From contig SUSY01000006.1 in NCBI GenBank assembly GCA_015063185.1, positions 2,703-66,702 on the forward strand: a stretch of DNA of 64,000 nt. The letters are read 5' to 3'. Within the stretch, counting starts at the first letter, position 1. The number at the start of each line of letters is the position of its first letter. Below, piece by piece: positions 1-64,000 of the stretch. The notes beneath the pieces are model-generated. The model was not told the origin of the DNA, ran no database searches, and saw nothing but the letters and a program-made list of their open reading frames with translations. This DNA comes from Thermoplasmata archaeon (lineage in GTDB: Archaea > Thermoplasmatota > Thermoplasmata > Methanomassiliicoccales > Methanomethylophilaceae). The translations under genes were made by a program, and so were the position numbers.

Positions 1-452
1 ACGAAGTCAGGTTTCTGTGCAGTCAGTTGGAGCAGTTCTGATCTTTTGATCTCTCCCCCCGAGAATCCTACATTTACGTCCCTGTTGAGGAACGCATCCA
101 TCTTGAAACTCTCTGCCTGGTCGATCGCTCCCGTGTTTCCCTTGGCGGTGGCCCTCACGAGGTCACCGAGTTTGACGCCCGACACATTCGGGGGCCTTTG
201 CATCATCATGCCGATTCCAAGTCTTGCACGTTCGTCGACACCCATTCCTGTGATGTCCTGGCCCTTGAACATAATCTTTCCGCTCGTTACTTTGCAGTGT
301 CTGTAGCCCATGATGGCTGCGAGCAGAGTGGATTTGCCTGATCCGTTGGGGCCGAAAAGTACGCAGGTCTCCCCCTCGCTGATCTTGAGCGATACGCCCT
401 TGAGGATCTCTCTGCCTCCGGCCTCTACATGCAGGTCTATGATTTCTAGCAT
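1..452 (-). CDS. sufC: Fe-S cluster assembly ABC ATPase, SufC-like (N-terminal part only; gene runs off the left edge)
   Basis: My own reverse-complement translation from the ATG at 450-452 gives MLEIIDLHVEAGGREILKGVSLKISEGETCVLFGPNGSGKSTLLAAIMGY...VGFSGGEIKRSELLQL. It has Walker A GPNGSGKST and the signature-like FSGGE. It is absent from the ORF track because it is open at the window edge. Confidence 0.75.
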   Translation of the reverse strand, partial: MLEIIDLHVEAGGREILKGVSLKISEGETCVLFGPNGSGKSTLLAAIMGYRHCKVTSGKIMFKGQDITGMGVDERARLGIGMMMQRPPNVSGVKLGDLVRATAKGNTGAIDQAESFKMDAFLNRDVNVGFSGGEIKRSELLQLTAQKPDF

Positions 453-562
453 GATTGCACCTATATCTGTCATTAGGCGCGCATTATTAAATGTGTGGGT
501 ATGCTATCGATGTCAGTCGTTAAAAACATAGGAAAATTGTAGGAAAAAGTTTGTATTGTGGG

Positions 563-1285
563 TCAGAAGAAGTAGAATCCACATCCTTCTTTCACGGAGA
601 TCTCTGCCACAGCCTTCATGCGCTCCACAGGGCCTGCATATCTCCTCACTGCCATCTTCCCCTCCTCAGGGAGTGCAACTTCGAGGATTTCACATTCCCT
701 GAGCAGTTTTTCCGCATCCGCAGGTGTGAGGATTTTGCATTCCTTGGCATATTCAGGTACGGATGCTACGATGGTGCAATCGTGTCTGGATGCGATCTCC
801 GGGAGTTGGCTACTGTCCGGTCCGAAGGGGCCGATGCATCCTCTGCCCTTGTCCCATGAGAGGGGGCACTCCGCACAGGCCTTGTTCGCTTCATCGAAGT
901 CAAGGCAGTCCCAGGCGTTGACCCTGTTCTCCGGTTTGGAGAGTTCCATCGCCTTGTCGAAGAGTTCGGGAGACAGTCCATCTGTGACAATCCATCCTGT
1001 GTACTTCCTCTGTGCCAGAGGTTCGAGGATGGAACGGTCGTCATCCTTCTTGACCTTGTCCATGTATATGGCATCGGTGGCCTCGTTGATCCTGTTCCTC
1101 TTGATGAATGCCTCGAAATCAGGTATGGCCTTCTTGGCATCCTCGAGGCTGACTACCATATCATAGAGTGCCGCATCCCCGAATGGTGCGATGTCAGAGA
1201 CCATGGCCTTCTTTATGTCCTTCTTCATCTGTGCGCATGATGCGTTGGGCGCATCCTTCTCACATATCGCTATACTGATTCCCAT
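563..1285 (-). CDS. hypothetical Cys-rich soluble protein
   Basis: 240-aa ORF with no TM segments and 10 Cys, including NKACAECPLSWDKGRGCIGPFG. Its start lies 2 nt after the stop of the upstream ORF. I recognise no family. Confidence 0.5.
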   Translation of the reverse strand: MGISIAICEKDAPNASCAQMKKDIKKAMVSDIAPFGDAALYDMVVSLEDAKKAIPDFEAFIKRNRINEATDAIYMDKVKKDDDRSILEPLAQRKYTGWIVTDGLSPELFDKAMELSKPENRVNAWDCLDFDEANKACAECPLSWDKGRGCIGPFGPDSSQLPEIASRHDCTIVASVPEYAKECKILTPADAEKLLRECEILEVALPEEGKMAVRRYAGPVERMKAVAEISVKEGCGFYFF

Positions 1286-1287
1286 CC

Positions 1288-1947
1288 TTATTCCTCATCG
1301 TAGTACTCATCATCTTCCTCGACTTTCTTCTTCTTTTTCTTCTTTCTGGGAGTCTCGTCGGAGTCCTCGTAGACGAACCATTTCGCCCTCTTCTTGTCCT
1401 TCTTATTGAACTTCTTCGCGGATCTTTCGAGATACTTCTTACGGTTATCGGAGAACTCTGCGAAAGCGAGGAATCCCTTGAGTGCGGAGATGATGGCGAG
1501 GATGTAGATGAATGCCTTGATCTCGAGAACGATGACGATGTCACCGATCTCGGGTCCGAGCGTGGATCCGTCTATGGTGAGGTCGAGCATACCTCCCTTG
1601 GTGAACATAAGGAGCACCACTGCGAGGTAGAGGCAGGACACGAACTTGAATGGGATCCTGGCGTAACTTCCCTTCTCATAGAGTCCAACAAAGATGGACA
1701 ATACGATCAGTGGGATGGAGTAGACCATCAGGTTCCTCAGGTACATCGCAATCTGGTCCAATAGCATGGAGAAGTCTATCGTGTCCTCTCCCATTGCTGC
1801 AGTGATCTCCGGACCAATCGCTGTCAACAGGGAGATTCCTGACAAAGGAAGCAGGATGTATGTGAAGACCGCTATCGACAGGGAAAGGAATGCTCCGCCG
1901 AACGACATGCACTTGGGGGAGAAGTCCGAGAAGTAATCCTTAGCCAT
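1288..1947 (-). CDS. hypothetical polytopic membrane protein with a highly charged C-terminal tail
   Basis: 219 aa with several hydrophobic helices, then the tail KKFNKKDKKRAKW...PRKKKKKKKVEEDDEYYDEE. The start ATG overlaps the upstream stop (TAATG at 1945-1949). Confidence 0.55.
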   Translation of the reverse strand: MAKDYFSDFSPKCMSFGGAFLSLSIAVFTYILLPLSGISLLTAIGPEITAAMGEDTIDFSMLLDQIAMYLRNLMVYSIPLIVLSIFVGLYEKGSYARIPFKFVSCLYLAVVLLMFTKGGMLDLTIDGSTLGPEIGDIVIVLEIKAFIYILAIISALKGFLAFAEFSDNRKKYLERSAKKFNKKDKKRAKWFVYEDSDETPRKKKKKKKVEEDDEYYDEE

Positions 1948-2837
1948 TACTCGATCCCTCCGATGTAGATGCTGAGGTAGTATGCGATCTCTTCGAATAT
2001 TTCGGATTTAACCTCGCCCGAGTATGCAATTGATTCATCCATTAGTGCATCGATGGATATCGTTGCGTCGCTCTCGATTATATCTCTTGCGAGTTCGATA
2101 ATTCCTACGGAATCGACAGTATCTCCCGTTTTGATATAGACCTGAATCTCATTAGTGATTGAATTCTTTTCGATATTGATACATATTTCATCAGTGAATC
2201 CTTCGGCCTTGATGGTAACGTCCATGGGTTCATCCGGGACCAGTGTGGTCAAAAGGTCATCTGCAGCGCCTATGAATGTTGCCTGCGCCTTATAGATGGC
2301 CCCGTCGGAATTCTTTGTTACGTCGCTTTCGAGTTTACCAGTCTCGGATAAGGGGACATTGATTCTTGCATCCAGATCCAATCCGATGAGTCCTGCATAC
2401 TCCGTCCTGAAGTCGATTAGGAGTGGCAGGAAGATTCCACTGTCTTCTTTGTTGTTATTATCTGCAAGAAGGAATGACACAGCGCTCGGAATCTGTACGC
2501 TACCATTGATGGAAATGGTTTTCTGAGTATTGCTCTTGATAGTCATCGGACCGATTTCTACAACAGTTAGCCTCTCTGTGATGTCCGGCTTGTCCGAGAC
2601 CATATATATGGAGATCTCAAGATCCTCGATGTCCTTCGGGAGTTTTGAATCTATGATAAGATCTCCGGATACGATAATGCTGAATTCAGTGTTCCCATCT
2701 AATTCTGCTTCAATGCCATCACTATCGATGGAAATTCCGCCTGTGACCAGTGGCGCAGCGGTCATGACCAACATTACGGTCAGAGCCAACGACACGATCG
2801 TGATGAGGGTTTTCATCAGCGAGGTGAAGACTTTCAT
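1947..2837 (-). CDS. hypothetical exported or membrane-anchored protein
   Basis: 296 aa. The N-terminal hydrophobic signal/anchor MKVFTSLMKTLITIVSLALTVMLVMTAAPLV is followed by a D/S/I/T-rich domain. It is the first gene of a 3-gene coupled operon. Confidence 0.55.
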   Translation of the reverse strand: MKVFTSLMKTLITIVSLALTVMLVMTAAPLVTGGISIDSDGIEAELDGNTEFSIIVSGDLIIDSKLPKDIEDLEISIYMVSDKPDITERLTVVEIGPMTIKSNTQKTISINGSVQIPSAVSFLLADNNNKEDSGIFLPLLIDFRTEYAGLIGLDLDARINVPLSETGKLESDVTKNSDGAIYKAQATFIGAADDLLTTLVPDEPMDVTIKAEGFTDEICINIEKNSITNEIQVYIKTGDTVDSVGIIELARDIIESDATISIDALMDESIAYSGEVKSEIFEEIAYYLSIYIGGIE

Positions 2838-3024
2838 AGTTCCAAATCTGCATGTTGTATTTTAAGACTATTTGCTATCGGGCATGTACATAGTACAAAT
2901 ATGCCAGATTTATGCACATCCGCACAAACAAGATGTCTATGTTCGGTATCTGGACTCATACTTCAGTTGTGTATGATGGTTTCATTAGACAAAACTAATA
3001 ACCGCATGGATATATGTCACATCA

Positions 3025-3516
3025 ATGGCAGATATCAGAATCCGCAAAAGGAAGAGGATGAGAGAGAAGGAGATCAAGGCAGTATCTGAGGAGCTCAGTG
3101 CCCTGTTCGGTACTCAGACCTTCATGGAGGACGATCCGTTGGACATAGCGGAGGGGCCCGATTTCAATCTCATGTTCTGCGGTAACGACATCCTCGGTAT
3201 GGTCTATGATGGCAAGCCCTTTCTGACCGTCAGAGGGCTTCATAAGTTCAAACCCGAGAAGCGTTTCATAACGGTCGACATGGGTGCAGTCAAGTTCGTC
3301 ACCAACGGTGCCGACGTAATGGGTCCCGGGATCATCGAAGCGGACGAGGACATCAAGGAAGGCGATCTCGTATGGATCCGCGATGAGAGGAACCGTATGC
3401 CACTCGCCGTAGGTATGGCACTCCGTGATACCGAAGGCATACGTGCCAAGGAAAAGGGTAAAGCCGTTATGATGCTCCATTATGTAGGTGACAAGCTCTG
3501 GAAAGCAGGCGAGTAA
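3025..3516 (+). CDS. PUA-domain RNA-binding protein (archaeal MCT-1/Tma20-like)
   Basis: 163 aa with a basic N-terminus and a PUA-like core (VKFVTNGADVMGPGI ... GDLVWIRDERNRMPLAVGMAL ... KGKAV). Confidence 0.65.
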   Translation: MADIRIRKRKRMREKEIKAVSEELSALFGTQTFMEDDPLDIAEGPDFNLMFCGNDILGMVYDGKPFLTVRGLHKFKPEKRFITVDMGAVKFVTNGADVMGPGIIEADEDIKEGDLVWIRDERNRMPLAVGMALRDTEGIRAKEKGKAVMMLHYVGDKLWKAGE

Positions 3517-3517
3517 T

Positions 3518-3853
3518 ATGAGTCCATTCAGGAGGAAGTCCGACCTCGGAATCGGTGCCGATGAACCAGTATTCATAGATCTGGGTCTGGCTACACTCCA
3601 TGATGTGGACGAACGTACGAGGGTCCGTGTCGTCGTTCCGGATGAGGAGAAGGACCTTCGTCCCATCAAAAGATGGGTATCCTCCGGAGCAGTGGTCGTA
3701 GCAGACCTGTCATCCTTATCCGGCGACATCCAGGTCGCGGAAGCCATAATCCGTGATGCGGGCGAGTCCACGGAAGGCGTTGTGCGTAAGGTGGGTACGG
3801 ATAGTTGGATCGTGGTTCCAGGAAACATAGTCGTAGAAGTTCCAAGGAAGTGA
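3518..3853 (+). CDS. SepF-like (DUF552) cell-division protein candidate
   Basis: About 111 aa starting from MSPFRRKS, 2 nt after the PUA gene stop. The layout (short N-terminal peptide, VFIDLG, then a compact alpha/beta domain ...VVVADLSSL...IVVPGNI) matches archaeal SepF as I remember it. Confidence 0.5.
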   Translation: MSPFRRKSDLGIGADEPVFIDLGLATLHDVDERTRVRVVVPDEEKDLRPIKRWVSSGAVVVADLSSLSGDIQVAEAIIRDAGESTEGVVRKVGTDSWIVVPGNIVVEVPRK

Positions 3854-3857
3854 TGTT

Positions 3858-5180
3858 TTGACGAGAAAGGTCGTTCATGATCCTATTCATGGAAGCATTT
3901 CTTTAGAGGGAGTGTTCCTTGACCTGATCGACAGACATGAGCTCCAGAGGTTGAGGTCGATAAGACAGTTGGGCCTTAGTAATGTGGTGTTTCCGGGTGC
4001 TAACCACACTCGTTTCGAACACAGTCTGGGCGTTTATCATTTGGCCGGACGTATGGCCGAATCCATGTGTTTGGGTCGGGAGGAATCGGATATCATAAGG
4101 GCCGCTGCGATGCTCCATGATGTGTGTCACCCTCCATTCTCTCATACCTTGGAGAGGATGATGGAAAGTGCCAGTGGACTGGATCATATGGAGATGTCCC
4201 GGGCATTGATAACCGGAAGGGTCCCATCATTCATGGAACGTGACCGCCCGTTCTTCGATGGTATGGAGCCGATGGGTGTGCTGTTGGAATCCGCTGGTAT
4301 ATCCCCGGATGCCGTATGCGATCTGATAATCAATCCTGCCTCTGATCTGGGAGGGTTGGATATCAATCCGGAGAGGGGCGCTCAATCATTCTTTGGCTCA
4401 AGGGACTATGCACATCAGGTGATACACGGTCCGGTGGATGCGGATCAGATTGATTACCTTATGAGGGATGCGCATTATACCGGTGTCATACATGGTGCGG
4501 TGGACAAGGACAGGTTATTGAGCCAGATGACAGTACACAATGGAAAGATGGTCCTTCATAAAGGGGCCATAACATCAGCGGAAGGGTTGATGGTCGCACG
4601 CACCTTGATGTATTCCACAGTGTACTACCATAAGACTGTCAAGATCGTGGAGGCTATGCTCAGACGTGCCATAGAGGTGTCCGATCTGGATCTATCCGAA
4701 CTGTATCTGATGACGGATGCGGACCTCACATCCGCTTTGTTGTCAGAAGGTGGCAGGTCTGGGGACCTCATGCGTTCTGTTCTCAACCGTAGGTTGTACA
4801 AGAAGGCTAAGGTGATCTATTCCATCGATGCCGACGATTCATTCAAATCATTTTTGGTGAAGTATGTGCCAGCATCCAAACGTAAGGAGTTGGAATGTGA
4901 TATAGCAACTCATGCAGGTTTGGACCCATCAGAGGTCATCGTGGACATCCCTTCCGAATCATCGTTGTTATCGAAGGTGAGGGTCGGTAAGACCGACGTC
5001 TCCATATTGGATGGGGACAAGGTGAAGTCTCTCACCCGTTATTCCTCCGTAGCGAAGGCACTTCAGTCCCGTGACCCGATCGACTGGTGCGTGATGGTCT
5101 CCGCACCGGGATATGCCAGGGATGCGGTTCGGGTTGCAACCGAGAGGGTCCTATCCCTTGACGACACCTATAGGTCTTAA
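3858..5180 (+). CDS. HD-domain phosphohydrolase (dNTPase/SAMHD1-like family)
   Basis: 440 aa with a TTG start. Motifs: RFEHSLGVYHLAG, AAMLHDVCHPPFSH, DADQIDYLMRDAHYTG. Confidence 0.8.
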   Translation: MTRKVVHDPIHGSISLEGVFLDLIDRHELQRLRSIRQLGLSNVVFPGANHTRFEHSLGVYHLAGRMAESMCLGREESDIIRAAAMLHDVCHPPFSHTLERMMESASGLDHMEMSRALITGRVPSFMERDRPFFDGMEPMGVLLESAGISPDAVCDLIINPASDLGGLDINPERGAQSFFGSRDYAHQVIHGPVDADQIDYLMRDAHYTGVIHGAVDKDRLLSQMTVHNGKMVLHKGAITSAEGLMVARTLMYSTVYYHKTVKIVEAMLRRAIEVSDLDLSELYLMTDADLTSALLSEGGRSGDLMRSVLNRRLYKKAKVIYSIDADDSFKSFLVKYVPASKRKELECDIATHAGLDPSEVIVDIPSESSLLSKVRVGKTDVSILDGDKVKSLTRYSSVAKALQSRDPIDWCVMVSAPGYARDAVRVATERVLSLDDTYRS

Positions 5181-6602
5181 TCTCGCCACCTTTCCTGTCA
5201 GTCCGCTGTTGCATACGACGGATACGACCTCGTCCACATCCTTGTATGCCTGTGGTGCTTCCTCTACGAGTCCTTCTTCGGAACCTCTTCTGAGGGTGAT
5301 GCCTTTGCCAGCCATTGCGGATTCGATATCGTTGACATTGAGGGACGCAGTCGCTTTGGCTCTGGACATCTTTCTTCCTGCTCCGTGGCATGATGTGCCG
5401 AAGCTATCCGTCATAGCACCCTTCATTCCGACGAGGACGTAAGTTCCGACGCTCATGTCGCCTGGGATGATCACAGGTTGTCCGATGTCCCTGTATTTCA
5501 TGCTGACCTCGCTCCTTCCGGCTGCGAACGCTCTGGTGGCTCCTTTTCTGTGAACGAGGACATCCATGTTACTGCCGTCGACGATGTGCCTTTCCTTCTT
5601 CGCGATGTTGTGTGCGACATCATATACGACGTCCATGCCCATGTTCTCTGCAGAATCGCCGAAGGTCTGTTCGAAGGACTCCCTGATCCAGTGGGTGATC
5701 ATCTGTCTGTTCGCCCAAGCATAGTTCGCACCGCACGACATGGCAGAGAAGTACTCGTCCCCAAGGGTGCTGTTCAGCGGTGCACAGGCCAATTGTCTGT
5801 CGGGAAGGTCTATGTTATGGGCTTTTACATATTGTTCCATGGATTGGAGGTAATCCGTGGCGATCTGATGTCCACAACCTCTGGATCCACAGTGAACAGT
5901 GATCGTAATCTGTCCCTCCTTCAATCCGAACGCCTTTGCGGCACGTTCGTCGAATACCTTGTCCACGATGTCGACCTCTAGGAAGTGGTTACCGGATCCG
6001 AGGGAACCGAGTTGAGGGATGCCTCTCTTCTTAGCTTTCTCGCTGACCTTGGTGCAATCCGCGGATTCCATGGAGCCGCGTTCCTCGGTCACATCGATAT
6101 CGGATTCCCACCCGTATCCGTTCTCCACAGCCCATATGGAACCGTTCTGGAGAACCTGGTCTATTTCGTTGATCGTGAGTCTTTTGATACCTTTTGATCC
6201 AAGGCCCGATGGGACATTTGCGTACAGCGCGTCCATGAGGCGGTCCATATCCTTGTCGACGTCGGACATCTGGAGGTCGGTTCTGATGAGTCTGACTCCA
6301 CAGTTAATGTCGAAACCGATTCCACCTGGCGATATACAACCTCCATTGGCATCGACGGCTGCGACACCTCCGATGGGGAAACCGTATCCCCAATGGATGT
6401 CGGGCATTGTCAGGGAACTTCCGACGATTCCGGGAAGACATGCCACATTGGCTGCTTGCATGGGAGCATTGTCCGCTCTGATCTGAGATTCCATTGCCTT
6501 ATCGGCATAGATGATGGCATTGGTCTTCATTCCAGGAACAGTTCCGATGGGAATTTCGACCCTGTTCTCATCGATTCTCAGCAATTCGCCTTCCCACGAC
6601 AT
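5151..6602 (-). CDS. rtcB: tRNA-splicing / RNA 3'-phosphate ligase RtcB
   Basis: Motifs PDIHWGYGFPIGGVAA, GGIGFDINCGVR, GSGNHFLE, HCGSRGCGHQIA and SCHGAGR. The ORF extends to 6668, but alignment to known RtcB N-termini favours the start at MSWEGELLRID (6602). The stop is TAG. There is a 30-nt convergent overlap with the HD gene. Confidence 0.9.
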   Translation of the reverse strand: MSWEGELLRIDENRVEIPIGTVPGMKTNAIIYADKAMESQIRADNAPMQAANVACLPGIVGSSLTMPDIHWGYGFPIGGVAAVDANGGCISPGGIGFDINCGVRLIRTDLQMSDVDKDMDRLMDALYANVPSGLGSKGIKRLTINEIDQVLQNGSIWAVENGYGWESDIDVTEERGSMESADCTKVSEKAKKRGIPQLGSLGSGNHFLEVDIVDKVFDERAAKAFGLKEGQITITVHCGSRGCGHQIATDYLQSMEQYVKAHNIDLPDRQLACAPLNSTLGDEYFSAMSCGANYAWANRQMITHWIRESFEQTFGDSAENMGMDVVYDVAHNIAKKERHIVDGSNMDVLVHRKGATRAFAAGRSEVSMKYRDIGQPVIIPGDMSVGTYVLVGMKGAMTDSFGTSCHGAGRKMSRAKATASLNVNDIESAMAGKGITLRRGSEEGLVEEAPQAYKDVDEVVSVVCNSGLTGKVARLRPIGVVKG

Positions 6603-6916
6603 GAAATCAATCTCCGTATAGAAAAGTGGGGCCTGAGCCGAGATTTGAACACGAGTCAAGGGATCCACAATCCCCTAGGATAACCAAGCTACCCTACTCA
6701 GGCCATATGTATAGACCCATCATCTAATCGTTATAGATAAACCTTTGGCCATACTGTATTCGAGATGTCTCATGGTTTGACTCGATATGGCGTTCATGTC
6801 GAGGATGAATATATGTATCGCACATTATGGCGCTCCACCTTCGATGTACATTCGGTCATATCTAATGTCCATTTTTGAGCAAATGGTTTATGTAGTTTCA
6901 AAGAAAGTGGTGCGGC

Positions 6917-7834
6917 ATGGCTAAGAGAAACATCATTTCCGTTTTGGATATGAAAGACGATATGCCTGAGCTCGTGGACCTCGCTATCAAGCTCAAGGCA
7001 GAGCGCGGACATCACGGCGATCCCCTCAAGGGGAAGACACTCGCGATGATCTTCGAGAAGCCCAGTACTAGGACCAGGATCTCCTTCGATGTCGCCATCA
7101 GTGAACTCGGCGGACACCCCCTCTACATCGAATCCACCAAGATGCAGATGGGACACGGTGAGACAGTTGAGGATACCGCGCACGTCATGAGCAGGTTCGT
7201 CCACGGCATCATGTACCGTGCGTTCGACTACAAGGTCATGGATCGTTTGGGAGACAACGCATCCATCCCCGTCATCAGCGGACTCGATGACCTTGAGCAT
7301 CCCTGTCAGGCACTCGCCGATATGGTCACCATAAAGGAGAAGAAGGGTGGATTCCGCGGAAAGAAACTCGTATATCTTGGAGATGGAAACAACGTCTGTA
7401 ACTCTCTGCTCTACGCATGTGCCATCATGGGTATGGACATGGTCGCCTGCTGTCCTGCTACCAGGATGCCCAACGCGGAGATCATGCTCAATGCATCCAG
7501 GATTGCCGATGCGAATGGAAGTAAGATCATCGCATCCCATGAACCAAAGGATGCCTGTAAGGATGCGGACGTCCTCTACACCGATACATGGATCTCCATG
7601 GGTGACAACACCTCTCTCGAAGAGGCAGTAAGGATCTTCCACGACTATCAGATCAACAAGGAGCTCCTTTCCATTGCAAAACCCGATTGTATCGTCATGC
7701 ACTGTCTCCCTGCACACCGTGAGCAGGAGATTACTGGAGAGGTCATGGACGGACCTCAGAGTGTCGTGTTCGATGAGGCGGAGAACCGTCTTCACGCACA
7801 GAAAGCCGTCCTTTACACCTTGCTTAAGGATTGA
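6917..7834 (+). CDS. argF: ornithine carbamoyltransferase
   Basis: 305 aa with FEKPSTRTRISF (STRTR), HPCQALAD and HCLPAHR motifs. Confidence 0.92.
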   Translation: MAKRNIISVLDMKDDMPELVDLAIKLKAERGHHGDPLKGKTLAMIFEKPSTRTRISFDVAISELGGHPLYIESTKMQMGHGETVEDTAHVMSRFVHGIMYRAFDYKVMDRLGDNASIPVISGLDDLEHPCQALADMVTIKEKKGGFRGKKLVYLGDGNNVCNSLLYACAIMGMDMVACCPATRMPNAEIMLNASRIADANGSKIIASHEPKDACKDADVLYTDTWISMGDNTSLEEAVRIFHDYQINKELLSIAKPDCIVMHCLPAHREQEITGEVMDGPQSVVFDEAENRLHAQKAVLYTLLKD

Positions 7835-7835
7835 C

Positions 7836-9518
7836 TCAGATAATCTGGGTCAAAATGATGTCGTTAGCGACATCCAAAAACCTCTTTTCCATCCCTTTTG
7901 GAATCGTTGCTCCGGCGGCGATGTTGTGCCCTCCCCCATAACCTCCGACATGTTCTGCGGAGATACTCATAACCGCAGATAGGTCCAGGCCTCTGTTGAC
8001 CAAGCTCCTGTCCGCTCTTGCGGATACCTTCACTCCTTCATCCGTATCAACGAATCCCATCATGGGCATCTCGTATCTGTTGGGGTCCCTGCTCAGGATG
8101 GACCCTACAACGATTCCGACCACCGTTTCCGAGATGGAGTCGTGTGCATGGAAGTATTGGATCCCTCCGCATGTCTTGACTAGGCATTTCTCAAGTACCA
8201 GTTGGGTACATCTGTTGATATTCTCCGTGTGTTCGGAACGGTGTCTCTTGGCTTTATCGAGAAGTTCCTTTCCCGCATCTTGGCGCGCCACACAGATCTC
8301 CATGCCCGTTTCCGGATCATCGTAGCGACCGCATGAGTTCAACATGGTTGCAAATTCCTTCGCATCTCTGTACTCCGTATGTCTTGGATATTTGGGGAGT
8401 GTGTATGCGTGACCGTATGCTCTGCTCTGTTCTTCGCCGTTGAGCCTGCTTAGAACGAAATCAGTAATCCTGGACTTCTCATCCGATGTCAGGTCGTTCC
8501 AGGTTCTGAACGTACCTCCATCCTTTATCGGCACATCGAGTGCTTTCAACAATCTGGAACACCCTACCCCGTTATCGGAGAGTTCCGGGATGGTGGGGTT
8601 GTTGCTGTATTTCAGATAGTTGATAACAGTTCTTGTTTCGCGTCCGAAGAACTTAAGGTCCTCCTCCACAAGGACATCCCCGTTGGAAACGGCATCATCC
8701 AGTGCGACGGCGTTGATGCCGACCAGACCTCTGATGGGTTGGTCCTGCATATCGCCGCAAGCACCGACAACACCCAGTTGTGCCAGATCAATGTTTGCAT
8801 CATCCATGGCCTTAGCTACCAGATATGTGACCGTGGAACCACAACCTTCGGTCGAACCTTCGAGCCCATAATTGATGGGGTTGATCTCCAAGATGTTGAA
8901 TGTGAACCACAGTTTGGTCTGTGTTGCATTCTGGCTCTTTGGGTGACCGTTGTTGTCGGGAACGTGGTGGTCCGTAATTAGGAGTCTGTCTTTACACATC
9001 TGTCCTTTGTATCCGCTTCCAAGGTCACAGATCCATATGAGTGAGGATGAATCGTCCTGTATCCTTTTGATGGTCTCGGGATCCATCTTCTTTGCGAAGA
9101 GGACCTCGATTTTCTTCTCCGCTTCTTTTATAGCGAATGCTTTCAATTCATTTTCTGCAACAGCATGTAATCTCTTGACCGCATCTGGATCATCACATCC
9201 GTTCTGTAGAAGGCGTTCTGATGATACGATTATGCTGGCATATCTTGCCATGCGATGTTCGTCGACCATATTTTCCATGGCCAGCACACTGTCCAATTTC
9301 AGTGCCAGATCAGTTTCGTCGATGGAGTCGTATGCATCCGATATGAAGCGATCTATGAGCCGTTTGGTCTTGGAGCGAAGGCATGCGGTGTAGGCTATGG
9401 CGGCACTGGATATGCCGTCGGCATCGATGTGTGACACTATCAGTACATCATCCGATTCGTGAACGGCCCTAGCAGCCTCCTTGACGTCCTTCTCCAACTC
9501 AGGAGATATCCTCTTCAA
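7836..9518 (-). CDS. RecJ/Cdc45-like DHH-family nuclease (archaeal GAN/RecJ type)
   Basis: 560 aa. DHH motifs VSHIDADG, CDLGSG and ITDHH, plus DHHA1 GGGHNIAAGA. An unusually long (about 90 aa) segment lies between motif II and motif III. Confidence 0.75.
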   Translation of the reverse strand: MKRISPELEKDVKEAARAVHESDDVLIVSHIDADGISSAAIAYTACLRSKTKRLIDRFISDAYDSIDETDLALKLDSVLAMENMVDEHRMARYASIIVSSERLLQNGCDDPDAVKRLHAVAENELKAFAIKEAEKKIEVLFAKKMDPETIKRIQDDSSSLIWICDLGSGYKGQMCKDRLLITDHHVPDNNGHPKSQNATQTKLWFTFNILEINPINYGLEGSTEGCGSTVTYLVAKAMDDANIDLAQLGVVGACGDMQDQPIRGLVGINAVALDDAVSNGDVLVEEDLKFFGRETRTVINYLKYSNNPTIPELSDNGVGCSRLLKALDVPIKDGGTFRTWNDLTSDEKSRITDFVLSRLNGEEQSRAYGHAYTLPKYPRHTEYRDAKEFATMLNSCGRYDDPETGMEICVARQDAGKELLDKAKRHRSEHTENINRCTQLVLEKCLVKTCGGIQYFHAHDSISETVVGIVVGSILSRDPNRYEMPMMGFVDTDEGVKVSARADRSLVNRGLDLSAVMSISAEHVGGYGGGHNIAAGATIPKGMEKRFLDVANDIILTQII

Positions 9519-10308
9519 ATCCTGCGTATTCCTTCACCAGCCGTGGGTAGATGGTATCTGCCAAGGTCTCGAGGTTCACAGTGTCCGCCCGATTGTATTC
9601 TATCAGACGTTCTAGCGATTCCTTGTCGCCGTTGTTCCTCCATCTCTTCCAGAGTCTCACAGCCTCAAACCCATCCACTTCGGCTATGTCATCGGACCTT
9701 TGGAGTCCGATCTCTTTCTCGATATTCTTCAATCCCCCGGATATACCTATGTCCCTGCATCCGAATCTGAGGTCGAAGTGTGGCAGGTCAAAGTCCACAT
9801 CTGGGAAACTGCAACGCAACGTGGGTACATCGAAACATCTCCCATTGAACGAGACCAACATGGACACCCCTCTTAAAGCATTGGTGAGGGACTCGGAATC
9901 CAGATTCTCTCCATTGATTAGGGTGATCGTGTCGCCCTTCTTGTGGATCGTGACCACTGTGACCTCGGAATCCCTGTCCAGTCCGTCGGTTTCTATGTCA
10001 AAGTATCCGATAGAATCTCTGAATCTGTTGTAGAGCCTCCAATGTTCACGTGGTTTCAGCATACTTCCGAGGCCGATACTGTCTCCGCAATCGAGGAGGT
10101 CGTACGCATAGTTCAGTTGGGAGTCCATGCGCGACTTCTGTTCGCCTTTGATGTTTCCTACGATGTCCGCATCGATGAAATCGGACCACTTCCTGATTCC
10201 TGATGCCCATAGCGAGGCCTCTTTTCTGGGGCCGAAACGTGGCAGGATCTGGAATGTGCTCTCGATCATGTCAGCGAGATGGCGTTCAGGGATTATTACA
10301 TTACGCAC
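9499..10308 (-). CDS. RNase H-fold 3'-5' exonuclease-like protein (YprB / PolB-exo-like)
   Basis: 269 aa with YFDIETDG (DxE), SFNGRCFD and EYNRADT (YxxxD). It overlaps the RecJ-like start by 20 nt. Confidence 0.6.
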   Translation of the reverse strand: MRNVIIPERHLADMIESTFQILPRFGPRKEASLWASGIRKWSDFIDADIVGNIKGEQKSRMDSQLNYAYDLLDCGDSIGLGSMLKPREHWRLYNRFRDSIGYFDIETDGLDRDSEVTVVTIHKKGDTITLINGENLDSESLTNALRGVSMLVSFNGRCFDVPTLRCSFPDVDFDLPHFDLRFGCRDIGISGGLKNIEKEIGLQRSDDIAEVDGFEAVRLWKRWRNNGDKESLERLIEYNRADTVNLETLADTIYPRLVKEYAGFEEDIS

Positions 10309-10352
10309 ATGTTTCCGTCAATGTAAATTATAACGGATGCATATCGTGATAC

Positions 10353-11075
10353 ATGGATTCGGTCGAGGTGGAACCCGGATTGAGGGTCACCAATGATAGG
10401 TGCATCATATTTGATGAGGAGAGAGTCATGGTCATAGGCGATCTGCACCTCGGTTATGAGAAGGCTCTGGAGGACGAGGGCATGTATCTGCCCCGCATTA
10501 ATACCGAATCCATAAGGGAGTCGCTCAACCGTCTGATAGAGAAGTATGAGCCGAAAGAGATCGTACTTCTTGGGGACATAAAGCACGATTTCAAACGTGC
10601 CAAATTCGAAGGGAAGGAGGAGGTACGTTCGATAGTTTCCTTGATCCGTGATGCTGCCAAGGTAACGATTGTGAAAGGCAATCACGATAATTATGTGCAG
10701 AACATCGTGGCGGATATGGGGATCCCGGTGGTGGACCATGTCGACATCGGTGGATACCGGTTGGAACATGGGCATGTGGATTCTGGGGTGCGCCCTGTCA
10801 TCATAGGTCACGAGCATCCGTCTGTGAAAATCATCGGAGCGCTCTCGGGCGGTCTGAAGATGCAGTGTTTCATATATGCGCGTAAGGAAGGCGTGTTGGT
10901 TCTGCCTCCGTTCAGTTTTCTTTCATCCGGAACCGACTTCGCCACGTCCTCGGATGATTTCATGTCTCATGCCTGCCGTAGTGCGGATATGGGGGGAGCA
11001 GAGCTGTACGGTATCTCCGAGCTGGGGCTGATAGACCTGGGGATATTATCCGAAGTCTCTAATCTACGTATTTGA
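10353..11075 (+). CDS. calcineurin-like metallophosphoesterase (small archaeal SbcD/Mre11-related family)
   Basis: 240 aa with GDLHLG, LLGDIKHD, GNHD, EHGH and GHEHP motifs. Confidence 0.75.
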   Translation: MDSVEVEPGLRVTNDRCIIFDEERVMVIGDLHLGYEKALEDEGMYLPRINTESIRESLNRLIEKYEPKEIVLLGDIKHDFKRAKFEGKEEVRSIVSLIRDAAKVTIVKGNHDNYVQNIVADMGIPVVDHVDIGGYRLEHGHVDSGVRPVIIGHEHPSVKIIGALSGGLKMQCFIYARKEGVLVLPPFSFLSSGTDFATSSDDFMSHACRSADMGGAELYGISELGLIDLGILSEVSNLRI

Positions 11076-11090
11076 TTGTATGATAGATTA

Positions 11091-11100
11091 TTTTATATAT
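11091..11100 (+). promoter_or_regulatory. TATA-box candidate for the corrinoid-protein gene (implies a 5' UTR of about 85-90 nt)
   Basis: ttttatatat lies in an A/T-rich context about 113 nt upstream of the ATG at 11213. A GGAGGAA RBS sits at 11201-11207. Confidence 0.35.
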
Positions 11101-11212
11101 TGATTTGAGTGCCCTTTCTATAAGATATGGATATAGTAACCATCCATCAGAGCCTTTAAGTCAAACAAGCGGAATTAACTATCCACAACCTCACAAGGTT
11201 GGAGGAATTACA

Positions 11213-11851
11213 ATGAGCGCAAACATGGACGCATTGGTTGACATTGTTGTCAAGGGAAAGATTAAGGACGCAAAGGCAGCAACCCAGGCATGCCTCGACG
11301 AGGGAATCGACGCAAAGACCATCATCTTCGACGCACTCTCCAAGGCAATGGGAATCGTTGGTGACCTCTACGCATCCAAGAAGTACTTCCTTCCCCAGGT
11401 TCTTCTCGCAGCAAACACCCTCTACCAGGGACTCAACCTCTGCCTGCCCCTCCTCGGAGGAGACGGAACCGCATCCAAGGGAACCGTTGTTATCGCAGTC
11501 GTCGAGGGAGATGTTCACGACATCGGAAAGAACATCGTTAAGGCTATGCTGACCGGACTCGGACTCAACGTCATCGACCTCGGAAAGGACATCCCAATCA
11601 AGGACATCGTCGGAACCGCAGTCGACAAGGGCGCACAGATCATCGCAACTTCCACTCTCATGACTCCTACCCTCGCTGGAATGAAGCAGGTTGAGGCAGA
11701 CCTCAAGGAGATGGGAAAGAAGGGCGCAATCAAGACCATGATCGGTGGAGGAGCAACTTCCAAAGAGTTCGCCGACCAGATCGGTGCAGACGGATGGTCC
11801 TACGACGCAGTCGAGGCATCCCACGTCGCAGCAGCATTCCTCGGAATCTGA
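11213..11851 (+). CDS. methyltransferase corrinoid protein (MtaC/MtbC/MtsB family; B12-binding domain)
   Basis: 212 aa from MSANMDALVD, with an RBS 6 nt upstream. Motifs: GDVHDIGKN (DxHxxG), ATSTL (SxL), MIGGGA (GG). Codon bias is very strong. Confidence 0.9.
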   Translation: MSANMDALVDIVVKGKIKDAKAATQACLDEGIDAKTIIFDALSKAMGIVGDLYASKKYFLPQVLLAANTLYQGLNLCLPLLGGDGTASKGTVVIAVVEGDVHDIGKNIVKAMLTGLGLNVIDLGKDIPIKDIVGTAVDKGAQIIATSTLMTPTLAGMKQVEADLKEMGKKGAIKTMIGGGATSKEFADQIGADGWSYDAVEASHVAAAFLGI

Positions 11852-12062
11852 TTTCGATTTAGGAACCTACTCTAAACCTTTTACTTTCAAACCTCTTTCA
11901 ATGTTCTCCCACTGTTCGTGATTTGATCGTACGAGGGGTTCCACACCTCTCCGTTATGCAATGGTCTTAGGTTCCCGTTTATCCATCGACCTGTGTACCG
12001 TATAACCTCTACACATAAATTATACGGTATTCATATATACGCGCTACACGGTACATTTTCTC

Positions 12063-14273
12063 ATGGTTCAAAGATCAGAGTACGACAAATGGGTCCAAGA
12101 ATGGATCGAGAAGGAGAAGGCCGGAGGAAGAAAATGTTTCGACGTTAAGAAGGCCGGCAATTCCTACTACGTGTACTATCAGACGACTAGATACAATCCG
12201 ATGTCCAAGAAGAGAGAGAAGGTTTCTGGGTATCTTGGAAAATTGGTCGAAGGCGTTGGACTTGTCGAACCTGATACATACAGTGATGATTTCGAAAAGG
12301 TATCTGTAGCCAGATATGGTCTCGGAATCGATACGGGAGGATCTTTCACGGATGCAGTCATCATAGATCTGGATGATAACACCGTTGTTGCCAAGAGGAA
12401 GTCCCCCACCACACATGACAATCTTTCCATCGGTCTTTATAAGTCCGTGGATGCAGTGTTCAATTCGTGTGATATCCGGCCACAGGATATCTCATTGGTC
12501 GGAATATCGACAACTTTGGCCACCAACTCTGTCTTGGAGGGTCATGGAGGCGAGGTCGGCCTTATCCTTATCGGATGGGATCCAAAAGAGGAGGTCTACT
12601 TTGGTGAGAAGAACCAGGCGAAGGTGAAGGGTGGCTGTGATAGCAACGGTCGTGTTGTGAGTCCATTGTCCAAGGAAGAGGTCACCAAGGCCATCATGGA
12701 AGTGTCCCAAGGCGTGGATGCCATTGCGATCTCAGGTTTGTTCGCAGTAGCCAATTCCGCACAGGAGAAGAAGGTCAAGGATCTCGCCATCCAGCTTACT
12801 GGTTTGCCAACTGTTGCGGGTCATGAACTCTCCGCAGCACTCGGTATCGATTTGAGGGCGGAAACGGCCGTTCTTAACGGTAAACTCATCCCCATTGTCA
12901 CAAAGTTCTTCGATGATGTCGAGAAGACATTCAGAGAAAAAGGAATCTCCGCTCCGATTATGGTCTACAAGGGAGACGGATCCGTCATGACACTTTCGGA
13001 TGCAAAGAAATATCCTATCCAGACTATCCTTTCCGGCCCTGCTGCCAGTTCTATGGGAGGAAGGGTCCTGTCTGGTCATGAGAACTGTATCATGGTGGAC
13101 ATTGGAGGTACATCTACCGATATCGCGGTCATGGAGGGAGGATTCCCGCAGATCCAGTTCGAGGGAGCGTCCATTGGAAAATGGAGGACACGTGTCAAGG
13201 CAGTGGATATGTGCACGGTCGCGTTGGGAGGAGATTCCAAGATCGGTCTTAACGGGACCAGATTCGTCCTGGGACCTGATAGGGTGGTGCCCCTCTGTAC
13301 TTTCGTCCAGACCCATCCTGGTCTTATCGAGAGGATCAAACATTCTGAGATCTATGAGTACTATGAGGCACTGCCAAATGTGGATAAGTCCATTCTCACC
13401 GAGAAGGAGAGGCGTATCTTCGATGTCATAGAAGGTCAGGGTGCGCTTAACAAGATGGAGATCGTCAACATGGTAGAGGGTCTTTGGCTCATTGATAATG
13501 AGCTCGATTCCATGGTGAAGAAGGAGGCTCTCATCATCGCTTCTCTCACCCCTACCGATGTCATGGTATTCCTGAAGAAGTTCCAGCTTGGGGATTATGC
13601 AGGGTCTGAAGCAGGAATCACCGCATTGTCCGCAAGGATTGGTATGAGTAAGAAACAGGCTGCTGTGGCCGTATTCGATGAGATCAAGGCACAAATCGCA
13701 GAGGTCGTCATGACGAAGATGTTGGACGATGAGTTGAGGAATTGGGACGATCGCGGATCCAGAGTGATGCTCCGTAGGATGATCACAACCAAGCGTGATG
13801 GATTCATGAGTATGTCCTCTAAATTCTCCGTACCTATCATCGGTATCGGTGCACCATCCAAGTACATGATGGAGGATCTCGATGAACGTCTCAATGCCGT
13901 CGTGGAGTTCCCCGAACATAACGATGTGGGTAATGCCGTGGGAGCTGTTTCCAGTAAGCTTGCAGAGTCCCTTTCTGCTACTATCACTCCGACACCCGAT
14001 TACAGGTTCCTCGCAAATATCCCGTTCGCTGGAGCAGCATATTATGCACACCTGGACACTGCCGTGGCGGCAACTCGCAGGTGGCTGGAGTCCTATCTTG
14101 AAAAGAATCTTGAGGCTGCAGGTGCCAGAAACATCGTGAAGTCTTCTAAGATCAAGACTTACATGGCAACAGAAGGCGGTGTCGGCGATTGGGAGGATGA
14201 GACCATCGCGAGGACTGTGAACTTCGTGGAAGTCATCTCCAGGGTAGTCGGTGATCCACCGGAGATTCGTTGA
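12063..14273 (+). CDS. hydantoinase-A/oxoprolinase-A-like ASKHA ATPase with an extra ~85-aa N-terminal domain (no B subunit nearby)
   Basis: 736 aa with GIDTGGSFTDAV, TTLATNSVLEGHGGEVGLILIG and VDIGGTSTDIAV. The N-terminal segment is KKAGNSYYVYYQTTRYNPMSKKREKVSGYLGKL. Confidence 0.75.
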   Translation: MVQRSEYDKWVQEWIEKEKAGGRKCFDVKKAGNSYYVYYQTTRYNPMSKKREKVSGYLGKLVEGVGLVEPDTYSDDFEKVSVARYGLGIDTGGSFTDAVIIDLDDNTVVAKRKSPTTHDNLSIGLYKSVDAVFNSCDIRPQDISLVGISTTLATNSVLEGHGGEVGLILIGWDPKEEVYFGEKNQAKVKGGCDSNGRVVSPLSKEEVTKAIMEVSQGVDAIAISGLFAVANSAQEKKVKDLAIQLTGLPTVAGHELSAALGIDLRAETAVLNGKLIPIVTKFFDDVEKTFREKGISAPIMVYKGDGSVMTLSDAKKYPIQTILSGPAASSMGGRVLSGHENCIMVDIGGTSTDIAVMEGGFPQIQFEGASIGKWRTRVKAVDMCTVALGGDSKIGLNGTRFVLGPDRVVPLCTFVQTHPGLIERIKHSEIYEYYEALPNVDKSILTEKERRIFDVIEGQGALNKMEIVNMVEGLWLIDNELDSMVKKEALIIASLTPTDVMVFLKKFQLGDYAGSEAGITALSARIGMSKKQAAVAVFDEIKAQIAEVVMTKMLDDELRNWDDRGSRVMLRRMITTKRDGFMSMSSKFSVPIIGIGAPSKYMMEDLDERLNAVVEFPEHNDVGNAVGAVSSKLAESLSATITPTPDYRFLANIPFAGAAYYAHLDTAVAATRRWLESYLEKNLEAAGARNIVKSSKIKTYMATEGGVGDWEDETIARTVNFVEVISRVVGDPPEIR

Positions 14274-14279
14274 ATACCA

Positions 14280-14296
14280 ATGCCCCTCTGGGGCAT
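14280..14296 (+). terminator. stop-proximal GC hairpin (ATGCCCC-tct-GGGGCAT)
   Basis: Perfect 7-bp stem starting 7 nt after the TGA at 14271-14273. Confidence 0.4.
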
Positions 14297-14424
14297 ACAA
14301 ACAACTTATTAACTTTTCGATACCATCCCCTCTACCGTCTGGGAGTATTCGTTTAACGGCGAGAATCACGATAAAGAGGATTATATAGGGTGAACCCAAT
14401 CCCAATCTTAAGGAGAGATATATC

Positions 14425-15453
14425 ATGTCAATGACTCCCAGAGAAAGAGTTCTCGCTGCAATGAAGCAGGAAGAGCTCGACAGGCCCCCAGTGGCAGTTT
14501 TCACCCAGTCTGCAACCGTTGGAGAGATGGAGAACTGTGGCGCAGCATGGCCCGAGGCTCACTCTGATGCAAAGCTCATGGCTAAGCTCGGAGCAGCACA
14601 GGCAACCTACTACGGATTCGAGGCTGTTAGGTCCGCATTCTGTCTCACCGCAGAGGCAGAGAGGCTCGGATGCATGGTCGACCCCGGAAAGATCAACTCC
14701 ACCCCCATGATCAAGAAGCACCCCTTCAAGTTCGATGCAATGGAGGACGTCTACGACGAGCCCAACCTCATGGATCCCGAGGAGTTCCTCAAGGGAGGAC
14801 GCCCCGCAGTCGTTATCGAGGCAACCAAGCTCCTCAAGGAGCAGTACGGCAACGAGTACGCTGTCATCGCAGGAAACACCGGACCCTTCACCCTCGCAGG
14901 TCACATGGTCTCCACCGAGAACCTCGTTTTCGGAATCATGATGAACCCCGAGATGGTCATCAAGTGGATCGATGCAGTCAACCCCATCGTCAAGGCATAC
15001 TCCCAGGCACTCGCAGACGCAGGAGCAGACATCATTCAGATGTCCGAGCCCTCCTCCTCTACCGACCTCCTGTCCCCCGACATGTTCACCGAGTACTCCG
15101 GTAACTACGTCAAGACCTCTCTCGCATGTGTCAACGGAGCAGACTCCGTTCTCCACATCTGTGGTGACACCTCCGAGATCATCCCCCTCATGGCAGACAC
15201 TGGTGTCACCGGTATCTCTGTTGAGGAGAAGGTCGACTCCGAGGCAGCAGTCAAGATTGCAGCAGGACGCGTCGCAACCGTCGGAAACGTCGGTGTCGTC
15301 AACCCCCTCCTTCAGGGAACCCCCGACGACTGTGCAGCAGCAGGAAAGAGAATCGCAGCAGCAGGATTCAACGTCATCTCCCCTGGATGCGGTCTCTCCG
15401 CTCTCATCAAGGACGAGAACCTGTTCGCACTTGTCAAGTCCATCAAGGGATAA
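14425..15453 (+). CDS. methylcobamide:CoM methyltransferase (MT2; MtaA/MtbA/MtsA family, URO-D fold)
   Basis: 342 aa. MTPRERVLAAMKQEELDRPPVA N-terminus, with HICGD and SPGCG as putative Zn ligands. RBS AAGGAGAG. Codon bias is very strong. Confidence 0.85.
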   Translation: MSMTPRERVLAAMKQEELDRPPVAVFTQSATVGEMENCGAAWPEAHSDAKLMAKLGAAQATYYGFEAVRSAFCLTAEAERLGCMVDPGKINSTPMIKKHPFKFDAMEDVYDEPNLMDPEEFLKGGRPAVVIEATKLLKEQYGNEYAVIAGNTGPFTLAGHMVSTENLVFGIMMNPEMVIKWIDAVNPIVKAYSQALADAGADIIQMSEPSSSTDLLSPDMFTEYSGNYVKTSLACVNGADSVLHICGDTSEIIPLMADTGVTGISVEEKVDSEAAVKIAAGRVATVGNVGVVNPLLQGTPDDCAAAGKRIAAAGFNVISPGCGLSALIKDENLFALVKSIKG

Positions 15454-15530
15454 GCGTATAGCTTATACCTCAAACCTTTTCCATAACCCTCTTACTTATG
15501 GGTAGCTCGTTTTTGTTCGATTATGAACCA

Positions 15531-15539
15531 TTTTTTTTT
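15531..15539 (+). terminator. oligo-T terminator candidate downstream of the MT2 gene
   Basis: Run of nine T residues 78 nt after the stop, with an earlier TTTTT at about 15510. Confidence 0.45.
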
Positions 15540-15584
15540 GTCGAGTAGTGTTATGTTTATTTACCACCAGTTCTATATGAAATC

Positions 15585-16148
15585 ATGACAGTTCTCACAC
15601 TTGAAAATCTGAAGAAAATGGAAGTTATTTCTCAGGATGCATATAATATTGGAGAGGTCTTGGATGTTCGTTATGATGCATCTAATTGGGCAGCGGAGGG
15701 ACTCAAGGTCAAGTGTACCAAGGACGTCTCCAATATCATCGGAGCAGGTTCCAGTAAATCCATGATCATCGTTAAACCGCCGATGTTCCAGATGCATGAC
15801 GTCATCCTCATTCCAGATACCGTGGAGGATGCCAGACCCTACATTCATGCCGATTCGGACGCATTGGAGGTCGTTTCCAATCTAGAAGGTAAGAAAGTCT
15901 ACACATGTGATCAGCAGATCGTCGGTACCATCGAGGTAGTCAATATCGATACTGCAGCTTGGGCGATCCATTCATTCGTTGTGAGGCTTGATAAGTCAGC
16001 ACATGATCTTCTGGGCATCAAGAAAGGTCTTGGATTCATGACGAAATCCGTTTCAGGACTTACTGTGGGTCATGTGTCAACCGTATCAGAAAACGTTTCC
16101 CTGACCTTGACCATTGATCAGGTCAGGGATGTTGTAACGATAGTTTAG
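15585..16148 (+). CDS. tandem PRC-barrel domain protein
   Basis: 187 aa with two PRC-barrel-like halves (LKKMEVISQDAYNIGEVLDVRYD... and LEGKKVYTCDQQIVGTIEVVNID...). The stop is TAG. Confidence 0.55.
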   Translation: MTVLTLENLKKMEVISQDAYNIGEVLDVRYDASNWAAEGLKVKCTKDVSNIIGAGSSKSMIIVKPPMFQMHDVILIPDTVEDARPYIHADSDALEVVSNLEGKKVYTCDQQIVGTIEVVNIDTAAWAIHSFVVRLDKSAHDLLGIKKGLGFMTKSVSGLTVGHVSTVSENVSLTLTIDQVRDVVTIV

Positions 16149-16747
16149 GCCACATCATAGGCAACCAGGATCGATGCCAATTTGGCATCATCCGGTAGCC
16201 CTCTGTGTTCACGAATCATCTTGTCACTGGTGGGTGCAGGGCTACACGAAACAACGTTCTTGCACCCATTGGATAGGTTGAGCTCAGGGAAGGATACTGG
16301 GGGCATGACGAATGCCTCACTACTTCCCTCACTGGGTATTACATCGAGGAAGACGACGAATCCATCGGATACCATGAGACAACCTTCTTTTCCGATATAC
16401 TGGTCCTGAGTATCGGGAAAAACCTCTACCCCTAGAACCTGTCCATCACTGCATTTCAGAATGACCGTGGGTTCTGGTGGTGGTCTGAAACGTGGATCCT
16501 TGATGATGCAGATGACCTTCTCACGTTTGAGTGCCTCGTTGAATCCTTCGTTGTTGACGGCAGTTCCCGTACCTGGTGATGTGACGGTACTCTCTTCTTC
16601 TTTGACCTTATCGAGGATCTCCTGATCGAGATAGAACGCTTCGCGTACTCCTCTCATTCCTTTGATGATCTCCAAAGGTAGTTCGTTCGACATGTGTGTC
16701 ATATCGTCATAAGTATGTTTATACTTGATTATCTGGCACCTTGTCAT
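16145..16747 (-). CDS. hypothetical protein
   Basis: 200 aa. It has an ATGA start/stop overlap with the upstream gene at 16744-16747. I recognise no family. Confidence 0.5.
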   Translation of the reverse strand: MTRCQIIKYKHTYDDMTHMSNELPLEIIKGMRGVREAFYLDQEILDKVKEEESTVTSPGTGTAVNNEGFNEALKREKVICIIKDPRFRPPPEPTVILKCSDGQVLGVEVFPDTQDQYIGKEGCLMVSDGFVVFLDVIPSEGSSEAFVMPPVSFPELNLSNGCKNVVSCSPAPTSDKMIREHRGLPDDAKLASILVAYDVA

Positions 16748-17721
16748 TTCTTGTTCAGAGGGTAGACATAGTTGTCATAAAGGTGTGATGAGAACAGTTC
16801 TTTCATGTCCACGACGCCGACGGATCCGATGACTGTTCCGTCGAGATCTATAGGGGTGACAATGACGCGTATTCCCTTGTATGGGCCACTTTCAGCGATC
16901 TTTCTATAGGTCTTTCCTGTCTGGATAGCTTCTTCAAGAACAGCACCACTATATGCATTGTCGATGACGACGCCATCTTCGATCCTAATACCCAGATTGT
17001 TCTTACTCTTGGCACAGACCGGCAACCCTCCTACAAGTTCATGTATTGCGAACGCGAGTGAGATCAATTCATTGGTGTTGCTTGACGACGATAGGATTCC
17101 GTGGAGTTCCTTTTTGAACTTCAATCCCCCTATTAATGATAGGGCAACGGATATCGCACCCATTTCTGCATTTTCAGGTGTGTTGGATGTACCGATGATG
17201 ATGACGTCCTCCTCTTTCAATCTGAAAGTCTTCTGGAACAGTTCCTGGACATCCTCATCGACGACATGATCCGTTCCAGGGAACTTGAGTTTTCCATCCA
17301 CATATATCAATGTCGTGGCACCTCTGGCACCATTCCTCAGTGCAACATCGCTCTCCTCGGATCCATATTTGATCCTCTTAGATGCACGAGGTACCTTCAC
17401 CGCACAGTCGTAGTCACTGATGGTCATGCTGCCTATGTTTAGGTGGGCCATTTCCATAACGACACCATTACGGACCTTCTCCCCTTCCTCGGATAGGTAT
17501 ATGCCAGTCTTGTTCGTGAATGTGCAACCGTACTTTTCCAAGAGTGCAAGGAGAGTACGCGTGCTACCCTCTCCGATTCCAAGTTGTTCGGATAGCCTCT
17601 TACGACCTACCGGTATGAACTGGTCGAGACACATAAGTGCCTTCCAAATGTGGTAATCGGAGAACTTAGCTGCGGAACCTGGCCTTCTTCCGGTCGCATG
17701 GTGCATGGATAGGAATGCCAT
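16744..17721 (-). CDS. archaeal winged-helix domain protein (possibly DUF4443/DUF2111-type; unverified)
   Basis: 325 aa. The N-terminal wHTH-like segment is VGRKRLSEQLGIGEGSTRTLLALLEKYG. The C-terminal domain is ...GGLPVCAKSKNNLGIRIEDGVVIDNAYSGAVLEE...GIRVIVTPIDLDGTVIGSVGVVD. Confidence 0.5.
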   Translation of the reverse strand: MAFLSMHHATGRRPGSAAKFSDYHIWKALMCLDQFIPVGRKRLSEQLGIGEGSTRTLLALLEKYGCTFTNKTGIYLSEEGEKVRNGVVMEMAHLNIGSMTISDYDCAVKVPRASKRIKYGSEESDVALRNGARGATTLIYVDGKLKFPGTDHVVDEDVQELFQKTFRLKEEDVIIIGTSNTPENAEMGAISVALSLIGGLKFKKELHGILSSSSNTNELISLAFAIHELVGGLPVCAKSKNNLGIRIEDGVVIDNAYSGAVLEEAIQTGKTYRKIAESGPYKGIRVIVTPIDLDGTVIGSVGVVDMKELFSSHLYDNYVYPLNKK

Positions 17722-17793
17722 CCATCTGATAAAAACATTGGACTCCTTGAAAACCTACCAGAATAGAAGGTTTTTCGTATGAATAGTGCATTT

Positions 17794-17823
17794 TTAACGT
17801 CGATTAGATTTAACGACGGTTAA
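17794..17823. promoter_or_regulatory. imperfect inverted repeat (TTAACGTCG-n11-CGACGGTTAA) abutting a TATA-like box (TTAATATTA, 17820-17828) in the divergent promoter region
   Basis: Read directly from the sequence. It lies 50-90 nt upstream of the atwA start and about 75-100 nt upstream of the divergent wHTH gene. Confidence 0.35.
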
Positions 17824-17886
17824 TATTACGCGCGCGACAAATAGGGTTACCATTTCCTTTAATAGGGCCTCGTGCATTTTCCATCC

Positions 17887-19509
17887 ATGTCAGATACTGG
17901 AGTCGAACTTCTTAAGCTTGAGAATGTTACCAAGTCTTTCAATGGAAAGGTCGTTCTTGATAACATTTCAGTCACTTTGAAGACCGGAGAGATCCTCGGT
18001 CTCATTGGAAAGAGTGCAGCAGGAAAGAGTGTTCTCATCCACATGATCAGGGGTTCCGAAGGATACAAGCCCGATTCTGGAAAGATCCTCTACCATGTCC
18101 GCCGTTGTTCTGGATGCAACCATCTCGACATCCCCATCAGCGAGGGGGTCTGTCCCCACTGTGGAAAGGAGATGCGCGATGAATGGATTGACATGTGGGC
18201 CCTCAAGGACCGCGATGCGACCAGGACATCGCTCCACATGCGCATCTCTATCATGCTCCAAAGGACCTTCGCACTCTTCGGAGACGACACTGTCCTTGAG
18301 AACATCTATGAAGCCATGCCTGATGGGATGGAGGATCCCGATAAGGTCAAGAAGGCCATCGAACTCCTCGAGTTCGTCAATATGACGCATAGGACCACCC
18401 ACATCGCTCGTGACCTTTCAGGAGGGGAGAAGCAGAGGGTAGTCATGGCAAGGCAGCTTGCAAAGCAGCCTCTCTTCTTCCTTGCAGATGAACCCACCGG
18501 TACCCTCGATCCGTATACCGCGAATCTCGTTCATGAAAGGCTAGTTAAGTACGTCAGAGAGCACAACATCTGCATGGTCTTTGCATCCCACTGGCCAGAT
18601 GCAATCGTCAAGATGGCAGACACCGCAATCTGGCTGGATGCAGGAAAGGCACTCATGCAGGGTGATCCGACCGCAGTAACTTCCAAGTTCATGGAGGAGT
18701 ACAAGTTCGATAAAGGTACCGTTCACAATGTCGGAGAGACTCTCATCAGACTTGACAATGCAAAGAAGCACTACTTCTCTGTCGTCAGAGGAGTCGTCAA
18801 GGCTGTCGACGGAGTCACATTCGATATCAAAGAGGGAGAGATCTTCGCACTTGTAGGATTCTCCGGAGCAGGAAAGACCACTACCTCCCGTATGATTTCC
18901 GGTATGACTCCTGCTACGCAGGGTAAGGTCGAGATCAAGATCGGAGACGAATGGATCGATATGAGCGATCCCGGAGAGGGAGGAAAAGGAAGGGCGACCG
19001 CATACATCGGAGTCCTTCATCAGGAGTTCACCCTCTATCCCTTCGATACGGTCCTCATGAACCTGTCATCAAGCATTGGAATCAAGATGCCTGCGGAACT
19101 CGCCAAGGTCAAAGCCATTCAGGCATTGATCAGTGTCGGATTCCCCAAGCAGGGAATCGAGGACGTTCTCCAGGCACAGCCCGGTTCCCTCTCCGTGGGA
19201 GAGAACCAGAGGATCGCATTCGCACAGGTCCTCATCAAGGAGCCGAAGATCGTCGTTCTTGATGAGCCTACCGGAACGATGGACCCGATCACCAAGGTCA
19301 CCGTTGCAAAGGCCGTTCTCAAGGCAAGGAAGGACCTCAACGAGACATTCATCGTTGTCAGTCACGACATGGATTTCATCCTCAACTGCTGTGACCGCGG
19401 TGCACTCATGAAGGACGGAAAGATTCAGTACCTCGGTCCCGCAGACATCCTCGTCGAGAAGCTCAAGGAAGTTGAGAAAGAGATTCTGGATGCCGGTGGA
19501 GAGCTATGA
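17887..19509 (+). CDS. atwA: methyl-coenzyme M reductase system component A2 (double ABC ATPase)
   Basis: Two NBDs: GKSAAGKS / LSGGEKQR / FFLADEPT, and GFSGAGKT / LSVGENQR / VVLDEPT. A CxxC...CxxC insert (CSGCNH...CPHCG) sits in NBD1. The ORF opens at 17872, and the MSDTG start at 17887 is preferred. Confidence 0.9.
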
Positions 19510-20129
19510 AGCAGAGGATCGGAAGACATCTCAGTTTCGTGGAGTGCAGGGAATCTATGGGAATGGGCCAGGGAGGTGGTCTCGCTCAGAGGGCGACCAT
19601 CTCCGAGAGCGGCAAGGATGTCGTCGCCATCGCGATGGGTCCTGGTCGTAGGCACATCACCAAACCTGTATGTGAGATCACATATGCGTTGCGTGAGGAG
19701 GGGATTGATACCTCCGTCCTCGTTCTCAATGCAGGTGCAGGCGTTCCGGCAGATGCTCCCGACATCACCCACGGACAGTGCATGGGATTGGATCCCATAG
19801 AGGTGGAGCGTATCCAACAGTTCAAGGTCGCATTGATCCACCTCGGAAATGTCAGGAGCCATATCATTTGGAAGGCAAGACTCATCCTGAGGAATGTCAA
19901 CATCCCCGCGATCCTGGTGACACAATGTCCCATCGATTACGAGGACCTTGCTGCCATCGGTGTCAGGACCAAGTATGTCATGCCTGATGATGAGAATATC
20001 AATTCCAAAGGATGTGTAGAGGAGATCGTTACCGGGGTTATCAGAGGAGTCTCTTGTCCTCAGGACAAGTTGGATGAGATCGTCTCCAAGGTACTGAACA
20101 TGATGCCTGATAGGAGGGATGGTCAATGA
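19506..20129 (+). CDS. mcrC: methyl-coenzyme M reductase operon protein C
   Basis: 207 aa. [17 protein letters not shown]...[41 protein letters not shown] matches McrC closely from memory. ATGA overlap with atwA. Confidence 0.93.
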
Positions 20130-21640
20130 TTGTTACCATCAATGGTACTGAATACACTTTCAAGGAGGGGGCAACACTCGGGGATGCCGTGTCAATGGTG
20201 GATTACGAGCCTGGGACCGTCGTCTCCGTCTTCAAGTCCTCCGAGTCTCTCAGGACGGAGTCCGAGGATTTTGAGGTCGTGACCACCAGAGGAAGATTCC
20301 ATATCCATCTCGATGAAGGTATCCACGGTCAATTATGGAAGTCGAAGACAGAGGAGATATCTGGATCCACCGCAAGGTGGGTCACACATGATATCGCAGC
20401 ATTCGGTTCGTTCGTTACGGACATCCCTGTTGATCGTACCGTGTCCATGTATCGCAAATACGATTGTTTCTTCTCGCTCGGTGGTTTTGATAGCGCCACC
20501 ACGTACATGATGATCGCCCGTGATGACCACCGTTCCAACTATGGAACGGGCGGGATAAAAGTCGGAAGGGTAACACGTGGAAGGCACGTCCTAGATGATT
20601 TCCGTGAAGGGGACAGGATCCTTTCCATCGGACCCGTCATCTCCGAGAGTCAAAAGGACAATTTCGTCCTCACATCCGATCTCAAATACAAGTTAGAGGA
20701 TGGAAACAGGGTTGAGACCTGTGTAAGGGTCAAACTCGATATGACCTCTCCGGAGTCTGCGGAGCATCTGATGATAGTCGCTCAGAAGGGATATCTCAAT
20801 GTATCCAGTGCGACGGGAAGTTACATCGCAGTCGATGATGACATGGACATTACGTTCAAGTCAGAGTCCAAGGCTGTAAGGGAAAAGGACGGTGTGTTCG
20901 TTCGTAGTACAGGTGTCGGTGTAGGGCGCATATTCTTCTATAGGGAAAGGAGACAGATGTTGGAGAGCCATAACCACATCGGAGATGTGGTCATGGGTTC
21001 ATCGATCATCTCTTCCGTCAAACCTGGAGATAAGATCAAGGTCGAAGTGGATCCACCAAGGCTCATGGCCGTCGGAATGAATATGTACGATGGAATATCA
21101 CTCATGGAGTCCGCAGGAATCAAGGTCACACGTGGTGGAGAAATGGGCGATGACGCAGTCATCGTCGAGCAGAGTCCAGAGAATACCGTAGACATTCTCA
21201 ATAAAGGCGAGGTGGTCCTATTCGGAGTTGACAGGAAATCCATCTATAGGATCGAGCTCAACCGTAAGAAAGAGGCCGATGTCCACTACTTCGAGAAGCT
21301 TACAGGGCTCAATCACAAGCCTGTCGGTATGCTCAACGTCCATTTCTGGTTCCCAGGAATGTCCATGGTCACATTCAATGGTGATGAGGAGAAGGGTAAG
21401 TCCCTGTATCCTGGAGAACCGTTCAAGAAGTGCAAACGCGGGGACATAGGTCTCACGAATCAGGCTTGTGACCATAAGGGTCTAGTCGGTATCAGGATGG
21501 CTGACAGTAAGGAATTCGGACCTACCGGAGAGGAACCGTTCGGCACCAACATATTCGGAAAGTTCGTCGATGACCTGAAGCGTTTCGAGGAGACTCTCGA
21601 GGAAGGAGAGGTCGTCTATGTCACGGAGATGGAAATATGA
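20126..21640 (+). CDS. methanogenesis marker protein 3 (Mmp3)
   Basis: 504 aa. Size and position in the conserved atwA/mcrC/mmp cluster fit Mmp3. The N-terminus [22 protein letters not shown] looks beta-grasp-like. ATGA overlap with mcrC. Confidence 0.65.
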
Positions 21641-22059
21641 GTGATGAGAGGGAGACCAGATTGCTAATGATCAGTCCCGCATCCAGGCTCACGCCTGAGA
21701 TGTTGGCCCGCACTATCCATTCCATGGGTGTGGATGTTGCTCTTAAGGAGACCTGTTATGGTTGTCTGATCGAAGGAAGGCGTGAAGCCGTCCTCGAAGT
21801 CACTAGGAGGGCAAGAGGCCTTCAGGGCAATTCAGTATTCTCCAAGAGGAGAGCATACAGGATGGGCGACCCCGTCAGATGTCGTGCACAGCACGGAACA
21901 AGGCCCGGATTCAGTCAGCTTGAATCCGAATGGGTCGCATTGCCCTATATCGAGGCAGGATTGGATGCCATCGATAGAGGAGAGAAATACAAGAAAATCC
22001 CGGCTAAGGAGAAGTTGCCGGTCGACAAACTCATTGAAATTTGCGAGGTGAAATTGTGA
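21637..22059 (+). CDS. methanogenesis marker protein 6 (Mmp6)
   Basis: 140 aa. Assigned from size and cluster position. ATGA overlap with mmp3. Confidence 0.55.
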   Translation: MSDERETRLLMISPASRLTPEMLARTIHSMGVDVALKETCYGCLIEGRREAVLEVTRRARGLQGNSVFSKRRAYRMGDPVRCRAQHGTRPGFSQLESEWVALPYIEAGLDAIDRGEKYKKIPAKEKLPVDKLIEICEVKL

Positions 22060-22490
22060 AGGTATTCATCGATCCGCCGAACAGTCTTATCCTGTTCGAT
22101 CTGGTGGAAAGATTCGGACACGAGCCGCTCAGCACCATGGCGGCATTGCAGGAAAGGATTGACAACATCGAGGTGGACATGCCTCCCATGAACGTTACTC
22201 TGGATGATGTGGTCAGAGGACTCAAGTATGCAGGAATCGAGGTCCCCTCAGGTGTGAGGGGAAGGCTTGCGGTCTGGGGTCCGATGATCGAGGAGGCGGA
22301 TGCGGCGATCATCGTCGACGATCCACCATTCTCCTTTGGATGTGTTGGATGCGAGCGTTCCGAACTCATGGTGAAATATCTGATCAAAAGGCGCGGTATT
22401 CCGATGCTCAGGGTCCCATACCCCAATTCCGAAGAAGAGGGTAAGGTCTTCGTCGGGCAGGTGAAGGAGTTCTTGGAGGGATTGCAGTGA
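22056..22490 (+). CDS. methanogenesis marker protein 5 (Mmp5)
   Basis: About 144 aa from a GTG start that overlaps the mmp6 stop (GTGA). Assigned from size and cluster position. Confidence 0.55.
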
Positions 22491-23716
22491 CCATCAAGAT
22501 TGCACAGTTGTCATGCGGTACGGAGTACAGTAGCGTTCAATACGAGATCGAGAAGGCGGCACGCAGTGTGGGTGCAAAGGTGGTCTATCCTGATGTATCC
22601 GCAGTAGATGTGGAGAATGCCGTGGAGAGGTTCGGATTCAGGCCCCGCTCAAATCAGCTCAAGCTGATGATTGCAAGGGCCGTTCAGCTGGCGGATGGTA
22701 ACTACGCTGCAGATGCAGTGTTCATCACAACCTGCTTCAGATGTGCCGAGGCAGCCCTTGTCAGGAACGAGATCAGAAGATTCATCCAGGAGAACACGAA
22801 CCTCCCTGTGGTCACCTACTCATTCACCGAGAGGTTGAAGGCATCACAGTTGCTCACAAGGATGGAGGCTCTCGTCACGATCGTGACCAGAAAGGAACTC
22901 CTCGCAAGGGAGAGGCAGGCAGGAATCACTGCAGGATTGGATTCCGGTTCTTCGACCACCAAGGCCGTCATCATGCAGGATAACAAGATCATAGGTAAGG
23001 CATGGACGCCATCCCACAATGTCGTGGAGTCCGCGACATTCGTCCTCAACGAGGCTCTGGCACAGGCCGGTCTGGAGTACAAGGACATCGAGGCGATGGG
23101 AACCACAGGATATGGTCGTTTCACTCTTGGAGAACACTTCAAGGACAAGGTCAAATTGATCCAGGAAGAGCTCACAGTCAACTCCAAGGGTGCTGTGTGG
23201 CTTGCAGATAGGCAGAGGGGAGAGGCAACCATCATCGATATTGGAGGAATGGATAACAAAGCCATCACCGTTCGTGATGGTATCCCGGACAACTTCACAA
23301 TGGGTGGAGTCTGTGCGGGTGCATCCGGTCGTTTCCTTGAGATGACCTCCAGGAGGCTCAAGATCGACGTCACACAGTTAGGTGCATTGGCCGATAAGGG
23401 TAACTGGAGGAACGCCAAGATGAACTCCTATTGTTCAGTCTTCGGTATTCAGGATCTGGTCACCACTCTCGGAGATGGAAAGAGCTTCGAGGATGTCGCT
23501 GCAGCCGCCTGTCACTCTGTAGCAGAGCAGGTCTACGAGCAGCAGCTTCAGGAGATCGATGTCAGGCACCCGATCATCCAGGTAGGAGGTACCTCGCTTA
23601 TTTCCGGACTTGTCACCGCAGTCGGTGAGGTCCTTGGAGAGAAGCCTATCGTTCCCGCTGATTCACAGTTCATCGGTGCGGTTGGAGGAGCACTCCTCAG
23701 TTCAGGATTCCTGTGA
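22487..23716 (+). CDS. methanogenesis marker protein 15 (Mmp15; BadF/BcrA/HgdC-type ASKHA ATPase)
   Basis: 409 aa with [36 protein letters not shown] and QVGGTS. GTGA overlap with mmp5. Confidence 0.7.
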
Positions 23717-23725
23717 GGTCTAGAG

Positions 23726-24304
23726 ATGCAGATCGATGTCGTCTGTGATGATATGTATGGGGGAGAGGCATATGCCAAGCTCTTCGAGAACATCATCGGA
23801 GATATCGGAAAGTCATTCATGATCGTCAAGGCGAAGTTGGTCCTCAAACCCGAGGTCCCTCTGTTCATCTTTTCGGTCATCCTGAAGAATGCACCTGGGT
23901 GCAAGGTCATGTCCGAGGCAGCATCATTCAGGCAGGAGGGTGACGAGTTGTACGTGTCCATCTCCAACGAGCGTTATGCACCAGATGTCCTTTCCAACCT
24001 CTGGAAGACATATGGGCGCCCCAATGTGGATCAGAACACCAGGTTCGATCTGGTGGTCCGTGGTGCCAAGCAGGAGGATGTGGAGAACATGGTCATTTCC
24101 TCAGGAGAGGAGGCTGTCGAGGAAATCCTTGGTGCTTTTTGGAGGGCATTACCCGAAGGGATCCGTGTAAGGGATGCGATGATCGACGGAAAGGTCATCA
24201 CAGTCATTGCAACGGAAGAGATCATGGTGAAGGAGCTGAAGGATGAAGGTGTCCTTGTCCATGAAGGTATGATCAAGGAAGGGGAGGCGATCCCTGATGT
24301 TTGA
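23726..24304 (+). CDS. methanogenesis marker protein 17 (Mmp17)
   Basis: 192 aa. Assigned from size and cluster position. This is the only junction in the operon with a spacer (9 nt, containing a GAGGT RBS). Confidence 0.5.
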   Translation: MQIDVVCDDMYGGEAYAKLFENIIGDIGKSFMIVKAKLVLKPEVPLFIFSVILKNAPGCKVMSEAASFRQEGDELYVSISNERYAPDVLSNLWKTYGRPNVDQNTRFDLVVRGAKQEDVENMVISSGEEAVEEILGAFWRALPEGIRVRDAMIDGKVITVIATEEIMVKELKDEGVLVHEGMIKEGEAIPDV

Positions 24305-25223
24305 AGTCATGATGTACGATGGCGGAGTATACCGTTCCGCAGAGCTCTTCGAGGCTATCGAGGATGTAGGAGGAACCGTCCTTCACATGAATCGTAGCGC
24401 ACAGATGCTGATGGTCACCATGTCGATCCCTGAGGAGGATCGCGGTGTCATAGAGAGCATATCTAAGGAAATCGGTGGGGACATTCGTAGTGTCCCACTC
24501 GCGGGTACGGAGATTGCCGTAGTCGGTTGTACTCTGGGAAGGCACCATATGCCTCACCCCGTCTGTGATATCGCAGAGATCATGAGGCAGGGCGGAGCGA
24601 TCTCTGTCGTGATGGGTCTTGCAAGAGGTAGAGGAAAGAAGACGTCCCAGATCTCCAAGAGGGAGATCGAGATCATCGACGAGTACGATGCAGCCGTCTT
24701 CATGTTCGGAAATTTTAAGGATTGTGTCGAGGAGAAGAAGGAGTTGTTGGAGGACATCCATGTGCCAGTTATCCTGGTTTGTGGACCCCAGCCCGATGGG
24801 ATGGAGGATTGTTGCGAAGCTGTCATCTCCGGTGTCGGAAGAAAAGCCGAGAGGATGAAGTCCTCCGATGAGAGGGCGAAACTCGCAGAGATCTCCGATG
24901 CGGTCAACGAAGTTCTGATGCGTAAGAAGAAGCAGTTGGAGGAGGATCCGTTATTCATCCATCCAGCGGAGCTTAAGCTCCTCTTGGAGAACTACGAACC
25001 CATTGACATGTGTCTCAGGCCAGCACCTATCGTCCTTCATTTGGATGGATTGCGTGTGAAGATTCCGTACAGGGAGCATAAGGATTACTTCGACAATCTG
25101 ATCGTGTACGGACGTAAGTTGTCCGAAGTGGCAGACATTGTCGAGTCCAAACTGGAGGACAGCAGCACATTGATCAAGATCAGGACAATGTCCCAGATCG
25201 AAGATATGGATCGCGGCGCATGA
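24297..25223 (+). CDS. methanogenesis marker protein 7 (Mmp7)
   Basis: 308 aa. Assigned from size and cluster position. 8-nt overlap with mmp17. Confidence 0.55.
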   Translation: MFEVMMYDGGVYRSAELFEAIEDVGGTVLHMNRSAQMLMVTMSIPEEDRGVIESISKEIGGDIRSVPLAGTEIAVVGCTLGRHHMPHPVCDIAEIMRQGGAISVVMGLARGRGKKTSQISKREIEIIDEYDAAVFMFGNFKDCVEEKKELLEDIHVPVILVCGPQPDGMEDCCEAVISGVGRKAERMKSSDERAKLAEISDAVNEVLMRKKKQLEEDPLFIHPAELKLLLENYEPIDMCLRPAPIVLHLDGLRVKIPYREHKDYFDNLIVYGRKLSEVADIVESKLEDSSTLIKIRTMSQIEDMDRGA

Positions 25224-25657
25224 GCGTATGTCCAAAGAGGAGGGGCACATACGTGCTCTTCCTCAACTTCCTTTCTGATTTTTCCTCCGATATCGGAGCG
25301 TTGGGTCATATAGATCTTCCAGCAGGTCAGTATTGTTACGTAGGTAGTGCCATGGGCGGTCTGGAACATAGATTGGATCGTCATCTGTCAAAGGAGAAGA
25401 AGATTCGCTGGCACATAGATAGGTTGACGATCGTTGCCGATTCCATGGAGGCGTTCGTATCATATCCTGACCCGGTGCCAGAGTGTGAACTCGCCAGGAT
25501 CGCGGAGGATTCCGGTTGTATTCCTGTATGTCATGGTTTCGGTTGTTCGGATTGTAGATGCGGAACCCATCTGTTCAGTGTCCCTTCGGATGCCAAATCT
25601 GCCCTGTTAAAAAATGCGGCTTTGGAAGCATATGGCCAGTCTTTCTTTACTTTATAG
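25220..25657 (+). CDS. GIY-YIG-like (DUF123-type) protein with a C-terminal Cys cluster
   Basis: 145 aa. RGTYVLFL...GQYCYVGSAMGGLEHRLDRHL...KKIRWHIDRL, then CIPVCHGFGCSDCRCGTH. ATGA overlap with the mmp7 stop. The stop is TAG. Confidence 0.6.
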   Translation: MSVCPKRRGTYVLFLNFLSDFSSDIGALGHIDLPAGQYCYVGSAMGGLEHRLDRHLSKEKKIRWHIDRLTIVADSMEAFVSYPDPVPECELARIAEDSGCIPVCHGFGCSDCRCGTHLFSVPSDAKSALLKNAALEAYGQSFFTL

Positions 25658-25735
25658 GATACGGTCACCCAAATCATTATTAAACTAAATCTTATTCTCC
25701 CACCATTAAGTCACACGTAAGTGGAGGACAATTAA

Positions 25736-27334
25736 ATGAAAGGGGAGAACTTATCTCGCAAAGTCACGCCTGAAATCATTAACAAGCTTCAGGAAATCGT
25801 CGGAATCGACAACGTTAACACGAACGACATGGACAGAATGCTCTATGGTCACGACCTCGCACCTCTGCCCAAGGAGGCAGGTCTTGCCTTCAAGAACATG
25901 CCCGACGTCATCGTCAGGCCCTCTACCACCGAGCAGGTCTCTGCAATTGTCAAGCTCGCATACGAGACCGGTGTCGCAATCGTCCCCCGTGGACAGTCCA
26001 CTTGGGGTCTCGGAGGATCCATGCCCGTCAACGGCGGAATCCTTCTCGACATGGCTTCCAAGATGAACAACATCATCAAGATCGACACCGTCAACATGTC
26101 CGTCAGGGCACAGGCAGGAACCTCCTGGAAGGCAATCCTCGATGCCTGTGAGAAGGAAGGCTTCCTCGTTGGATCCTACCCCTCCAGCTTCCCCTCCGCA
26201 ACTATCGGAGCATGGTTCTCCACTAGCGGAATCGGCCCCGGAGGATACAAATACGGATCCGCAAGGGACAACGCACTCAACATGCAGGTCGTCCTCTCCG
26301 ATGGTACCATCATCGAGACTGGATACGATGCAATCTCCAACAACATGTCCGGATATAACCTCAACCAGCTCTTCGGAGGAGCAGAGGGAACCCTCGGTGT
26401 CATCTGTGAGTGCACCTACAGGATCTATCCCAGGGGAATCGTCAAGCCCGTTGCATACGAGTTCGACCACCTCAGGGACATGGGAGCACCCATCAACGCA
26501 ATTTGTAAGCACCCCAGTGTCAAGCCCCTTCACATCGCATGGTCCGATTACAACCACTTCGAGAACCAGAGGAAGGCAGGCATCCACGCACCTGATGTTT
26601 CCAACCTTCTCCTTGTTACCTTCCAGGGTGACGAGGCATTCGTGAACCTCGAGGAGTCCATCGTCGACAAGTTCGTCGAGGAAGCCGGAGGAAGGAAGGT
26701 CTCCTACGAGATCGCAGAGCACGAGTGGGAGGAGCGCTGCTACGAGTTCCGTGCACGCAGGACTGGAGTAGGTTCCATTCCCGCAGAGGTCGTCGTCACC
26801 AACGACAACTGGGCAAAGTTCGTCGATGAGTGTTATGAGGGTTACAAGGCAATGAAGATGGAGCCCGGAGGAATCATCGGAATGGTCGCAGACCGCAGCA
26901 CTTCCATGTTCATGCCTTACTACTTCAAGGATGACGAGACTCTTCTCGGTATGACTGCATTCGCCTACAACTTCTACATGGGCGACAGGGCGGCCGAGTA
27001 CGGCGGACGTTCCCTCGGTCTCGGTGTCTTCTTCGCATCCAACCTGGATCTCATCCACGATGAGGGTGCAGTCGCTCTCATGAGGAGCCTGAAGACTCAC
27101 CTCGATCCTCATGACGTCATCAACCCCGGACACCTCGTCTGCGGAAACACCAAGTTCGGAATTTCCCTCAACAAGAACATCATGGGTGTTGCATCCAAGC
27201 TCATGTGCGGTGTCAAGAAGATCATGCCCGCTAACAAGACCTTTGAGCGCAACCTCAAGAGGTTCCACTACGATGACATGGAGCACGAGAAGGATCTCTC
27301 CCGTGTTGTCGAGTACGGAAAGGGTACCGAGTAA
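25736..27334 (+). CDS. FAD-linked oxidase (PCMH-type FAD-binding; GlcD / alkyl-DHAP-synthase-like)
   Basis: 532 aa with PDVIVRPSTTEQVSAIVKLAYETGVAIVPRGQSTWGLGGS. GGAGGA RBS. Extreme codon bias, like the methanogenesis genes. Confidence 0.75.
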   Translation: MKGENLSRKVTPEIINKLQEIVGIDNVNTNDMDRMLYGHDLAPLPKEAGLAFKNMPDVIVRPSTTEQVSAIVKLAYETGVAIVPRGQSTWGLGGSMPVNGGILLDMASKMNNIIKIDTVNMSVRAQAGTSWKAILDACEKEGFLVGSYPSSFPSATIGAWFSTSGIGPGGYKYGSARDNALNMQVVLSDGTIIETGYDAISNNMSGYNLNQLFGGAEGTLGVICECTYRIYPRGIVKPVAYEFDHLRDMGAPINAICKHPSVKPLHIAWSDYNHFENQRKAGIHAPDVSNLLLVTFQGDEAFVNLEESIVDKFVEEAGGRKVSYEIAEHEWEERCYEFRARRTGVGSIPAEVVVTNDNWAKFVDECYEGYKAMKMEPGGIIGMVADRSTSMFMPYYFKDDETLLGMTAFAYNFYMGDRAAEYGGRSLGLGVFFASNLDLIHDEGAVALMRSLKTHLDPHDVINPGHLVCGNTKFGISLNKNIMGVASKLMCGVKKIMPANKTFERNLKRFHYDDMEHEKDLSRVVEYGKGTE

Positions 27335-27341
27335 AACTAAA

Positions 27342-27359
27342 AGCGGGCGTAAGCCCGCT
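27342..27359. terminator. stop-proximal GC hairpin (AGCGGGC-gtaa-GCCCGCT) between convergent genes
   Basis: Perfect 7-bp stem with a GTAA loop, starting 8 nt after the TAA at 27332-27334. Confidence 0.45.
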
Positions 27360-27448
27360 ATTCTCCCCAATATTTCTTTATGTGTTAGTGGATACTGCAC
27401 AAACTGTCTTTTTAGATATATTATGGGTCAGTTTAGAAACTTAGGTCA

Positions 27449-28126
27449 TCAGAGGTTGTTTCTGAGTTCGGCGATTGTTGGGTAAACGATGATGTCTGGG
27501 TCTATCTCATACCAATCGTTTTTACCATGTGTTCCGGACGTGACTCCGATAAAACCTGAGCCAGCGGACTTGGCACATTGATAGTCCATTTTGTGATCTC
27601 CCATATACAGGATTTCATTTGGTTTTACACCGATAATATCTGCTAGGCGTCTCATTGAAATCGGATTGGGTTTGGCCTCACTTTCATCATAGTCATCTCT
27701 GGCAACGACACCATCTAAATATTGGGTCATATCGAATTGTGCCAGTGCCTTATCCGCATATGTTCTCCCGCCTCTGGTTAGCACCCCAGTCTTGTAGCCT
27801 TTAGATCTGAGTTCGATGAGTAATTCTTTGACTCCTGGAAATTCTTCTGCATCGTTCAGCCCCTCCATTTCTAGAGCCAACATTTGTGGTGATGTCCTGG
27901 TTCCTATGGCGTCATATTCTTCTTTGGAAATGTTTTCGATAATCCAATCTGCGCCAAGTTCTAAATCAAACTTCTTGCCCCTTTGGCACATCAATTCTTT
28001 TGGAACACCCAGTCTCTCATATTCATCAAAGATGATCTGAGTCATCAGATCATAACGTGGTTTTGTGTTGAGGAGAGTACCATCCATATCAAAACATACG
28101 GCACGGTATTTGGGATCCAAAGGCAT
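27449..28126 (-). CDS. HAD-superfamily hydrolase (phosphatase)
   Basis: 225 aa with the CFDMDGTLLNT (DxDGT) motif I and a GDHKMD motif. Confidence 0.8.
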   Translation of the reverse strand: MPLDPKYRAVCFDMDGTLLNTKPRYDLMTQIIFDEYERLGVPKELMCQRGKKFDLELGADWIIENISKEEYDAIGTRTSPQMLALEMEGLNDAEEFPGVKELLIELRSKGYKTGVLTRGGRTYADKALAQFDMTQYLDGVVARDDYDESEAKPNPISMRRLADIIGVKPNEILYMGDHKMDYQCAKSAGSGFIGVTSGTHGKNDWYEIDPDIIVYPTIAELRNNL

Positions 28127-28241
28127 ATCTGTGGAATTGCAATATATGATTTAGGTATTGTGACCAATTCGATTCGATGGTCGCTATCGAATTTGATTGT
28201 ATAGCCGGTTTTTGTCTAGGCTCATGTTAAAGTGAGAAAGT

Positions 28242-28543
28242 GCCAGGTGATGGGAGTAGCCCCCCTTCTGTTTTAGGCGGCATTCAACTAACGCACCCTA
28301 CCCGCCGGTCCTGAGCAAATCATCCCGGCCGTTTGGGCTTGCTCCGATGGGGTGTCGCCGTTTCACCAAATCTTCGGGAACGTCACTGTCTAGCAGATCA
28401 TCCTGTTTACCGAAGCTGTGTCGTTTCTGGGCCCTTGCCCGAGCTCTCGCCCGGTCGTATTTCACGACCCACCATGCTCTGTGGAGGAGGGAACTTCCTC
28501 GGCTGGATCAAGTCCTACCGTCAGCCGCCCTCCATCTCCTGGC
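28242..28543 (-). ncRNA. rnpB: RNase P RNA (archaeal type A-like)
   Basis: The reverse complement reads GCCAGGAGAUGGAGG...CCGAGGAAGUUCC...GGUGAAACGGCGA...ACAGAAGGGGGCUAC...CUCCCAUCACCUGGC. P1 pairing is between the ends, and the P4-type strands GAGGAAnUnCC and ACAGAAnnnGGCUA are present. Confidence 0.75.
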
Positions 28544-28646
28544 AAATAGGTGATATTCTACGTGTTAATTAACATTACGTGGTGCATTATGCAAGAATAC
28601 AATCGATAAGTTTATTAATGATACCTCTATTGCAGACTCATCACAT

Positions 28647-28730
28647 GCAAGGGTAGTCAAGCCTGGCCAACGACGCTAGCTTGAGGGGCTAGTCCTTAGT
28701 GGTCCGTGGGTTCAAATCCCATCCCTTGCA
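28647..28730 (+). tRNA. tRNA-Leu (anticodon GAG), class II with a long variable arm; no encoded CCA
   Basis: Hand-folded: acceptor GCAAGGG/CCCTTGC, D stem GTC/GAC, anticodon stem CTAGC/GCTAG with loop TTGAGGG, and T arm GTGGG-TTCAAAT-CCCAT. Confidence 0.85.
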
Positions 28731-28736
28731 CTATTC

Positions 28737-30233
28737 TCACTTCTTCATCTGTTCGGATTTCTTTGCGGTTATCGGTTTTCCGTCGAAGTCGTATTTTGAA
28801 AGTGATGTGCACACTCTGTCCACATATGCAGAGTCTATTTGCACATAGGTGTAACTTTTCTTCATATCGATCGTGCCGATGGATGTGTGTTTGATACCGG
28901 AGCTGATCTGGATGAATTCGACGATGTCCTTCTTGGCAATATCACTGGCTGTTCCAATGTCTATTACTATAGTGGTGAAGGATTCAGGGAGTCCTTTTTT
29001 CTTTTCCTTCTTCTCTTTCTCCCTTCTTTCGCGCTCTTTTCTTCCCTGTTCCTCAGCCTTGGAGAGTTTTTTCTTTACACCTTTGTTGTCTTCGGGATGG
29101 AGGTTCTTGTTGGCCTCGTGGTGTATCAACTCCATCTCCGTTTTGACGATTTCCACATTGTTCACACGGGCGATCTTGCGTAGCGACCTTTCCTCATCGG
29201 CATCGAGCACGAACGTGTATGCAATACCCTTCTTTCCGGCCCTTCCTGTCCTCCCTATGCGGTGAACATAGGTCTCGGGGTCTGTCATGTCGTAGTTGAT
29301 GACGAGCCCCACATCATCGATGTCAAGGCCTCTTGCGGCGACGTCCGTGGCGATGAGGATATCGATCTTGTCATCCTTGAAGTCTTTGACGACCCTCTCT
29401 CTTCTGGCCTGTGCTATATCGCCGTGAAGAACATCCACGTTGTATCCTGTGTTCTTCATCTTTCTTCCAAGTTGTGTACACCTGTGTTTCATCTTCATGA
29501 AGACAATGGTCTTTTTTCTTTCCTTATCGAAAATCGTGCACAATGCATCCTTCTTGGTGTCCTTGTCAGCGATCATGTATCTCTGTTCGATGAGATCCAG
29601 GACGATCTCATCCTTGGACACCAATAGTTCTTCGGGATCTCTCATCTTGTTCAGTGCCAGATTCTTGACTTCGTCGGGCATAGTAGCGGAAAACATCATA
29701 TTCTGTCTCTTTTTGGGGAGCCAAGAGATAATAAAGTCGAGGTCCTTTGCGAATCCCATGTCCAGCATTCTGTCCGCCTCATCTAGGACGGCTATGCTGA
29801 CCTTGGAGATGCGAAGTGCCTTCTTATTGAGAAGGTCCTTCAACCTTCCCGGAGTTCCAATTACGATGTCCACTCCCTTTTTGAGTTCGGCCGCTTGCCT
29901 TTCAATACTCACTCCTCCATAGATAGCCATACATCTGTGTCCAGAATAGAACGCCATTTTCGTGAGTTCTTCAGATACCTGAAGTGCCAGTTCCCTTGTC
30001 GGTGTGATGATGAGTGCTGAAGGGATGTTGTATCCGCTGCCGATGCGACTCAGGATGATCGAACCATATGTGCCAGTCTTACCTGTGCCGGTTTGAGCCT
30101 GGACCAGGATGTCCTTTCCAGTGAGGCCTACTGGAATTGCCTCCGACTGTACCGGGGTGGGCTCATCCCACCCTATCCTCTTGATTGCCTTCGTAATGCT
30201 TTCTTGGACACCCAACTTGGAGAACGAGTTCAT
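28737..30233 (-). CDS. DEAD-box ATP-dependent RNA helicase with a KE-rich linker and DbpA-like C-terminal RNA-binding domain
   Basis: AQTGTGKT, PTRELA, VLDEADRM, FSAT and HRIGRTGRAG motifs. The ORF opens at 30284, but the start at MNSFSKLG (30233) is preferred. Confidence 0.9.
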   Translation of the reverse strand: MNSFSKLGVQESITKAIKRIGWDEPTPVQSEAIPVGLTGKDILVQAQTGTGKTGTYGSIILSRIGSGYNIPSALIITPTRELALQVSEELTKMAFYSGHRCMAIYGGVSIERQAAELKKGVDIVIGTPGRLKDLLNKKALRISKVSIAVLDEADRMLDMGFAKDLDFIISWLPKKRQNMMFSATMPDEVKNLALNKMRDPEELLVSKDEIVLDLIEQRYMIADKDTKKDALCTIFDKERKKTIVFMKMKHRCTQLGRKMKNTGYNVDVLHGDIAQARRERVVKDFKDDKIDILIATDVAARGLDIDDVGLVINYDMTDPETYVHRIGRTGRAGKKGIAYTFVLDADEERSLRKIARVNNVEIVKTEMELIHHEANKNLHPEDNKGVKKKLSKAEEQGRKERERREKEKKEKKKGLPESFTTIVIDIGTASDIAKKDIVEFIQISSGIKHTSIGTIDMKKSYTYVQIDSAYVDRVCTSLSKYDFDGKPITAKKSEQMKK

Positions 30234-30339
30234 ATGAATCCTGCCATTGACGATTAATCGTCCTATGGTGGTGTTGCTATTCATCGTTATAACTTTGGCG
30301 GTGGCAGAGATATTTATCAGGAGCGTGATACTTGTGCTA

Positions 30340-31176
30340 ATGTCAAGACTTCTGATATGCTGTCAACAGGACCTTCCGTCAGTGAACATGAATGCCTGTC
30401 TCAGGGCGCAGGATGGATGGGAGGAACTCGGTTCGGACGGAAATGGTAGCTATTGTGTCAGAGGTAACGACGTCATCATGACGATCCAGGACAAGCACAT
30501 CACTCATGAGGATATCGACCTCCATGCGGAGGCATTCGGAGTGAAGGTGGACGAGGTGGTCTTCATGTCCAAGCACAGTGCCGCCAGTGGAATACCAACA
30601 TTGACGGTCCATCCTATCGGTAATTTCAAGGAGGCGGAGTTCGGAGGTAGGAGTAACACCCTTGTCAACTCAGCGCCTGCATCGATGAGTGATGCATTGA
30701 GGAAGATTTCCAAGTACAACGATACGGACGTTTACAAGGTGTCCTTCGAGGTCACCCATCATGGTCCTTATCTGGAGAAACCAACTTGGTTCATAGAGAT
30801 CGGTTCGGACGAATCACATTGGGGTGATGTACATGCCGCAGAGATCCTGTCCAAGGTCATATGTGACAATGAGCCAGATAAGGATTATGTAGTGGCGATC
30901 GGTGTCGGTGGCGGGCATTATGCACCTAGATTTACGGAAATGGTCATGGGTTACAGAATCAGTATCGGTCATATGGTGCCAGGATATCAGACGGAAGGTA
31001 TGGACGATGATACGGTCATAACCTATCTGAAGGCTGCATCTGAGGCCACCGAGAATACCAAGTGCGTATATATGCACAAGAAGGCCTACAAGAGGCCGGA
31101 GGAGAAGAGGATCACAGGCCTGATAGAGTCTCTGGGTATGGAGATTCTGAGCTCTAAGGACCTGGAACCTCTGTGA
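30340..31176 (+). CDS. dtdA: D-aminoacyl-tRNA deacylase, archaeal type (DTD2)
   Basis: 278 aa from MSRLLICC. It contains ...LTVHPIGNF...FEVTHHGP...FIEIGS...GGGHYAPRF, typical of DtdA. The ORF opens earlier, at 30247. Confidence 0.75.
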   Translation: MSRLLICCQQDLPSVNMNACLRAQDGWEELGSDGNGSYCVRGNDVIMTIQDKHITHEDIDLHAEAFGVKVDEVVFMSKHSAASGIPTLTVHPIGNFKEAEFGGRSNTLVNSAPASMSDALRKISKYNDTDVYKVSFEVTHHGPYLEKPTWFIEIGSDESHWGDVHAAEILSKVICDNEPDKDYVVAIGVGGGHYAPRFTEMVMGYRISIGHMVPGYQTEGMDDDTVITYLKAASEATENTKCVYMHKKAYKRPEEKRITGLIESLGMEILSSKDLEPL

Positions 31177-31182
31177 TGGTTT

Positions 31183-31866
31183 TCAGTGGGAATCCACAAA
31201 GGTTCCCTTTATCTCATTACCCAGGATCGCATTTCTGAGTTCTTCTATGTCCCTTCCGTTTACCATATAGAGGTCGATATTCTCCCTCATTGCGATGGTG
31301 ACTCCGAGGGGATCGAACACACAGGACTTTCCCGCGTCGTGGTCATCGTATACCACTTCCTTCAATTCCTGTATGGTCATTCTGCTGTATCTTTTGGCAT
31401 TGGGGTTCTTCCTGGGATCGTCAGAATACACAGCATCCACGTTGCTGGCATTGATGATCCTGTTTGCTTTGAGGTTCTCGGCGATCATGGATGCTACTGC
31501 ATCAGTGGTGTGACCCGGTTCCGTTCCACCCATGACGACGATCCTTCCGGGTTCGGACATCCTGGCACAATCCTCTGCCCTAAGCGGGATCTCACTGTTA
31601 GCGATGTCTCCGAGTGCTACGGTGAGGAGTTTGGCGTTGACTCTGGTGATACCTATGCCAAGCTCATCCAATTGGTACAATGTTCCGCCGAGTTCCCTTG
31701 CGGTCTCCGAATAGTAACGGGACATCTTACCGCCACCGACGACGACTGCAATCTGCACTTTCTCAGATGTCTCTTTGAGCATCTTTGCGAGTTCTGCTAT
31801 GTACTTCGCATCGTCATTGCCGGGGATGAGCACTGACCCACCGACGGATATCACCACTTTGTCCAT
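31183..31866 (-). CDS. pyrH: UMP kinase (archaeal)
   Basis: MDKVVISVGGSVL...IAVVVGGGKMSRYY...VMGGTEPGHTTD. The ORF opens at 31878. Confidence 0.85.
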   Translation of the reverse strand: MDKVVISVGGSVLIPGNDDAKYIAELAKMLKETSEKVQIAVVVGGGKMSRYYSETARELGGTLYQLDELGIGITRVNAKLLTVALGDIANSEIPLRAEDCARMSEPGRIVVMGGTEPGHTTDAVASMIAENLKANRIINASNVDAVYSDDPRKNPNAKRYSRMTIQELKEVVYDDHDAGKSCVFDPLGVTIAMRENIDLYMVNGRDIEELRNAILGNEIKGTFVDSH

Positions 31867-31931
31867 GGTTGCCAACAATACCTTTATTATTAATGTGCAT
31901 TTCCTTCACTATCGGCCGTTGGAGGAAAAAT

Positions 31932-33167
31932 ATGGCAGAGAGTGGTTCAGTCGAGAGGGCAAAATACGATTTCAAGAAAGCTATGCAGGAACTCACGAGC
32001 GTCAGGGGACGCGGAACGGAACTGATTTCCGTTTACATTCCTCCGAGCAAACAGATCTCGGACGTCATGGCATACCTCAGGGACGAGTACTCTCAATCGT
32101 CCAACATCAAGTCGAAGGGCACTATGAAGAACGTTCAGAGTGCTATTGATTCAATAATGTCGCGACTCAAGACGTACAAGGAAATCCCACCGAACGGTGT
32201 CGTGATCTTCTGTGGAGAGGTTCCCAGGGCAGGGGATCAGACCAAGATGGTCCAGTACGTCATCGACCCTCCAGAGTCGATCACCGCATTCCTTTACAGA
32301 TGCGATTCCACATTCTTCACCGATCCACTCGATGTCATGCTTCTCGACAAGAAGTACTATGGACTCATCGTCATTGATAGGAAAGAGGCCACTATCGGTA
32401 TGTTGGCAGGAAGTAGGATCCAGGTGCTGAAGCACTTCGATTCATTGGTTCCTTCCAAGCATCACCAGGGTGGTCAGTCGTCAGTCCGTTTCGAGAGATT
32501 GATCGAGATCGCAGCACACGAGTTCTTCAAGAAGGTCGCTGACAATGCGACTACGGTCTTCCTTGACAGTATCCTCGATCTTCAGGGTATCCTCATCGGA
32601 GGTCCCGGATCGACAAAGGATTTCTTCATCAAAGAAGGGTATCTGCACCACGAACTTCAGAAGAAGGTTGTCAGTCCTCTTTTCGACACATGTTACACCG
32701 ACGAGTTCGGACTCAAGGAGCTTGTGGACAATGCAAAGGATGCCATCATCGGAATGGATCTTCTTAAGGAGAAGCAATTGGTCCAGAGGCTCCTTACGGA
32801 AATCAGAAAGTCCGATGGCGGTCTTTCCTCATATGGAGAGAACCTTGTCAGGGACGCGGTCAACATGTCCGCTGTGGACGTCCTTTTGCTCTCAGAGGGA
32901 CTCAACAAGAGACGTATCGCCGTGAAGTGCCCACAGGGACACGAATACGAGGATACAGTCAATGATGCTGATTCCAAGGTCGAATGTAAAATCTGTGGAT
33001 CCAATGCGGAGGTTGTGAAGAACGAGGATCTCGTTGACGACTTCTTCGAGCTTGCTGAACCTTACAACACCAAGGTCGAGATCATCTCCATGGATTCCGA
33101 GGAGGGTCAGATGTTGATGGCCGCCTTCGGAGGTATCGCAGGAATCCTCAGATACAAAGTGATGTGA
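31932..33167 (+). CDS. prf1: peptide chain release factor aRF1
   Basis: 411 aa from MAESGSVERAKYDFKK, with a GGAGG RBS. NIKS motif (SSNIKSKG) and GGQS motif (HHQGGQSS). Confidence 0.9.
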   Translation: MAESGSVERAKYDFKKAMQELTSVRGRGTELISVYIPPSKQISDVMAYLRDEYSQSSNIKSKGTMKNVQSAIDSIMSRLKTYKEIPPNGVVIFCGEVPRAGDQTKMVQYVIDPPESITAFLYRCDSTFFTDPLDVMLLDKKYYGLIVIDRKEATIGMLAGSRIQVLKHFDSLVPSKHHQGGQSSVRFERLIEIAAHEFFKKVADNATTVFLDSILDLQGILIGGPGSTKDFFIKEGYLHHELQKKVVSPLFDTCYTDEFGLKELVDNAKDAIIGMDLLKEKQLVQRLLTEIRKSDGGLSSYGENLVRDAVNMSAVDVLLLSEGLNKRRIAVKCPQGHEYEDTVNDADSKVECKICGSNAEVVKNEDLVDDFFELAEPYNTKVEIISMDSEEGQMLMAAFGGIAGILRYKVM

Positions 33168-34939
33168 TTCTCATGTCCGTAATTGAACAATTCACTGCCG
33201 ATGTAATCGACTCGGTTAAGAAGGTGCTGGAAGAGATGGATGTCAGGGATGTATCATTCCAGACCGAAATCCCTCCGAACGATGCCGCCGATCTTGCGGT
33301 CCCATGCTTCCAGATGTCCAAGGTCCTTAGGAAGGCACCTGCGATGATAGCGGAGGAGATCGCATCGAAGATCGTACCCGTCGGCATGATCGCTTCCGTA
33401 TCCGCTATGAACGGATACCTCAATTTCAAGATGGATGAGAAGGCCCTCATCGAAGGTACAGTCCAGAGCATCCTCGATGCGGATGACAGATACGGATCCT
33501 GGCCTAAGAAAGGTATTAGGGTGAATGTGGAGCACACCTCCACAAATCCAACCGGTCCCATCCATGTCGGACGTGCCAGAAATCCCGTTATAGGAGATAC
33601 TCTTGCACGTGCGCTCTCCATGTGCGGTTACGATGTCAGTACCGAGTACTACGTCAACGATGTCGGAAAGCAGGTCGTCATCCTCACCTGGGGAGTCAAC
33701 AACCTCACCGAGGAGCAGGCCAACGAGGAACGTGACAGATGGGCCAAGGAGCACGAGAAGGAAGGTCAGGTCGAGGATCGTGACAAGACCGATCACAAGT
33801 GGGTCGCATTCTATCGTATTGCCAACAGGATGATGGAGAACGATCCCATTGTCAAGGAGGAGATCTCCGATATGCTCAGGAGATTCGAGGCAGGGGACCA
33901 GGAGGTCATCGATACTGTCAGGAAGACCGCTGAGGGCATGCTCGATGGACTCAGACAGACTCTTGGAAACATCGGAGTCGTCCTCGATACATACACTTGG
34001 GAATCCAAATTCATCGCGGACGGTTCTGCAAGAGAGGTCGTTGAAAAGATAAAGCAGTCCGATAAGGCAGGTCAGGAGGAGAACGGCGCATGGTTCGTCG
34101 ATCTCAAGGACTATGGAATCCATGGAAAGAACACAAAGTTCACTTTCACAAGGGCGGATGGTACCACCTTGTACACCACCAGGGACATCGCATATCACCT
34201 CGACAAGTTCAAGAGGGCTGACAGGCTCATTGACGTTCTCGGAGAGGATCAGAAGCTCGGAAGCAAGCAACTCTGTTCCGTTCTTGACATCCTTGGATGT
34301 GAGAGGATGCCTGAACCTATGTTCTACTCCTTCGTTTCGCTTCCTGAGGGAAAGATGTCCACCAGGAAAGGTGTCGTTGTCTACCTTGATGATCTGATCG
34401 ACGAGGCCGTTGCAAGGGCATACGAGGAGATCAAGCAGAGGCGTACCGATATTCCCGAGGATAAGATGCGCATGATCGCCAATGCGGTCGGTGTCGGTGC
34501 CATCAGGTACAACATCGTGCGTGTACAGCCGGAGAAACAGTTCGTCTTCACGTGGGACGATGCGCTCAATTTCGATGGGAACAGCGGTCCATTCGTACAG
34601 TATGCACATGCAAGGGCATGCAGCATGCTGAGGAAGGCAGGTGACTTCGATAAGATCGTGGACGCATCCAAACTTTCCGATGCGTCCGAGGTCAAGTTGG
34701 TCAAGGTCCTGTCCAAGATGCCCGAGATCATCAAGTCTGCGGCAGAGGACAGGCGCATACACCTCCTGCCTGCATACGCACACGAGGTGGCATCCGCATT
34801 CAATCAGTTCTATGCGGCAGTCCCCGTCCTCACTTCCACCGAGTCCAGGGATGCACGTGTGACGCTCGTGTATTGTACAAGGATCGTCCTTAGGAATATT
34901 TTGAACACTATGGGACTCGCGGCTCCGGAGGAGATGTAA
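33164..34939 (+). CDS. argS: arginine--tRNA ligase
   Basis: 591 aa with HTSTNPTGPIHVGRARN (HIGH-type) and GKMSTRKG (KMSKS-type). The GTG start overlaps the prf1 stop (GTGA). An alternative ATG is at 33173. Confidence 0.9.
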   Translation: MILMSVIEQFTADVIDSVKKVLEEMDVRDVSFQTEIPPNDAADLAVPCFQMSKVLRKAPAMIAEEIASKIVPVGMIASVSAMNGYLNFKMDEKALIEGTVQSILDADDRYGSWPKKGIRVNVEHTSTNPTGPIHVGRARNPVIGDTLARALSMCGYDVSTEYYVNDVGKQVVILTWGVNNLTEEQANEERDRWAKEHEKEGQVEDRDKTDHKWVAFYRIANRMMENDPIVKEEISDMLRRFEAGDQEVIDTVRKTAEGMLDGLRQTLGNIGVVLDTYTWESKFIADGSAREVVEKIKQSDKAGQEENGAWFVDLKDYGIHGKNTKFTFTRADGTTLYTTRDIAYHLDKFKRADRLIDVLGEDQKLGSKQLCSVLDILGCERMPEPMFYSFVSLPEGKMSTRKGVVVYLDDLIDEAVARAYEEIKQRRTDIPEDKMRMIANAVGVGAIRYNIVRVQPEKQFVFTWDDALNFDGNSGPFVQYAHARACSMLRKAGDFDKIVDASKLSDASEVKLVKVLSKMPEIIKSAAEDRRIHLLPAYAHEVASAFNQFYAAVPVLTSTESRDARVTLVYCTRIVLRNILNTMGLAAPEEM

Positions 34940-34940
34940 G

Positions 34941-35453
34941 ATGGAGATCCGTCCCATGAAGCTCAAGGACTTGGTTAAGGTCCGTGATTTGGAGATGGAG
35001 TGCATCAGGGAGTACTTCTCCAAGACACTCGAGAACAAGTGGGAGGACCTCCCTCCTGAGTGGAAGGATGGTCTGGGAGCCAGTTGTAGGGGCTCCTACC
35101 AGTTGTACATCGATTCAGGTCTGAGCTTCGTGGCGGAGGAAGATGGGGAGATCATGGGCTTCATATTCGCCCAGATGCTCCACCATGTCTACAATGTCGA
35201 GAACCTTGTATGGATAGAGAACATGGGTGTCCACAACTATTTCAGACGTATGGGTATCGGTTACAAGCTCCTTCGCAAGGTCGCCGATGTCGGAATGGAG
35301 ATGGGTTCCACTGTCGTTCACAGTGCCATTCAGCCGGACAATCTTCCCTCCATCATGCTTCATAAGAAGCTAGGGTTCTTTATGGACAGGCGTGAGGTCG
35401 CATTATTGGACCTCAACGATCTCCGTAAGAAGACCCAGATCCCTAAACCATGA
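34941..35453 (+). CDS. GNAT-family N-acetyltransferase
   Basis: 170 aa with motif A-like VHNYFRRMGIGYKLLRKV. Confidence 0.75.
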   Translation: MEIRPMKLKDLVKVRDLEMECIREYFSKTLENKWEDLPPEWKDGLGASCRGSYQLYIDSGLSFVAEEDGEIMGFIFAQMLHHVYNVENLVWIENMGVHNYFRRMGIGYKLLRKVADVGMEMGSTVVHSAIQPDNLPSIMLHKKLGFFMDRREVALLDLNDLRKKTQIPKP

Positions 35454-35700
35454 GTTTAGGGACTCTGTTTCAAACAGTTTTTCATCACATTAGATTATCC
35501 TGTCATTCGTTGTATCGATGGTGATCTCACCATCTATGTTTTCAAGACATCTACAATCTGGGTGTACTGAGCAACCAGGGAATTCCATCCACCATGTTGT
35601 TTGAAGTGCTATGTAGAAATGAATTTCTGCCATATAACTGGCATCTTCTGTCCGCATATTTTTGACTAAAAATAGGTAAGGGGTTTGGAGTTCCAAGCGC

Positions 35701-36312
35701 TCACTTGCGCTTGGACTTCCTCTGGGAGTTTGCGTCGTACTTGGTCCTTCCTGCAGGTGCGGATTTCGTGTTGCCCTGAAGTGCCTCGGCCTTCTTGGCT
35801 GCCCTGTCGGGTGCTCCGCGGATGTAGAAGTATGCGAGGATGATGACCACAATGATGATCACAACGACGACCAGATATGTGACCCAGTCCTTCCAGATCG
35901 AGTGTTTGACATCGATCTCGTAGGGTCCGAGTTCGGAGATCAGAGTGGTCCCATCGGACTCGTACAGACAGACCACAACATATTCCTTGCCCTCGGATCC
36001 ATATCCGAATCCAACGCTGACAGCTTTGTTCTCTTCACCTGCGACTATGGTCGCTTCGGTCGAAGCCAACACCTTGCCGCTGGAGTAGTCCTTTACAACG
36101 AGTTCGACGGTCTCATCCACAGTTCCATCATTGGTGATGTATGCGGTAAGAGTACCATTGTCATTGTCCGTGAATCCGCTCCAGGTAACTTCCTTGTTTC
36201 CGAAATCAGAGTCTGCTGCATCCACATCGTTCGCCATGAATCCAAAGGACATGAGGCAAACGCAGATCGCTGCAATTCCAATGATTGTTTTGAAAGACTT
36301 CAATTCAGACAC
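35701..36312 (-). CDS. hypothetical exported protein with a C-terminal TM anchor and basic tail
   Basis: The signal-like segment KSFKTIIGIAAICVCLMSFGFMANDVDA is followed by a beta-rich domain, a TM segment (VTYLVVVVIIIVVIILAYFYI) and a K/R tail. The likely start is GTG at 36312 or TTG at 36303, just after the purP stop. The longer track ORF (to 36507) overlaps purP. Confidence 0.55.
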   Translation of the reverse strand: MSELKSFKTIIGIAAICVCLMSFGFMANDVDAADSDFGNKEVTWSGFTDNDNGTLTAYITNDGTVDETVELVVKDYSSGKVLASTEATIVAGEENKAVSVGFGYGSEGKEYVVVCLYESDGTTLISELGPYEIDVKHSIWKDWVTYLVVVVIIIVVIILAYFYIRGAPDRAAKKAEALQGNTKSAPAGRTKYDANSQRKSKRK

Positions 36313-36313
36313 C

Positions 36314-37471
36314 TCACGTGACGATCTCGTCGACGCGTTCCTCATCGATCGCCCTTCTGATCTCCATGGCGAGCCTTCTTCCAGTGGACATCTCCTTCCT
36401 CCAGAGTGCGTTTCCGTAGGGGTGACCCACAGCCATGTGGATGTTGGTTCCTCCACCGATACGGGGTGCGACATCGTAGATGTAGAAGTTGAGGTCCTTG
36501 TCGACACAGGTCTGGAGACAGAACGGGCCGATGATTCCGGGTGCGTAGTACTTCTCTGCTGCCTTGATGTATTTCTCGGCCAGTGCGAATGCCTTGTCGA
36601 GGAGGGATTCCCTTAGAGTCGCGGAGTTGTGACCGCAGACGGTGTACTCGGGAAGGATTCCTGCATCCTCAAGTTCCACCTGCTGCTTTCCGGGAAGCCT
36701 GCAGTATCCGTCGAGGGAGGACTCGAACCTCCAGTCGATACCTAGGAGCTCCAACTGCTCTCCCTTCTCCTCGAGGGGTGAGCGGAAGAAGTCGAGGTTG
36801 AATACAGGGCCGATGATGTACTGTTCCATCCTGGCGGACTCGAGGAAGTTCTCCTCGATGACTCCCTGCTTGATGAGGTCATTGGACTTCTGTACGAACT
36901 GATCGTATGAGACTGCGGTGAAGAATCCTCTCTCGAGCTTCTTCTGCTTGTGGTGGACCTTGATGATGGTGAGTCCATCGATATCCTCGGGTCTCTCGAC
37001 CTTCTTGGGTGCTGGCAATCCTGCTTTCTCAAGGATCCAATAGTAGTCCCTTTCGTCACCGCGTTCCTCGGATCTGAGGAGGTTCCTGCTTCCGACAAGG
37101 GGCACCTTGAAGTCGTTCTCGACAGCGTCGATTCCGCTGTAGGATACGAAGGACCTGTTGGGGATGAACAGGATATTGTCCTTGATGAGTCTCTCCTGAA
37201 CGTCAGGATTCATGACATCCGCGTACTTGTTGAGGATGATGGTTTCGTCCACGACTCCACGGCGAACGGTTCCATCTGCGTTGCGAAGTGTCTTGAAGTA
37301 GTTGTTGAAGGTCTTCTCCCTGCCGTCTTGGCAGATAGCGACGGTGCGGAATCCTTCGGAAGTCGCTCCGTCACAGGTGTCGAGACCGGAGTGGGATCCG
37401 ACGACACCGATCTTGGCTTTCTTGAGATCATATCTCTCAAGGTTTGCCAGAATCTCATTTCTGTCGATCAT
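36314..37471 (-). CDS. purP: 5-formaminoimidazole-4-carboxamide ribonucleotide (FAICAR) synthetase PurP
   Basis: 385 aa with an ATP-grasp fold. It is co-linear with M. jannaschii PurP as I remember it (GSHSGLD..., GPFCLQ...). Confidence 0.88.
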   Translation of the reverse strand: MIDRNEILANLERYDLKKAKIGVVGSHSGLDTCDGATSEGFRTVAICQDGREKTFNNYFKTLRNADGTVRRGVVDETIILNKYADVMNPDVQERLIKDNILFIPNRSFVSYSGIDAVENDFKVPLVGSRNLLRSEERGDERDYYWILEKAGLPAPKKVERPEDIDGLTIIKVHHKQKKLERGFFTAVSYDQFVQKSNDLIKQGVIEENFLESARMEQYIIGPVFNLDFFRSPLEEKGEQLELLGIDWRFESSLDGYCRLPGKQQVELEDAGILPEYTVCGHNSATLRESLLDKAFALAEKYIKAAEKYYAPGIIGPFCLQTCVDKDLNFYIYDVAPRIGGGTNIHMAVGHPYGNALWRKEMSTGRRLAMEIRRAIDEERVDEIVT

Positions 37472-37523
37472 GTCGATACCTCTTGTTAATTGCGTTGTGT
37501 ATCGACTATCCTATTATTAATGT

Positions 37524-37537
37524 TCGCGGGCGCGCGA
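37524..37537 (-). terminator. GC hairpin (TCGCG-ggcg-CGCGA) downstream of the MgtE-like gene stop
   Basis: 5-bp GC stem 14 nt beyond the stop at 37551-37553 on the minus strand. It lies between that stop and the TATA-like ATTATTAAT upstream of purP. Confidence 0.3.
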
Positions 37538-37550
37538 GAATATAGGCTGC

Positions 37551-38783
37551 TCATATGAACAGCATGATTACGGAGATTAGAATGACCGTACTTACAACAT
37601 CCATGATGGACGATGTGACTGGGATACAATGGTCATCCGGATCCAAGCCGAATTTCAATGCTGCAAGTGCCACATAATATGATAGGAAGTTGATGACCGT
37701 CGTGATTGCGAATCCGGATAACAGAACTATTGTCAATAGAGTCAAATAACTAACATCGTTGGGTTCAACGAAGAACGCTATGGACATTATGTAAATGAAT
37801 GTGATTAGTGCCAGCAGGTACATTATGCTGAAGTTCTCGCCCGCTTCTCTCGGCGGTATGCGAGCTCTTGGCAGAGTACCGATATGCAACATGGAACTGA
37901 GTCTGGATGTGAGCATCCCTGACAGAGCATTTCCTTCGTTAAGGAATGCTGTAAGCATTAGGAGAAGTACCGTATGTTCGATCAATTTGGATTTCTCACT
38001 TTCGATCAGCAGTCCTGCAATGAGTTCTAAGAACACACATCCCAGCAGGATCGGTAAGGATTGTACGATGATTCTCTTGGCCTCGTTAATCTTCCTCTTC
38101 CTCTTGGACTTCCTGGTGAGAATGCGTACCGTGAGATATATCGTGAATATGACCAGCACTCCTGTGAGGATGTATGTCACAGAATCCGGTAACATCTCAT
38201 GTGCCAGTATTGCTGCAATATAGATCATTGGGACTGTGATGACGTCCCCTGCAGCAGCGATAAGTGGAGCGGTGATATCGTCCACGTCCCACCCCCTTTT
38301 GGATCCTAGGTATACGATGCCCATGTTGACTATCAGTACCAGCATTCCTGCGAGAACTCCGCCGAATGTGGATATGAAAACGAATTTGATGAAGTCATAT
38401 GTATTGCCGAAGACTATTGCAACGATGACCCAGCCGATAATTGCCATCAGGATGGACATGATGAGGGTGAGTGCCATCGCGGATTCGACGTTCGATCTGA
38501 GGACTCCTCCCTTCTTGAAGTTCATATGGAATGTACCGACATGCATGGCAGTACCTAGGCGACTTCCCATTGCACCAAAGATGTTGCCACGCATTCCTAT
38601 CGCAGCATAGATGAGGACGATCATTCCCGGGATCATCACGAGGTAGTCCTCCATGGTGACCATGAAGAATCCAGCGAAGAGGTCAGCGGTTCCGGCTATG
38701 ATGAGTGCCAGAAGTCCCATGACGAGAGTCGGTTTATTACGGATGAAGAATCCGTTGGATCTCTCGATTTTGTCCTCTCCCAA
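37551..38783 (-). CDS. MgtE/SLC41-like divalent cation transporter (duplicated membrane domain)
   Basis: 410 aa and polytopic. Two MgtE-type segments (DDITAPLIAAAGDVITVPMIY and DPDDHCIPVTSSIMDVVSTVILI). Confidence 0.55.
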   Translation of the reverse strand: MGEDKIERSNGFFIRNKPTLVMGLLALIIAGTADLFAGFFMVTMEDYLVMIPGMIVLIYAAIGMRGNIFGAMGSRLGTAMHVGTFHMNFKKGGVLRSNVESAMALTLIMSILMAIIGWVIVAIVFGNTYDFIKFVFISTFGGVLAGMLVLIVNMGIVYLGSKRGWDVDDITAPLIAAAGDVITVPMIYIAAILAHEMLPDSVTYILTGVLVIFTIYLTVRILTRKSKRKRKINEAKRIIVQSLPILLGCVFLELIAGLLIESEKSKLIEHTVLLLMLTAFLNEGNALSGMLTSRLSSMLHIGTLPRARIPPREAGENFSIMYLLALITFIYIMSIAFFVEPNDVSYLTLLTIVLLSGFAITTVINFLSYYVALAALKFGLDPDDHCIPVTSSIMDVVSTVILISVIMLFI

Positions 38784-39070
38784 AAAATCACCTCATGACA
38801 TCTGTCTAATCGGGACTACATCGGGGACATCTTATAAAACGAGTTCGACCAAACGGTGATTCTGATGATCGTTCAATGTACTGGCTCATGGATATCCAAC
38901 AAAATAGATGCAATGATATCTGGTGACTGGGCCGCGTACAAACTCTATTAAATACTGGGACTGAATGTTGAATATTAGGAAACGAATATGACCGATTCAT
39001 CGATCAATTCTGATAAAGAGGACAGTGCCAGTAGATTGCGGTTCCATGCCGCTTCAAGGGGGTCTTTGCA

Positions 39071-39709
39071 ATGAGCGAAGACGATTATGTTGACCTCGAT
39101 CGTATAGATATGACAGTTCAGGAACTTCTCACGGAGATGAAGGACATTTCCGAAGTCATCGTAGATTTGGCGTACGCATCCCTGATGTACAACAGTAAGG
39201 AGATGGCGATGCGTGTCAACGAGTTGGAGGATGAGATGGAGGAGTTGAAGTATGCAATGCGTGTGAAGGCCCTCATGGCTGCAAGGACTCGCGAGGATGC
39301 CAAACAGCTTTCCGGCATTCTTCAGATTGCATCCGCTGCCGATCGTATCTCGCACGCGGCAGGGGAAATCGTTGAACTTCTGGATGTTGCACCAGAGAAG
39401 CGCCCGTTCATTACCAATCTTATTAACGAGTCCGATGAGAAGATTCGCATGATTAGGATTAGTCCATCCTCAGATATGGCTGGAAATACGATTGGTAAGT
39501 TAGGTGTCGAGGCTAATACCGGAATGAAGATTATCGCACTGAAGAATCGTTATGGGTGGACATATGATCCCGATGACGATGTGAAGCTCCGTGCAGGGGA
39601 TGACATCATCGTGAGTGGAACGGAGGATGGAGGAAACCGTCTTTCGGAGTTCGCGTCCGGAAGGAGCCCATGGGAGTTCAATGATGAGAGGGGGGATTCC
39701 GATGAATAG
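39071..39709 (+). CDS. PhoU-like plus TrkA-C (RCK-C) domain regulatory protein, paralog 1
   Basis: 212 aa. A helical PhoU-like N-terminal half is followed by TrkA-C-like ...IGKLGVEANTGMKIIALKNRYGWTYDPDDDVKLRAGDDIIVSG. The stop is TAG. Confidence 0.6.
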   Translation: MSEDDYVDLDRIDMTVQELLTEMKDISEVIVDLAYASLMYNSKEMAMRVNELEDEMEELKYAMRVKALMAARTREDAKQLSGILQIASAADRISHAAGEIVELLDVAPEKRPFITNLINESDEKIRMIRISPSSDMAGNTIGKLGVEANTGMKIIALKNRYGWTYDPDDDVKLRAGDDIIVSGTEDGGNRLSEFASGRSPWEFNDERGDSDE

Positions 39710-40277
39710 GATAGAATCCATGCTTCTCGAACTCAAGGACACATCCGAGTTCATGATCGACCTTGCTTATTCGTCGTTGTTGTATAACAACAGTGAGATT
39801 GCGGAAGAGGTCGAGTTCTTGGAGAGGAAGATGGATGAGCTCAGTGCGGACATTCAGGAAGCCATTGTGAATCTTGGAATGCAACAACCGCAGGAGATTG
39901 CAAGATTCTCCGTCATCCTAAGGCTCCAGATGGCCATCGAGGACATTGCCAATGCCGCTGCATCCATCGCGGATGTCGTTCTTCGTGGTTTAGGGGACCA
40001 CCCTGTCATCCAGATGAGTATACAGGAGTCAGAAGTCACTATAGAAAAGGCTACTATTGCATCCAACTCTATTCTGAGGGACAAATCTCTCGGTGAACTC
40101 AGGTTGGGAAGCCATTGTGGAATGTATGTCATCGCAATCAAACGTGGTGACATGTACATCTACAATCCTGGAAGGGACGAGATCCTTCGTGAGGGAGACA
40201 TGCTCATTGCGAATGGTCCGGATGATGCTGCAGATTTCTTCATTGGTCTTGCTGATGGTTCCGAGAAGGAACTTTAA
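39702..40277 (+). CDS. PhoU-like plus TrkA-C (RCK-C) domain regulatory protein, paralog 2
   Basis: 191 aa from MNRIESMLLELKD, with the same architecture as the upstream gene. It overlaps the upstream gene by 8 nt. Confidence 0.6.
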   Translation: MNRIESMLLELKDTSEFMIDLAYSSLLYNNSEIAEEVEFLERKMDELSADIQEAIVNLGMQQPQEIARFSVILRLQMAIEDIANAAASIADVVLRGLGDHPVIQMSIQESEVTIEKATIASNSILRDKSLGELRLGSHCGMYVIAIKRGDMYIYNPGRDEILREGDMLIANGPDDAADFFIGLADGSEKEL

Positions 40278-40389
40278 ACCAAAATAATCCTGTTTGGATA
40301 GGTTCAGACAGGTTTCTTATTATTTTTTACAGTTCTTTGAGGAAAACTTCACATGATTGTAATCCATGGGTCAGGGTTCTGAGAAGAAG

Positions 40390-40465
40390 TGGTAGCCCCG
40401 TGCAGATTCGAACTGCAGTCGCATGATCCAGAGTCACGCATGATTGACCACTACACTACGGGGCT
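40390..40465 (-). tRNA. tRNA-Gln (anticodon CTG) with encoded CCA
   Basis: Reverse complement: AGCCCCG-TA-GTGT...TCAT-G-CGTGA-CTCTGGA-TCATG-CGAC-TGCAG-TTCGAAT-CTGCA-CGGGGCT-A-CCA. It has the A1-U72 pair typical of archaeal tRNA-Gln. Confidence 0.8.
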
Positions 40466-40534
40466 GTGTGAGACGTCCAATAACGAACTTATTTTAATAG
40501 CTTACGGTCTGGATTTATTGAAAATGATGTGTTG

Positions 40535-40553
40535 GATGGGGAAATCCCCCATC
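40535..40553 (-). terminator. stop-proximal GC hairpin (GATGGGG-aaatc-CCCCATC) after adk
   Basis: 7-bp stem ending 6 nt beyond the adk stop (40559-40561, minus strand). Confidence 0.4.
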
Positions 40554-40558
40554 CTCAA

Positions 40559-41182
40559 TCAAAGAAGGGATTTCTTGACTGCCGAGTAAATCTCGGAGAT
40601 GTCGCCGACACCGGGGATGGTGACGAGCTTCCCTCTCTTCTCATAGTACTCGATGAGTGGGAATGTGTTCTTGCGGTAGACCTCGAGCCTATTCTTGACG
40701 GTCTCCTCCTTGTCATCGTCCCTCTGGTAAAGGCCTGCACCACACTTGTCACAGACCCCTTCCTTCGCTGGGGGCTTGTTGGAGAGGTGGTAGACAGCGT
40801 TACAGTCGGGGCATGATCTTCTCTGTGTGAGTCTGCTGATAAGTTCATCGTCGGGGACATCGATATTGATGGCGATGTCTATGTCGACCTGCTCTGCAAG
40901 GGCATCTGCCTGTTCGACGGTTCTTGGGAATCCGTCGAGAATGATCTTGTCAAGGCCCTCAATCTTCTCTTTCATGAGTCCGATTATGAGGTCGTTGGGA
41001 ACGAGTCCTCCTGCATCCATATAGGTCTTGGCTTTGAGACCGAGTTCGGTCTGATTCCTGACCGCCTCACGGAGCATATCTCCGGTGGACAGTTTGACGT
41101 ATCCGAGGTCGTCTCCCATCTTCTCTGCCTGGGTTCCCTTTCCGCATCCGGGAGGGCCCAAAAGGACTACCTTTGCCTTCAT
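40559..41182 (-). CDS. adk: adenylate kinase (long, bacterial-type with Zn lid)
   Basis: MKAKVVLLGPPGCGKGTQAEKM with lid CPDC...CDKC. The ORF opens at 41200. Confidence 0.9.
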   Translation of the reverse strand: MKAKVVLLGPPGCGKGTQAEKMGDDLGYVKLSTGDMLREAVRNQTELGLKAKTYMDAGGLVPNDLIIGLMKEKIEGLDKIILDGFPRTVEQADALAEQVDIDIAINIDVPDDELISRLTQRRSCPDCNAVYHLSNKPPAKEGVCDKCGAGLYQRDDDKEETVKNRLEVYRKNTFPLIEYYEKRGKLVTIPGVGDISEIYSAVKKSLL

Positions 41183-41343
41183 GGTCTGGTCGTAGGCCAA
41201 TCAACCTATATAATTGGGCCGATGGACAAAACGGTCGTTTTTTCATAGCCAGAGGGTTAACACCACTTATTTAAGGAATGTTAAATTACGAGTCGATAAG
41301 TAGGTTTATATCGCAATCCACCGTATTAAGAAAGAGGTGAAAC

Positions 41344-42774
41344 ATGGACGCGAGCATTATCGAGAAGATAGAGAAGGTCGTTGGAAAGGAGGGCTACTCC
41401 ACTCGTATCGCAGACCGTTACACGTACGGATTCGATGCATCGATCTTCCATAACACGCCTGATATCGTAATTCAGCCCAAGAGTACGGAGGAAGTCTCCG
41501 AGATTATGAAGATTGCGAATGAGCACATTATCCCAATCGTTCCTAGGGGTGCAGGTACCGGACTCTGCGGATCCGCAGTTCCGATCAAGGGCGGAATCGT
41601 GCTTGACATGTCCAGAATGAACAAGGTCATCGAGGTCAGTGTAGGTGACCTTTGGGTAGATGTCGAGGCAGGGTGCGTTTACAACGCATTGAATGCAGAG
41701 CTTGCCAAGTATGGTTTCTTCTTCCCCTGTTCTCCAGGTTCTGCGGAGGCGGCAACTATCGGAGGAATGGTCGCAGCCAACGCATCCGGAATGAAGGCGG
41801 TCAAGTATGGTGCCACCAGGGACTTCGTTCTCGGACTCACATTCGTCAAGGCAGACGGAGAGATTGTCCGTGCAGGAACCAAGACAATCAAGGATTCTTC
41901 CGGATATCAGCTCGCACGTCTCCTCTGCGGAAGCGAAGGAACTCTTGGAATCATCACCGAGGTCACGCTCATGCTCACCACCAAACCAAAGACGTCCGCA
42001 TCGCTCCTCGCATCGTTCAAGACAATCTACGATGCAGGACGTTGTGTCTCCGCCATCATGGCGCACCCCCTGATTCCTGCTTCATGCGAGCTTATGGACA
42101 AAGTGTCCATCAATGCCGTCAACAAGTCACAGGGTAACCCTCTTCCGGATTGTGAGGCACTCCTCATTCTCGAGGCTGACGGAGAACCCGAGCAGGTGGA
42201 CAGGGATCTCAAGACCATGGAGGAGATTGCTAGGGGCATCGGGGCACTTACCGTCACCCCCACCTATGACAAGAAGCAGATTGCGGCATGGACCTCTGCA
42301 AGGAAATCCGTCATGACTTCCTTGTCTCAGCTTAAACCTGGATTCACTTCTGTGTCGCTCGCTGATGACATGGCTGTCCCAATTTCCAAGATCCCTGATG
42401 CGGTCACTGCATACCAGGAGATCTCCGAAAAGTACAGGGTCACTGTGGCAACCTATGGTCATGCCGCCGATGGAAATCTGCACACAAAGATGCTCCTCGA
42501 TCCTCTCGATAAGGATGAGTGGGACAGAGGTGTTGCAGCGGTCACCGAGATCTTTGATAGGACTATCGAGCTTGGTGGAACCGTCACCGGTGAGCACGGA
42601 GTAGGCATATCCAAGGCACTCGACTTCCAGAAGGAGAGGGCATCCGTCCTTTCGTCGATCAGGGCGATTAAGAAGGCGATGGATCCCAACAACATCCTGA
42701 ACCCTGGAAAGCTTGAGCAGTGGGAGGGACCGATCCTCCGTAACCTCAGGTATCCCTGTAAAGAGTACATGTGA
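41344..42774 (+). CDS. FAD-binding oxidoreductase, GlcD / D-lactate dehydrogenase-like
   Basis: 476 aa with PDIVIQPKSTEEVSEIMKIANEHIIPIVPRGAGTGLCGSAVP. Confidence 0.78.
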   Translation: MDASIIEKIEKVVGKEGYSTRIADRYTYGFDASIFHNTPDIVIQPKSTEEVSEIMKIANEHIIPIVPRGAGTGLCGSAVPIKGGIVLDMSRMNKVIEVSVGDLWVDVEAGCVYNALNAELAKYGFFFPCSPGSAEAATIGGMVAANASGMKAVKYGATRDFVLGLTFVKADGEIVRAGTKTIKDSSGYQLARLLCGSEGTLGIITEVTLMLTTKPKTSASLLASFKTIYDAGRCVSAIMAHPLIPASCELMDKVSINAVNKSQGNPLPDCEALLILEADGEPEQVDRDLKTMEEIARGIGALTVTPTYDKKQIAAWTSARKSVMTSLSQLKPGFTSVSLADDMAVPISKIPDAVTAYQEISEKYRVTVATYGHAADGNLHTKMLLDPLDKDEWDRGVAAVTEIFDRTIELGGTVTGEHGVGISKALDFQKERASVLSSIRAIKKAMDPNNILNPGKLEQWEGPILRNLRYPCKEYM

Positions 42775-42803
42775 ATCGGGGAATTCCCCGATTCTATTTT
42801 TTT
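42774..42803 (+). terminator. hairpin plus oligo-T terminator (AATCGGGGAATTCCCCGATT then CTATTTTTTTA)
   Basis: Perfect 20-nt palindrome starting in the stop codon, followed by a T7 run. Confidence 0.6.
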
Positions 42804-42839
42804 ATCTAATGTCCTGTGTATCCGATATTTGCATGGATA

Positions 42840-43514
42840 TCATAACACTCTGATCACGATGTACAATGCGACCAGAAGTCCTGCCGTCATGAAGTATACC
42901 GTCTTGTTCCATTTGTAGATCTTACTTCCATCGAACGGCATGATCGGAACCATATTGAAGATTGCCAGGATGATGTTCAGATGTGCGATCAGATAGAACA
43001 GTATCGACGCATATCCTGTGGTCAGGATCATCAAAATGTAGAAGATGACTGCCAAGACACCGTTCACAGCAGGACCTGCGAGACTGATCACACCGTTGTC
43101 CTTGTCATTGATGCGTCCGGATATCATGACAGCACCCGGTGCAGCGATCAGGAATCCCAATGCGGACATTATCAGACCCAATATCAATCCCGCAGGATAC
43201 ATCCTGAATTCTGCCCAGGCGCCCATTCTTTGGGCCACGAACTTGTGTGCTAGTTCATGGATCAGGAATGATGATGTGACAGCAACCAGTGAGAATCCGA
43301 ACCATCCGAGTGTATTGATGACCCAGTTCGAACTGAAGAATCCTTTGATGTCCATATACAGTATGGTGAATGATATGGATAGTGCCAGCACAGCGATGGC
43401 GATGTGTTTCATCTCCTCCTTCCCTACGCTCATTCTCCTTCCGAAATTGGGATTGATCTCGATAGTGTATTCCGGCTTATAGGGCATGATTGCATCAAAC
43501 CCTTCAATATACAT
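42840..43514 (-). CDS. site-2 protease family (M50) intramembrane zinc metalloprotease
   Basis: 224 aa and polytopic. HELAHKF (HExxH) sits in a TM helix, and FNMVPIMPFDGSKIY is an NxxPxxxxDG-type motif. Confidence 0.75.
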   Translation of the reverse strand: MYIEGFDAIMPYKPEYTIEINPNFGRRMSVGKEEMKHIAIAVLALSISFTILYMDIKGFFSSNWVINTLGWFGFSLVAVTSSFLIHELAHKFVAQRMGAWAEFRMYPAGLILGLIMSALGFLIAAPGAVMISGRINDKDNGVISLAGPAVNGVLAVIFYILMILTTGYASILFYLIAHLNIILAIFNMVPIMPFDGSKIYKWNKTVYFMTAGLLVALYIVIRVL

Positions 43515-43630
43515 AAGGGTGCGTTTTATTGGGCCAGAATAGATTCACTGTGTTTGTAACACTGGCTCTTTAATGAACATGCTATTGTGCTATGCATAGG
43601 ATTTAAGAATCCGTCCGCATATAGTTCATT

Positions 43631-45514
43631 ATGGTCTCCAACTATGTGGCCAACGGCAAGACGACCGCACGCTGGTGCGACAGATGCGGAACACTAATTC
43701 TGGGTCATTCGTGTGGTTGCGGTTCGGAGACAAGGACGTTCCAGATCAACAGCCCCGGGGACATACGTCCTGCCATGGGCAAAGGAAAGGATCTGATATT
43801 GACACTTCTTCGTGAAACGTTCGGTACCGATGGAGGTCTGTCGGAGAAGGCGATATTCCTCAACAAGATCCCGGGCGAGGATCGTTCCGATGAGGTAGTG
43901 GCGCACGGTGAGGTGATCGCTGTCGTGAGGTTCGAGGTGGAGATGAACAAGTTCGTCCTTGAACTCAGACAGGCCGGTGCAGAATTATTAAAGGATCTGG
44001 CAACCACCAATGTTGTGGTGTTCGGCAATATGTCTGGACATCTGAAGGGTAAATCCGTCCCCGGAGAGAATATCCGTGAGATCAAGGGTACGTTCGACGC
44101 AGGCGCATCGTTACTTCTGATCAAAGGAGGGAAGGTCGGCCCCGGTACCGCATATGTGTCAAGCGAGAGAATGCGTACTGCAGAGAAGGCGTTCAGAATC
44201 AAGGATCTGAATTCCGTGACCGATATGCCTCTATCGCCAGATTCAGACAGGAAGAGATTCATCTCTTCCAATCTGGCTCATCTTCGTTCCATTGAATCGT
44301 CGGCAGCATCAGATATAAGATCATTCATCAAAGACAAGAAATTGCCAGTAACGGCATCCTTCTCAGGAGGTAAGGATTCTTTGGCCGCATTGGGCGTTCT
44401 GATGAAGGTCAAGAAGGATCTCGAATTGTTGTTTGTGGACACTGGATTGGAATTCCCAGATACTGTACAGTATGTGGATGAGTTCGTTAAAAGACACCGG
44501 TTGAGGCTTCATAAGGCTGAGGCGGGAGATGCATTCTGGAAGAATGTAGGTACTTTCGGACCTCCAGCCAAGGATTTCAGATGGTGTTGTAAGGTATGTA
44601 AGCTGGGGCCGATTACAGAGATGATTTCGAAAGACTTCCCGAAGGGTACAATCACCATCGAAGGCAATAGGATGTTAGAGTCATTTTCGAGATCCAAGAT
44701 CGGATTCGTCTCTAAGAATCCGTTCGTCCCCAATCAGACGAATCTCAATCCCATCAGGGCATGGACTTCTGCAGAAGTATGGGGCTACATTTGGATGCGT
44801 GGGTTGGAGTACAACCCTATGTATGATCGTGATTTCGAGAGAATCGGGTGTTACCTCTGCGCATCATGTCTTTCCAGCGAATGGAGGAATGTTGGTACGA
44901 CACATCCAAAGCTGTACAAGAGATGGGAGGATCACCTGATACATTATGCTAAGGAACGTTCTCTTCCAAAAGAGTATGTGGACATGGGATTCTGGCGGTG
45001 GAAGGTCCTACCCCCAAAGATGGTGCGTATTGCGGAGGAAAAGGGTCTCAGATTCCAACCTTCCACGGGCGCAGGTCTATCCATGAAGGTTCTGAAAGGA
45101 GCATCGTCATGCGCTGCAGGTGGATTCTCGATGGAAGCCGTGGTGACGGTCCCACGTAGCAGGGATTTCTCTGCAGTAGCCGATGCATTGAGGTCCGTCG
45201 GTGAGGTGAAGTATTCCGAGGATTTCGAAATCGCGTTGGTGAGGACCAAAGCAGGTACTGCTAAATTGTTTGGGGGCGGACAGGTGTCCGTAACTTCTAA
45301 GAAAAAGGAGGATGCGGAACCTCTGTTTGAAAGAGCGGTGAAATCCTTACTAAGAGCGCAGATGTGTACATCCTGTGGGATATGTGCAAAGAAGTGTCCC
45401 AGACATGCTATCCGTATCAAGGATGGGCTTCACATAGACGTCAATAAGTGTAATTCCTGTGGAAGATGCGAATCATCTTGTATGGTGTCCCATTACTATG
45501 ATAAGATCATCTGA
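43631..45514 (+). CDS. PP-loop ATP pyrophosphatase / PAPS-reductase-family protein with N-terminal Zn-ribbon and PUA-like region and a C-terminal 2x[4Fe-4S] ferredoxin domain
   Basis: 627 aa with CDRCGTLILGHSCGCG, SFSGGKDS (PP-loop), CCKVCK, and CTSCGICAKKCP...CNSCGRCESSC. Confidence 0.65.
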   Translation: MVSNYVANGKTTARWCDRCGTLILGHSCGCGSETRTFQINSPGDIRPAMGKGKDLILTLLRETFGTDGGLSEKAIFLNKIPGEDRSDEVVAHGEVIAVVRFEVEMNKFVLELRQAGAELLKDLATTNVVVFGNMSGHLKGKSVPGENIREIKGTFDAGASLLLIKGGKVGPGTAYVSSERMRTAEKAFRIKDLNSVTDMPLSPDSDRKRFISSNLAHLRSIESSAASDIRSFIKDKKLPVTASFSGGKDSLAALGVLMKVKKDLELLFVDTGLEFPDTVQYVDEFVKRHRLRLHKAEAGDAFWKNVGTFGPPAKDFRWCCKVCKLGPITEMISKDFPKGTITIEGNRMLESFSRSKIGFVSKNPFVPNQTNLNPIRAWTSAEVWGYIWMRGLEYNPMYDRDFERIGCYLCASCLSSEWRNVGTTHPKLYKRWEDHLIHYAKERSLPKEYVDMGFWRWKVLPPKMVRIAEEKGLRFQPSTGAGLSMKVLKGASSCAAGGFSMEAVVTVPRSRDFSAVADALRSVGEVKYSEDFEIALVRTKAGTAKLFGGGQVSVTSKKKEDAEPLFERAVKSLLRAQMCTSCGICAKKCPRHAIRIKDGLHIDVNKCNSCGRCESSCMVSHYYDKII

Positions 45515-45556
45515 TGGATGCGAACGCTTTAAACCGATGAGGGGGATTGGGACTGT

Positions 45557-46276
45557 ATGGAAATGTCGATGATAGTTGCGGCACTCATCGTGTTCGTGCC
45601 TGCACTGCTGATGTTCTACTTCGTTCTGAGGGGATACACGTATCCTGCCGTGGAGCAACCGTTTTTCGAAGATGCGAAAGCATTCACATTGTTTGCAATC
45701 GGTCTTATCGAAGGTTTCTTCATATCGTGGTTCTACGTCAGATTCTTCGACATGACTAATATCATCGTCGGTGTGGCATTTGGCATTGTACAGGTGCTTG
45801 CCATTCTTGTCGTATTGAACCTTAAGAGGTTTCATTCCAAGTCAGACACTGTGTTCTATGGATTTTCTCTCGGACTTGGACAGGGCGTTGGAATCGCGTT
45901 CGGTGTATCGGTGTTCCTGCTCTCGATTGCATTCATCGATGAGATTGACATTATGACCGTAGCGATGACGGTGGCGTTCGTTGCACAGGAGCTGATGCTC
46001 ATGTGTTCCGTTGGTGTGACTGTAGGCGAAGGCGTTGCACGTCAGAGGTTGATGGAGTACTCCACAAAGGCCATGTTACTTTCTATGGTGTGTATGGCAC
46101 TGTGGTCACTGGTGTTCGCATTCGATCCCAATTCTTATCTGTGGGTGATTCCAATGATCGGAATGGTTATTGCATCAGCATTCTTTTTCTATGATGTAAT
46201 CCATAAGAGACTGTCCGTGGTCGTTGCGGACATCCTGAGGTCCAACGGGATCGTCCGCAAGGATCTGCCTAGGTGA
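45557..46276 (+). CDS. hypothetical polytopic membrane protein
   Basis: 239 aa with about 7 hydrophobic helices. I recognise no family. Confidence 0.5.
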   Translation: MEMSMIVAALIVFVPALLMFYFVLRGYTYPAVEQPFFEDAKAFTLFAIGLIEGFFISWFYVRFFDMTNIIVGVAFGIVQVLAILVVLNLKRFHSKSDTVFYGFSLGLGQGVGIAFGVSVFLLSIAFIDEIDIMTVAMTVAFVAQELMLMCSVGVTVGEGVARQRLMEYSTKAMLLSMVCMALWSLVFAFDPNSYLWVIPMIGMVIASAFFFYDVIHKRLSVVVADILRSNGIVRKDLPR

Positions 46277-46280
46277 TATA

Positions 46281-46409
46281 ATGGGAAGTAAGGGAAAGTT
46301 TGTTATGGGCCTTCTGGTCCTTGCAGTAGGTGCATTCATACTCTGTCTAGCATCATCCACAGCAGTTCACGAGTTCATCGTCGAAACAATCACTGGCGCG
46401 TCTTCCTAA
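46281..46409 (+). CDS. small single-TM protein candidate (42 aa; below the ORF-track cutoff)
   Basis: ATG at 46281 lies 5 nt after AGGTGA (which also contains the upstream TGA stop). Product: MGSKGKFVMGLLVLAVGAFILCLASSTAVHEFIVETITGASS. TAA stop at 46407-46409. Confidence 0.4.
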   Translation: MGSKGKFVMGLLVLAVGAFILCLASSTAVHEFIVETITGASS

Positions 46410-46410
46410 G

Positions 46411-46827
46411 TCAGATTGTATATTGTCTATATCTGATTTCGTGGATTATACATCTATTAAGCATGGCCTCAGTGAATATGCTACCTTTCCCAGGAACAAT
46501 CATCTCCACATCATCCTCGGTGAAGGTTCCTTTGAGCTCACAAAGCCCTTCTGCGATCATCTGGAGCTTCTGATCGATGTTCTTACAATGGGATACTCTG
46601 TATGCCAACGATTTTATCGGATCGTCAGGAATCCCTTCCTTTCGGAATGGGACTCTTTCATTTCCTTGGAACACTTCCTTCACTATGGAATGGTCCATAT
46701 GGGCGAATTTAACGGATAACTGATCTGTCTTGGACGATTTTCCACAATATGGGCACTTCGTGGTTTTTGTAGATAGGTCTATGATTCTTGGACGTTTACA
46801 TCCTGGGCAACCGACGATGCCAAACAT
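46411..46827 (-). CDS. zinc-ribbon protein (DUF1922-like)
   Basis: 138 aa with N-terminal CPGCKRPRIIDLSTKTTKCPYCG. Confidence 0.45.
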   Translation of the reverse strand: MFGIVGCPGCKRPRIIDLSTKTTKCPYCGKSSKTDQLSVKFAHMDHSIVKEVFQGNERVPFRKEGIPDDPIKSLAYRVSHCKNIDQKLQMIAEGLCELKGTFTEDDVEMIVPGKGSIFTEAMLNRCIIHEIRYRQYTI

Positions 46828-46828
46828 C

Positions 46829-47311
46829 TCAGTCCCTATAACCGCAGAACACGAGGGATACGATGGTGCATCCGTATTCTCCCTCTGGGACTTTCAGTTC
46901 CTCGGAAAGGATCACAGGTTCCTCGAATTCGATTCCTCTCATCCTTTCCATCTCTTTGATTTTACGTCTTAGTTCTTCATCAAGGGCTTCTTTGTCACCG
47001 AACATGTGTCCTTCTGCAACATATCCGCCGTACCCATCTTTCCTAAATGCATAGGCGATACCGGATGCGATCCTGTCTCCATCTCTTCCTCTCATCTGTG
47101 CTAGAACACAGTGGGTGACCATACCCATAGGAAGTTCCCTGTATGGGACCATCTTTGCCTGTGGTGGGATGACGGAGGAGACCGCGACCATATTCTGTTC
47201 GGCTACTCCTGCCCTATGGAGAGCAAGGTCGAACGCATTGAGGTCGGATATTGGGCTGACGGCTGAGCCGGATGTGACGAAGAATTCGTCTGGAATCAAT
47301 TGGAATGACAT
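46829..47311 (-). CDS. pdaD: pyruvoyl-dependent arginine decarboxylase
   Basis: 160 aa from MSFQLIPDEFFVTSGSA...LNAFDLALHRAGVAEQNMVAVSSVIPP, co-linear with PdaD. The ORF opens at 47374. Confidence 0.85.
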   Translation of the reverse strand: MSFQLIPDEFFVTSGSAVSPISDLNAFDLALHRAGVAEQNMVAVSSVIPPQAKMVPYRELPMGMVTHCVLAQMRGRDGDRIASGIAYAFRKDGYGGYVAEGHMFGDKEALDEELRRKIKEMERMRGIEFEEPVILSEELKVPEGEYGCTIVSLVFCGYRD

Positions 47312-47315
47312 GTGA

Positions 47316-48059
47316 TCAACCGTAGAGTATTGTGTTGTTGTCGGACATAGGTCTCTGATTAAGACGCTTGTCAAGGTCGGAAGCCTCCTGGTACAGGGGT
47401 TCCATATCGAGTTTGATCTCGGGAATCATCCTCTGGATCGGCTCTAGGAGGTGTGCGGCCCCGATCGGATCGGGGATATCGGATCTTGCAGAGCCGAGGA
47501 TCGTGATTATATCGATCCCTCTTAGCGAACCCTCATAGAGGAGTATACCAGAGATTCCACGGATCATACCGTCGTTGAAACCTTCGATCTGGTACTTCTC
47601 CATGATAGACCTTGCGTTCTCCGTAGAGCCTGCACCCATGATCTCATAGGTCTCGGGTACGAACATGGGGATTCCGTCGAGGGTGATGACTGTCTTGATG
47701 CCGTTCTCCTCGAACCAATCGAGAAGTGCCGTAGCGATAGGATACATATGTTCCACCTTGGGAACGAATTCGGATGTGATGATAGCGATATCCTCACAGT
47801 CTATGCCACCATCATCTTCTACCTGTTGTTCTCTGAATCCGCTGAAGATCCTCATCTGTGGCATTGGGACACCATTCTGCATGACGGTGTATGGCGGGAA
47901 GTCGGGGGACTCGATCCCTGCCACCAGTTCCAATTTGAGTTCTCTCGACATGAAGTTCGACGCGATCGAACTGACGAGGCCGATGCTGGGGTATCCTACG
48001 ATGGCCACAGCGTTCTTGAACTCGTGCTCCTTCAGTTTACGGATCCTCACGTCTATCAT
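47316..48059 (-). CDS. PAC2-family (proteasome assembly chaperone-like) protein
   Basis: 247 aa with AIVGYPSIGLVSSIASNFM...PDFPPYTV, typical of archaeal PAC2/COG1938. Confidence 0.65.
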   Translation of the reverse strand: MIDVRIRKLKEHEFKNAVAIVGYPSIGLVSSIASNFMSRELKLELVAGIESPDFPPYTVMQNGVPMPQMRIFSGFREQQVEDDGGIDCEDIAIITSEFVPKVEHMYPIATALLDWFEENGIKTVITLDGIPMFVPETYEIMGAGSTENARSIMEKYQIEGFNDGMIRGISGILLYEGSLRGIDIITILGSARSDIPDPIGAAHLLEPIQRMIPEIKLDMEPLYQEASDLDKRLNQRPMSDNNTILYG

Positions 48060-48111
48060 GAATGACCCAATATACTGAACTCTTTTAAGTGTTCTCTAAC
48101 ATTGACCTTCC

Positions 48112-49386
48112 ATGGTAAAAGGAACGATAACGATGGAGAGGACCTCACGTGGGATCCCGGTGGTTACCGAACATCTTGAAGGATGCCAGTCCGCAGGATT
48201 CATGATCGCTGTGAACACCGGTTCACGTGATGAGACTGAAGATATATGGGGGCTTTCCCATCTTTTGGAACATTCCGTGTTCAGGGCAACCAAGAACCGT
48301 TCATCCTTCCAGATGTCCAAGGAGATGGAGGGCGCCGGAGGGGAACTCAATGCATTCACGGCCAAGGAACTGACTGCATATCATGCGGTCACATTGAGTC
48401 AGACCTCGGAGACTGCCAAGTCCATAGTTGCCGATATTGTCTGCAACCCTCTTCTCAAGGCAGAGGACATCGAGATGGAGAAGAAGATCGTCATACAGGA
48501 GATCGGTATGTGTGAGAACGATCCGTCTTCTTATATCCATGATCTTTTTGCAGAGACAATATGGAAAGGTAATGAACTGGGTCATAATGAGGCAGGCACT
48601 GTGGACATCGTCAAGTCGATGGGAGAGGCTGAACTGCGCAAGTACTATGACGCCAGATATACTGTATCCAATTTCGCTGTGTTCGCATGTGGTGATGTGG
48701 ATCCTGCGGATGCAATGTCGTGGGCGGAGGACAATCTCGATACCATGCCTCTTGGTGAGGCTAGGAAGAGAGTAACGCCTGTTGTGAAGGAGGGTGTGTA
48801 TAACCACATAGTCAGGAAAGAGGACCATTGTTATGTGGGAATGGGATTCCCCGCATATCCAGCGGACCACCCGGATAGGTCTGCATTGTCCATGCTCAGT
48901 GCCGTGATAGGTTCCGGATCATCATCCAGGATGTTCCAGCAGGTCAGGGAGGAGAAGGCATTGGTCTACTCAGTCTACAACTATACGGATCAGAACTCCG
49001 ATGCTGCATCCGTAGCCACATTCTTCTCATCTACAGAGGATAACGTTCTGGAAGCCATAGAGACTGTGGGAAAGGTGTATAAGGAGGTCCTGAACGAAGG
49101 CGTCAAGCAGGAGGAGTTGGACAAGGCGAGGAATCTTGTCAAGGGCGCTACCATCAGGCGTATGGAGTCTACAGATGATAGGCTCTATAGGCTAGCACGT
49201 AACACTATGCTCACTTGGAAACCGATGACATTGGAAGAGCGCCTTGCAGAGATGGATGCCGTCACTTGCGAGGATCTTGCACGTGTAGCGGAAGATGTGA
49301 TAAAAGGCGATCTTCTGACAGTTACGATGTATGGAAAGAAGGTCAAGGGTATGAAGAAGTTTAAACCGTCTCAGATCGAGATCTGA
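48112..49386 (+). CDS. M16-family (pitrilysin/insulinase-like) zinc peptidase
   Basis: 424 aa with the inverted zincin motif HLLEHSVF (HxxEH). An alternative start is at 48133. Confidence 0.75.
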   Translation: MVKGTITMERTSRGIPVVTEHLEGCQSAGFMIAVNTGSRDETEDIWGLSHLLEHSVFRATKNRSSFQMSKEMEGAGGELNAFTAKELTAYHAVTLSQTSETAKSIVADIVCNPLLKAEDIEMEKKIVIQEIGMCENDPSSYIHDLFAETIWKGNELGHNEAGTVDIVKSMGEAELRKYYDARYTVSNFAVFACGDVDPADAMSWAEDNLDTMPLGEARKRVTPVVKEGVYNHIVRKEDHCYVGMGFPAYPADHPDRSALSMLSAVIGSGSSSRMFQQVREEKALVYSVYNYTDQNSDAASVATFFSSTEDNVLEAIETVGKVYKEVLNEGVKQEELDKARNLVKGATIRRMESTDDRLYRLARNTMLTWKPMTLEERLAEMDAVTCEDLARVAEDVIKGDLLTVTMYGKKVKGMKKFKPSQIEI

Positions 49387-49855
49387 GCTCTTCGATGAGG
49401 TGGATGACCGCCTTGACTGCCCTGGGTTTGGCATCCTGAACTTTTGGTGTCATCCCTTCATGGACGGTTTGAAGGTCCTCCACCTCTATCGCTACGAAAC
49501 GTACCGATTCCGGCATCATGTCCGGTTCCACTTGTCTTCCAATTTTCATCCCGGTAGCGAGGTTGATGTCATGTGCTGATGCATCCCCTATGGTGTCATC
49601 AAAATCCTCCGGGTCAAAGAACATGACGGTACCTGGCTCATATTGTTTTGTTTGAATCGCATCAACGATGATGACATTCCTGTAGCCCCAGAGTTGAGGG
49701 ATGATGTCCAACCCGCCGATGGCCTCCTGTCTGGTCTCCACATCAGGGAGGCACATCCTTTCAATCTCCTCTGCGACCTCGAGTCCGATGGCGTCATCGG
49801 ACATGATAGGGCTCCCTAGCCCAATCACTAGAATTGTATCAGATAGCTGGCTCAT
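49361..49855 (-). CDS. hydrogenase maturation endopeptidase (HycI/FrhD-like)
   Basis: 164 aa with ILVIGLGSPIMSDDAIGLEVAEEI and a downstream HD. Confidence 0.7.
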   Translation of the reverse strand: MSQLSDTILVIGLGSPIMSDDAIGLEVAEEIERMCLPDVETRQEAIGGLDIIPQLWGYRNVIIVDAIQTKQYEPGTVMFFDPEDFDDTIGDASAHDINLATGMKIGRQVEPDMMPESVRFVAIEVEDLQTVHEGMTPKVQDAKPRAVKAVIHLIEELRSRSETV

Positions 49856-51317
49856 TGGTATTCGCCCTTTTTTTCATGATTTTGATGTATACACTGAACG
49901 CACCCAGGAATATGATGGGTGCCAGTGCTATAAGTGCGATGACTCCGAACCCGTTGATTACGGCTTCTGCTCCGGCATATTTTGCGGATGCGATTCCGGT
50001 GTACATGGTACTGATGATTGCAACGGACATCGGTCCTGTGGCAACTCCTCCTGCGTCGAACGATATTCCCACCATGTCTGTATCGCCGAGCCACATCAGT
50101 ATGATTGCGATGATGTATCCAGGTATTACGATGTAGAGTAGATTGAAGTTGAAACTGATCTTGGCCATACCCAGTGCTACGAATGTAGCAACTCCAATCG
50201 ATATGACCATCTTGACCACCGTCTTCTCGATGTTGCCACCAGAAGATTGTTCTACACGCCCTGCAAGGATCTCTACAGCAGGTTCTGCGATGGCTACCAG
50301 GAATCCGAGTACGAATCCGAGTACTATCATCGGTAGTGTAAGATCGGCAAGTGCCAGTCCGACATCGGTTGCCATAGGGATGTATCCTGTATAGATTGCA
50401 GTGAGGAAGATGACGACTCCGATACTTGCAAGCGTGACGCCTTTGATGACCTTGTTGATGGCCTTCCATGTGTAATAGAGTACGAACTTCTGGAACAGTA
50501 TGAAGAATGCCATGAGCGGAACAATCGCTATTGCAACGCTGGTGAAGGAGTGTTTGAATTCATAGATGAATCTGTCAAGTACATTTTCGATGTATGGTTC
50601 AAATTCCTCTGTGGCACCACCTACAGAACTGTCCCCAGAGAATATTCCCATCAGGAGCAGAGCAATCACCGGTCCGATGGATGCCAGTCCGATCATTCCA
50701 TATCCGTCGAGTTCATTCCTGTATTCGTGAACGGAGCAGAGACCTATTCCTAGGGATAGGAGGATTGGAACGGTCATAGGCCCAGTGGTGACTCCTCCGG
50801 AGTCGAGAGCGATACCCAGGAATTCAGGTGGTGCTACAATCATGAGAATCAATGTTAGGACATACCCGATGGTCAATAGGGCCCTAAGACTTAGGCGGAA
50901 CACGATTTTAAATGCGGATATGATCAGGAATAGTGCGACTCCTGCGGCGATGGCATAGACCATCGCATCTTTGTTCAGTGTCGTGAATAACGATGTGACC
51001 TGTGTGGCGAAAACACCTACGTCTGGCTCTGCAACGGTCACTAGGAATGAGATGATGAATACGAGTCCGACCATGAACATCCTGGACTTACGTTTCGATA
51101 TCTCGTGCCCCATCGATTCGCCAGCGGGATTGATCCCCTTCTCCACACCGATTAGGAAGATGGTGAAACCGAATAGGACCATGAGTGTGCAGACAATGAA
51201 CACCCATATGTCCTCAGAGGTCGCACCTACCAATATTATTTGGAGTGCCAGCATAAGCCCTGCAATTGGTAACGTCGAAATTACGACCTCTTTAAAAGTT
51301 CCTCTAAAATCCCCCAT
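49839..51317 (-). CDS. polytopic membrane protein with internal duplication (DUF1538-like, unverified)
   Basis: 492 aa. A repeated motif appears as DSGGVTTGPMTVPILLSLG and DAGGVATGPMSVAIISTMY. It overlaps the protease gene start by 17 nt. Confidence 0.5.
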   Translation of the reverse strand: MGDFRGTFKEVVISTLPIAGLMLALQIILVGATSEDIWVFIVCTLMVLFGFTIFLIGVEKGINPAGESMGHEISKRKSRMFMVGLVFIISFLVTVAEPDVGVFATQVTSLFTTLNKDAMVYAIAAGVALFLIISAFKIVFRLSLRALLTIGYVLTLILMIVAPPEFLGIALDSGGVTTGPMTVPILLSLGIGLCSVHEYRNELDGYGMIGLASIGPVIALLLMGIFSGDSSVGGATEEFEPYIENVLDRFIYEFKHSFTSVAIAIVPLMAFFILFQKFVLYYTWKAINKVIKGVTLASIGVVIFLTAIYTGYIPMATDVGLALADLTLPMIVLGFVLGFLVAIAEPAVEILAGRVEQSSGGNIEKTVVKMVISIGVATFVALGMAKISFNFNLLYIVIPGYIIAIILMWLGDTDMVGISFDAGGVATGPMSVAIISTMYTGIASAKYAGAEAVINGFGVIALIALAPIIFLGAFSVYIKIMKKRANTNEPAI

Positions 51318-51355
51318 CGGTTTGTGATATACTCTCGCCTTATTAATAGTCGCGC

Positions 51356-52213
51356 GTGCGCAAAGTATGGGATGTGGAAAGTTACTTTATACCGTTGACC
51401 GTTAACTTCCATGTGGACATCAAAGTAGTAACGTCCCAGATTGTCAATGGACATCCGATAACGGCTAGGCAGCTGGAGGTTCTCCAGGCCATACGTTCCG
51501 AAGGTAGCAAGAATGCCGCGGCAAAGAAGCTGGGTATATCCACACCGGTCGTTCACAATTATATCTCCTCTGTCGAGAAGGGTACGGGCATACAGTTGTT
51601 GAGGTCGACACCCAACGGTACGGAACTCACCGAGGATGCATACCATATCCTGGAGGTTGCTGAGATGACAGGGATGAGGTGTGAACTGGGACGTAAGTTC
51701 ACCGTTGCCTGTACTCCAGTGACCGAGGAGCTCCTGCTTTCGTTGATGTCCCCTACCAAAATCAAAGGCGAGTTGATCATCTCTGACGATCACACCAACA
51801 TGCGTCTCCTCAGAGAGGGGTTGGTAGATGTGATAATCCTCGATGATCCAGTGTTCCTTTTTGACCTAGAGGGATACCATTGGTCGGAGGTCGGGTCGAT
51901 GGACATGGTGCATGTGGACAACGGTCCGTCATATGTCAAGTACAGGTATGGTGCGCAGAGGATCGCGTATTCCTACCTGGATGCAATAGGCAAAGATTAC
52001 ACGATCGATTCTGAGGTGTCATTGGTTCAGGATCTGTTGAATTCCGGTAAAAGTTTCTTCATCGATGAGTTCCTCTTGTTGCGTAGAGGCATCAAGGTCA
52101 AGTCCGCCACTGACAAGGGCACATTGAAACATTCGATCAATGCTGTGTACCGTAAAGATACACGTTGTGTCCAACGTCTTCTCAGAGCGATAAAACAGAA
52201 ACGTGTCGTGTAA
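51356..52213 (+). CDS. HTH transcriptional regulator (LysR/ModE-type N-terminal HTH)
   Basis: ITARQLEVLQAIRSEGSKNAAAKKLGISTPVVHNYISSVEKGTGIQLLRSTPNGTELTEDAY. The true start is uncertain, because several in-frame GTG codons lie at 51356-51415. Confidence 0.55.
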   Translation: MRKVWDVESYFIPLTVNFHVDIKVVTSQIVNGHPITARQLEVLQAIRSEGSKNAAAKKLGISTPVVHNYISSVEKGTGIQLLRSTPNGTELTEDAYHILEVAEMTGMRCELGRKFTVACTPVTEELLLSLMSPTKIKGELIISDDHTNMRLLREGLVDVIILDDPVFLFDLEGYHWSEVGSMDMVHVDNGPSYVKYRYGAQRIAYSYLDAIGKDYTIDSEVSLVQDLLNSGKSFFIDEFLLLRRGIKVKSATDKGTLKHSINAVYRKDTRCVQRLLRAIKQKRVV

Positions 52214-52299
52214 TGGTATTATTGTTTTAGATAATACTATGGGCCATCCTACATTTAGTATTATATACGTTGAAGTTGTCGAACGTTTCGGTAGTAATC

Positions 52300-52794
52300 A
52301 TGGCAACGCCTAACTCTGAATTCTACGACGAGATCGCCGCCAACGGCGGTGCAAACGTCAAGCTCTGCTTCCAGTGCGGAACTTGTACTGCAGGATGCCC
52401 CTCCGGACAGGAGACGGCATACAGGACCAGAAAGGTCATGAGGATGGCCCAGCTCGGACTCAAGGACGAGCTCCTCAACGGCGACGACATTTGGCAGTGC
52501 ACCACTTGCTACACTTGTGAGGAGAGGTGCCCCCGTGGCGTCCCAATCGTTGACGTCGTCCTGGCAATCAGGAACATCGCTGTCCAGGAGGGCAAGATGT
52601 TCGACGCACACAAGAAGACCGCATCCAACCTCATCAAGTACGGCCACACCGTCGACCTCAACGACAAGGTCAAGGCCATGAGGGCAGAGCTCGGTCTCCC
52701 TGAGGTTCCCCCCACCCTCCTCGCGAACGACAAGGCAAAGGCTGACTTCGACAAGATCCTTGCAAAGGTCGGCTTCGGAAAATTGGTGGAGTGA
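52300..52794 (+). CDS. hdrC: heterodisulfide reductase subunit C
   Basis: 164 aa from MATPNSEFY with CFQCGTCTAGCP and CTTCYTCEERCP. Strong codon bias. Confidence 0.9.
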   Translation: MATPNSEFYDEIAANGGANVKLCFQCGTCTAGCPSGQETAYRTRKVMRMAQLGLKDELLNGDDIWQCTTCYTCEERCPRGVPIVDVVLAIRNIAVQEGKMFDAHKKTASNLIKYGHTVDLNDKVKAMRAELGLPEVPPTLLANDKAKADFDKILAKVGFGKLVE

Positions 52795-52799
52795 TTTTC

Positions 52800-53645
52800 A
52801 TGGCTAAGTACGCATTTTTCCTCGGTTGCATTGCGCCCCTCAGGTACCCTGGTATCGAGAAGTCGACCCGTAAGGTCGCAGAGGCACTCGGAATTGAACT
52901 CGTAGACCTTGCAGACGCATCCTGCTGTCCCGCACCTGGAGTCATCAGGTCCTTCGACAAGAAGACTTGGATTGCAGCAGCAGCAAGGAACCTCGCACTC
53001 GCAGAGAAGGAGGGACTCGAGATCGTCACCATCTGTAACGGATGCTACGGATCCCTCTTCGATGCAGCACACGAGTTGCACGCAGACCCTGAACTCCTTA
53101 AGGATGTTAACGAGATCCTCGCTGAGATCGGAATGGAGTACAAGGGAACCACCAAGGTCAGGCACTTCGCAGAGGTCCTCTACAACGACATCGGTGTCGC
53201 AGCAATCAAAGAGAAGATCACCCAGCCTGTCGACTATTCCGTCGCAGCATTCTACGGATGCCACTTCCTCAAGCCTTCCAAGATCAAGGCAATCGATGAT
53301 CCCGAGGACCCCAAGATCCTCGATGAGCTCATCGAGGCATGCGGTGCAAAGTCCATGCCCAGGCAGAAGAAGACCCTCTGCTGTGGATCCGGAGGAGGAG
53401 TCAAGGCAGGATTCCCCAACGTCGCAAAGGCATTCACCCAGACCAACCTGGAGAACATCAAGGCATCTGGCGCACAGTACATCATCGATGTCTGTCCCTT
53501 CTGTCACCTCCAGTTCGACACCGCACAGGCAGAGCTTGGATTCAACATCCCTGTTCTCCACCTCTCCCAGTTGTACGGTATCGCAATGGGAATGGACGCA
53601 AAGGAGCTTGGACTCGCTGCACACAAGGTCCCTGTGACCCTCTGA
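52800..53645 (+). CDS. hdrB: heterodisulfide reductase subunit B
   Basis: 281 aa from MAKYAFFLGCIAPLRYPG...SCCPAPG, with a second CCG-type domain ...TLCCGSGGG. Confidence 0.9.
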   Translation: MAKYAFFLGCIAPLRYPGIEKSTRKVAEALGIELVDLADASCCPAPGVIRSFDKKTWIAAAARNLALAEKEGLEIVTICNGCYGSLFDAAHELHADPELLKDVNEILAEIGMEYKGTTKVRHFAEVLYNDIGVAAIKEKITQPVDYSVAAFYGCHFLKPSKIKAIDDPEDPKILDELIEACGAKSMPRQKKTLCCGSGGGVKAGFPNVAKAFTQTNLENIKASGAQYIIDVCPFCHLQFDTAQAELGFNIPVLHLSQLYGIAMGMDAKELGLAAHKVPVTL

Positions 53646-53655
53646 TTGTGAAAAC

Positions 53656-53674
53656 GAGGGGATTCAATCCCCTC
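53656..53674 (+). terminator. stop-proximal GC hairpin (GAGGGGA-ttcaa-TCCCCTC) after hdrB
   Basis: Perfect 7-bp stem starting 11 nt after the TGA. Confidence 0.4.
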
Positions 53675-53961
53675 TTAAACACCATTTCATAATTCTACGT
53701 TCCGTTCACATAGCTTACCAGTGCTGTACGATCTGGATTTTTTGATATTCGTCTTGAACCCATATCTCTGATTCTTTGAGTATGTTGTTCAAGAAGGGTT
53801 GTTGTCTGATTTTGTCATGTCAATCTCATTCCGAGTCTTTGACGAAAGATGAATATATTTTAAATATATGTGGTATATTATTTTTGTATTAAATTTGTAC
53901 AATAGTAAAAATTTGATATTGCTGGCACTTGTATAAAGTACTGTTAAGCAATTTAACAAAT

Positions 53962-53973
53962 CATTATATATTA
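53962..53973 (+). promoter_or_regulatory. TATA-box candidate for rps3ae
   Basis: cattatatatta lies about 35-45 nt upstream of the ATG at 54008. An AAGGAGA RBS is at 53994-54000. Confidence 0.4.
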
Positions 53974-54007
53974 CGAGTTAATCCCTCACTCATAAGGAGA
54001 CTTACAA

Positions 54008-54724
54008 ATGGCACCTAAGACAAGAGGCTCATCCCGTAAGGTTAAGGACAAGTGGAAGTCCAAAGAGTGGTACAAGCTCCACGCACCCCGTATGTTCAAC
54101 GAGGCAGAGATCGGAGAGACTCCCTCTGCAGACCCTGAATTCATTCTTGGAAGGACCGTTGAAGTTACCGTTCAGGAACTCACCGGCGACTACTCCAAGA
54201 TGAACATCAAGCTCAAGTTTAAGGTCACTGACGTCGACGGATACGACGCAAAGACCGTTTTCGTCGGACACGAGCTCACCAGCGAGTACGTCCGCAGGCT
54301 CACCAGGAGAAAGAAGACCAAGACCGACCACGTTGTCGATGTCACTACAAAGGACGGTTTCGTTCTTCGTGTCAAGCCCATGTCCATTGCAGACAGGCGC
54401 ATCCAGTCCTCTCAGGAGGATGCAATGAGGCGCATCCTCGCAGAGACCCTTATCCAGATGGGAAAGGACAACAACCTCTCCGACTTGATTAAGGCAATCA
54501 TCTCTGGTGATATGTCCAAGGACCTTGCAAAGGCATGTCGCGTCATCATCCCCATCAAGCGCATCGAGATCCGCAAGACTGAGGTGCTGTCCGAGGGAGA
54601 GGGCGAGCCCGAATCCATCATGGAGACGGTCGCACCCGCAGAGGAGGAGGCCGAGGAAGAGGCACCCGCAGAGGAGCCCGCCGAGGAAGCCCCCGCTGAG
54701 GACGCAGAGAAGACCGAAGAGTAA
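54008..54724 (+). CDS. rps3ae: 30S ribosomal protein S3Ae (eS1) with an acidic Ala/Glu/Pro-rich C-terminal extension
   Basis: MAPKTRGSSRKVKDKWKSKEWYKLHAPRMF... The tail is APAEEEAEEEAPAEEPAEEAPAEDAEKTEE. Confidence 0.9.
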   Translation: MAPKTRGSSRKVKDKWKSKEWYKLHAPRMFNEAEIGETPSADPEFILGRTVEVTVQELTGDYSKMNIKLKFKVTDVDGYDAKTVFVGHELTSEYVRRLTRRKKTKTDHVVDVTTKDGFVLRVKPMSIADRRIQSSQEDAMRRILAETLIQMGKDNNLSDLIKAIISGDMSKDLAKACRVIIPIKRIEIRKTEVLSEGEGEPESIMETVAPAEEEAEEEAPAEEPAEEAPAEDAEKTEE

Positions 54725-54775
54725 TTATATTACTGTCGAATAAACCCTTTACCCACAAACCAATTAACATCACCT

Positions 54776-54883
54776 GCCGAGGTGGCTCAGCCTGGTGGAG
54801 CGTCGGACTCATAGGGTATCGGTCGTATCGACCCCTCCAGGGAAATCCGAAGGTCATGGGTTCGAACCCCATCCTCGGCACCA
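54776..54883 (+). tRNA. tRNA-Met (anticodon CAT; a tRNA-Ile2 identity cannot be excluded) with a 31-nt intron at the canonical 37/38 position and encoded CCA
   Basis: Hand-folded: acceptor GCCGAGG/CCTCGGC, D arm GCTC-AGCCTGGTG-GAGC, anticodon stem TCGGA/TCCGA, anticodon CAT at 54810-54812, intron 54814-54844, and T arm ATGGG-TTCGAAC-CCCAT. Confidence 0.8.
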
Positions 54884-54902
54884 AATATTTCTCTTTGATT
54901 TT

Positions 54903-56141
54903 TCACGAAGACGATTCTGAGATCCGTTTTGGCAATGGTATCTTGGATCCTATTATGGATGCAATGGCCATGACGAAGACGCTGTGGAATGGGAAGCATA
55001 AGAACAATAGTAGAATTGTCAAGAGGGGTTTTCTGAGCACTCCTCCTACCAATGCGGCAGTGACAGCACATACACAGAATATGGGATCCACATCCATTAT
55101 GATGGACAATCCGTAACCGATGGAGATACCGGAGAAGATCACAGGGAAGAAATGACCTCCGCGCCATCCCATATTGACACATAACGCAGTTACAACAATC
55201 TTCATGATGCCTGTGCCAATCAGTGTTGCAGCCGTCATGGTAATCCAAGTATCTTGAAGTTCTATGGCCTGTGATTCTCCAGCGAACATGGTAAATGGCA
55301 AAGCCACTCCACAGAGTCCTAACAGTAATCCTGCAATGGTGGCTTTTGTAACATGTTTATCACCGAAGCTATTCCCTACATGTTCCATGATTTTGTCCAA
55401 TACACAGTATGACCAACCACATACTCCTCCTATCAGTGCCAGGGGAATCAACCACAGGAATTCATTCAACCCATACTCAATGTTGGTAAATTGCGGCATA
55501 TGCATCCCTCCACCTATCAGATTTGATAGTAGCATGTATGCACCGAATGCACCTGCGATGGCCAATGCATAAATTAGGAACTTCATTCTTTTAGAGACAT
55601 ATGGGGCATCGTAACCTTCTACGGTCTCACCTGTGATCGCATCTGCAAATCCGTACAAGGGTGCGGTAAATATTGCGGATATGGCTGCATAGGTCCCTGC
55701 CCTAGTGAGCTCTTGGAAATCGTTGCCGAAGCGTTTCAGACGGTCTCCTACCCATGTACAGATCGCTGCTATCGCACCTACCAATCCTGCTTCTGGTCCG
55801 ATGGATCCCCCGAACACCATGGGCAACAAAGCCGCTACAGACATGGGTGCGAGATCCTTGTATTCATACCTTCCAGTATGTTTCACTTTGGCCATTACGC
55901 TCATGAGTTTCTCTGGGTATTGACCGTAGTGTCTGGCGAAAAGTCCTATGATGACGCCTCCGATCACACACATTATCACAGGATATAGTTGGCCCAAATA
56001 GATTGGGACACGATCCCAGATGAGTTCAAGCCCCAATTCCATTATGAATAACAACATCCAGACAAAGGAACCTGCAATCGCACCCGTTATCAGGACTGAT
56101 ACGATAAATATAGAGCGGTTAGCAGTCTTGACATCATCCAT
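54903..56141 (-). CDS. ClC-family chloride channel / H+-Cl- antiporter
   Basis: 412 aa and polytopic, with GGSIGPEAGLVG and GGHFFPVIF (GxFxP) motifs. Confidence 0.7.
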   Translation of the reverse strand: MDDVKTANRSIFIVSVLITGAIAGSFVWMLLFIMELGLELIWDRVPIYLGQLYPVIMCVIGGVIIGLFARHYGQYPEKLMSVMAKVKHTGRYEYKDLAPMSVAALLPMVFGGSIGPEAGLVGAIAAICTWVGDRLKRFGNDFQELTRAGTYAAISAIFTAPLYGFADAITGETVEGYDAPYVSKRMKFLIYALAIAGAFGAYMLLSNLIGGGMHMPQFTNIEYGLNEFLWLIPLALIGGVCGWSYCVLDKIMEHVGNSFGDKHVTKATIAGLLLGLCGVALPFTMFAGESQAIELQDTWITMTAATLIGTGIMKIVVTALCVNMGWRGGHFFPVIFSGISIGYGLSIIMDVDPIFCVCAVTAALVGGVLRKPLLTILLLFLCFPFHSVFVMAIASIIGSKIPLPKRISESSS

Positions 56142-56216
56142 AATGATTCCATTTTTCGTATTACATTATGGTGTCAAATAACTTGTCTTCTCGATATTGG
56201 CTCACCGACGATTCGT

Positions 56217-56963
56217 GTGGAGATACATCTTATACACCCGTATGCGGATTTGGACGTCATGGTGAATGTTGGTACTGAGTTCGTGTACAGTCAGATGAGG
56301 TATGTCGTGCTATCGGTGGATGATTGTGAGGTGGGATTGAGCGGTGCTACCACGAATCTTGCGGGAGAGGTCAGGATACCCTCCAAGGTCAGGTTCAACA
56401 ATACCGAATACACCGTGGTCACGATATTCAGCATGGCATTCACCGATGCAGGTAAGGTCAGATCCGTCATCTACCCAGGTACGATCCGTCATCTCATGTC
56501 ACATGCCTTTGCAGGGGCTGAATTGGACCCGTCATTCAAGATGCCAACGGATCTGGAATTCCTTGGAGGATACCATTTCGCCGGTTGTAGTGGATTGAAG
56601 GATGTCGATCTTCCTGAAAATATGATCGATATCCCCGTAGGTATGTTCAATGATTGCCTTAGTTTGATCTCGATCAGGATTGGATTTAGGGTGGAAACGA
56701 TAGGGGATTTCGCATTCATGGGTTGTGAGAACCTTTCTACAATTATAACAGACGAATCTACAGAAATAGATGACCCAGAGGGTGCTGTTCTTCCGGATTC
56801 TGTGTGTGAAGTTGGGGGTTCAGCATTCTCCAATACCAGATTGTTACGTATCTATACGGATGCAGAGATTGGGCGCAGATATGATGATGTGCCTGAATTC
56901 ATAAGAAAATCTACAAATTCTGGACAAAAAAGAGTCCGTTCTGGATTTATAGGGGGTAGATAA
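56217..56963 (+). CDS. BspA-type leucine-rich-repeat protein (no signal peptide seen)
   Basis: 248 aa with repeats of the type IPSKVRFNNTEYTVVTIFSMAFTDAGKVRSVIYPGTIRHLMSHAFAG. GTG start. Confidence 0.5.
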   Translation: MEIHLIHPYADLDVMVNVGTEFVYSQMRYVVLSVDDCEVGLSGATTNLAGEVRIPSKVRFNNTEYTVVTIFSMAFTDAGKVRSVIYPGTIRHLMSHAFAGAELDPSFKMPTDLEFLGGYHFAGCSGLKDVDLPENMIDIPVGMFNDCLSLISIRIGFRVETIGDFAFMGCENLSTIITDESTEIDDPEGAVLPDSVCEVGGSAFSNTRLLRIYTDAEIGRRYDDVPEFIRKSTNSGQKRVRSGFIGGR

Positions 56964-56964
56964 G

Positions 56965-57801
56965 ATGCCGTTGATCCCCTATATCTCTGTAAAGGGACTC
57001 AGTAAAGTATTCTGGTCACGTTTTGGATTGGCCGCATTCACCAGACGTTCCAAGGTCTTTAACAAGGTGGTGACCAAGACCTTGTTCGATGGGGATGACA
57101 TGGTCGTCCTTCCGAAGGATGATGTGGTAAGATCCAGACGTATCGATATGAATCTTGATTTTGAGGATGGTGGTGAGAGTACTGTTCTTCCAAGCGATAT
57201 CGTAAAGGACATTATCGATAGGAGTTCGGACATATTCATCATGAATTTTTGTCTGTGCAGAAAATCCAATGGATGTGATGATTTTCCTCGTGACAAGGGG
57301 TGTGTGTTCCTAGGTAAGGGCGTACATAAGATTCCTGTGGATTTTGGTCATCTGGCGTCTAGGGAGGAGGCCAAGAGGTACATCGATGAATGTACTGAGC
57401 TGGGTCTTGTCCATATAATAGGTCGTAACAAATTGGATTCCATATGGTTGAACACAGGTCATAAGAGGGACCTCATGACTATCTGTAACTGTTGTCCGTG
57501 TTGTTGTCTCTGGAATATGACACGTAACATCTCCGATGAGATCGGTGGTGTGTTCAAGAGATTGAATGGCGTATCTGTATCTGTGGATGTCGGTAGGTGC
57601 ATAGGTTGCGGATCGTGTCAGGAGATTTGTTTCACCAAAGCCATATCTATCGAGAATGGAAAATGTTCATTGAATCTGGATATGTGTAGGGGATGTGGTC
57701 GTTGTGTGGAGCTCTGTCCTGTCAATGCGATATCTCTGGACTTTGATCAGACCGTCATCAGCGGAGAGGTAGACAGGATCAATTCCTTGGTTAACCTTTA
57801 G
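56965..57801 (+). CDS. 4Fe-4S dicluster domain protein with an additional CNCCPCCC Cys cluster
   Basis: 278 aa with ICNCCPCCC, then CIGCGSCQEIC...CRGCGRCVELCP. The stop is TAG. Confidence 0.6.
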   Translation: MPLIPYISVKGLSKVFWSRFGLAAFTRRSKVFNKVVTKTLFDGDDMVVLPKDDVVRSRRIDMNLDFEDGGESTVLPSDIVKDIIDRSSDIFIMNFCLCRKSNGCDDFPRDKGCVFLGKGVHKIPVDFGHLASREEAKRYIDECTELGLVHIIGRNKLDSIWLNTGHKRDLMTICNCCPCCCLWNMTRNISDEIGGVFKRLNGVSVSVDVGRCIGCGSCQEICFTKAISIENGKCSLNLDMCRGCGRCVELCPVNAISLDFDQTVISGEVDRINSLVNL

Positions 57802-58696
57802 AAGGGGTTGCTATAGCCATTACGAACCTAATCAGTACATAGAATACGATTATGGATGCAATGACCGTTTCCACCATCGCCAATGTATTTAGGAATTCAA
57901 ATTCCTGCAGAACCTTGGATACTACAGTAGTGGCCATCGCACAGATGACCATCGGGAATGTGATCGCGGCATAGCTTGGATAGAATTTCAATGTCAGGGT
58001 CTTTGCTACAACACACAATCCTAACATGTACAACAATGTGGATGCGATATACATGGCCATAATGAATGGCTCGGATATCTGGGTCATGGACTTAACGTAT
58101 CCGACAATGCACAGGCTGACAGGAGCGCAGTAGATACATAGCAACGGAAATGTAGGTTCTGGAAACTTCCTATATTTCACATAACGGTATGAGATCAGTA
58201 CAAAAAGTGGGACCAATGCCAAGAATCCGAACCAGAATATGATTTCACCAAGGATCAACATGTCGTAGAATGGACATGTGCAGGATGCCACCACTATGCC
58301 GACATATACGATGAAATAGCTTGCAAATACCTTCTCCATATCCAGTCCTATGATGAATGTCTTGGTGAAGTAGATCATGAGGGCAATATGTAGCAGGATG
58401 GCGAATGCCCACAGTGCTAGAGCGAATTCGTAGATAGTGTTGGAGATATACGTACTTAGCAACATCAGTGTCATAGGAAATGTTCCGGACACGCTTGCCA
58501 GTATCGGGGTTTTAAGATCACCTCTGATACTTTCTGGGGACAACATCAATTTCAGGATCAATAAGAGGACCAGTGTGACAGATATGGATCCGCATAAGAT
58601 GTGTAACGCCTCATTATCCAATAGATTGCCGAGAGATGCTAGACTCAATGCGACACCGGACAAGGGGAGCGGAACTCTGTCGATAATCTCCTTCAT
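57791..58696 (-). CDS. TDT-family (TehA/Mae1/SLAC1-like) anion transporter
   Basis: 301 aa with about 10 TM helices. N-terminus: IDRVPLPLSGVALSLASLGNLL. Confidence 0.5.
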   Translation of the reverse strand: MKEIIDRVPLPLSGVALSLASLGNLLDNEALHILCGSISVTLVLLLILKLMLSPESIRGDLKTPILASVSGTFPMTLMLLSTYISNTIYEFALALWAFAILLHIALMIYFTKTFIIGLDMEKVFASYFIVYVGIVVASCTCPFYDMLILGEIIFWFGFLALVPLFVLISYRYVKYRKFPEPTFPLLCIYCAPVSLCIVGYVKSMTQISEPFIMAMYIASTLLYMLGLCVVAKTLTLKFYPSYAAITFPMVICAMATTVVSKVLQEFEFLNTLAMVETVIASIIVFYVLIRFVMAIATPSKG

Positions 58697-58891
58697 GCGA
58701 TATCATCTATATGTGCCATATAATTGTGTTTGGGATATTATAACACGGAATCGGATAATATATGAATTGGGGCACAAGAACGTTCCTCTCCATACGTTAG
58801 GGGTAAGAATATATGGGTCAGATTACCTAATATGGCATATCAGTCGGTCGAAGTTATATCTTTTGAGGTATTCTCTAGGTCAGGTGTATTG

Positions 58892-59332
58892 ATGGAATTG
58901 CCTAAAGATGTCGTTTACATGATGAATTGCATCCCAAAGAAGTCCACCAAGAGGCTCATCAACCTTACCGATGAGAGACTGGGTCATTTAGGGTTGAAGG
59001 CATATCATACTATCGTGATGTCCGTAATAGCCTATGAGCCAGGCAGTTCTCAGAAACATATCATGGAGAATACACCGTTCAATAAGGCCAGAGTATCAAT
59101 AATCGTGTCAGAACTTATGGATAGGGGATATGTAGTGGATACATCCGAAGGGAAATCCTCTTCATTATGTCTGACGGAAGAAGGTAAGCAGATCTTTGAT
59201 GTTGCGGAACAGATATTCATGGATCATCATGCGACCATGTTATCCGTATTCTCTCCTGAAGAGGCCAAGGAATTCCATAAGATGCTGATGAAACTCAATA
59301 AGAGGCTGGATGAGATGCTTCTTGGTGATTGA
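58892..59332 (+). CDS. MarR-family transcriptional regulator
   Basis: 146 aa from MELPKDVVYMM. wHTH segment: SSQKHIMENTPFNKARVSIIVSELMDRGYVV. The ORF opens at 58832. It is divergent from the TDT transporter. Confidence 0.7.
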   Translation: MELPKDVVYMMNCIPKKSTKRLINLTDERLGHLGLKAYHTIVMSVIAYEPGSSQKHIMENTPFNKARVSIIVSELMDRGYVVDTSEGKSSSLCLTEEGKQIFDVAEQIFMDHHATMLSVFSPEEAKEFHKMLMKLNKRLDEMLLGD

Positions 59333-59514
59333 TCATAGGATTGTCCATTGTCATCTCTCCCATTATGATTGATCTGTTCCTCCCTTTTGCTGTTTTTAAA
59401 CGGTAGGTCGCAATCCAATGCACTTCTTGGAATCATAGTTACGATGTACATGTCCCAGAGTAGTTCTTTGTTGGGGTGTATTAGAATCTCGATATATTCT
59501 ACAATCCCAAATCC

Positions 59515-60355
59515 ATGTTTCAACAAGTGAGCCTCTTTGACTTTTTGTGTGGGCCAGTAGTCTTTGTGATATGGGTTCGATCGGAGAGGTTTAAGGAACC
59601 CCACCATCGATTCGTGAATCGACAACCGGACAGTTCTTTCACTATTTTCACTAACTTCTTCTCAGAGGCATATGTATCATCAGGACATATAGGTAAATCA
59701 TGAGTACGGAGAATCTCGGATATCTCAGGAAGAATGGCATATTCCAATATGCCAAGGATAATCCTGTAAAGATGTCCGACAAGGATCACATCGTTCGTGC
59801 CACAGAATACGCATTATACGCTAGTAAGACACAAGAGAATATGATACACTATACTTCGGAAGTCTGCAGAGAAGAATAGCTAACATATGGAATAACAATC
59901 CCGATCACAAGGATTCACACGAATACAGGGGTCTCCAAAGGAGACTGTCTCACCCGTACAAGAAGATGAGGAATCATAGGGAGGACCATAATCATAGGAT
60001 AACATCCAAGATGGTATACAATCACGGTGACATCTATGTGGAAGGCTTCGATATCCTCAAGATGATGAGGGGTTCGAATTCGAAGACAGTGAGGAAACTC
60101 TACAGGGATGCTGCGTGGAACAAGTTCATGACGGGATTGGAGTACAAGGCTGAGTGTACCGGTACCTCCGTATCCCGTGTGGACCCACGCAACACATCCA
60201 ACCTTTGCTCCGGATGCGGAAATATGGTCAAAAAGAACCTATCGGTACGCATACACGAATGTCCCTTTTGTGACCCAAGACTGGATAAGGACGTCAACGC
60301 AGCAAGGAACATCCTAAGTCGCGGCCTTGGGGCAGCAAGGCCCGGTCCGACATGA
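59515..60355 (+). pseudogene. tnpB: decayed IS200/IS605-family TnpB (RuvC-II/Zn-finger/RuvC-III part intact; N-terminal part frameshifted or truncated; no TnpA)
   Basis: The 59966-60355 ORF has IYVEGFDILKM (RuvC-II Glu), VDPRNTSNLCSGCG...HECPFCDPRLDKDVNAARNIL (Zn finger plus RuvC-III). In frame upstream (from 59828) it reads GLQRRLS. Further upstream, other frames show weak wedge-domain-like (ERFKEP...SSFTI) and ISDISG remnants, with no intact IGIDLG RuvC-I. Confidence 0.65.
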
Positions 60356-60400
60356 AACAGACAGAATGAGCGAACAGTCTAAGCTGACTGCAAGCACTTT

Positions 60401-60424
60401 CGACGTTACCCACACGAAACGTCG
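60401..60424 (+). other. stem-loop (CGACGTT-n10-AACGTCG) in the putative IS right-end / omega-RNA-like region
   Basis: 7-bp perfect stem 46 nt after the tnpB-remnant stop. Confidence 0.3.
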
Positions 60425-60494
60425 GACAGCCACAAGTGATGTTTGTCCGTATGAATTGCGTAACATTAAATCCAATGATGTATGGTTGTGAAGT

Positions 60495-61736
60495 ATGAGT
60501 TGGAACGTGGCGCTTGATAAGATCATGGAGATAAAGAAAGCGTATTTCGACAGGTTCGGAGACGACGGTCTATACTCATATGGCAATTGCAGGACATATC
60601 TGGATCATTGGGTAGAGAGGCTTGATATCAAGGAGTACAAAGACATTCTGTTCGATCTCCATAGGGTCCAATGTGAGGATTTGATACTTCTGCACTATCG
60701 CCTTCCACATTCGATTGATGGGGCAGACTACTACAAGGCATATGATGGATTGTTTGCAGAATGCAGGAGTGTGGTCATAGATATCAGGAAGGGGGAGTTG
60801 GCTCTGACTCCTTTCAAAAAATTCATGAATCTAAACGAGCGCTCCGATACGTCTGAGGAAAGGATCAGAGAGTTATTGAGAAGTGCAAAAGTGGTAGAAT
60901 TCTCTGATAAATTGGATGGTTCCATGCAATCAGCACGTTTCTATGATGGCAAGTTAGTAATGTCCGGAAGTAGGGCGGTAGATAGGAACGCGTCTTTCAG
61001 ATTGGAGAATGGATACAGGTATGTTGAGACTCATGATAATTATATGTCCATGATTCGGGACAATCCTGATCTGACATTCATATTCGAGTACATCTTCGAT
61101 GATGATGTGCATGTGGTGAATTATAGCTCTAAGGAAAAGGGGCTGTACCTTATTGGAATAAGAAATTCTATCGATGGTCGTGAGTATCATTACTATGAGG
61201 TCTTGAAATTCGCAGATGAATATGGCGTAATGACCACTGTATTGAGCAATATAGATCTTGATTCTGCGATGGATATATTGGACAAGGCGGACGGTTTGGA
61301 GAAGGAGGGTTTTGTCGTCAATATTGATGGATTCCGTATAAAGATGAAATCCAGGGATTATGTGATGTTGAATACTGCCATTTGGTCATTGGGGGAGGAT
61401 GATCATGTCTTGTTCAATGCAGTGAGGTTTGATATGTTGGATGATGTCCTACCTAAGATCAATGAACCGTTGAGGTCCAAAATCGCATCCAAAGCCGACA
61501 AGATCATTGAGTATGCAAGGGTTAAGGAGGCCAAGGTGATGAAGTATATGTCTATGCTCAATAAATCTGGTCTTTCAGAGAAGAAGGATGTTATGGTTTG
61601 GATAAATGATAATGTACCTCATGATGTCTCTACATATGTAAGGGCCCTGTATCTTGGAAAAGATGTGGATTACCTCAAGGGTGTGAAGGTCGAGGACATC
61701 CTTTCCAATACTTGTACAGATGACGCATTCATGTAG
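60495..61736 (+). CDS. ATP-dependent RNA ligase, T4 Rnl1-like family
   Basis: 413 aa. Nucleotidyltransferase motifs: I KLDGSM (Lys codon at 60909-60911), III-like LTFIFEYIF, IV EGFVVNIDG, V FRIKMKSRDY. It is co-linear with T4 Rnl1 as I remember it. The stop is TAG. Confidence 0.7.
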   Translation: MSWNVALDKIMEIKKAYFDRFGDDGLYSYGNCRTYLDHWVERLDIKEYKDILFDLHRVQCEDLILLHYRLPHSIDGADYYKAYDGLFAECRSVVIDIRKGELALTPFKKFMNLNERSDTSEERIRELLRSAKVVEFSDKLDGSMQSARFYDGKLVMSGSRAVDRNASFRLENGYRYVETHDNYMSMIRDNPDLTFIFEYIFDDDVHVVNYSSKEKGLYLIGIRNSIDGREYHYYEVLKFADEYGVMTTVLSNIDLDSAMDILDKADGLEKEGFVVNIDGFRIKMKSRDYVMLNTAIWSLGEDDHVLFNAVRFDMLDDVLPKINEPLRSKIASKADKIIEYARVKEAKVMKYMSMLNKSGLSEKKDVMVWINDNVPHDVSTYVRALYLGKDVDYLKGVKVEDILSNTCTDDAFM

Positions 61737-61792
61737 ACAATTGGATTGTCTTATTCCTAAAGTAGCCAAATGTATATCATAAACTTCGCAGT

Positions 61793-62986
61793 ATGGGTGT
61801 TATGCGTTTGGGTACTGTTCCGTTGATGATTCTTATTCTACTGCTCAGTATATTTGGCCCATTGTCAACGGATATGTATCTTTCCGGATTGCCTCAGATG
61901 GTATGTGACTTCAATACTGATGAGGCAACGATGAACATGTCCCTGTACATGTTCATGTTGATACTGTCTTTCAGCATACTTTTGATGGGCCCTATCAGTG
62001 ACAAGTACGGTCGGAGAAAAATACTCATTGCGACGATGGCGATTTATGTATCATCCAACTTCGCATGTTGTTTCGTTGACAATATCTGGCTCTTCATTGT
62101 ATTGAGGATGATACAGGCATTCGGCGGTGCCGGCGCGATGGTCACTGCATTCGCCCTGATAAAGGATTGTTTTGATGGTTCCGAAAGGACGCGCATTCTA
62201 TCCATAACTGCAACACTGGGTATATTGGGGCCAATGCTTTCCCCCGTTATCGGTACAGTGTTAATCAACGCATATGGTTGGCCATCCACGTTCGTTGCGC
62301 CAGCCGTTGTAGGGTTGACATGTCTCGTTATGGGTGTTATGCTCCCCGCATATCTTCCCGAGGAACGTCTTACGGGTACTGTGATACAGTCCATTTCCAG
62401 ATTGGGTGTTGTTGTAAAGGACAAGGGTTTCACAATGTTCATGTTGATGATCTGTATCTTCACCATGGCCCAATTGGCATATATTGCCGTATCCTCATAT
62501 ATCTATCAGGAGGAATTCGGACTTACAGGCACTCAATATAGTTTAGCACTGTGTGGTGCATGCATCTTAGCACTGATTTTGTCCAATATAGTCAGACGTC
62601 TGGGACTCAGCAATCTGGGTATAGTGATGGTCGTACTCATTCTGGGATTGTTAAGTACGGTAATGATGACTTTCGTCGCCCCTCTTGGGTGGTTCTGGTT
62701 CATGCTTTCTATAGTACCAAGTTGCTCCAATACAATCACTGCACGTTCATTCGGTTATGTGTTGTTGATGAACCATCATGATGGGGACAACGGTTCTGTT
62801 TCATCCGTGCTTAATTTTACTACATTCATATTGGCATTCATTGGTATGGTGATTGCATCCAATTTCCCACCGGATCTGTTCATCTATGCAATTGCAACCG
62901 TACTTTTGATCTGTTGTATCATTTATGTGGTATTCTGGCACCTATTGAAGAGGGATGGATATCCGATCAGGGGGCTGGTCGGATGA
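61793..62986 (+). CDS. MFS transporter (Bcr/CflA drug-efflux subfamily-like)
   Basis: 397 aa with 12 predicted TM helices. Contains GPLSTDMYLSGLP...GPISDKYGRRKIL. Confidence 0.72.
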   Translation: MGVMRLGTVPLMILILLLSIFGPLSTDMYLSGLPQMVCDFNTDEATMNMSLYMFMLILSFSILLMGPISDKYGRRKILIATMAIYVSSNFACCFVDNIWLFIVLRMIQAFGGAGAMVTAFALIKDCFDGSERTRILSITATLGILGPMLSPVIGTVLINAYGWPSTFVAPAVVGLTCLVMGVMLPAYLPEERLTGTVIQSISRLGVVVKDKGFTMFMLMICIFTMAQLAYIAVSSYIYQEEFGLTGTQYSLALCGACILALILSNIVRRLGLSNLGIVMVVLILGLLSTVMMTFVAPLGWFWFMLSIVPSCSNTITARSFGYVLLMNHHDGDNGSVSSVLNFTTFILAFIGMVIASNFPPDLFIYAIATVLLICCIIYVVFWHLLKRDGYPIRGLVG

Positions 62987-63074
62987 TCCGCCCTATTGTG
63001 TTCGGATATTTGTAAAACGGAAATGGGTTTACTGAATGTGTTTTGAGGAAAGAGTCAAACAATCTTTGTCATCA

Positions 63075-63458
63075 TCATGCATCGATTATTAGGGTCTCAT
63101 CGATGATATCGGAATCAGCGTTCCTTCTGATGGAATCTATGCCGTTCTTGGCACTGGATTTAGCCGTATATCCTTGAGATGCAATGATGATCTCTCCGTT
63201 TACTGCCTTCAATCTGAATCTATATTCATCGGCCTTGTCGAGATAGATTTCCCACTTAGGGTTCTTCTTTTCTTCGTATTTTTGGAGGGTTTGATCCTCA
63301 ATCTCCACATTGGCATTCTTTCTTACCGATTCGATACCAATCTTGGCAGCAGCCTTGGACTTGTATGTTTGTGAAGTACCAACAATCTCCTTGTTGTTGG
63401 CAACTATATTGAAAACAAATCCATCGTTTGATGTCTTTTTGATTATGTATTCTCCCAT
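63075..63458 (-). CDS. YegP-family (tandem DUF1508) protein
   Basis: 127 aa with two repeats (FVFNIVANNKEIVGTSQTYKSKAAAKIGIESVRKNA and YRFRLKAVNGEIIIASQGYTAKSSAKNGIDSIRRNA). Confidence 0.75.
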   Translation of the reverse strand: MGEYIIKKTSNDGFVFNIVANNKEIVGTSQTYKSKAAAKIGIESVRKNANVEIEDQTLQKYEEKKNPKWEIYLDKADEYRFRLKAVNGEIIIASQGYTAKSSAKNGIDSIRRNADSDIIDETLIIDA

Positions 63459-63557
63459 GTGATTGATATCATATTATGAGTATATTATACTTACCAACTA
63501 AGTAGGAATATATCCATTAATCATATGAGTTCTACACAAGATCGGTAATTTGAGGTA

Positions 63558-63920
63558 TCACTTGCCATATATGCTTTTATTAATACTTTTTTTCTTTTTG
63601 GAAAATTCCTGTTTACTCGCTTCCCTTTCGGGTATGAGTCTTTCCTCATCAGTTTTAAGTTCTTCGATCCTTGCAAGATTGGCATTGAGTTCTCTGAGAT
63701 AACTTGCCATCAGTGCAGGAACTTTAGTTTCATCGGCATGGACATGTCCATCGTACTGCATCTTTCCAAGTTCTTTGAACAGTTCTCTATTGCGAACTCT
63801 TAAGTAGCTAATTGAAAGGTAGTCTGGCGGGGTATATATCTTCTCAACGAGTTCTTCTCTCAGTGCCTCATTCACTAGTTTAAGTTTCTTTGTTGCTTTT
63901 GGAATGCCCGCCATACTCAT
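63558..63920 (-). CDS. hypothetical coiled-coil protein
   Basis: 120 aa, charged and helical. I recognise no family. Confidence 0.4.
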   Translation of the reverse strand: MSMAGIPKATKKLKLVNEALREELVEKIYTPPDYLSISYLRVRNRELFKELGKMQYDGHVHADETKVPALMASYLRELNANLARIEELKTDEERLIPEREASKQEFSKKKKSINKSIYGK

Positions 63921-64000
63921 GTCAATACACTCCTGCGATAGGTTTGTTGGTGAGTCCTGATGTCATGGTGATTGGTATAATCGCATAGGGGTATCTGGCA

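Follow-up and report, generated by a model that had tools for sequence, protein, structure and literature searches.

A probable MCR activation operon with an appended DUF123 gene in an uncultured Methanomethylophilaceae methanogen

The closest described counterpart of the locus studied here is found in the Methanomassiliicoccales, for which Borrel et al. (2014; PMC4153887, Table 5) listed eight marker genes of "Ca. M. alvus" under the consecutive accessions AGI85150-85157. In that cluster mcrC lies among the marker genes and not with the mcr structural genes, and 13 marker genes, the mcr operon among them, fall within about 16 kb in both M. luminyensis and "Ca. M. alvus" (PMC4153887). In Methanosarcina acetivorans, A2 and six MMP genes were found by RT-PCR to be co-transcribed and were named the "MCR activation operon"; these genes appear essential and are expressed about 40-fold below mcr (bioRxiv 10.64898/2026.03.18.712670). 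M. maripaludis has these genes at separate places in its genome (Mmp_0620, 0154, 0421 and 0656, while mcrC belongs to the mcr operon; PMC9584954), and the purified complex (PDB 8S7V, 8S7X and 9H1L; PMC12176620) contains A2, McrC, Mmp3, Mmp7, Mmp17 and DUF2098, the partner of McrC.

The present locus consists of nine same-strand ORFs within the window, i.e., the whole 64,000-nt stretch of DNA that was analysed (Table 1). It very probably represents the MCR activation operon of a Methanomethylophilaceae methanogen not yet in culture, with the gene order normal for the family and a DUF123 gene appended at the 3′-end. The same eight genes occur in the same order in the Methanomassiliicoccales marker cluster, whereas the DUF123 gene and the divergent DUF2111 gene are not listed in Table 5 of PMC4153887. 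A2 and Mmp3, 5, 6, 7, 15 and 17 stand together as they do in M. acetivorans, but the cluster of that organism comprises seven genes, its mcrC being part of mcrBDCGA and no DUF123 being reported, while here mcrC lies within. Operons identical to this one were present on metagenome contigs, and a methyl-reducing context (MtaA and a corrinoid protein) was observed upstream; both fit such a source organism.

Table 1. Features of the MCR activation locus (window coordinates)
Feature	Coordinates	Strand	Basis or remark
wHTH (CggR_N / PH0730-like_N) + DUF4443 + DUF2111 gene	16744-17634	-	Pfam; 296-aa gene call
Operator-like palindrome TTAACGACGGTTAA	17810-17823		Divergent intergenic region
TATA-like box TTTAATAG	17858-17865	+	29 nt upstream of A2 ATG 17887
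Nine-ORF cluster	17872-25657	+	Eight named MCR-activation genes and a DUF123 cistron
atwA, MCR component A2, double ABC ATPase	17887-19509	+	TIGR03269, PDB chain K, two Walker A motifs
Zinc-binding motif CxxC-X11-CxxC of A2	18106-18162	+	Translation; inside first ABC cassette
mcrC	19506-20129	+	TIGR03264 289.3 bits, cut-off 213.5
mmp3	20126-21640	+	TIGR03268 414 bits, cut-off 234
mmp6 (DUF2102)	21637-22059	+	Pfam DUF2102 108 bits, cut-off 25
mmp5 (DUF2112), GTG start	22056-22490	+	TIGR03271 210.8 bits, cut-off 140
mmp15, BcrAD/BadFG-type activase ATPase, N-terminal extra domain	22487-23716	+	TIGR03286, TIGR00241
mmp17 (DUF2113)	23726-24304	+	TIGR03291 108 bits, cut-off 67
mmp7 (McrC-like)	24297-25223	+	Pfam MCR_C 326 bits
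DUF123 protein	25220-25657	+	Pfam PF01986 79 bits; ATGA overlap with mmp7

To compare the arrangement with that of relatives, a locus search with a narrower Mmp5 alignment was used, in which the best 80 species-level loci all belonged to the Methanomassiliicoccales; a profile search with a 17-sequence Mmp5 alignment returned almost only Methanobacteriales in its top 120. Among the best 80 loci, the full set of eight genes is present in 59, and these without exception keep the order AtwA-McrC-Mmp3-Mmp6-Mmp5-Mmp15-Mmp17-Mmp7; their junction lengths are usually those seen here. The locus is thus not special; it has the arrangement typical of its family, tabulated for the Methanomassiliicoccales since 2014. 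The wider comparison covered two Methanobacteriales loci (L089 and L090) and the published papers. Both Methanobacteriales loci share with the present one the core Mmp3-Mmp6-Mmp5-Mmp15-Mmp17, in the same order and with tight spacing, but are without A2, McrC, Mmp7 and DUF123. The remark in the first-pass annotation that these genes are scattered in many other methanogens agrees with M. maripaludis (PMC9584954) and with the Methanobacteriales, which hold only Mmp3-6-5-15-17 together.

The product identities, several of which had been proposed from size, order and partial motifs, were upheld by HMM and/or PDB matches. A2 scored 719.5 bits against TIGR03269 (cut-off 517) and matched chain K of PDB 8S7V/9H1L with an E-value of 4e-169. 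It has two nucleotide-binding domains, each marked by a Walker A motif, and the zinc-binding motif in the first cassette, noticed before, reads CSGC-X11-CPHC; such an N-terminal CxxC...CxxC motif sets A2 apart from related ABC ATPases (bioRxiv 10.64898/2026.03.18.712670). Matches to the other chains of the same structures were obtained with McrC (chain I, E 1.3e-68), Mmp3 (chain J, 2e-67), Mmp17 (chain G, 1.5e-14) and Mmp7 (chain H, 4.2e-53, full length), so that the five products listed in the first-pass annotation for the activation complex all have full-length homologues in the M. maripaludis complex. The cluster ligands listed for that organism are C12, H49, C55 and H118 of McrC and H84, C90 and C143 of Mmp7 (PMC12176620, section 8). 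C14, H50, C56 and H119 of the present McrC align to the former, and the latter are kept in Mmp7; when compared with the M. maripaludis chains, the three [8Fe-9S-C] clusters therefore have all their His/Cys ligands.

Mmp3, Mmp5, Mmp15 and Mmp17 scored above their NCBIfam cut-offs; Mmp5 additionally reached 212 bits with Pfam DUF2112, and Mmp15 681.8 bits with TIGR03286 (cut-off 455.75) and 307.9 bits with TIGR00241. The GTG start of Mmp5, also assumed by the first-pass annotation, fits the HMM start, and TTG 22041, which opens the longest Mmp5 ORF, was dropped. The position of Mmp6 is held by an Mmp6 ORF in every related locus. Mmp6 (113.9 bits with TIGR03272, cut-off 125.95) and Mmp7 (298.9 bits with TIGR03274, cut-off 349.15) fell below the NCBIfam thresholds, and this was counted against the activation-operon reading, though both passed Pfam and Mmp7 aligned with the solved chain over its full length.

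The claim of a complete activation set did not hold. The mcr structural genes and DUF2098 were sought among the nine operon products and the other ORFs scanned in the window, chiefly the largest; mcrBDGA was not found among these ORFs, and no product among them matched DUF2098. Since DUF2098, which co-purified with the M. maripaludis complex (PMC12176620), was unmatched and the L-cluster biosynthesis genes are missing from the operon, the set cannot be called complete.

All junctions of the nine ORFs were re-read, and the overlaps reported before were found again: ATGA at 19506, 20126, 21637 and 25220, GTGA at 22056 and 22487, and an 8-nt overlap of mmp17 and mmp7 at 24297-24304. The only spacer, 9 nt between mmp15 and mmp17 (23717-23725), was likewise confirmed, but the ribosome-binding site placed inside it was not, as an SD-like GAGG straddles the mmp15 stop codon. 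Junction gaps span -8 to +9 nt, and seven of the eight junctions overlap. Spacing this tight at eight successive junctions, none wider than 9 nt, cannot be put down to chance. By a crude ORF call, only 8 of the 25 remaining same-strand pairs of the window (about one-third) are equally tight.

The overlaps of stop with start codons point to translational coupling, from which a 1:1 output does not follow. Equimolar synthesis of all products, enforced by the overlaps as the first-pass annotation had argued, would suit the seven overlapping junctions and the solved structure, in which the five complex subunits are each present once on one MCR half; it is nevertheless improbable, because each cistron from mcrC through mmp7 (cistrons 2-8) is preceded by an SD-like motif of its own, making independent initiation possible, and because the solved complex is without Mmp5, Mmp6 and Mmp15.

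The first codon of the A2 ORF, GTG 17872, was dropped as the start. Gene callers give a protein of 540 aa, the HMM match begins at residue 14 of the ORF and the TATA-like box lies 29 nt upstream of ATG 17887, so the latter is likely the true start. To see whether the box is conserved, we surveyed the 59 orthologous intergenic regions just before A2; in 41 of them the best TATA-like 8-mer begins 29 or 30 nt ahead of the ATG, and in 54 it begins at -35 to -24. No SD-like motif was detected ahead of A2. The box, conserved at 29-30 nt before the A2 ATG, suggests a putative single promoter and a leaderless mRNA.

Downstream of this box, the junctions are all too narrow to hold an intergenic promoter, and only two T5 runs occur within the operon. 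A strict TTTA-W-A-W-W pattern had no match on the + strand of 17701-26000, which is a weak test as the pattern also misses the A2 box. These features, the conserved position of the A2 box and the co-transcription of the homologous seven-gene cluster of M. acetivorans make it unlikely that the nine genes form two or more transcription units (e.g., A2-McrC and Mmp3 to Mmp7), with their tight spacing reflecting genome compaction. Such a division would be in line with one related locus (L079), where the cluster is broken between mcrC and mmp3 by 2.4 kb including an opposite-strand ORF, with the Methanobacteriales, where only Mmp3-6-(DUF2111)-5-15-17 are kept together, and with the equally close spacing of about one in three other same-strand pairs of the window. 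A single operon is the more probable arrangement, though promoters lying inside coding sequence might still divide it.

The gene upstream of A2 is divergent and encodes a wHTH protein with DUF4443 and DUF2111 domains; its longest ORF reaches ATG 17721, and it is the neighbour of A2 in the related loci with a long enough flank. Its C-terminal DUF2111 domain shares 46% identity with the stand-alone DUF2111 protein of the Methanothermobacter mmp cluster; in the Methanobacteriales such a stand-alone gene is located between mmp6 and mmp5, whereas here the domain forms the C-terminus of the divergent wHTH protein. In the literature searched, no mention of DUF2111 was found. The palindrome between the two genes belongs to a recurrent pattern: TTAAC-N3-5-GTTAA, with two mismatches or fewer, was present in 43 of the 59 orthologous intergenic regions, as compared with 12.1 +/- 2.5 (maximum 21) in 200 shuffles. 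The divergent wHTH-DUF2111 protein is a candidate regulator of the operon and probably controls it by way of this palindrome; both this putative operator and the leaderless start are proposed from conserved position and enrichment.

A further, tentative idea is that DUF2111 could be an overlooked MCR activation module, fused to a wHTH domain in the Methanomethylophilaceae and controlling the divergent operon via TTAAC-N3/4-GTTAA. If so, the activation genes would be expressed in response to a signal sensed by DUF2111; an Mmp partner, a cofactor and the redox state are examples of what it might sense. As a weaker addition to this idea, the DUF123 product might be an accessory to this system that is specific to the lineage.

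Taking the locus as a single MCR activation operon, its working may be outlined as follows. One TATA promoter would yield a leaderless polycistronic mRNA beginning with the A2 start codon, on which cistrons 2-8 would be started by their SD-like motifs together with the junction stop/start codons, and the ninth by its ATGA overlap alone. By analogy with the published homologues, McrC, Mmp7, Mmp17 and Mmp3 would dock on one MCR half and hand low-potential electrons via the three [8Fe-9S-C] clusters to F430, converting Ni(II) to Ni(I), while ATP-bound A2 would remodel MCR. Mmp15 (as an activase-type ATPase), Mmp5 and Mmp6 may have a transient role or a role in assembly.

MCR activation limits the making of active MCR in foreign hosts and is likewise a limit on inhibiting methane formation, and a gut methanogen that keeps the set compactly at one locus offers a convenient template for cloning. 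This value is already evident from the published Methanomassiliicoccales genomes and the M. acetivorans operon work. What the present analysis adds in practice is a correction of start codons, a promoter that probably yields leaderless mRNA and a junction architecture conserved across related species-level loci, along with a warning to users that the cluster comes without DUF2098 and the cluster-biosynthesis genes. The candidate DUF2111 regulator and the ninth gene are fresh leads.

With regard to that ninth gene, the first-pass annotation had correctly counted nine ORFs in its activation set but named just eight proteins; the remaining one is the DUF123 protein, and its inclusion in the set was not borne out, as DUF123 is absent from the M. 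maripaludis proteins co-purified with McrC and from the Methanobacteriales mmp clusters. No link of this cistron to MCR is known. Residues G9, Y11, Y38, Y40, G42, R51 and E88 are invariant among 32 sequences and make up the GxY...YxG...R...E pattern, which together with the Pfam DUF123 match places the protein by sequence in the GIY-YIG superfamily. The family presumably sits in the Pfam GIY-YIG clan, and its members are named GIY-YIG or Uri nucleases by the sources. DUF123 (COG1833) also occurs in non-methanogenic archaea.

The gene lies 3′ of mmp7 in 56 of 64 species-level loci, and the -4 overlap is kept in 43 of 57. No SD-like motif precedes it; it has just the ATGA overlap, so its translation probably depends on mmp7. 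A Cys/His motif (C109, C112, C114 and H117) is also invariant, and a confident structural model (pLDDT 90.9) gave no significant match to a solved nuclease. On these observations, DUF123 could be a genuine ninth member of the machinery that activates or matures MCR in the Methanomethylophilaceae, e.g., a metal-binding accessory made with Mmp7 and not a nuclease. We regard this as very unlikely, given the nuclease family name and invariant residues, the occurrence outside methanogens and the absence from the McrC co-purified proteins; moreover, the gene is gone from about 8 of the 64 loci, where mmp7 directly adjoins the next gene, stands 653 nt from mmp7 in L079 and does not adjoin the mmp cluster in L089 or L090.

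Searches with the DUF123 protein gave little else. By sequence no match was found in PDB or PHROGs, and PADLOC returned one marginal match (E 0.004); the literature search yielded only unrelated word-start matches. With the predicted structure, Foldseek found nothing significant in PDB (best E 0.027, TM 0.27, a spurious match to PsaD) or in BFVD (best E 0.016-0.03, TM about 0.4). The second-ranked BFVD match was a T5orf172 protein, which we take to be GIY-YIG-like.

The HMM check with NCBIfam and Pfam, together with PDB chain matches for five of the products, confirmed all eight gene assignments made in the first-pass annotation of the + strand operon. Mmp6 and Mmp7 scored below their NCBIfam cut-offs; both gave a clear Pfam pass (DUF2102, 108 bits, and MCR_C, 326 bits, respectively), and Mmp7 aligned over its full length with the solved Mmp7. 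Chains of the Methanococcus maripaludis activation complex (PDB 8S7V/9H1L) were matched by A2 (E 4e-169), McrC (E 1.3e-68), Mmp3 (E 2e-67), Mmp7 (E 4.2e-53) and Mmp17 (E 1.5e-14). In this complex, three [8Fe-9S-C] clusters are held by C12, H49, C55 and H118 of McrC and by H84, C90 and C143 of Mmp7 (PMC12176620), and alignment to the solved chains revealed that every one of these ligands is identical here (C14, H50, C56 and H119 of McrC; H84, C90 and C143 of Mmp7). The translated A2 contained two Walker A motifs and one CxxC-X11-CxxC motif, the zinc-binding motif that tells true A2 from related ABC ATPases (bioRxiv 10.64898/2026.03.18.712670); the CxxC...CxxC insert noticed earlier at 18106-18162 does lie within the first ABC cassette.

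NCBIfam scores of the operon products, and the junction of each gene with the next one
Gene	Model	Score (bits)	Cut-off (bits)	Junction here (nt)	Loci sharing the junction
A2	TIGR03269	719.5	517.1	-4	34/70
McrC	TIGR03264	289.3	213.5	-4	58/72
Mmp3	TIGR03268	414	234.45	-4	71/75
Mmp6	TIGR03272	113.9	125.95 (score below)	-4	40/80; -1 in 28 more
Mmp5	TIGR03271	210.8	140.25	-4	69/78
Mmp15	TIGR03286	681.8	455.75	+9	48/69
Mmp17	TIGR03291	108	67.1	-8	45/67
Mmp7	TIGR03274	298.9	349.15 (score below)	-4	43/57

The ORF call of the window gave nine ORFs in a row at 17872-25657 (+), as had been counted, though only eight proteins had been named; the ninth ORF (25220-25657) is a DUF123 gene. When each junction was read from the sequence, the overlaps and the spacer proved to have been described accurately: four ATGA overlaps (19506, 20126, 21637, 25220), two GTGA overlaps (22056, 22487), one overlap of 8 nt (24297-24304) and a sole spacer of 9 nt (23717-23725). 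The spacer indeed precedes mmp17 but does not contain the RBS ascribed to it, as the SD-like GAGG spans the stop codon of mmp15. Junctions of 9 nt or less were found in 8/25 other same-strand neighbour pairs of the window by a crude ORF call, and a run of eight such junctions by chance is unlikely. For Mmp5, the previously assumed GTG 22056 agreed with the HMM start, and TTG 22041, which opens the longest ORF, was rejected in its favour. The A2 ORF opens with GTG 17872; ATG 17887 is the likelier start, since gene callers give a product of 540 aa, the HMM match begins from residue 14 and a conserved TATA box precedes this ATG by 29 nt.

Several metagenome contigs bear identical operons. For the synteny comparison, one genome per species was scanned with an Mmp5 alignment and the best 80 loci were taken, all of which belonged to Methanomethylophilaceae or other Methanomassiliicoccales, the closest with 92% Mmp5 identity. 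By tblastn with the window proteins, the order A2-McrC-Mmp3-6-5-15-17-7 was kept in 59/59 loci holding all eight genes. This conservation of gene order and of junction lengths indicates that the window locus is typical of its family and not exceptional. In a more distant Methanomassiliicoccales MAG (L079, 1-12000), mcrC and mmp3 were split by ~2.4 kb including an opposite-strand ORF. Some genome records with this archaeal operon carry bacterial labels (L029, L040, L043, L047, L048, L051, L058, L085, L087 and L088), among them Eggerthellaceae, Prevotella hominis, Bacteroides ovatus, Dialister, Faecalibacterium, Ruminococcus, Acutalibacteraceae, Anaerovoracaceae and Firmicutes CAG:194; these records seem to reflect mis-binning or mislabelling of contigs in public assemblies.

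This system had been described before, and the window operon is its normal form in Methanomethylophilaceae. In "Ca. M. alvus", AtwA, McrC, Mmp3, Mmp6, Mmp5, Mmp15, Mmp17 and the McrC-like Mmp7 have consecutive accession numbers, and 13 marker genes are clustered in ~16 kb in this species and in M. luminyensis (Borrel et al., 2014, PMC4153887). In a 2026 preprint on M. acetivorans, A2 and six MMP genes are named "the MCR activation operon"; RT-PCR showed that they are co-transcribed, they appeared to be essential, and they were expressed ~40-fold below mcr (bioRxiv 10.64898/2026.03.18.712670). The earlier statement that these genes are scattered in other methanogens was also borne out, by unrelated locus tags in M. 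maripaludis (PMC9584954) and by a partial cluster in Methanobacteriales, where only Mmp3-Mmp6-DUF2111-Mmp5-Mmp15-Mmp17 stand together (two loci, L089 and L090). The DUF2111 candidate regulator and the DUF123 ninth cistron are modest leads.

By analogy with the homologues, McrC, Mmp7, Mmp17 and Mmp3 would bind one half of MCR and relay low-potential electrons to F430 via three L-cluster-like centres, while ATP-bound A2 would remodel MCR. Mmp15, a putative activase-type ATPase, has been proposed as a possible transient partner (bioRxiv 10.64898/2026.03.18.712670). The set cannot be called complete, as the first-pass annotation had it: DUF2098, a McrC loop-binding protein co-purified with the M. 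maripaludis complex (PMC12176620), was matched by none of the nine operon products or the other window ORF products scanned. Neither cluster-synthesis genes nor mcrBDGA were found among the window ORFs scanned. It had also been reasoned that the overlaps argue for stoichiometric co-production of all eight proteins, but this does not hold up, because internal SD-like motifs permit independent initiation and three operon products are absent from the solved complex.

A TATA-like box (TTTAATAG, 17858-17865) starts 29 nt before the A2 ATG, and in 41/59 orthologous regions the best TATA-like 8-mer starts at -29 or -30. Together with the lack of any SD-like motif upstream of A2, this spacing suggests a leaderless mRNA. 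An SD-like motif was observed 8-14 nt upstream of each of cistrons 2-8 and was not found upstream of the ninth, which probably relies on its ATGA overlap with mmp7. Only two T5 runs occur within the operon. A strict pattern detected no TATA-like box at 17701-26000 (+), which is weak evidence, as the pattern misses the A2 box too. Judged from these expression signals, the nine genes likely form a single transcript.

Features of the window outside the operon genes, and stand-alone DUF2111 genes of Methanobacteriales
Feature	Position	Strand	Context
B12-binding corrinoid protein	11105-11851		methyl-transfer set
Hydantoinase-like protein, 736 aa	12063-14273		methyl-transfer set
MtaA-type methylcobamide:CoM methyltransferase	14425-15453		methyl-transfer set
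wHTH + DUF4443 + DUF2111 gene (Pfam domains)	16744-17634, or up to 17721	-	divergent from A2
Palindrome TTAACGACGGTTAA	17810-17823		intergenic region shared by A2 and the wHTH gene
GlcD-like FAD-linked oxidase	25736-27334	+	downstream of operon
HAD phosphatase (phosphoglycolate-phosphatase-like)	27449-28126	-	downstream of operon
T4-type RNA ligase domain protein	60495-61736		low-GC segment
MFS transporter	61793-62986		low-GC segment
Stand-alone DUF2111 gene	L089 9633-10004		Methanobacteriales mmp cluster
Stand-alone DUF2111 gene	L090 9621-10004		Methanobacteriales mmp cluster

In loci with a long enough flank, the gene divergent from A2 on its upstream side was the wHTH-DUF4443-DUF2111 gene. 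Its DUF2111 domain shared 46% identity (E 2e-29) with the Methanothermobacter stand-alone DUF2111 protein, whose gene lies between mmp6 and mmp5, and every named match among the best 120 of 853 DUF2111 homologues was methanogen-derived; a literature search found no mention of DUF2111. A TTAAC-N3/4-GTTAA palindrome is enriched between this gene and A2: TTAAC-N3-5-GTTAA with up to 2 mismatches was present in 43/59 orthologous intergenic regions, against 12.1 +/- 2.5 in shuffles. These sequence data are consistent with the protein being a dedicated regulator of the operon that would bind the palindrome. A 200-aa ORF at 16145-16747 (-) overlaps the end of this gene by ATGA, with no match in Pfam, NCBIfam, PADLOC or PHROGs.

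The ninth ORF had no NCBIfam match and matched Pfam DUF123, with homologues named "GIY-YIG nuclease family protein" or "Uri superfamily endonuclease" by their sources. It followed mmp7 in 56/64 loci with enough flank and was absent in ~8 of them, as in L012, where the next gene comes straight after mmp7. In the more distant L079, DUF123 lies 653 nt downstream of mmp7 with a 185-aa ORF between. Alignment of 32 homologues revealed invariant G9, Y11, Y38, Y40, G42, R51 and E88, a GIY-YIG-like pattern, and C109, C112, C114 and H117 were also kept. The AlphaFold model was confident (pLDDT 90.9). Foldseek gave no significant match for it in the PDB and nothing significant in BFVD, where one of the weak matches was a T5orf172 protein, and a sequence search of the PDB found no solved representative of the family. 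We read the gene as a nuclease-like one captured at the operon end in Methanomethylophilaceae; a role in MCR activation is possible but unsupported.

Upstream of the operon, a methyl-transfer gene set spans 10353-15453 and includes a metallophosphoesterase; its MtaA and corrinoid protein fit a methyl-reducing methanogen. The GlcD-like oxidase is a conserved downstream neighbour in most related loci, with 532 aa here and 906-917 aa in some of them. At 56001-64000 the GC content drops from ~0.50 to 0.42-0.45, and this segment may be acquired DNA.
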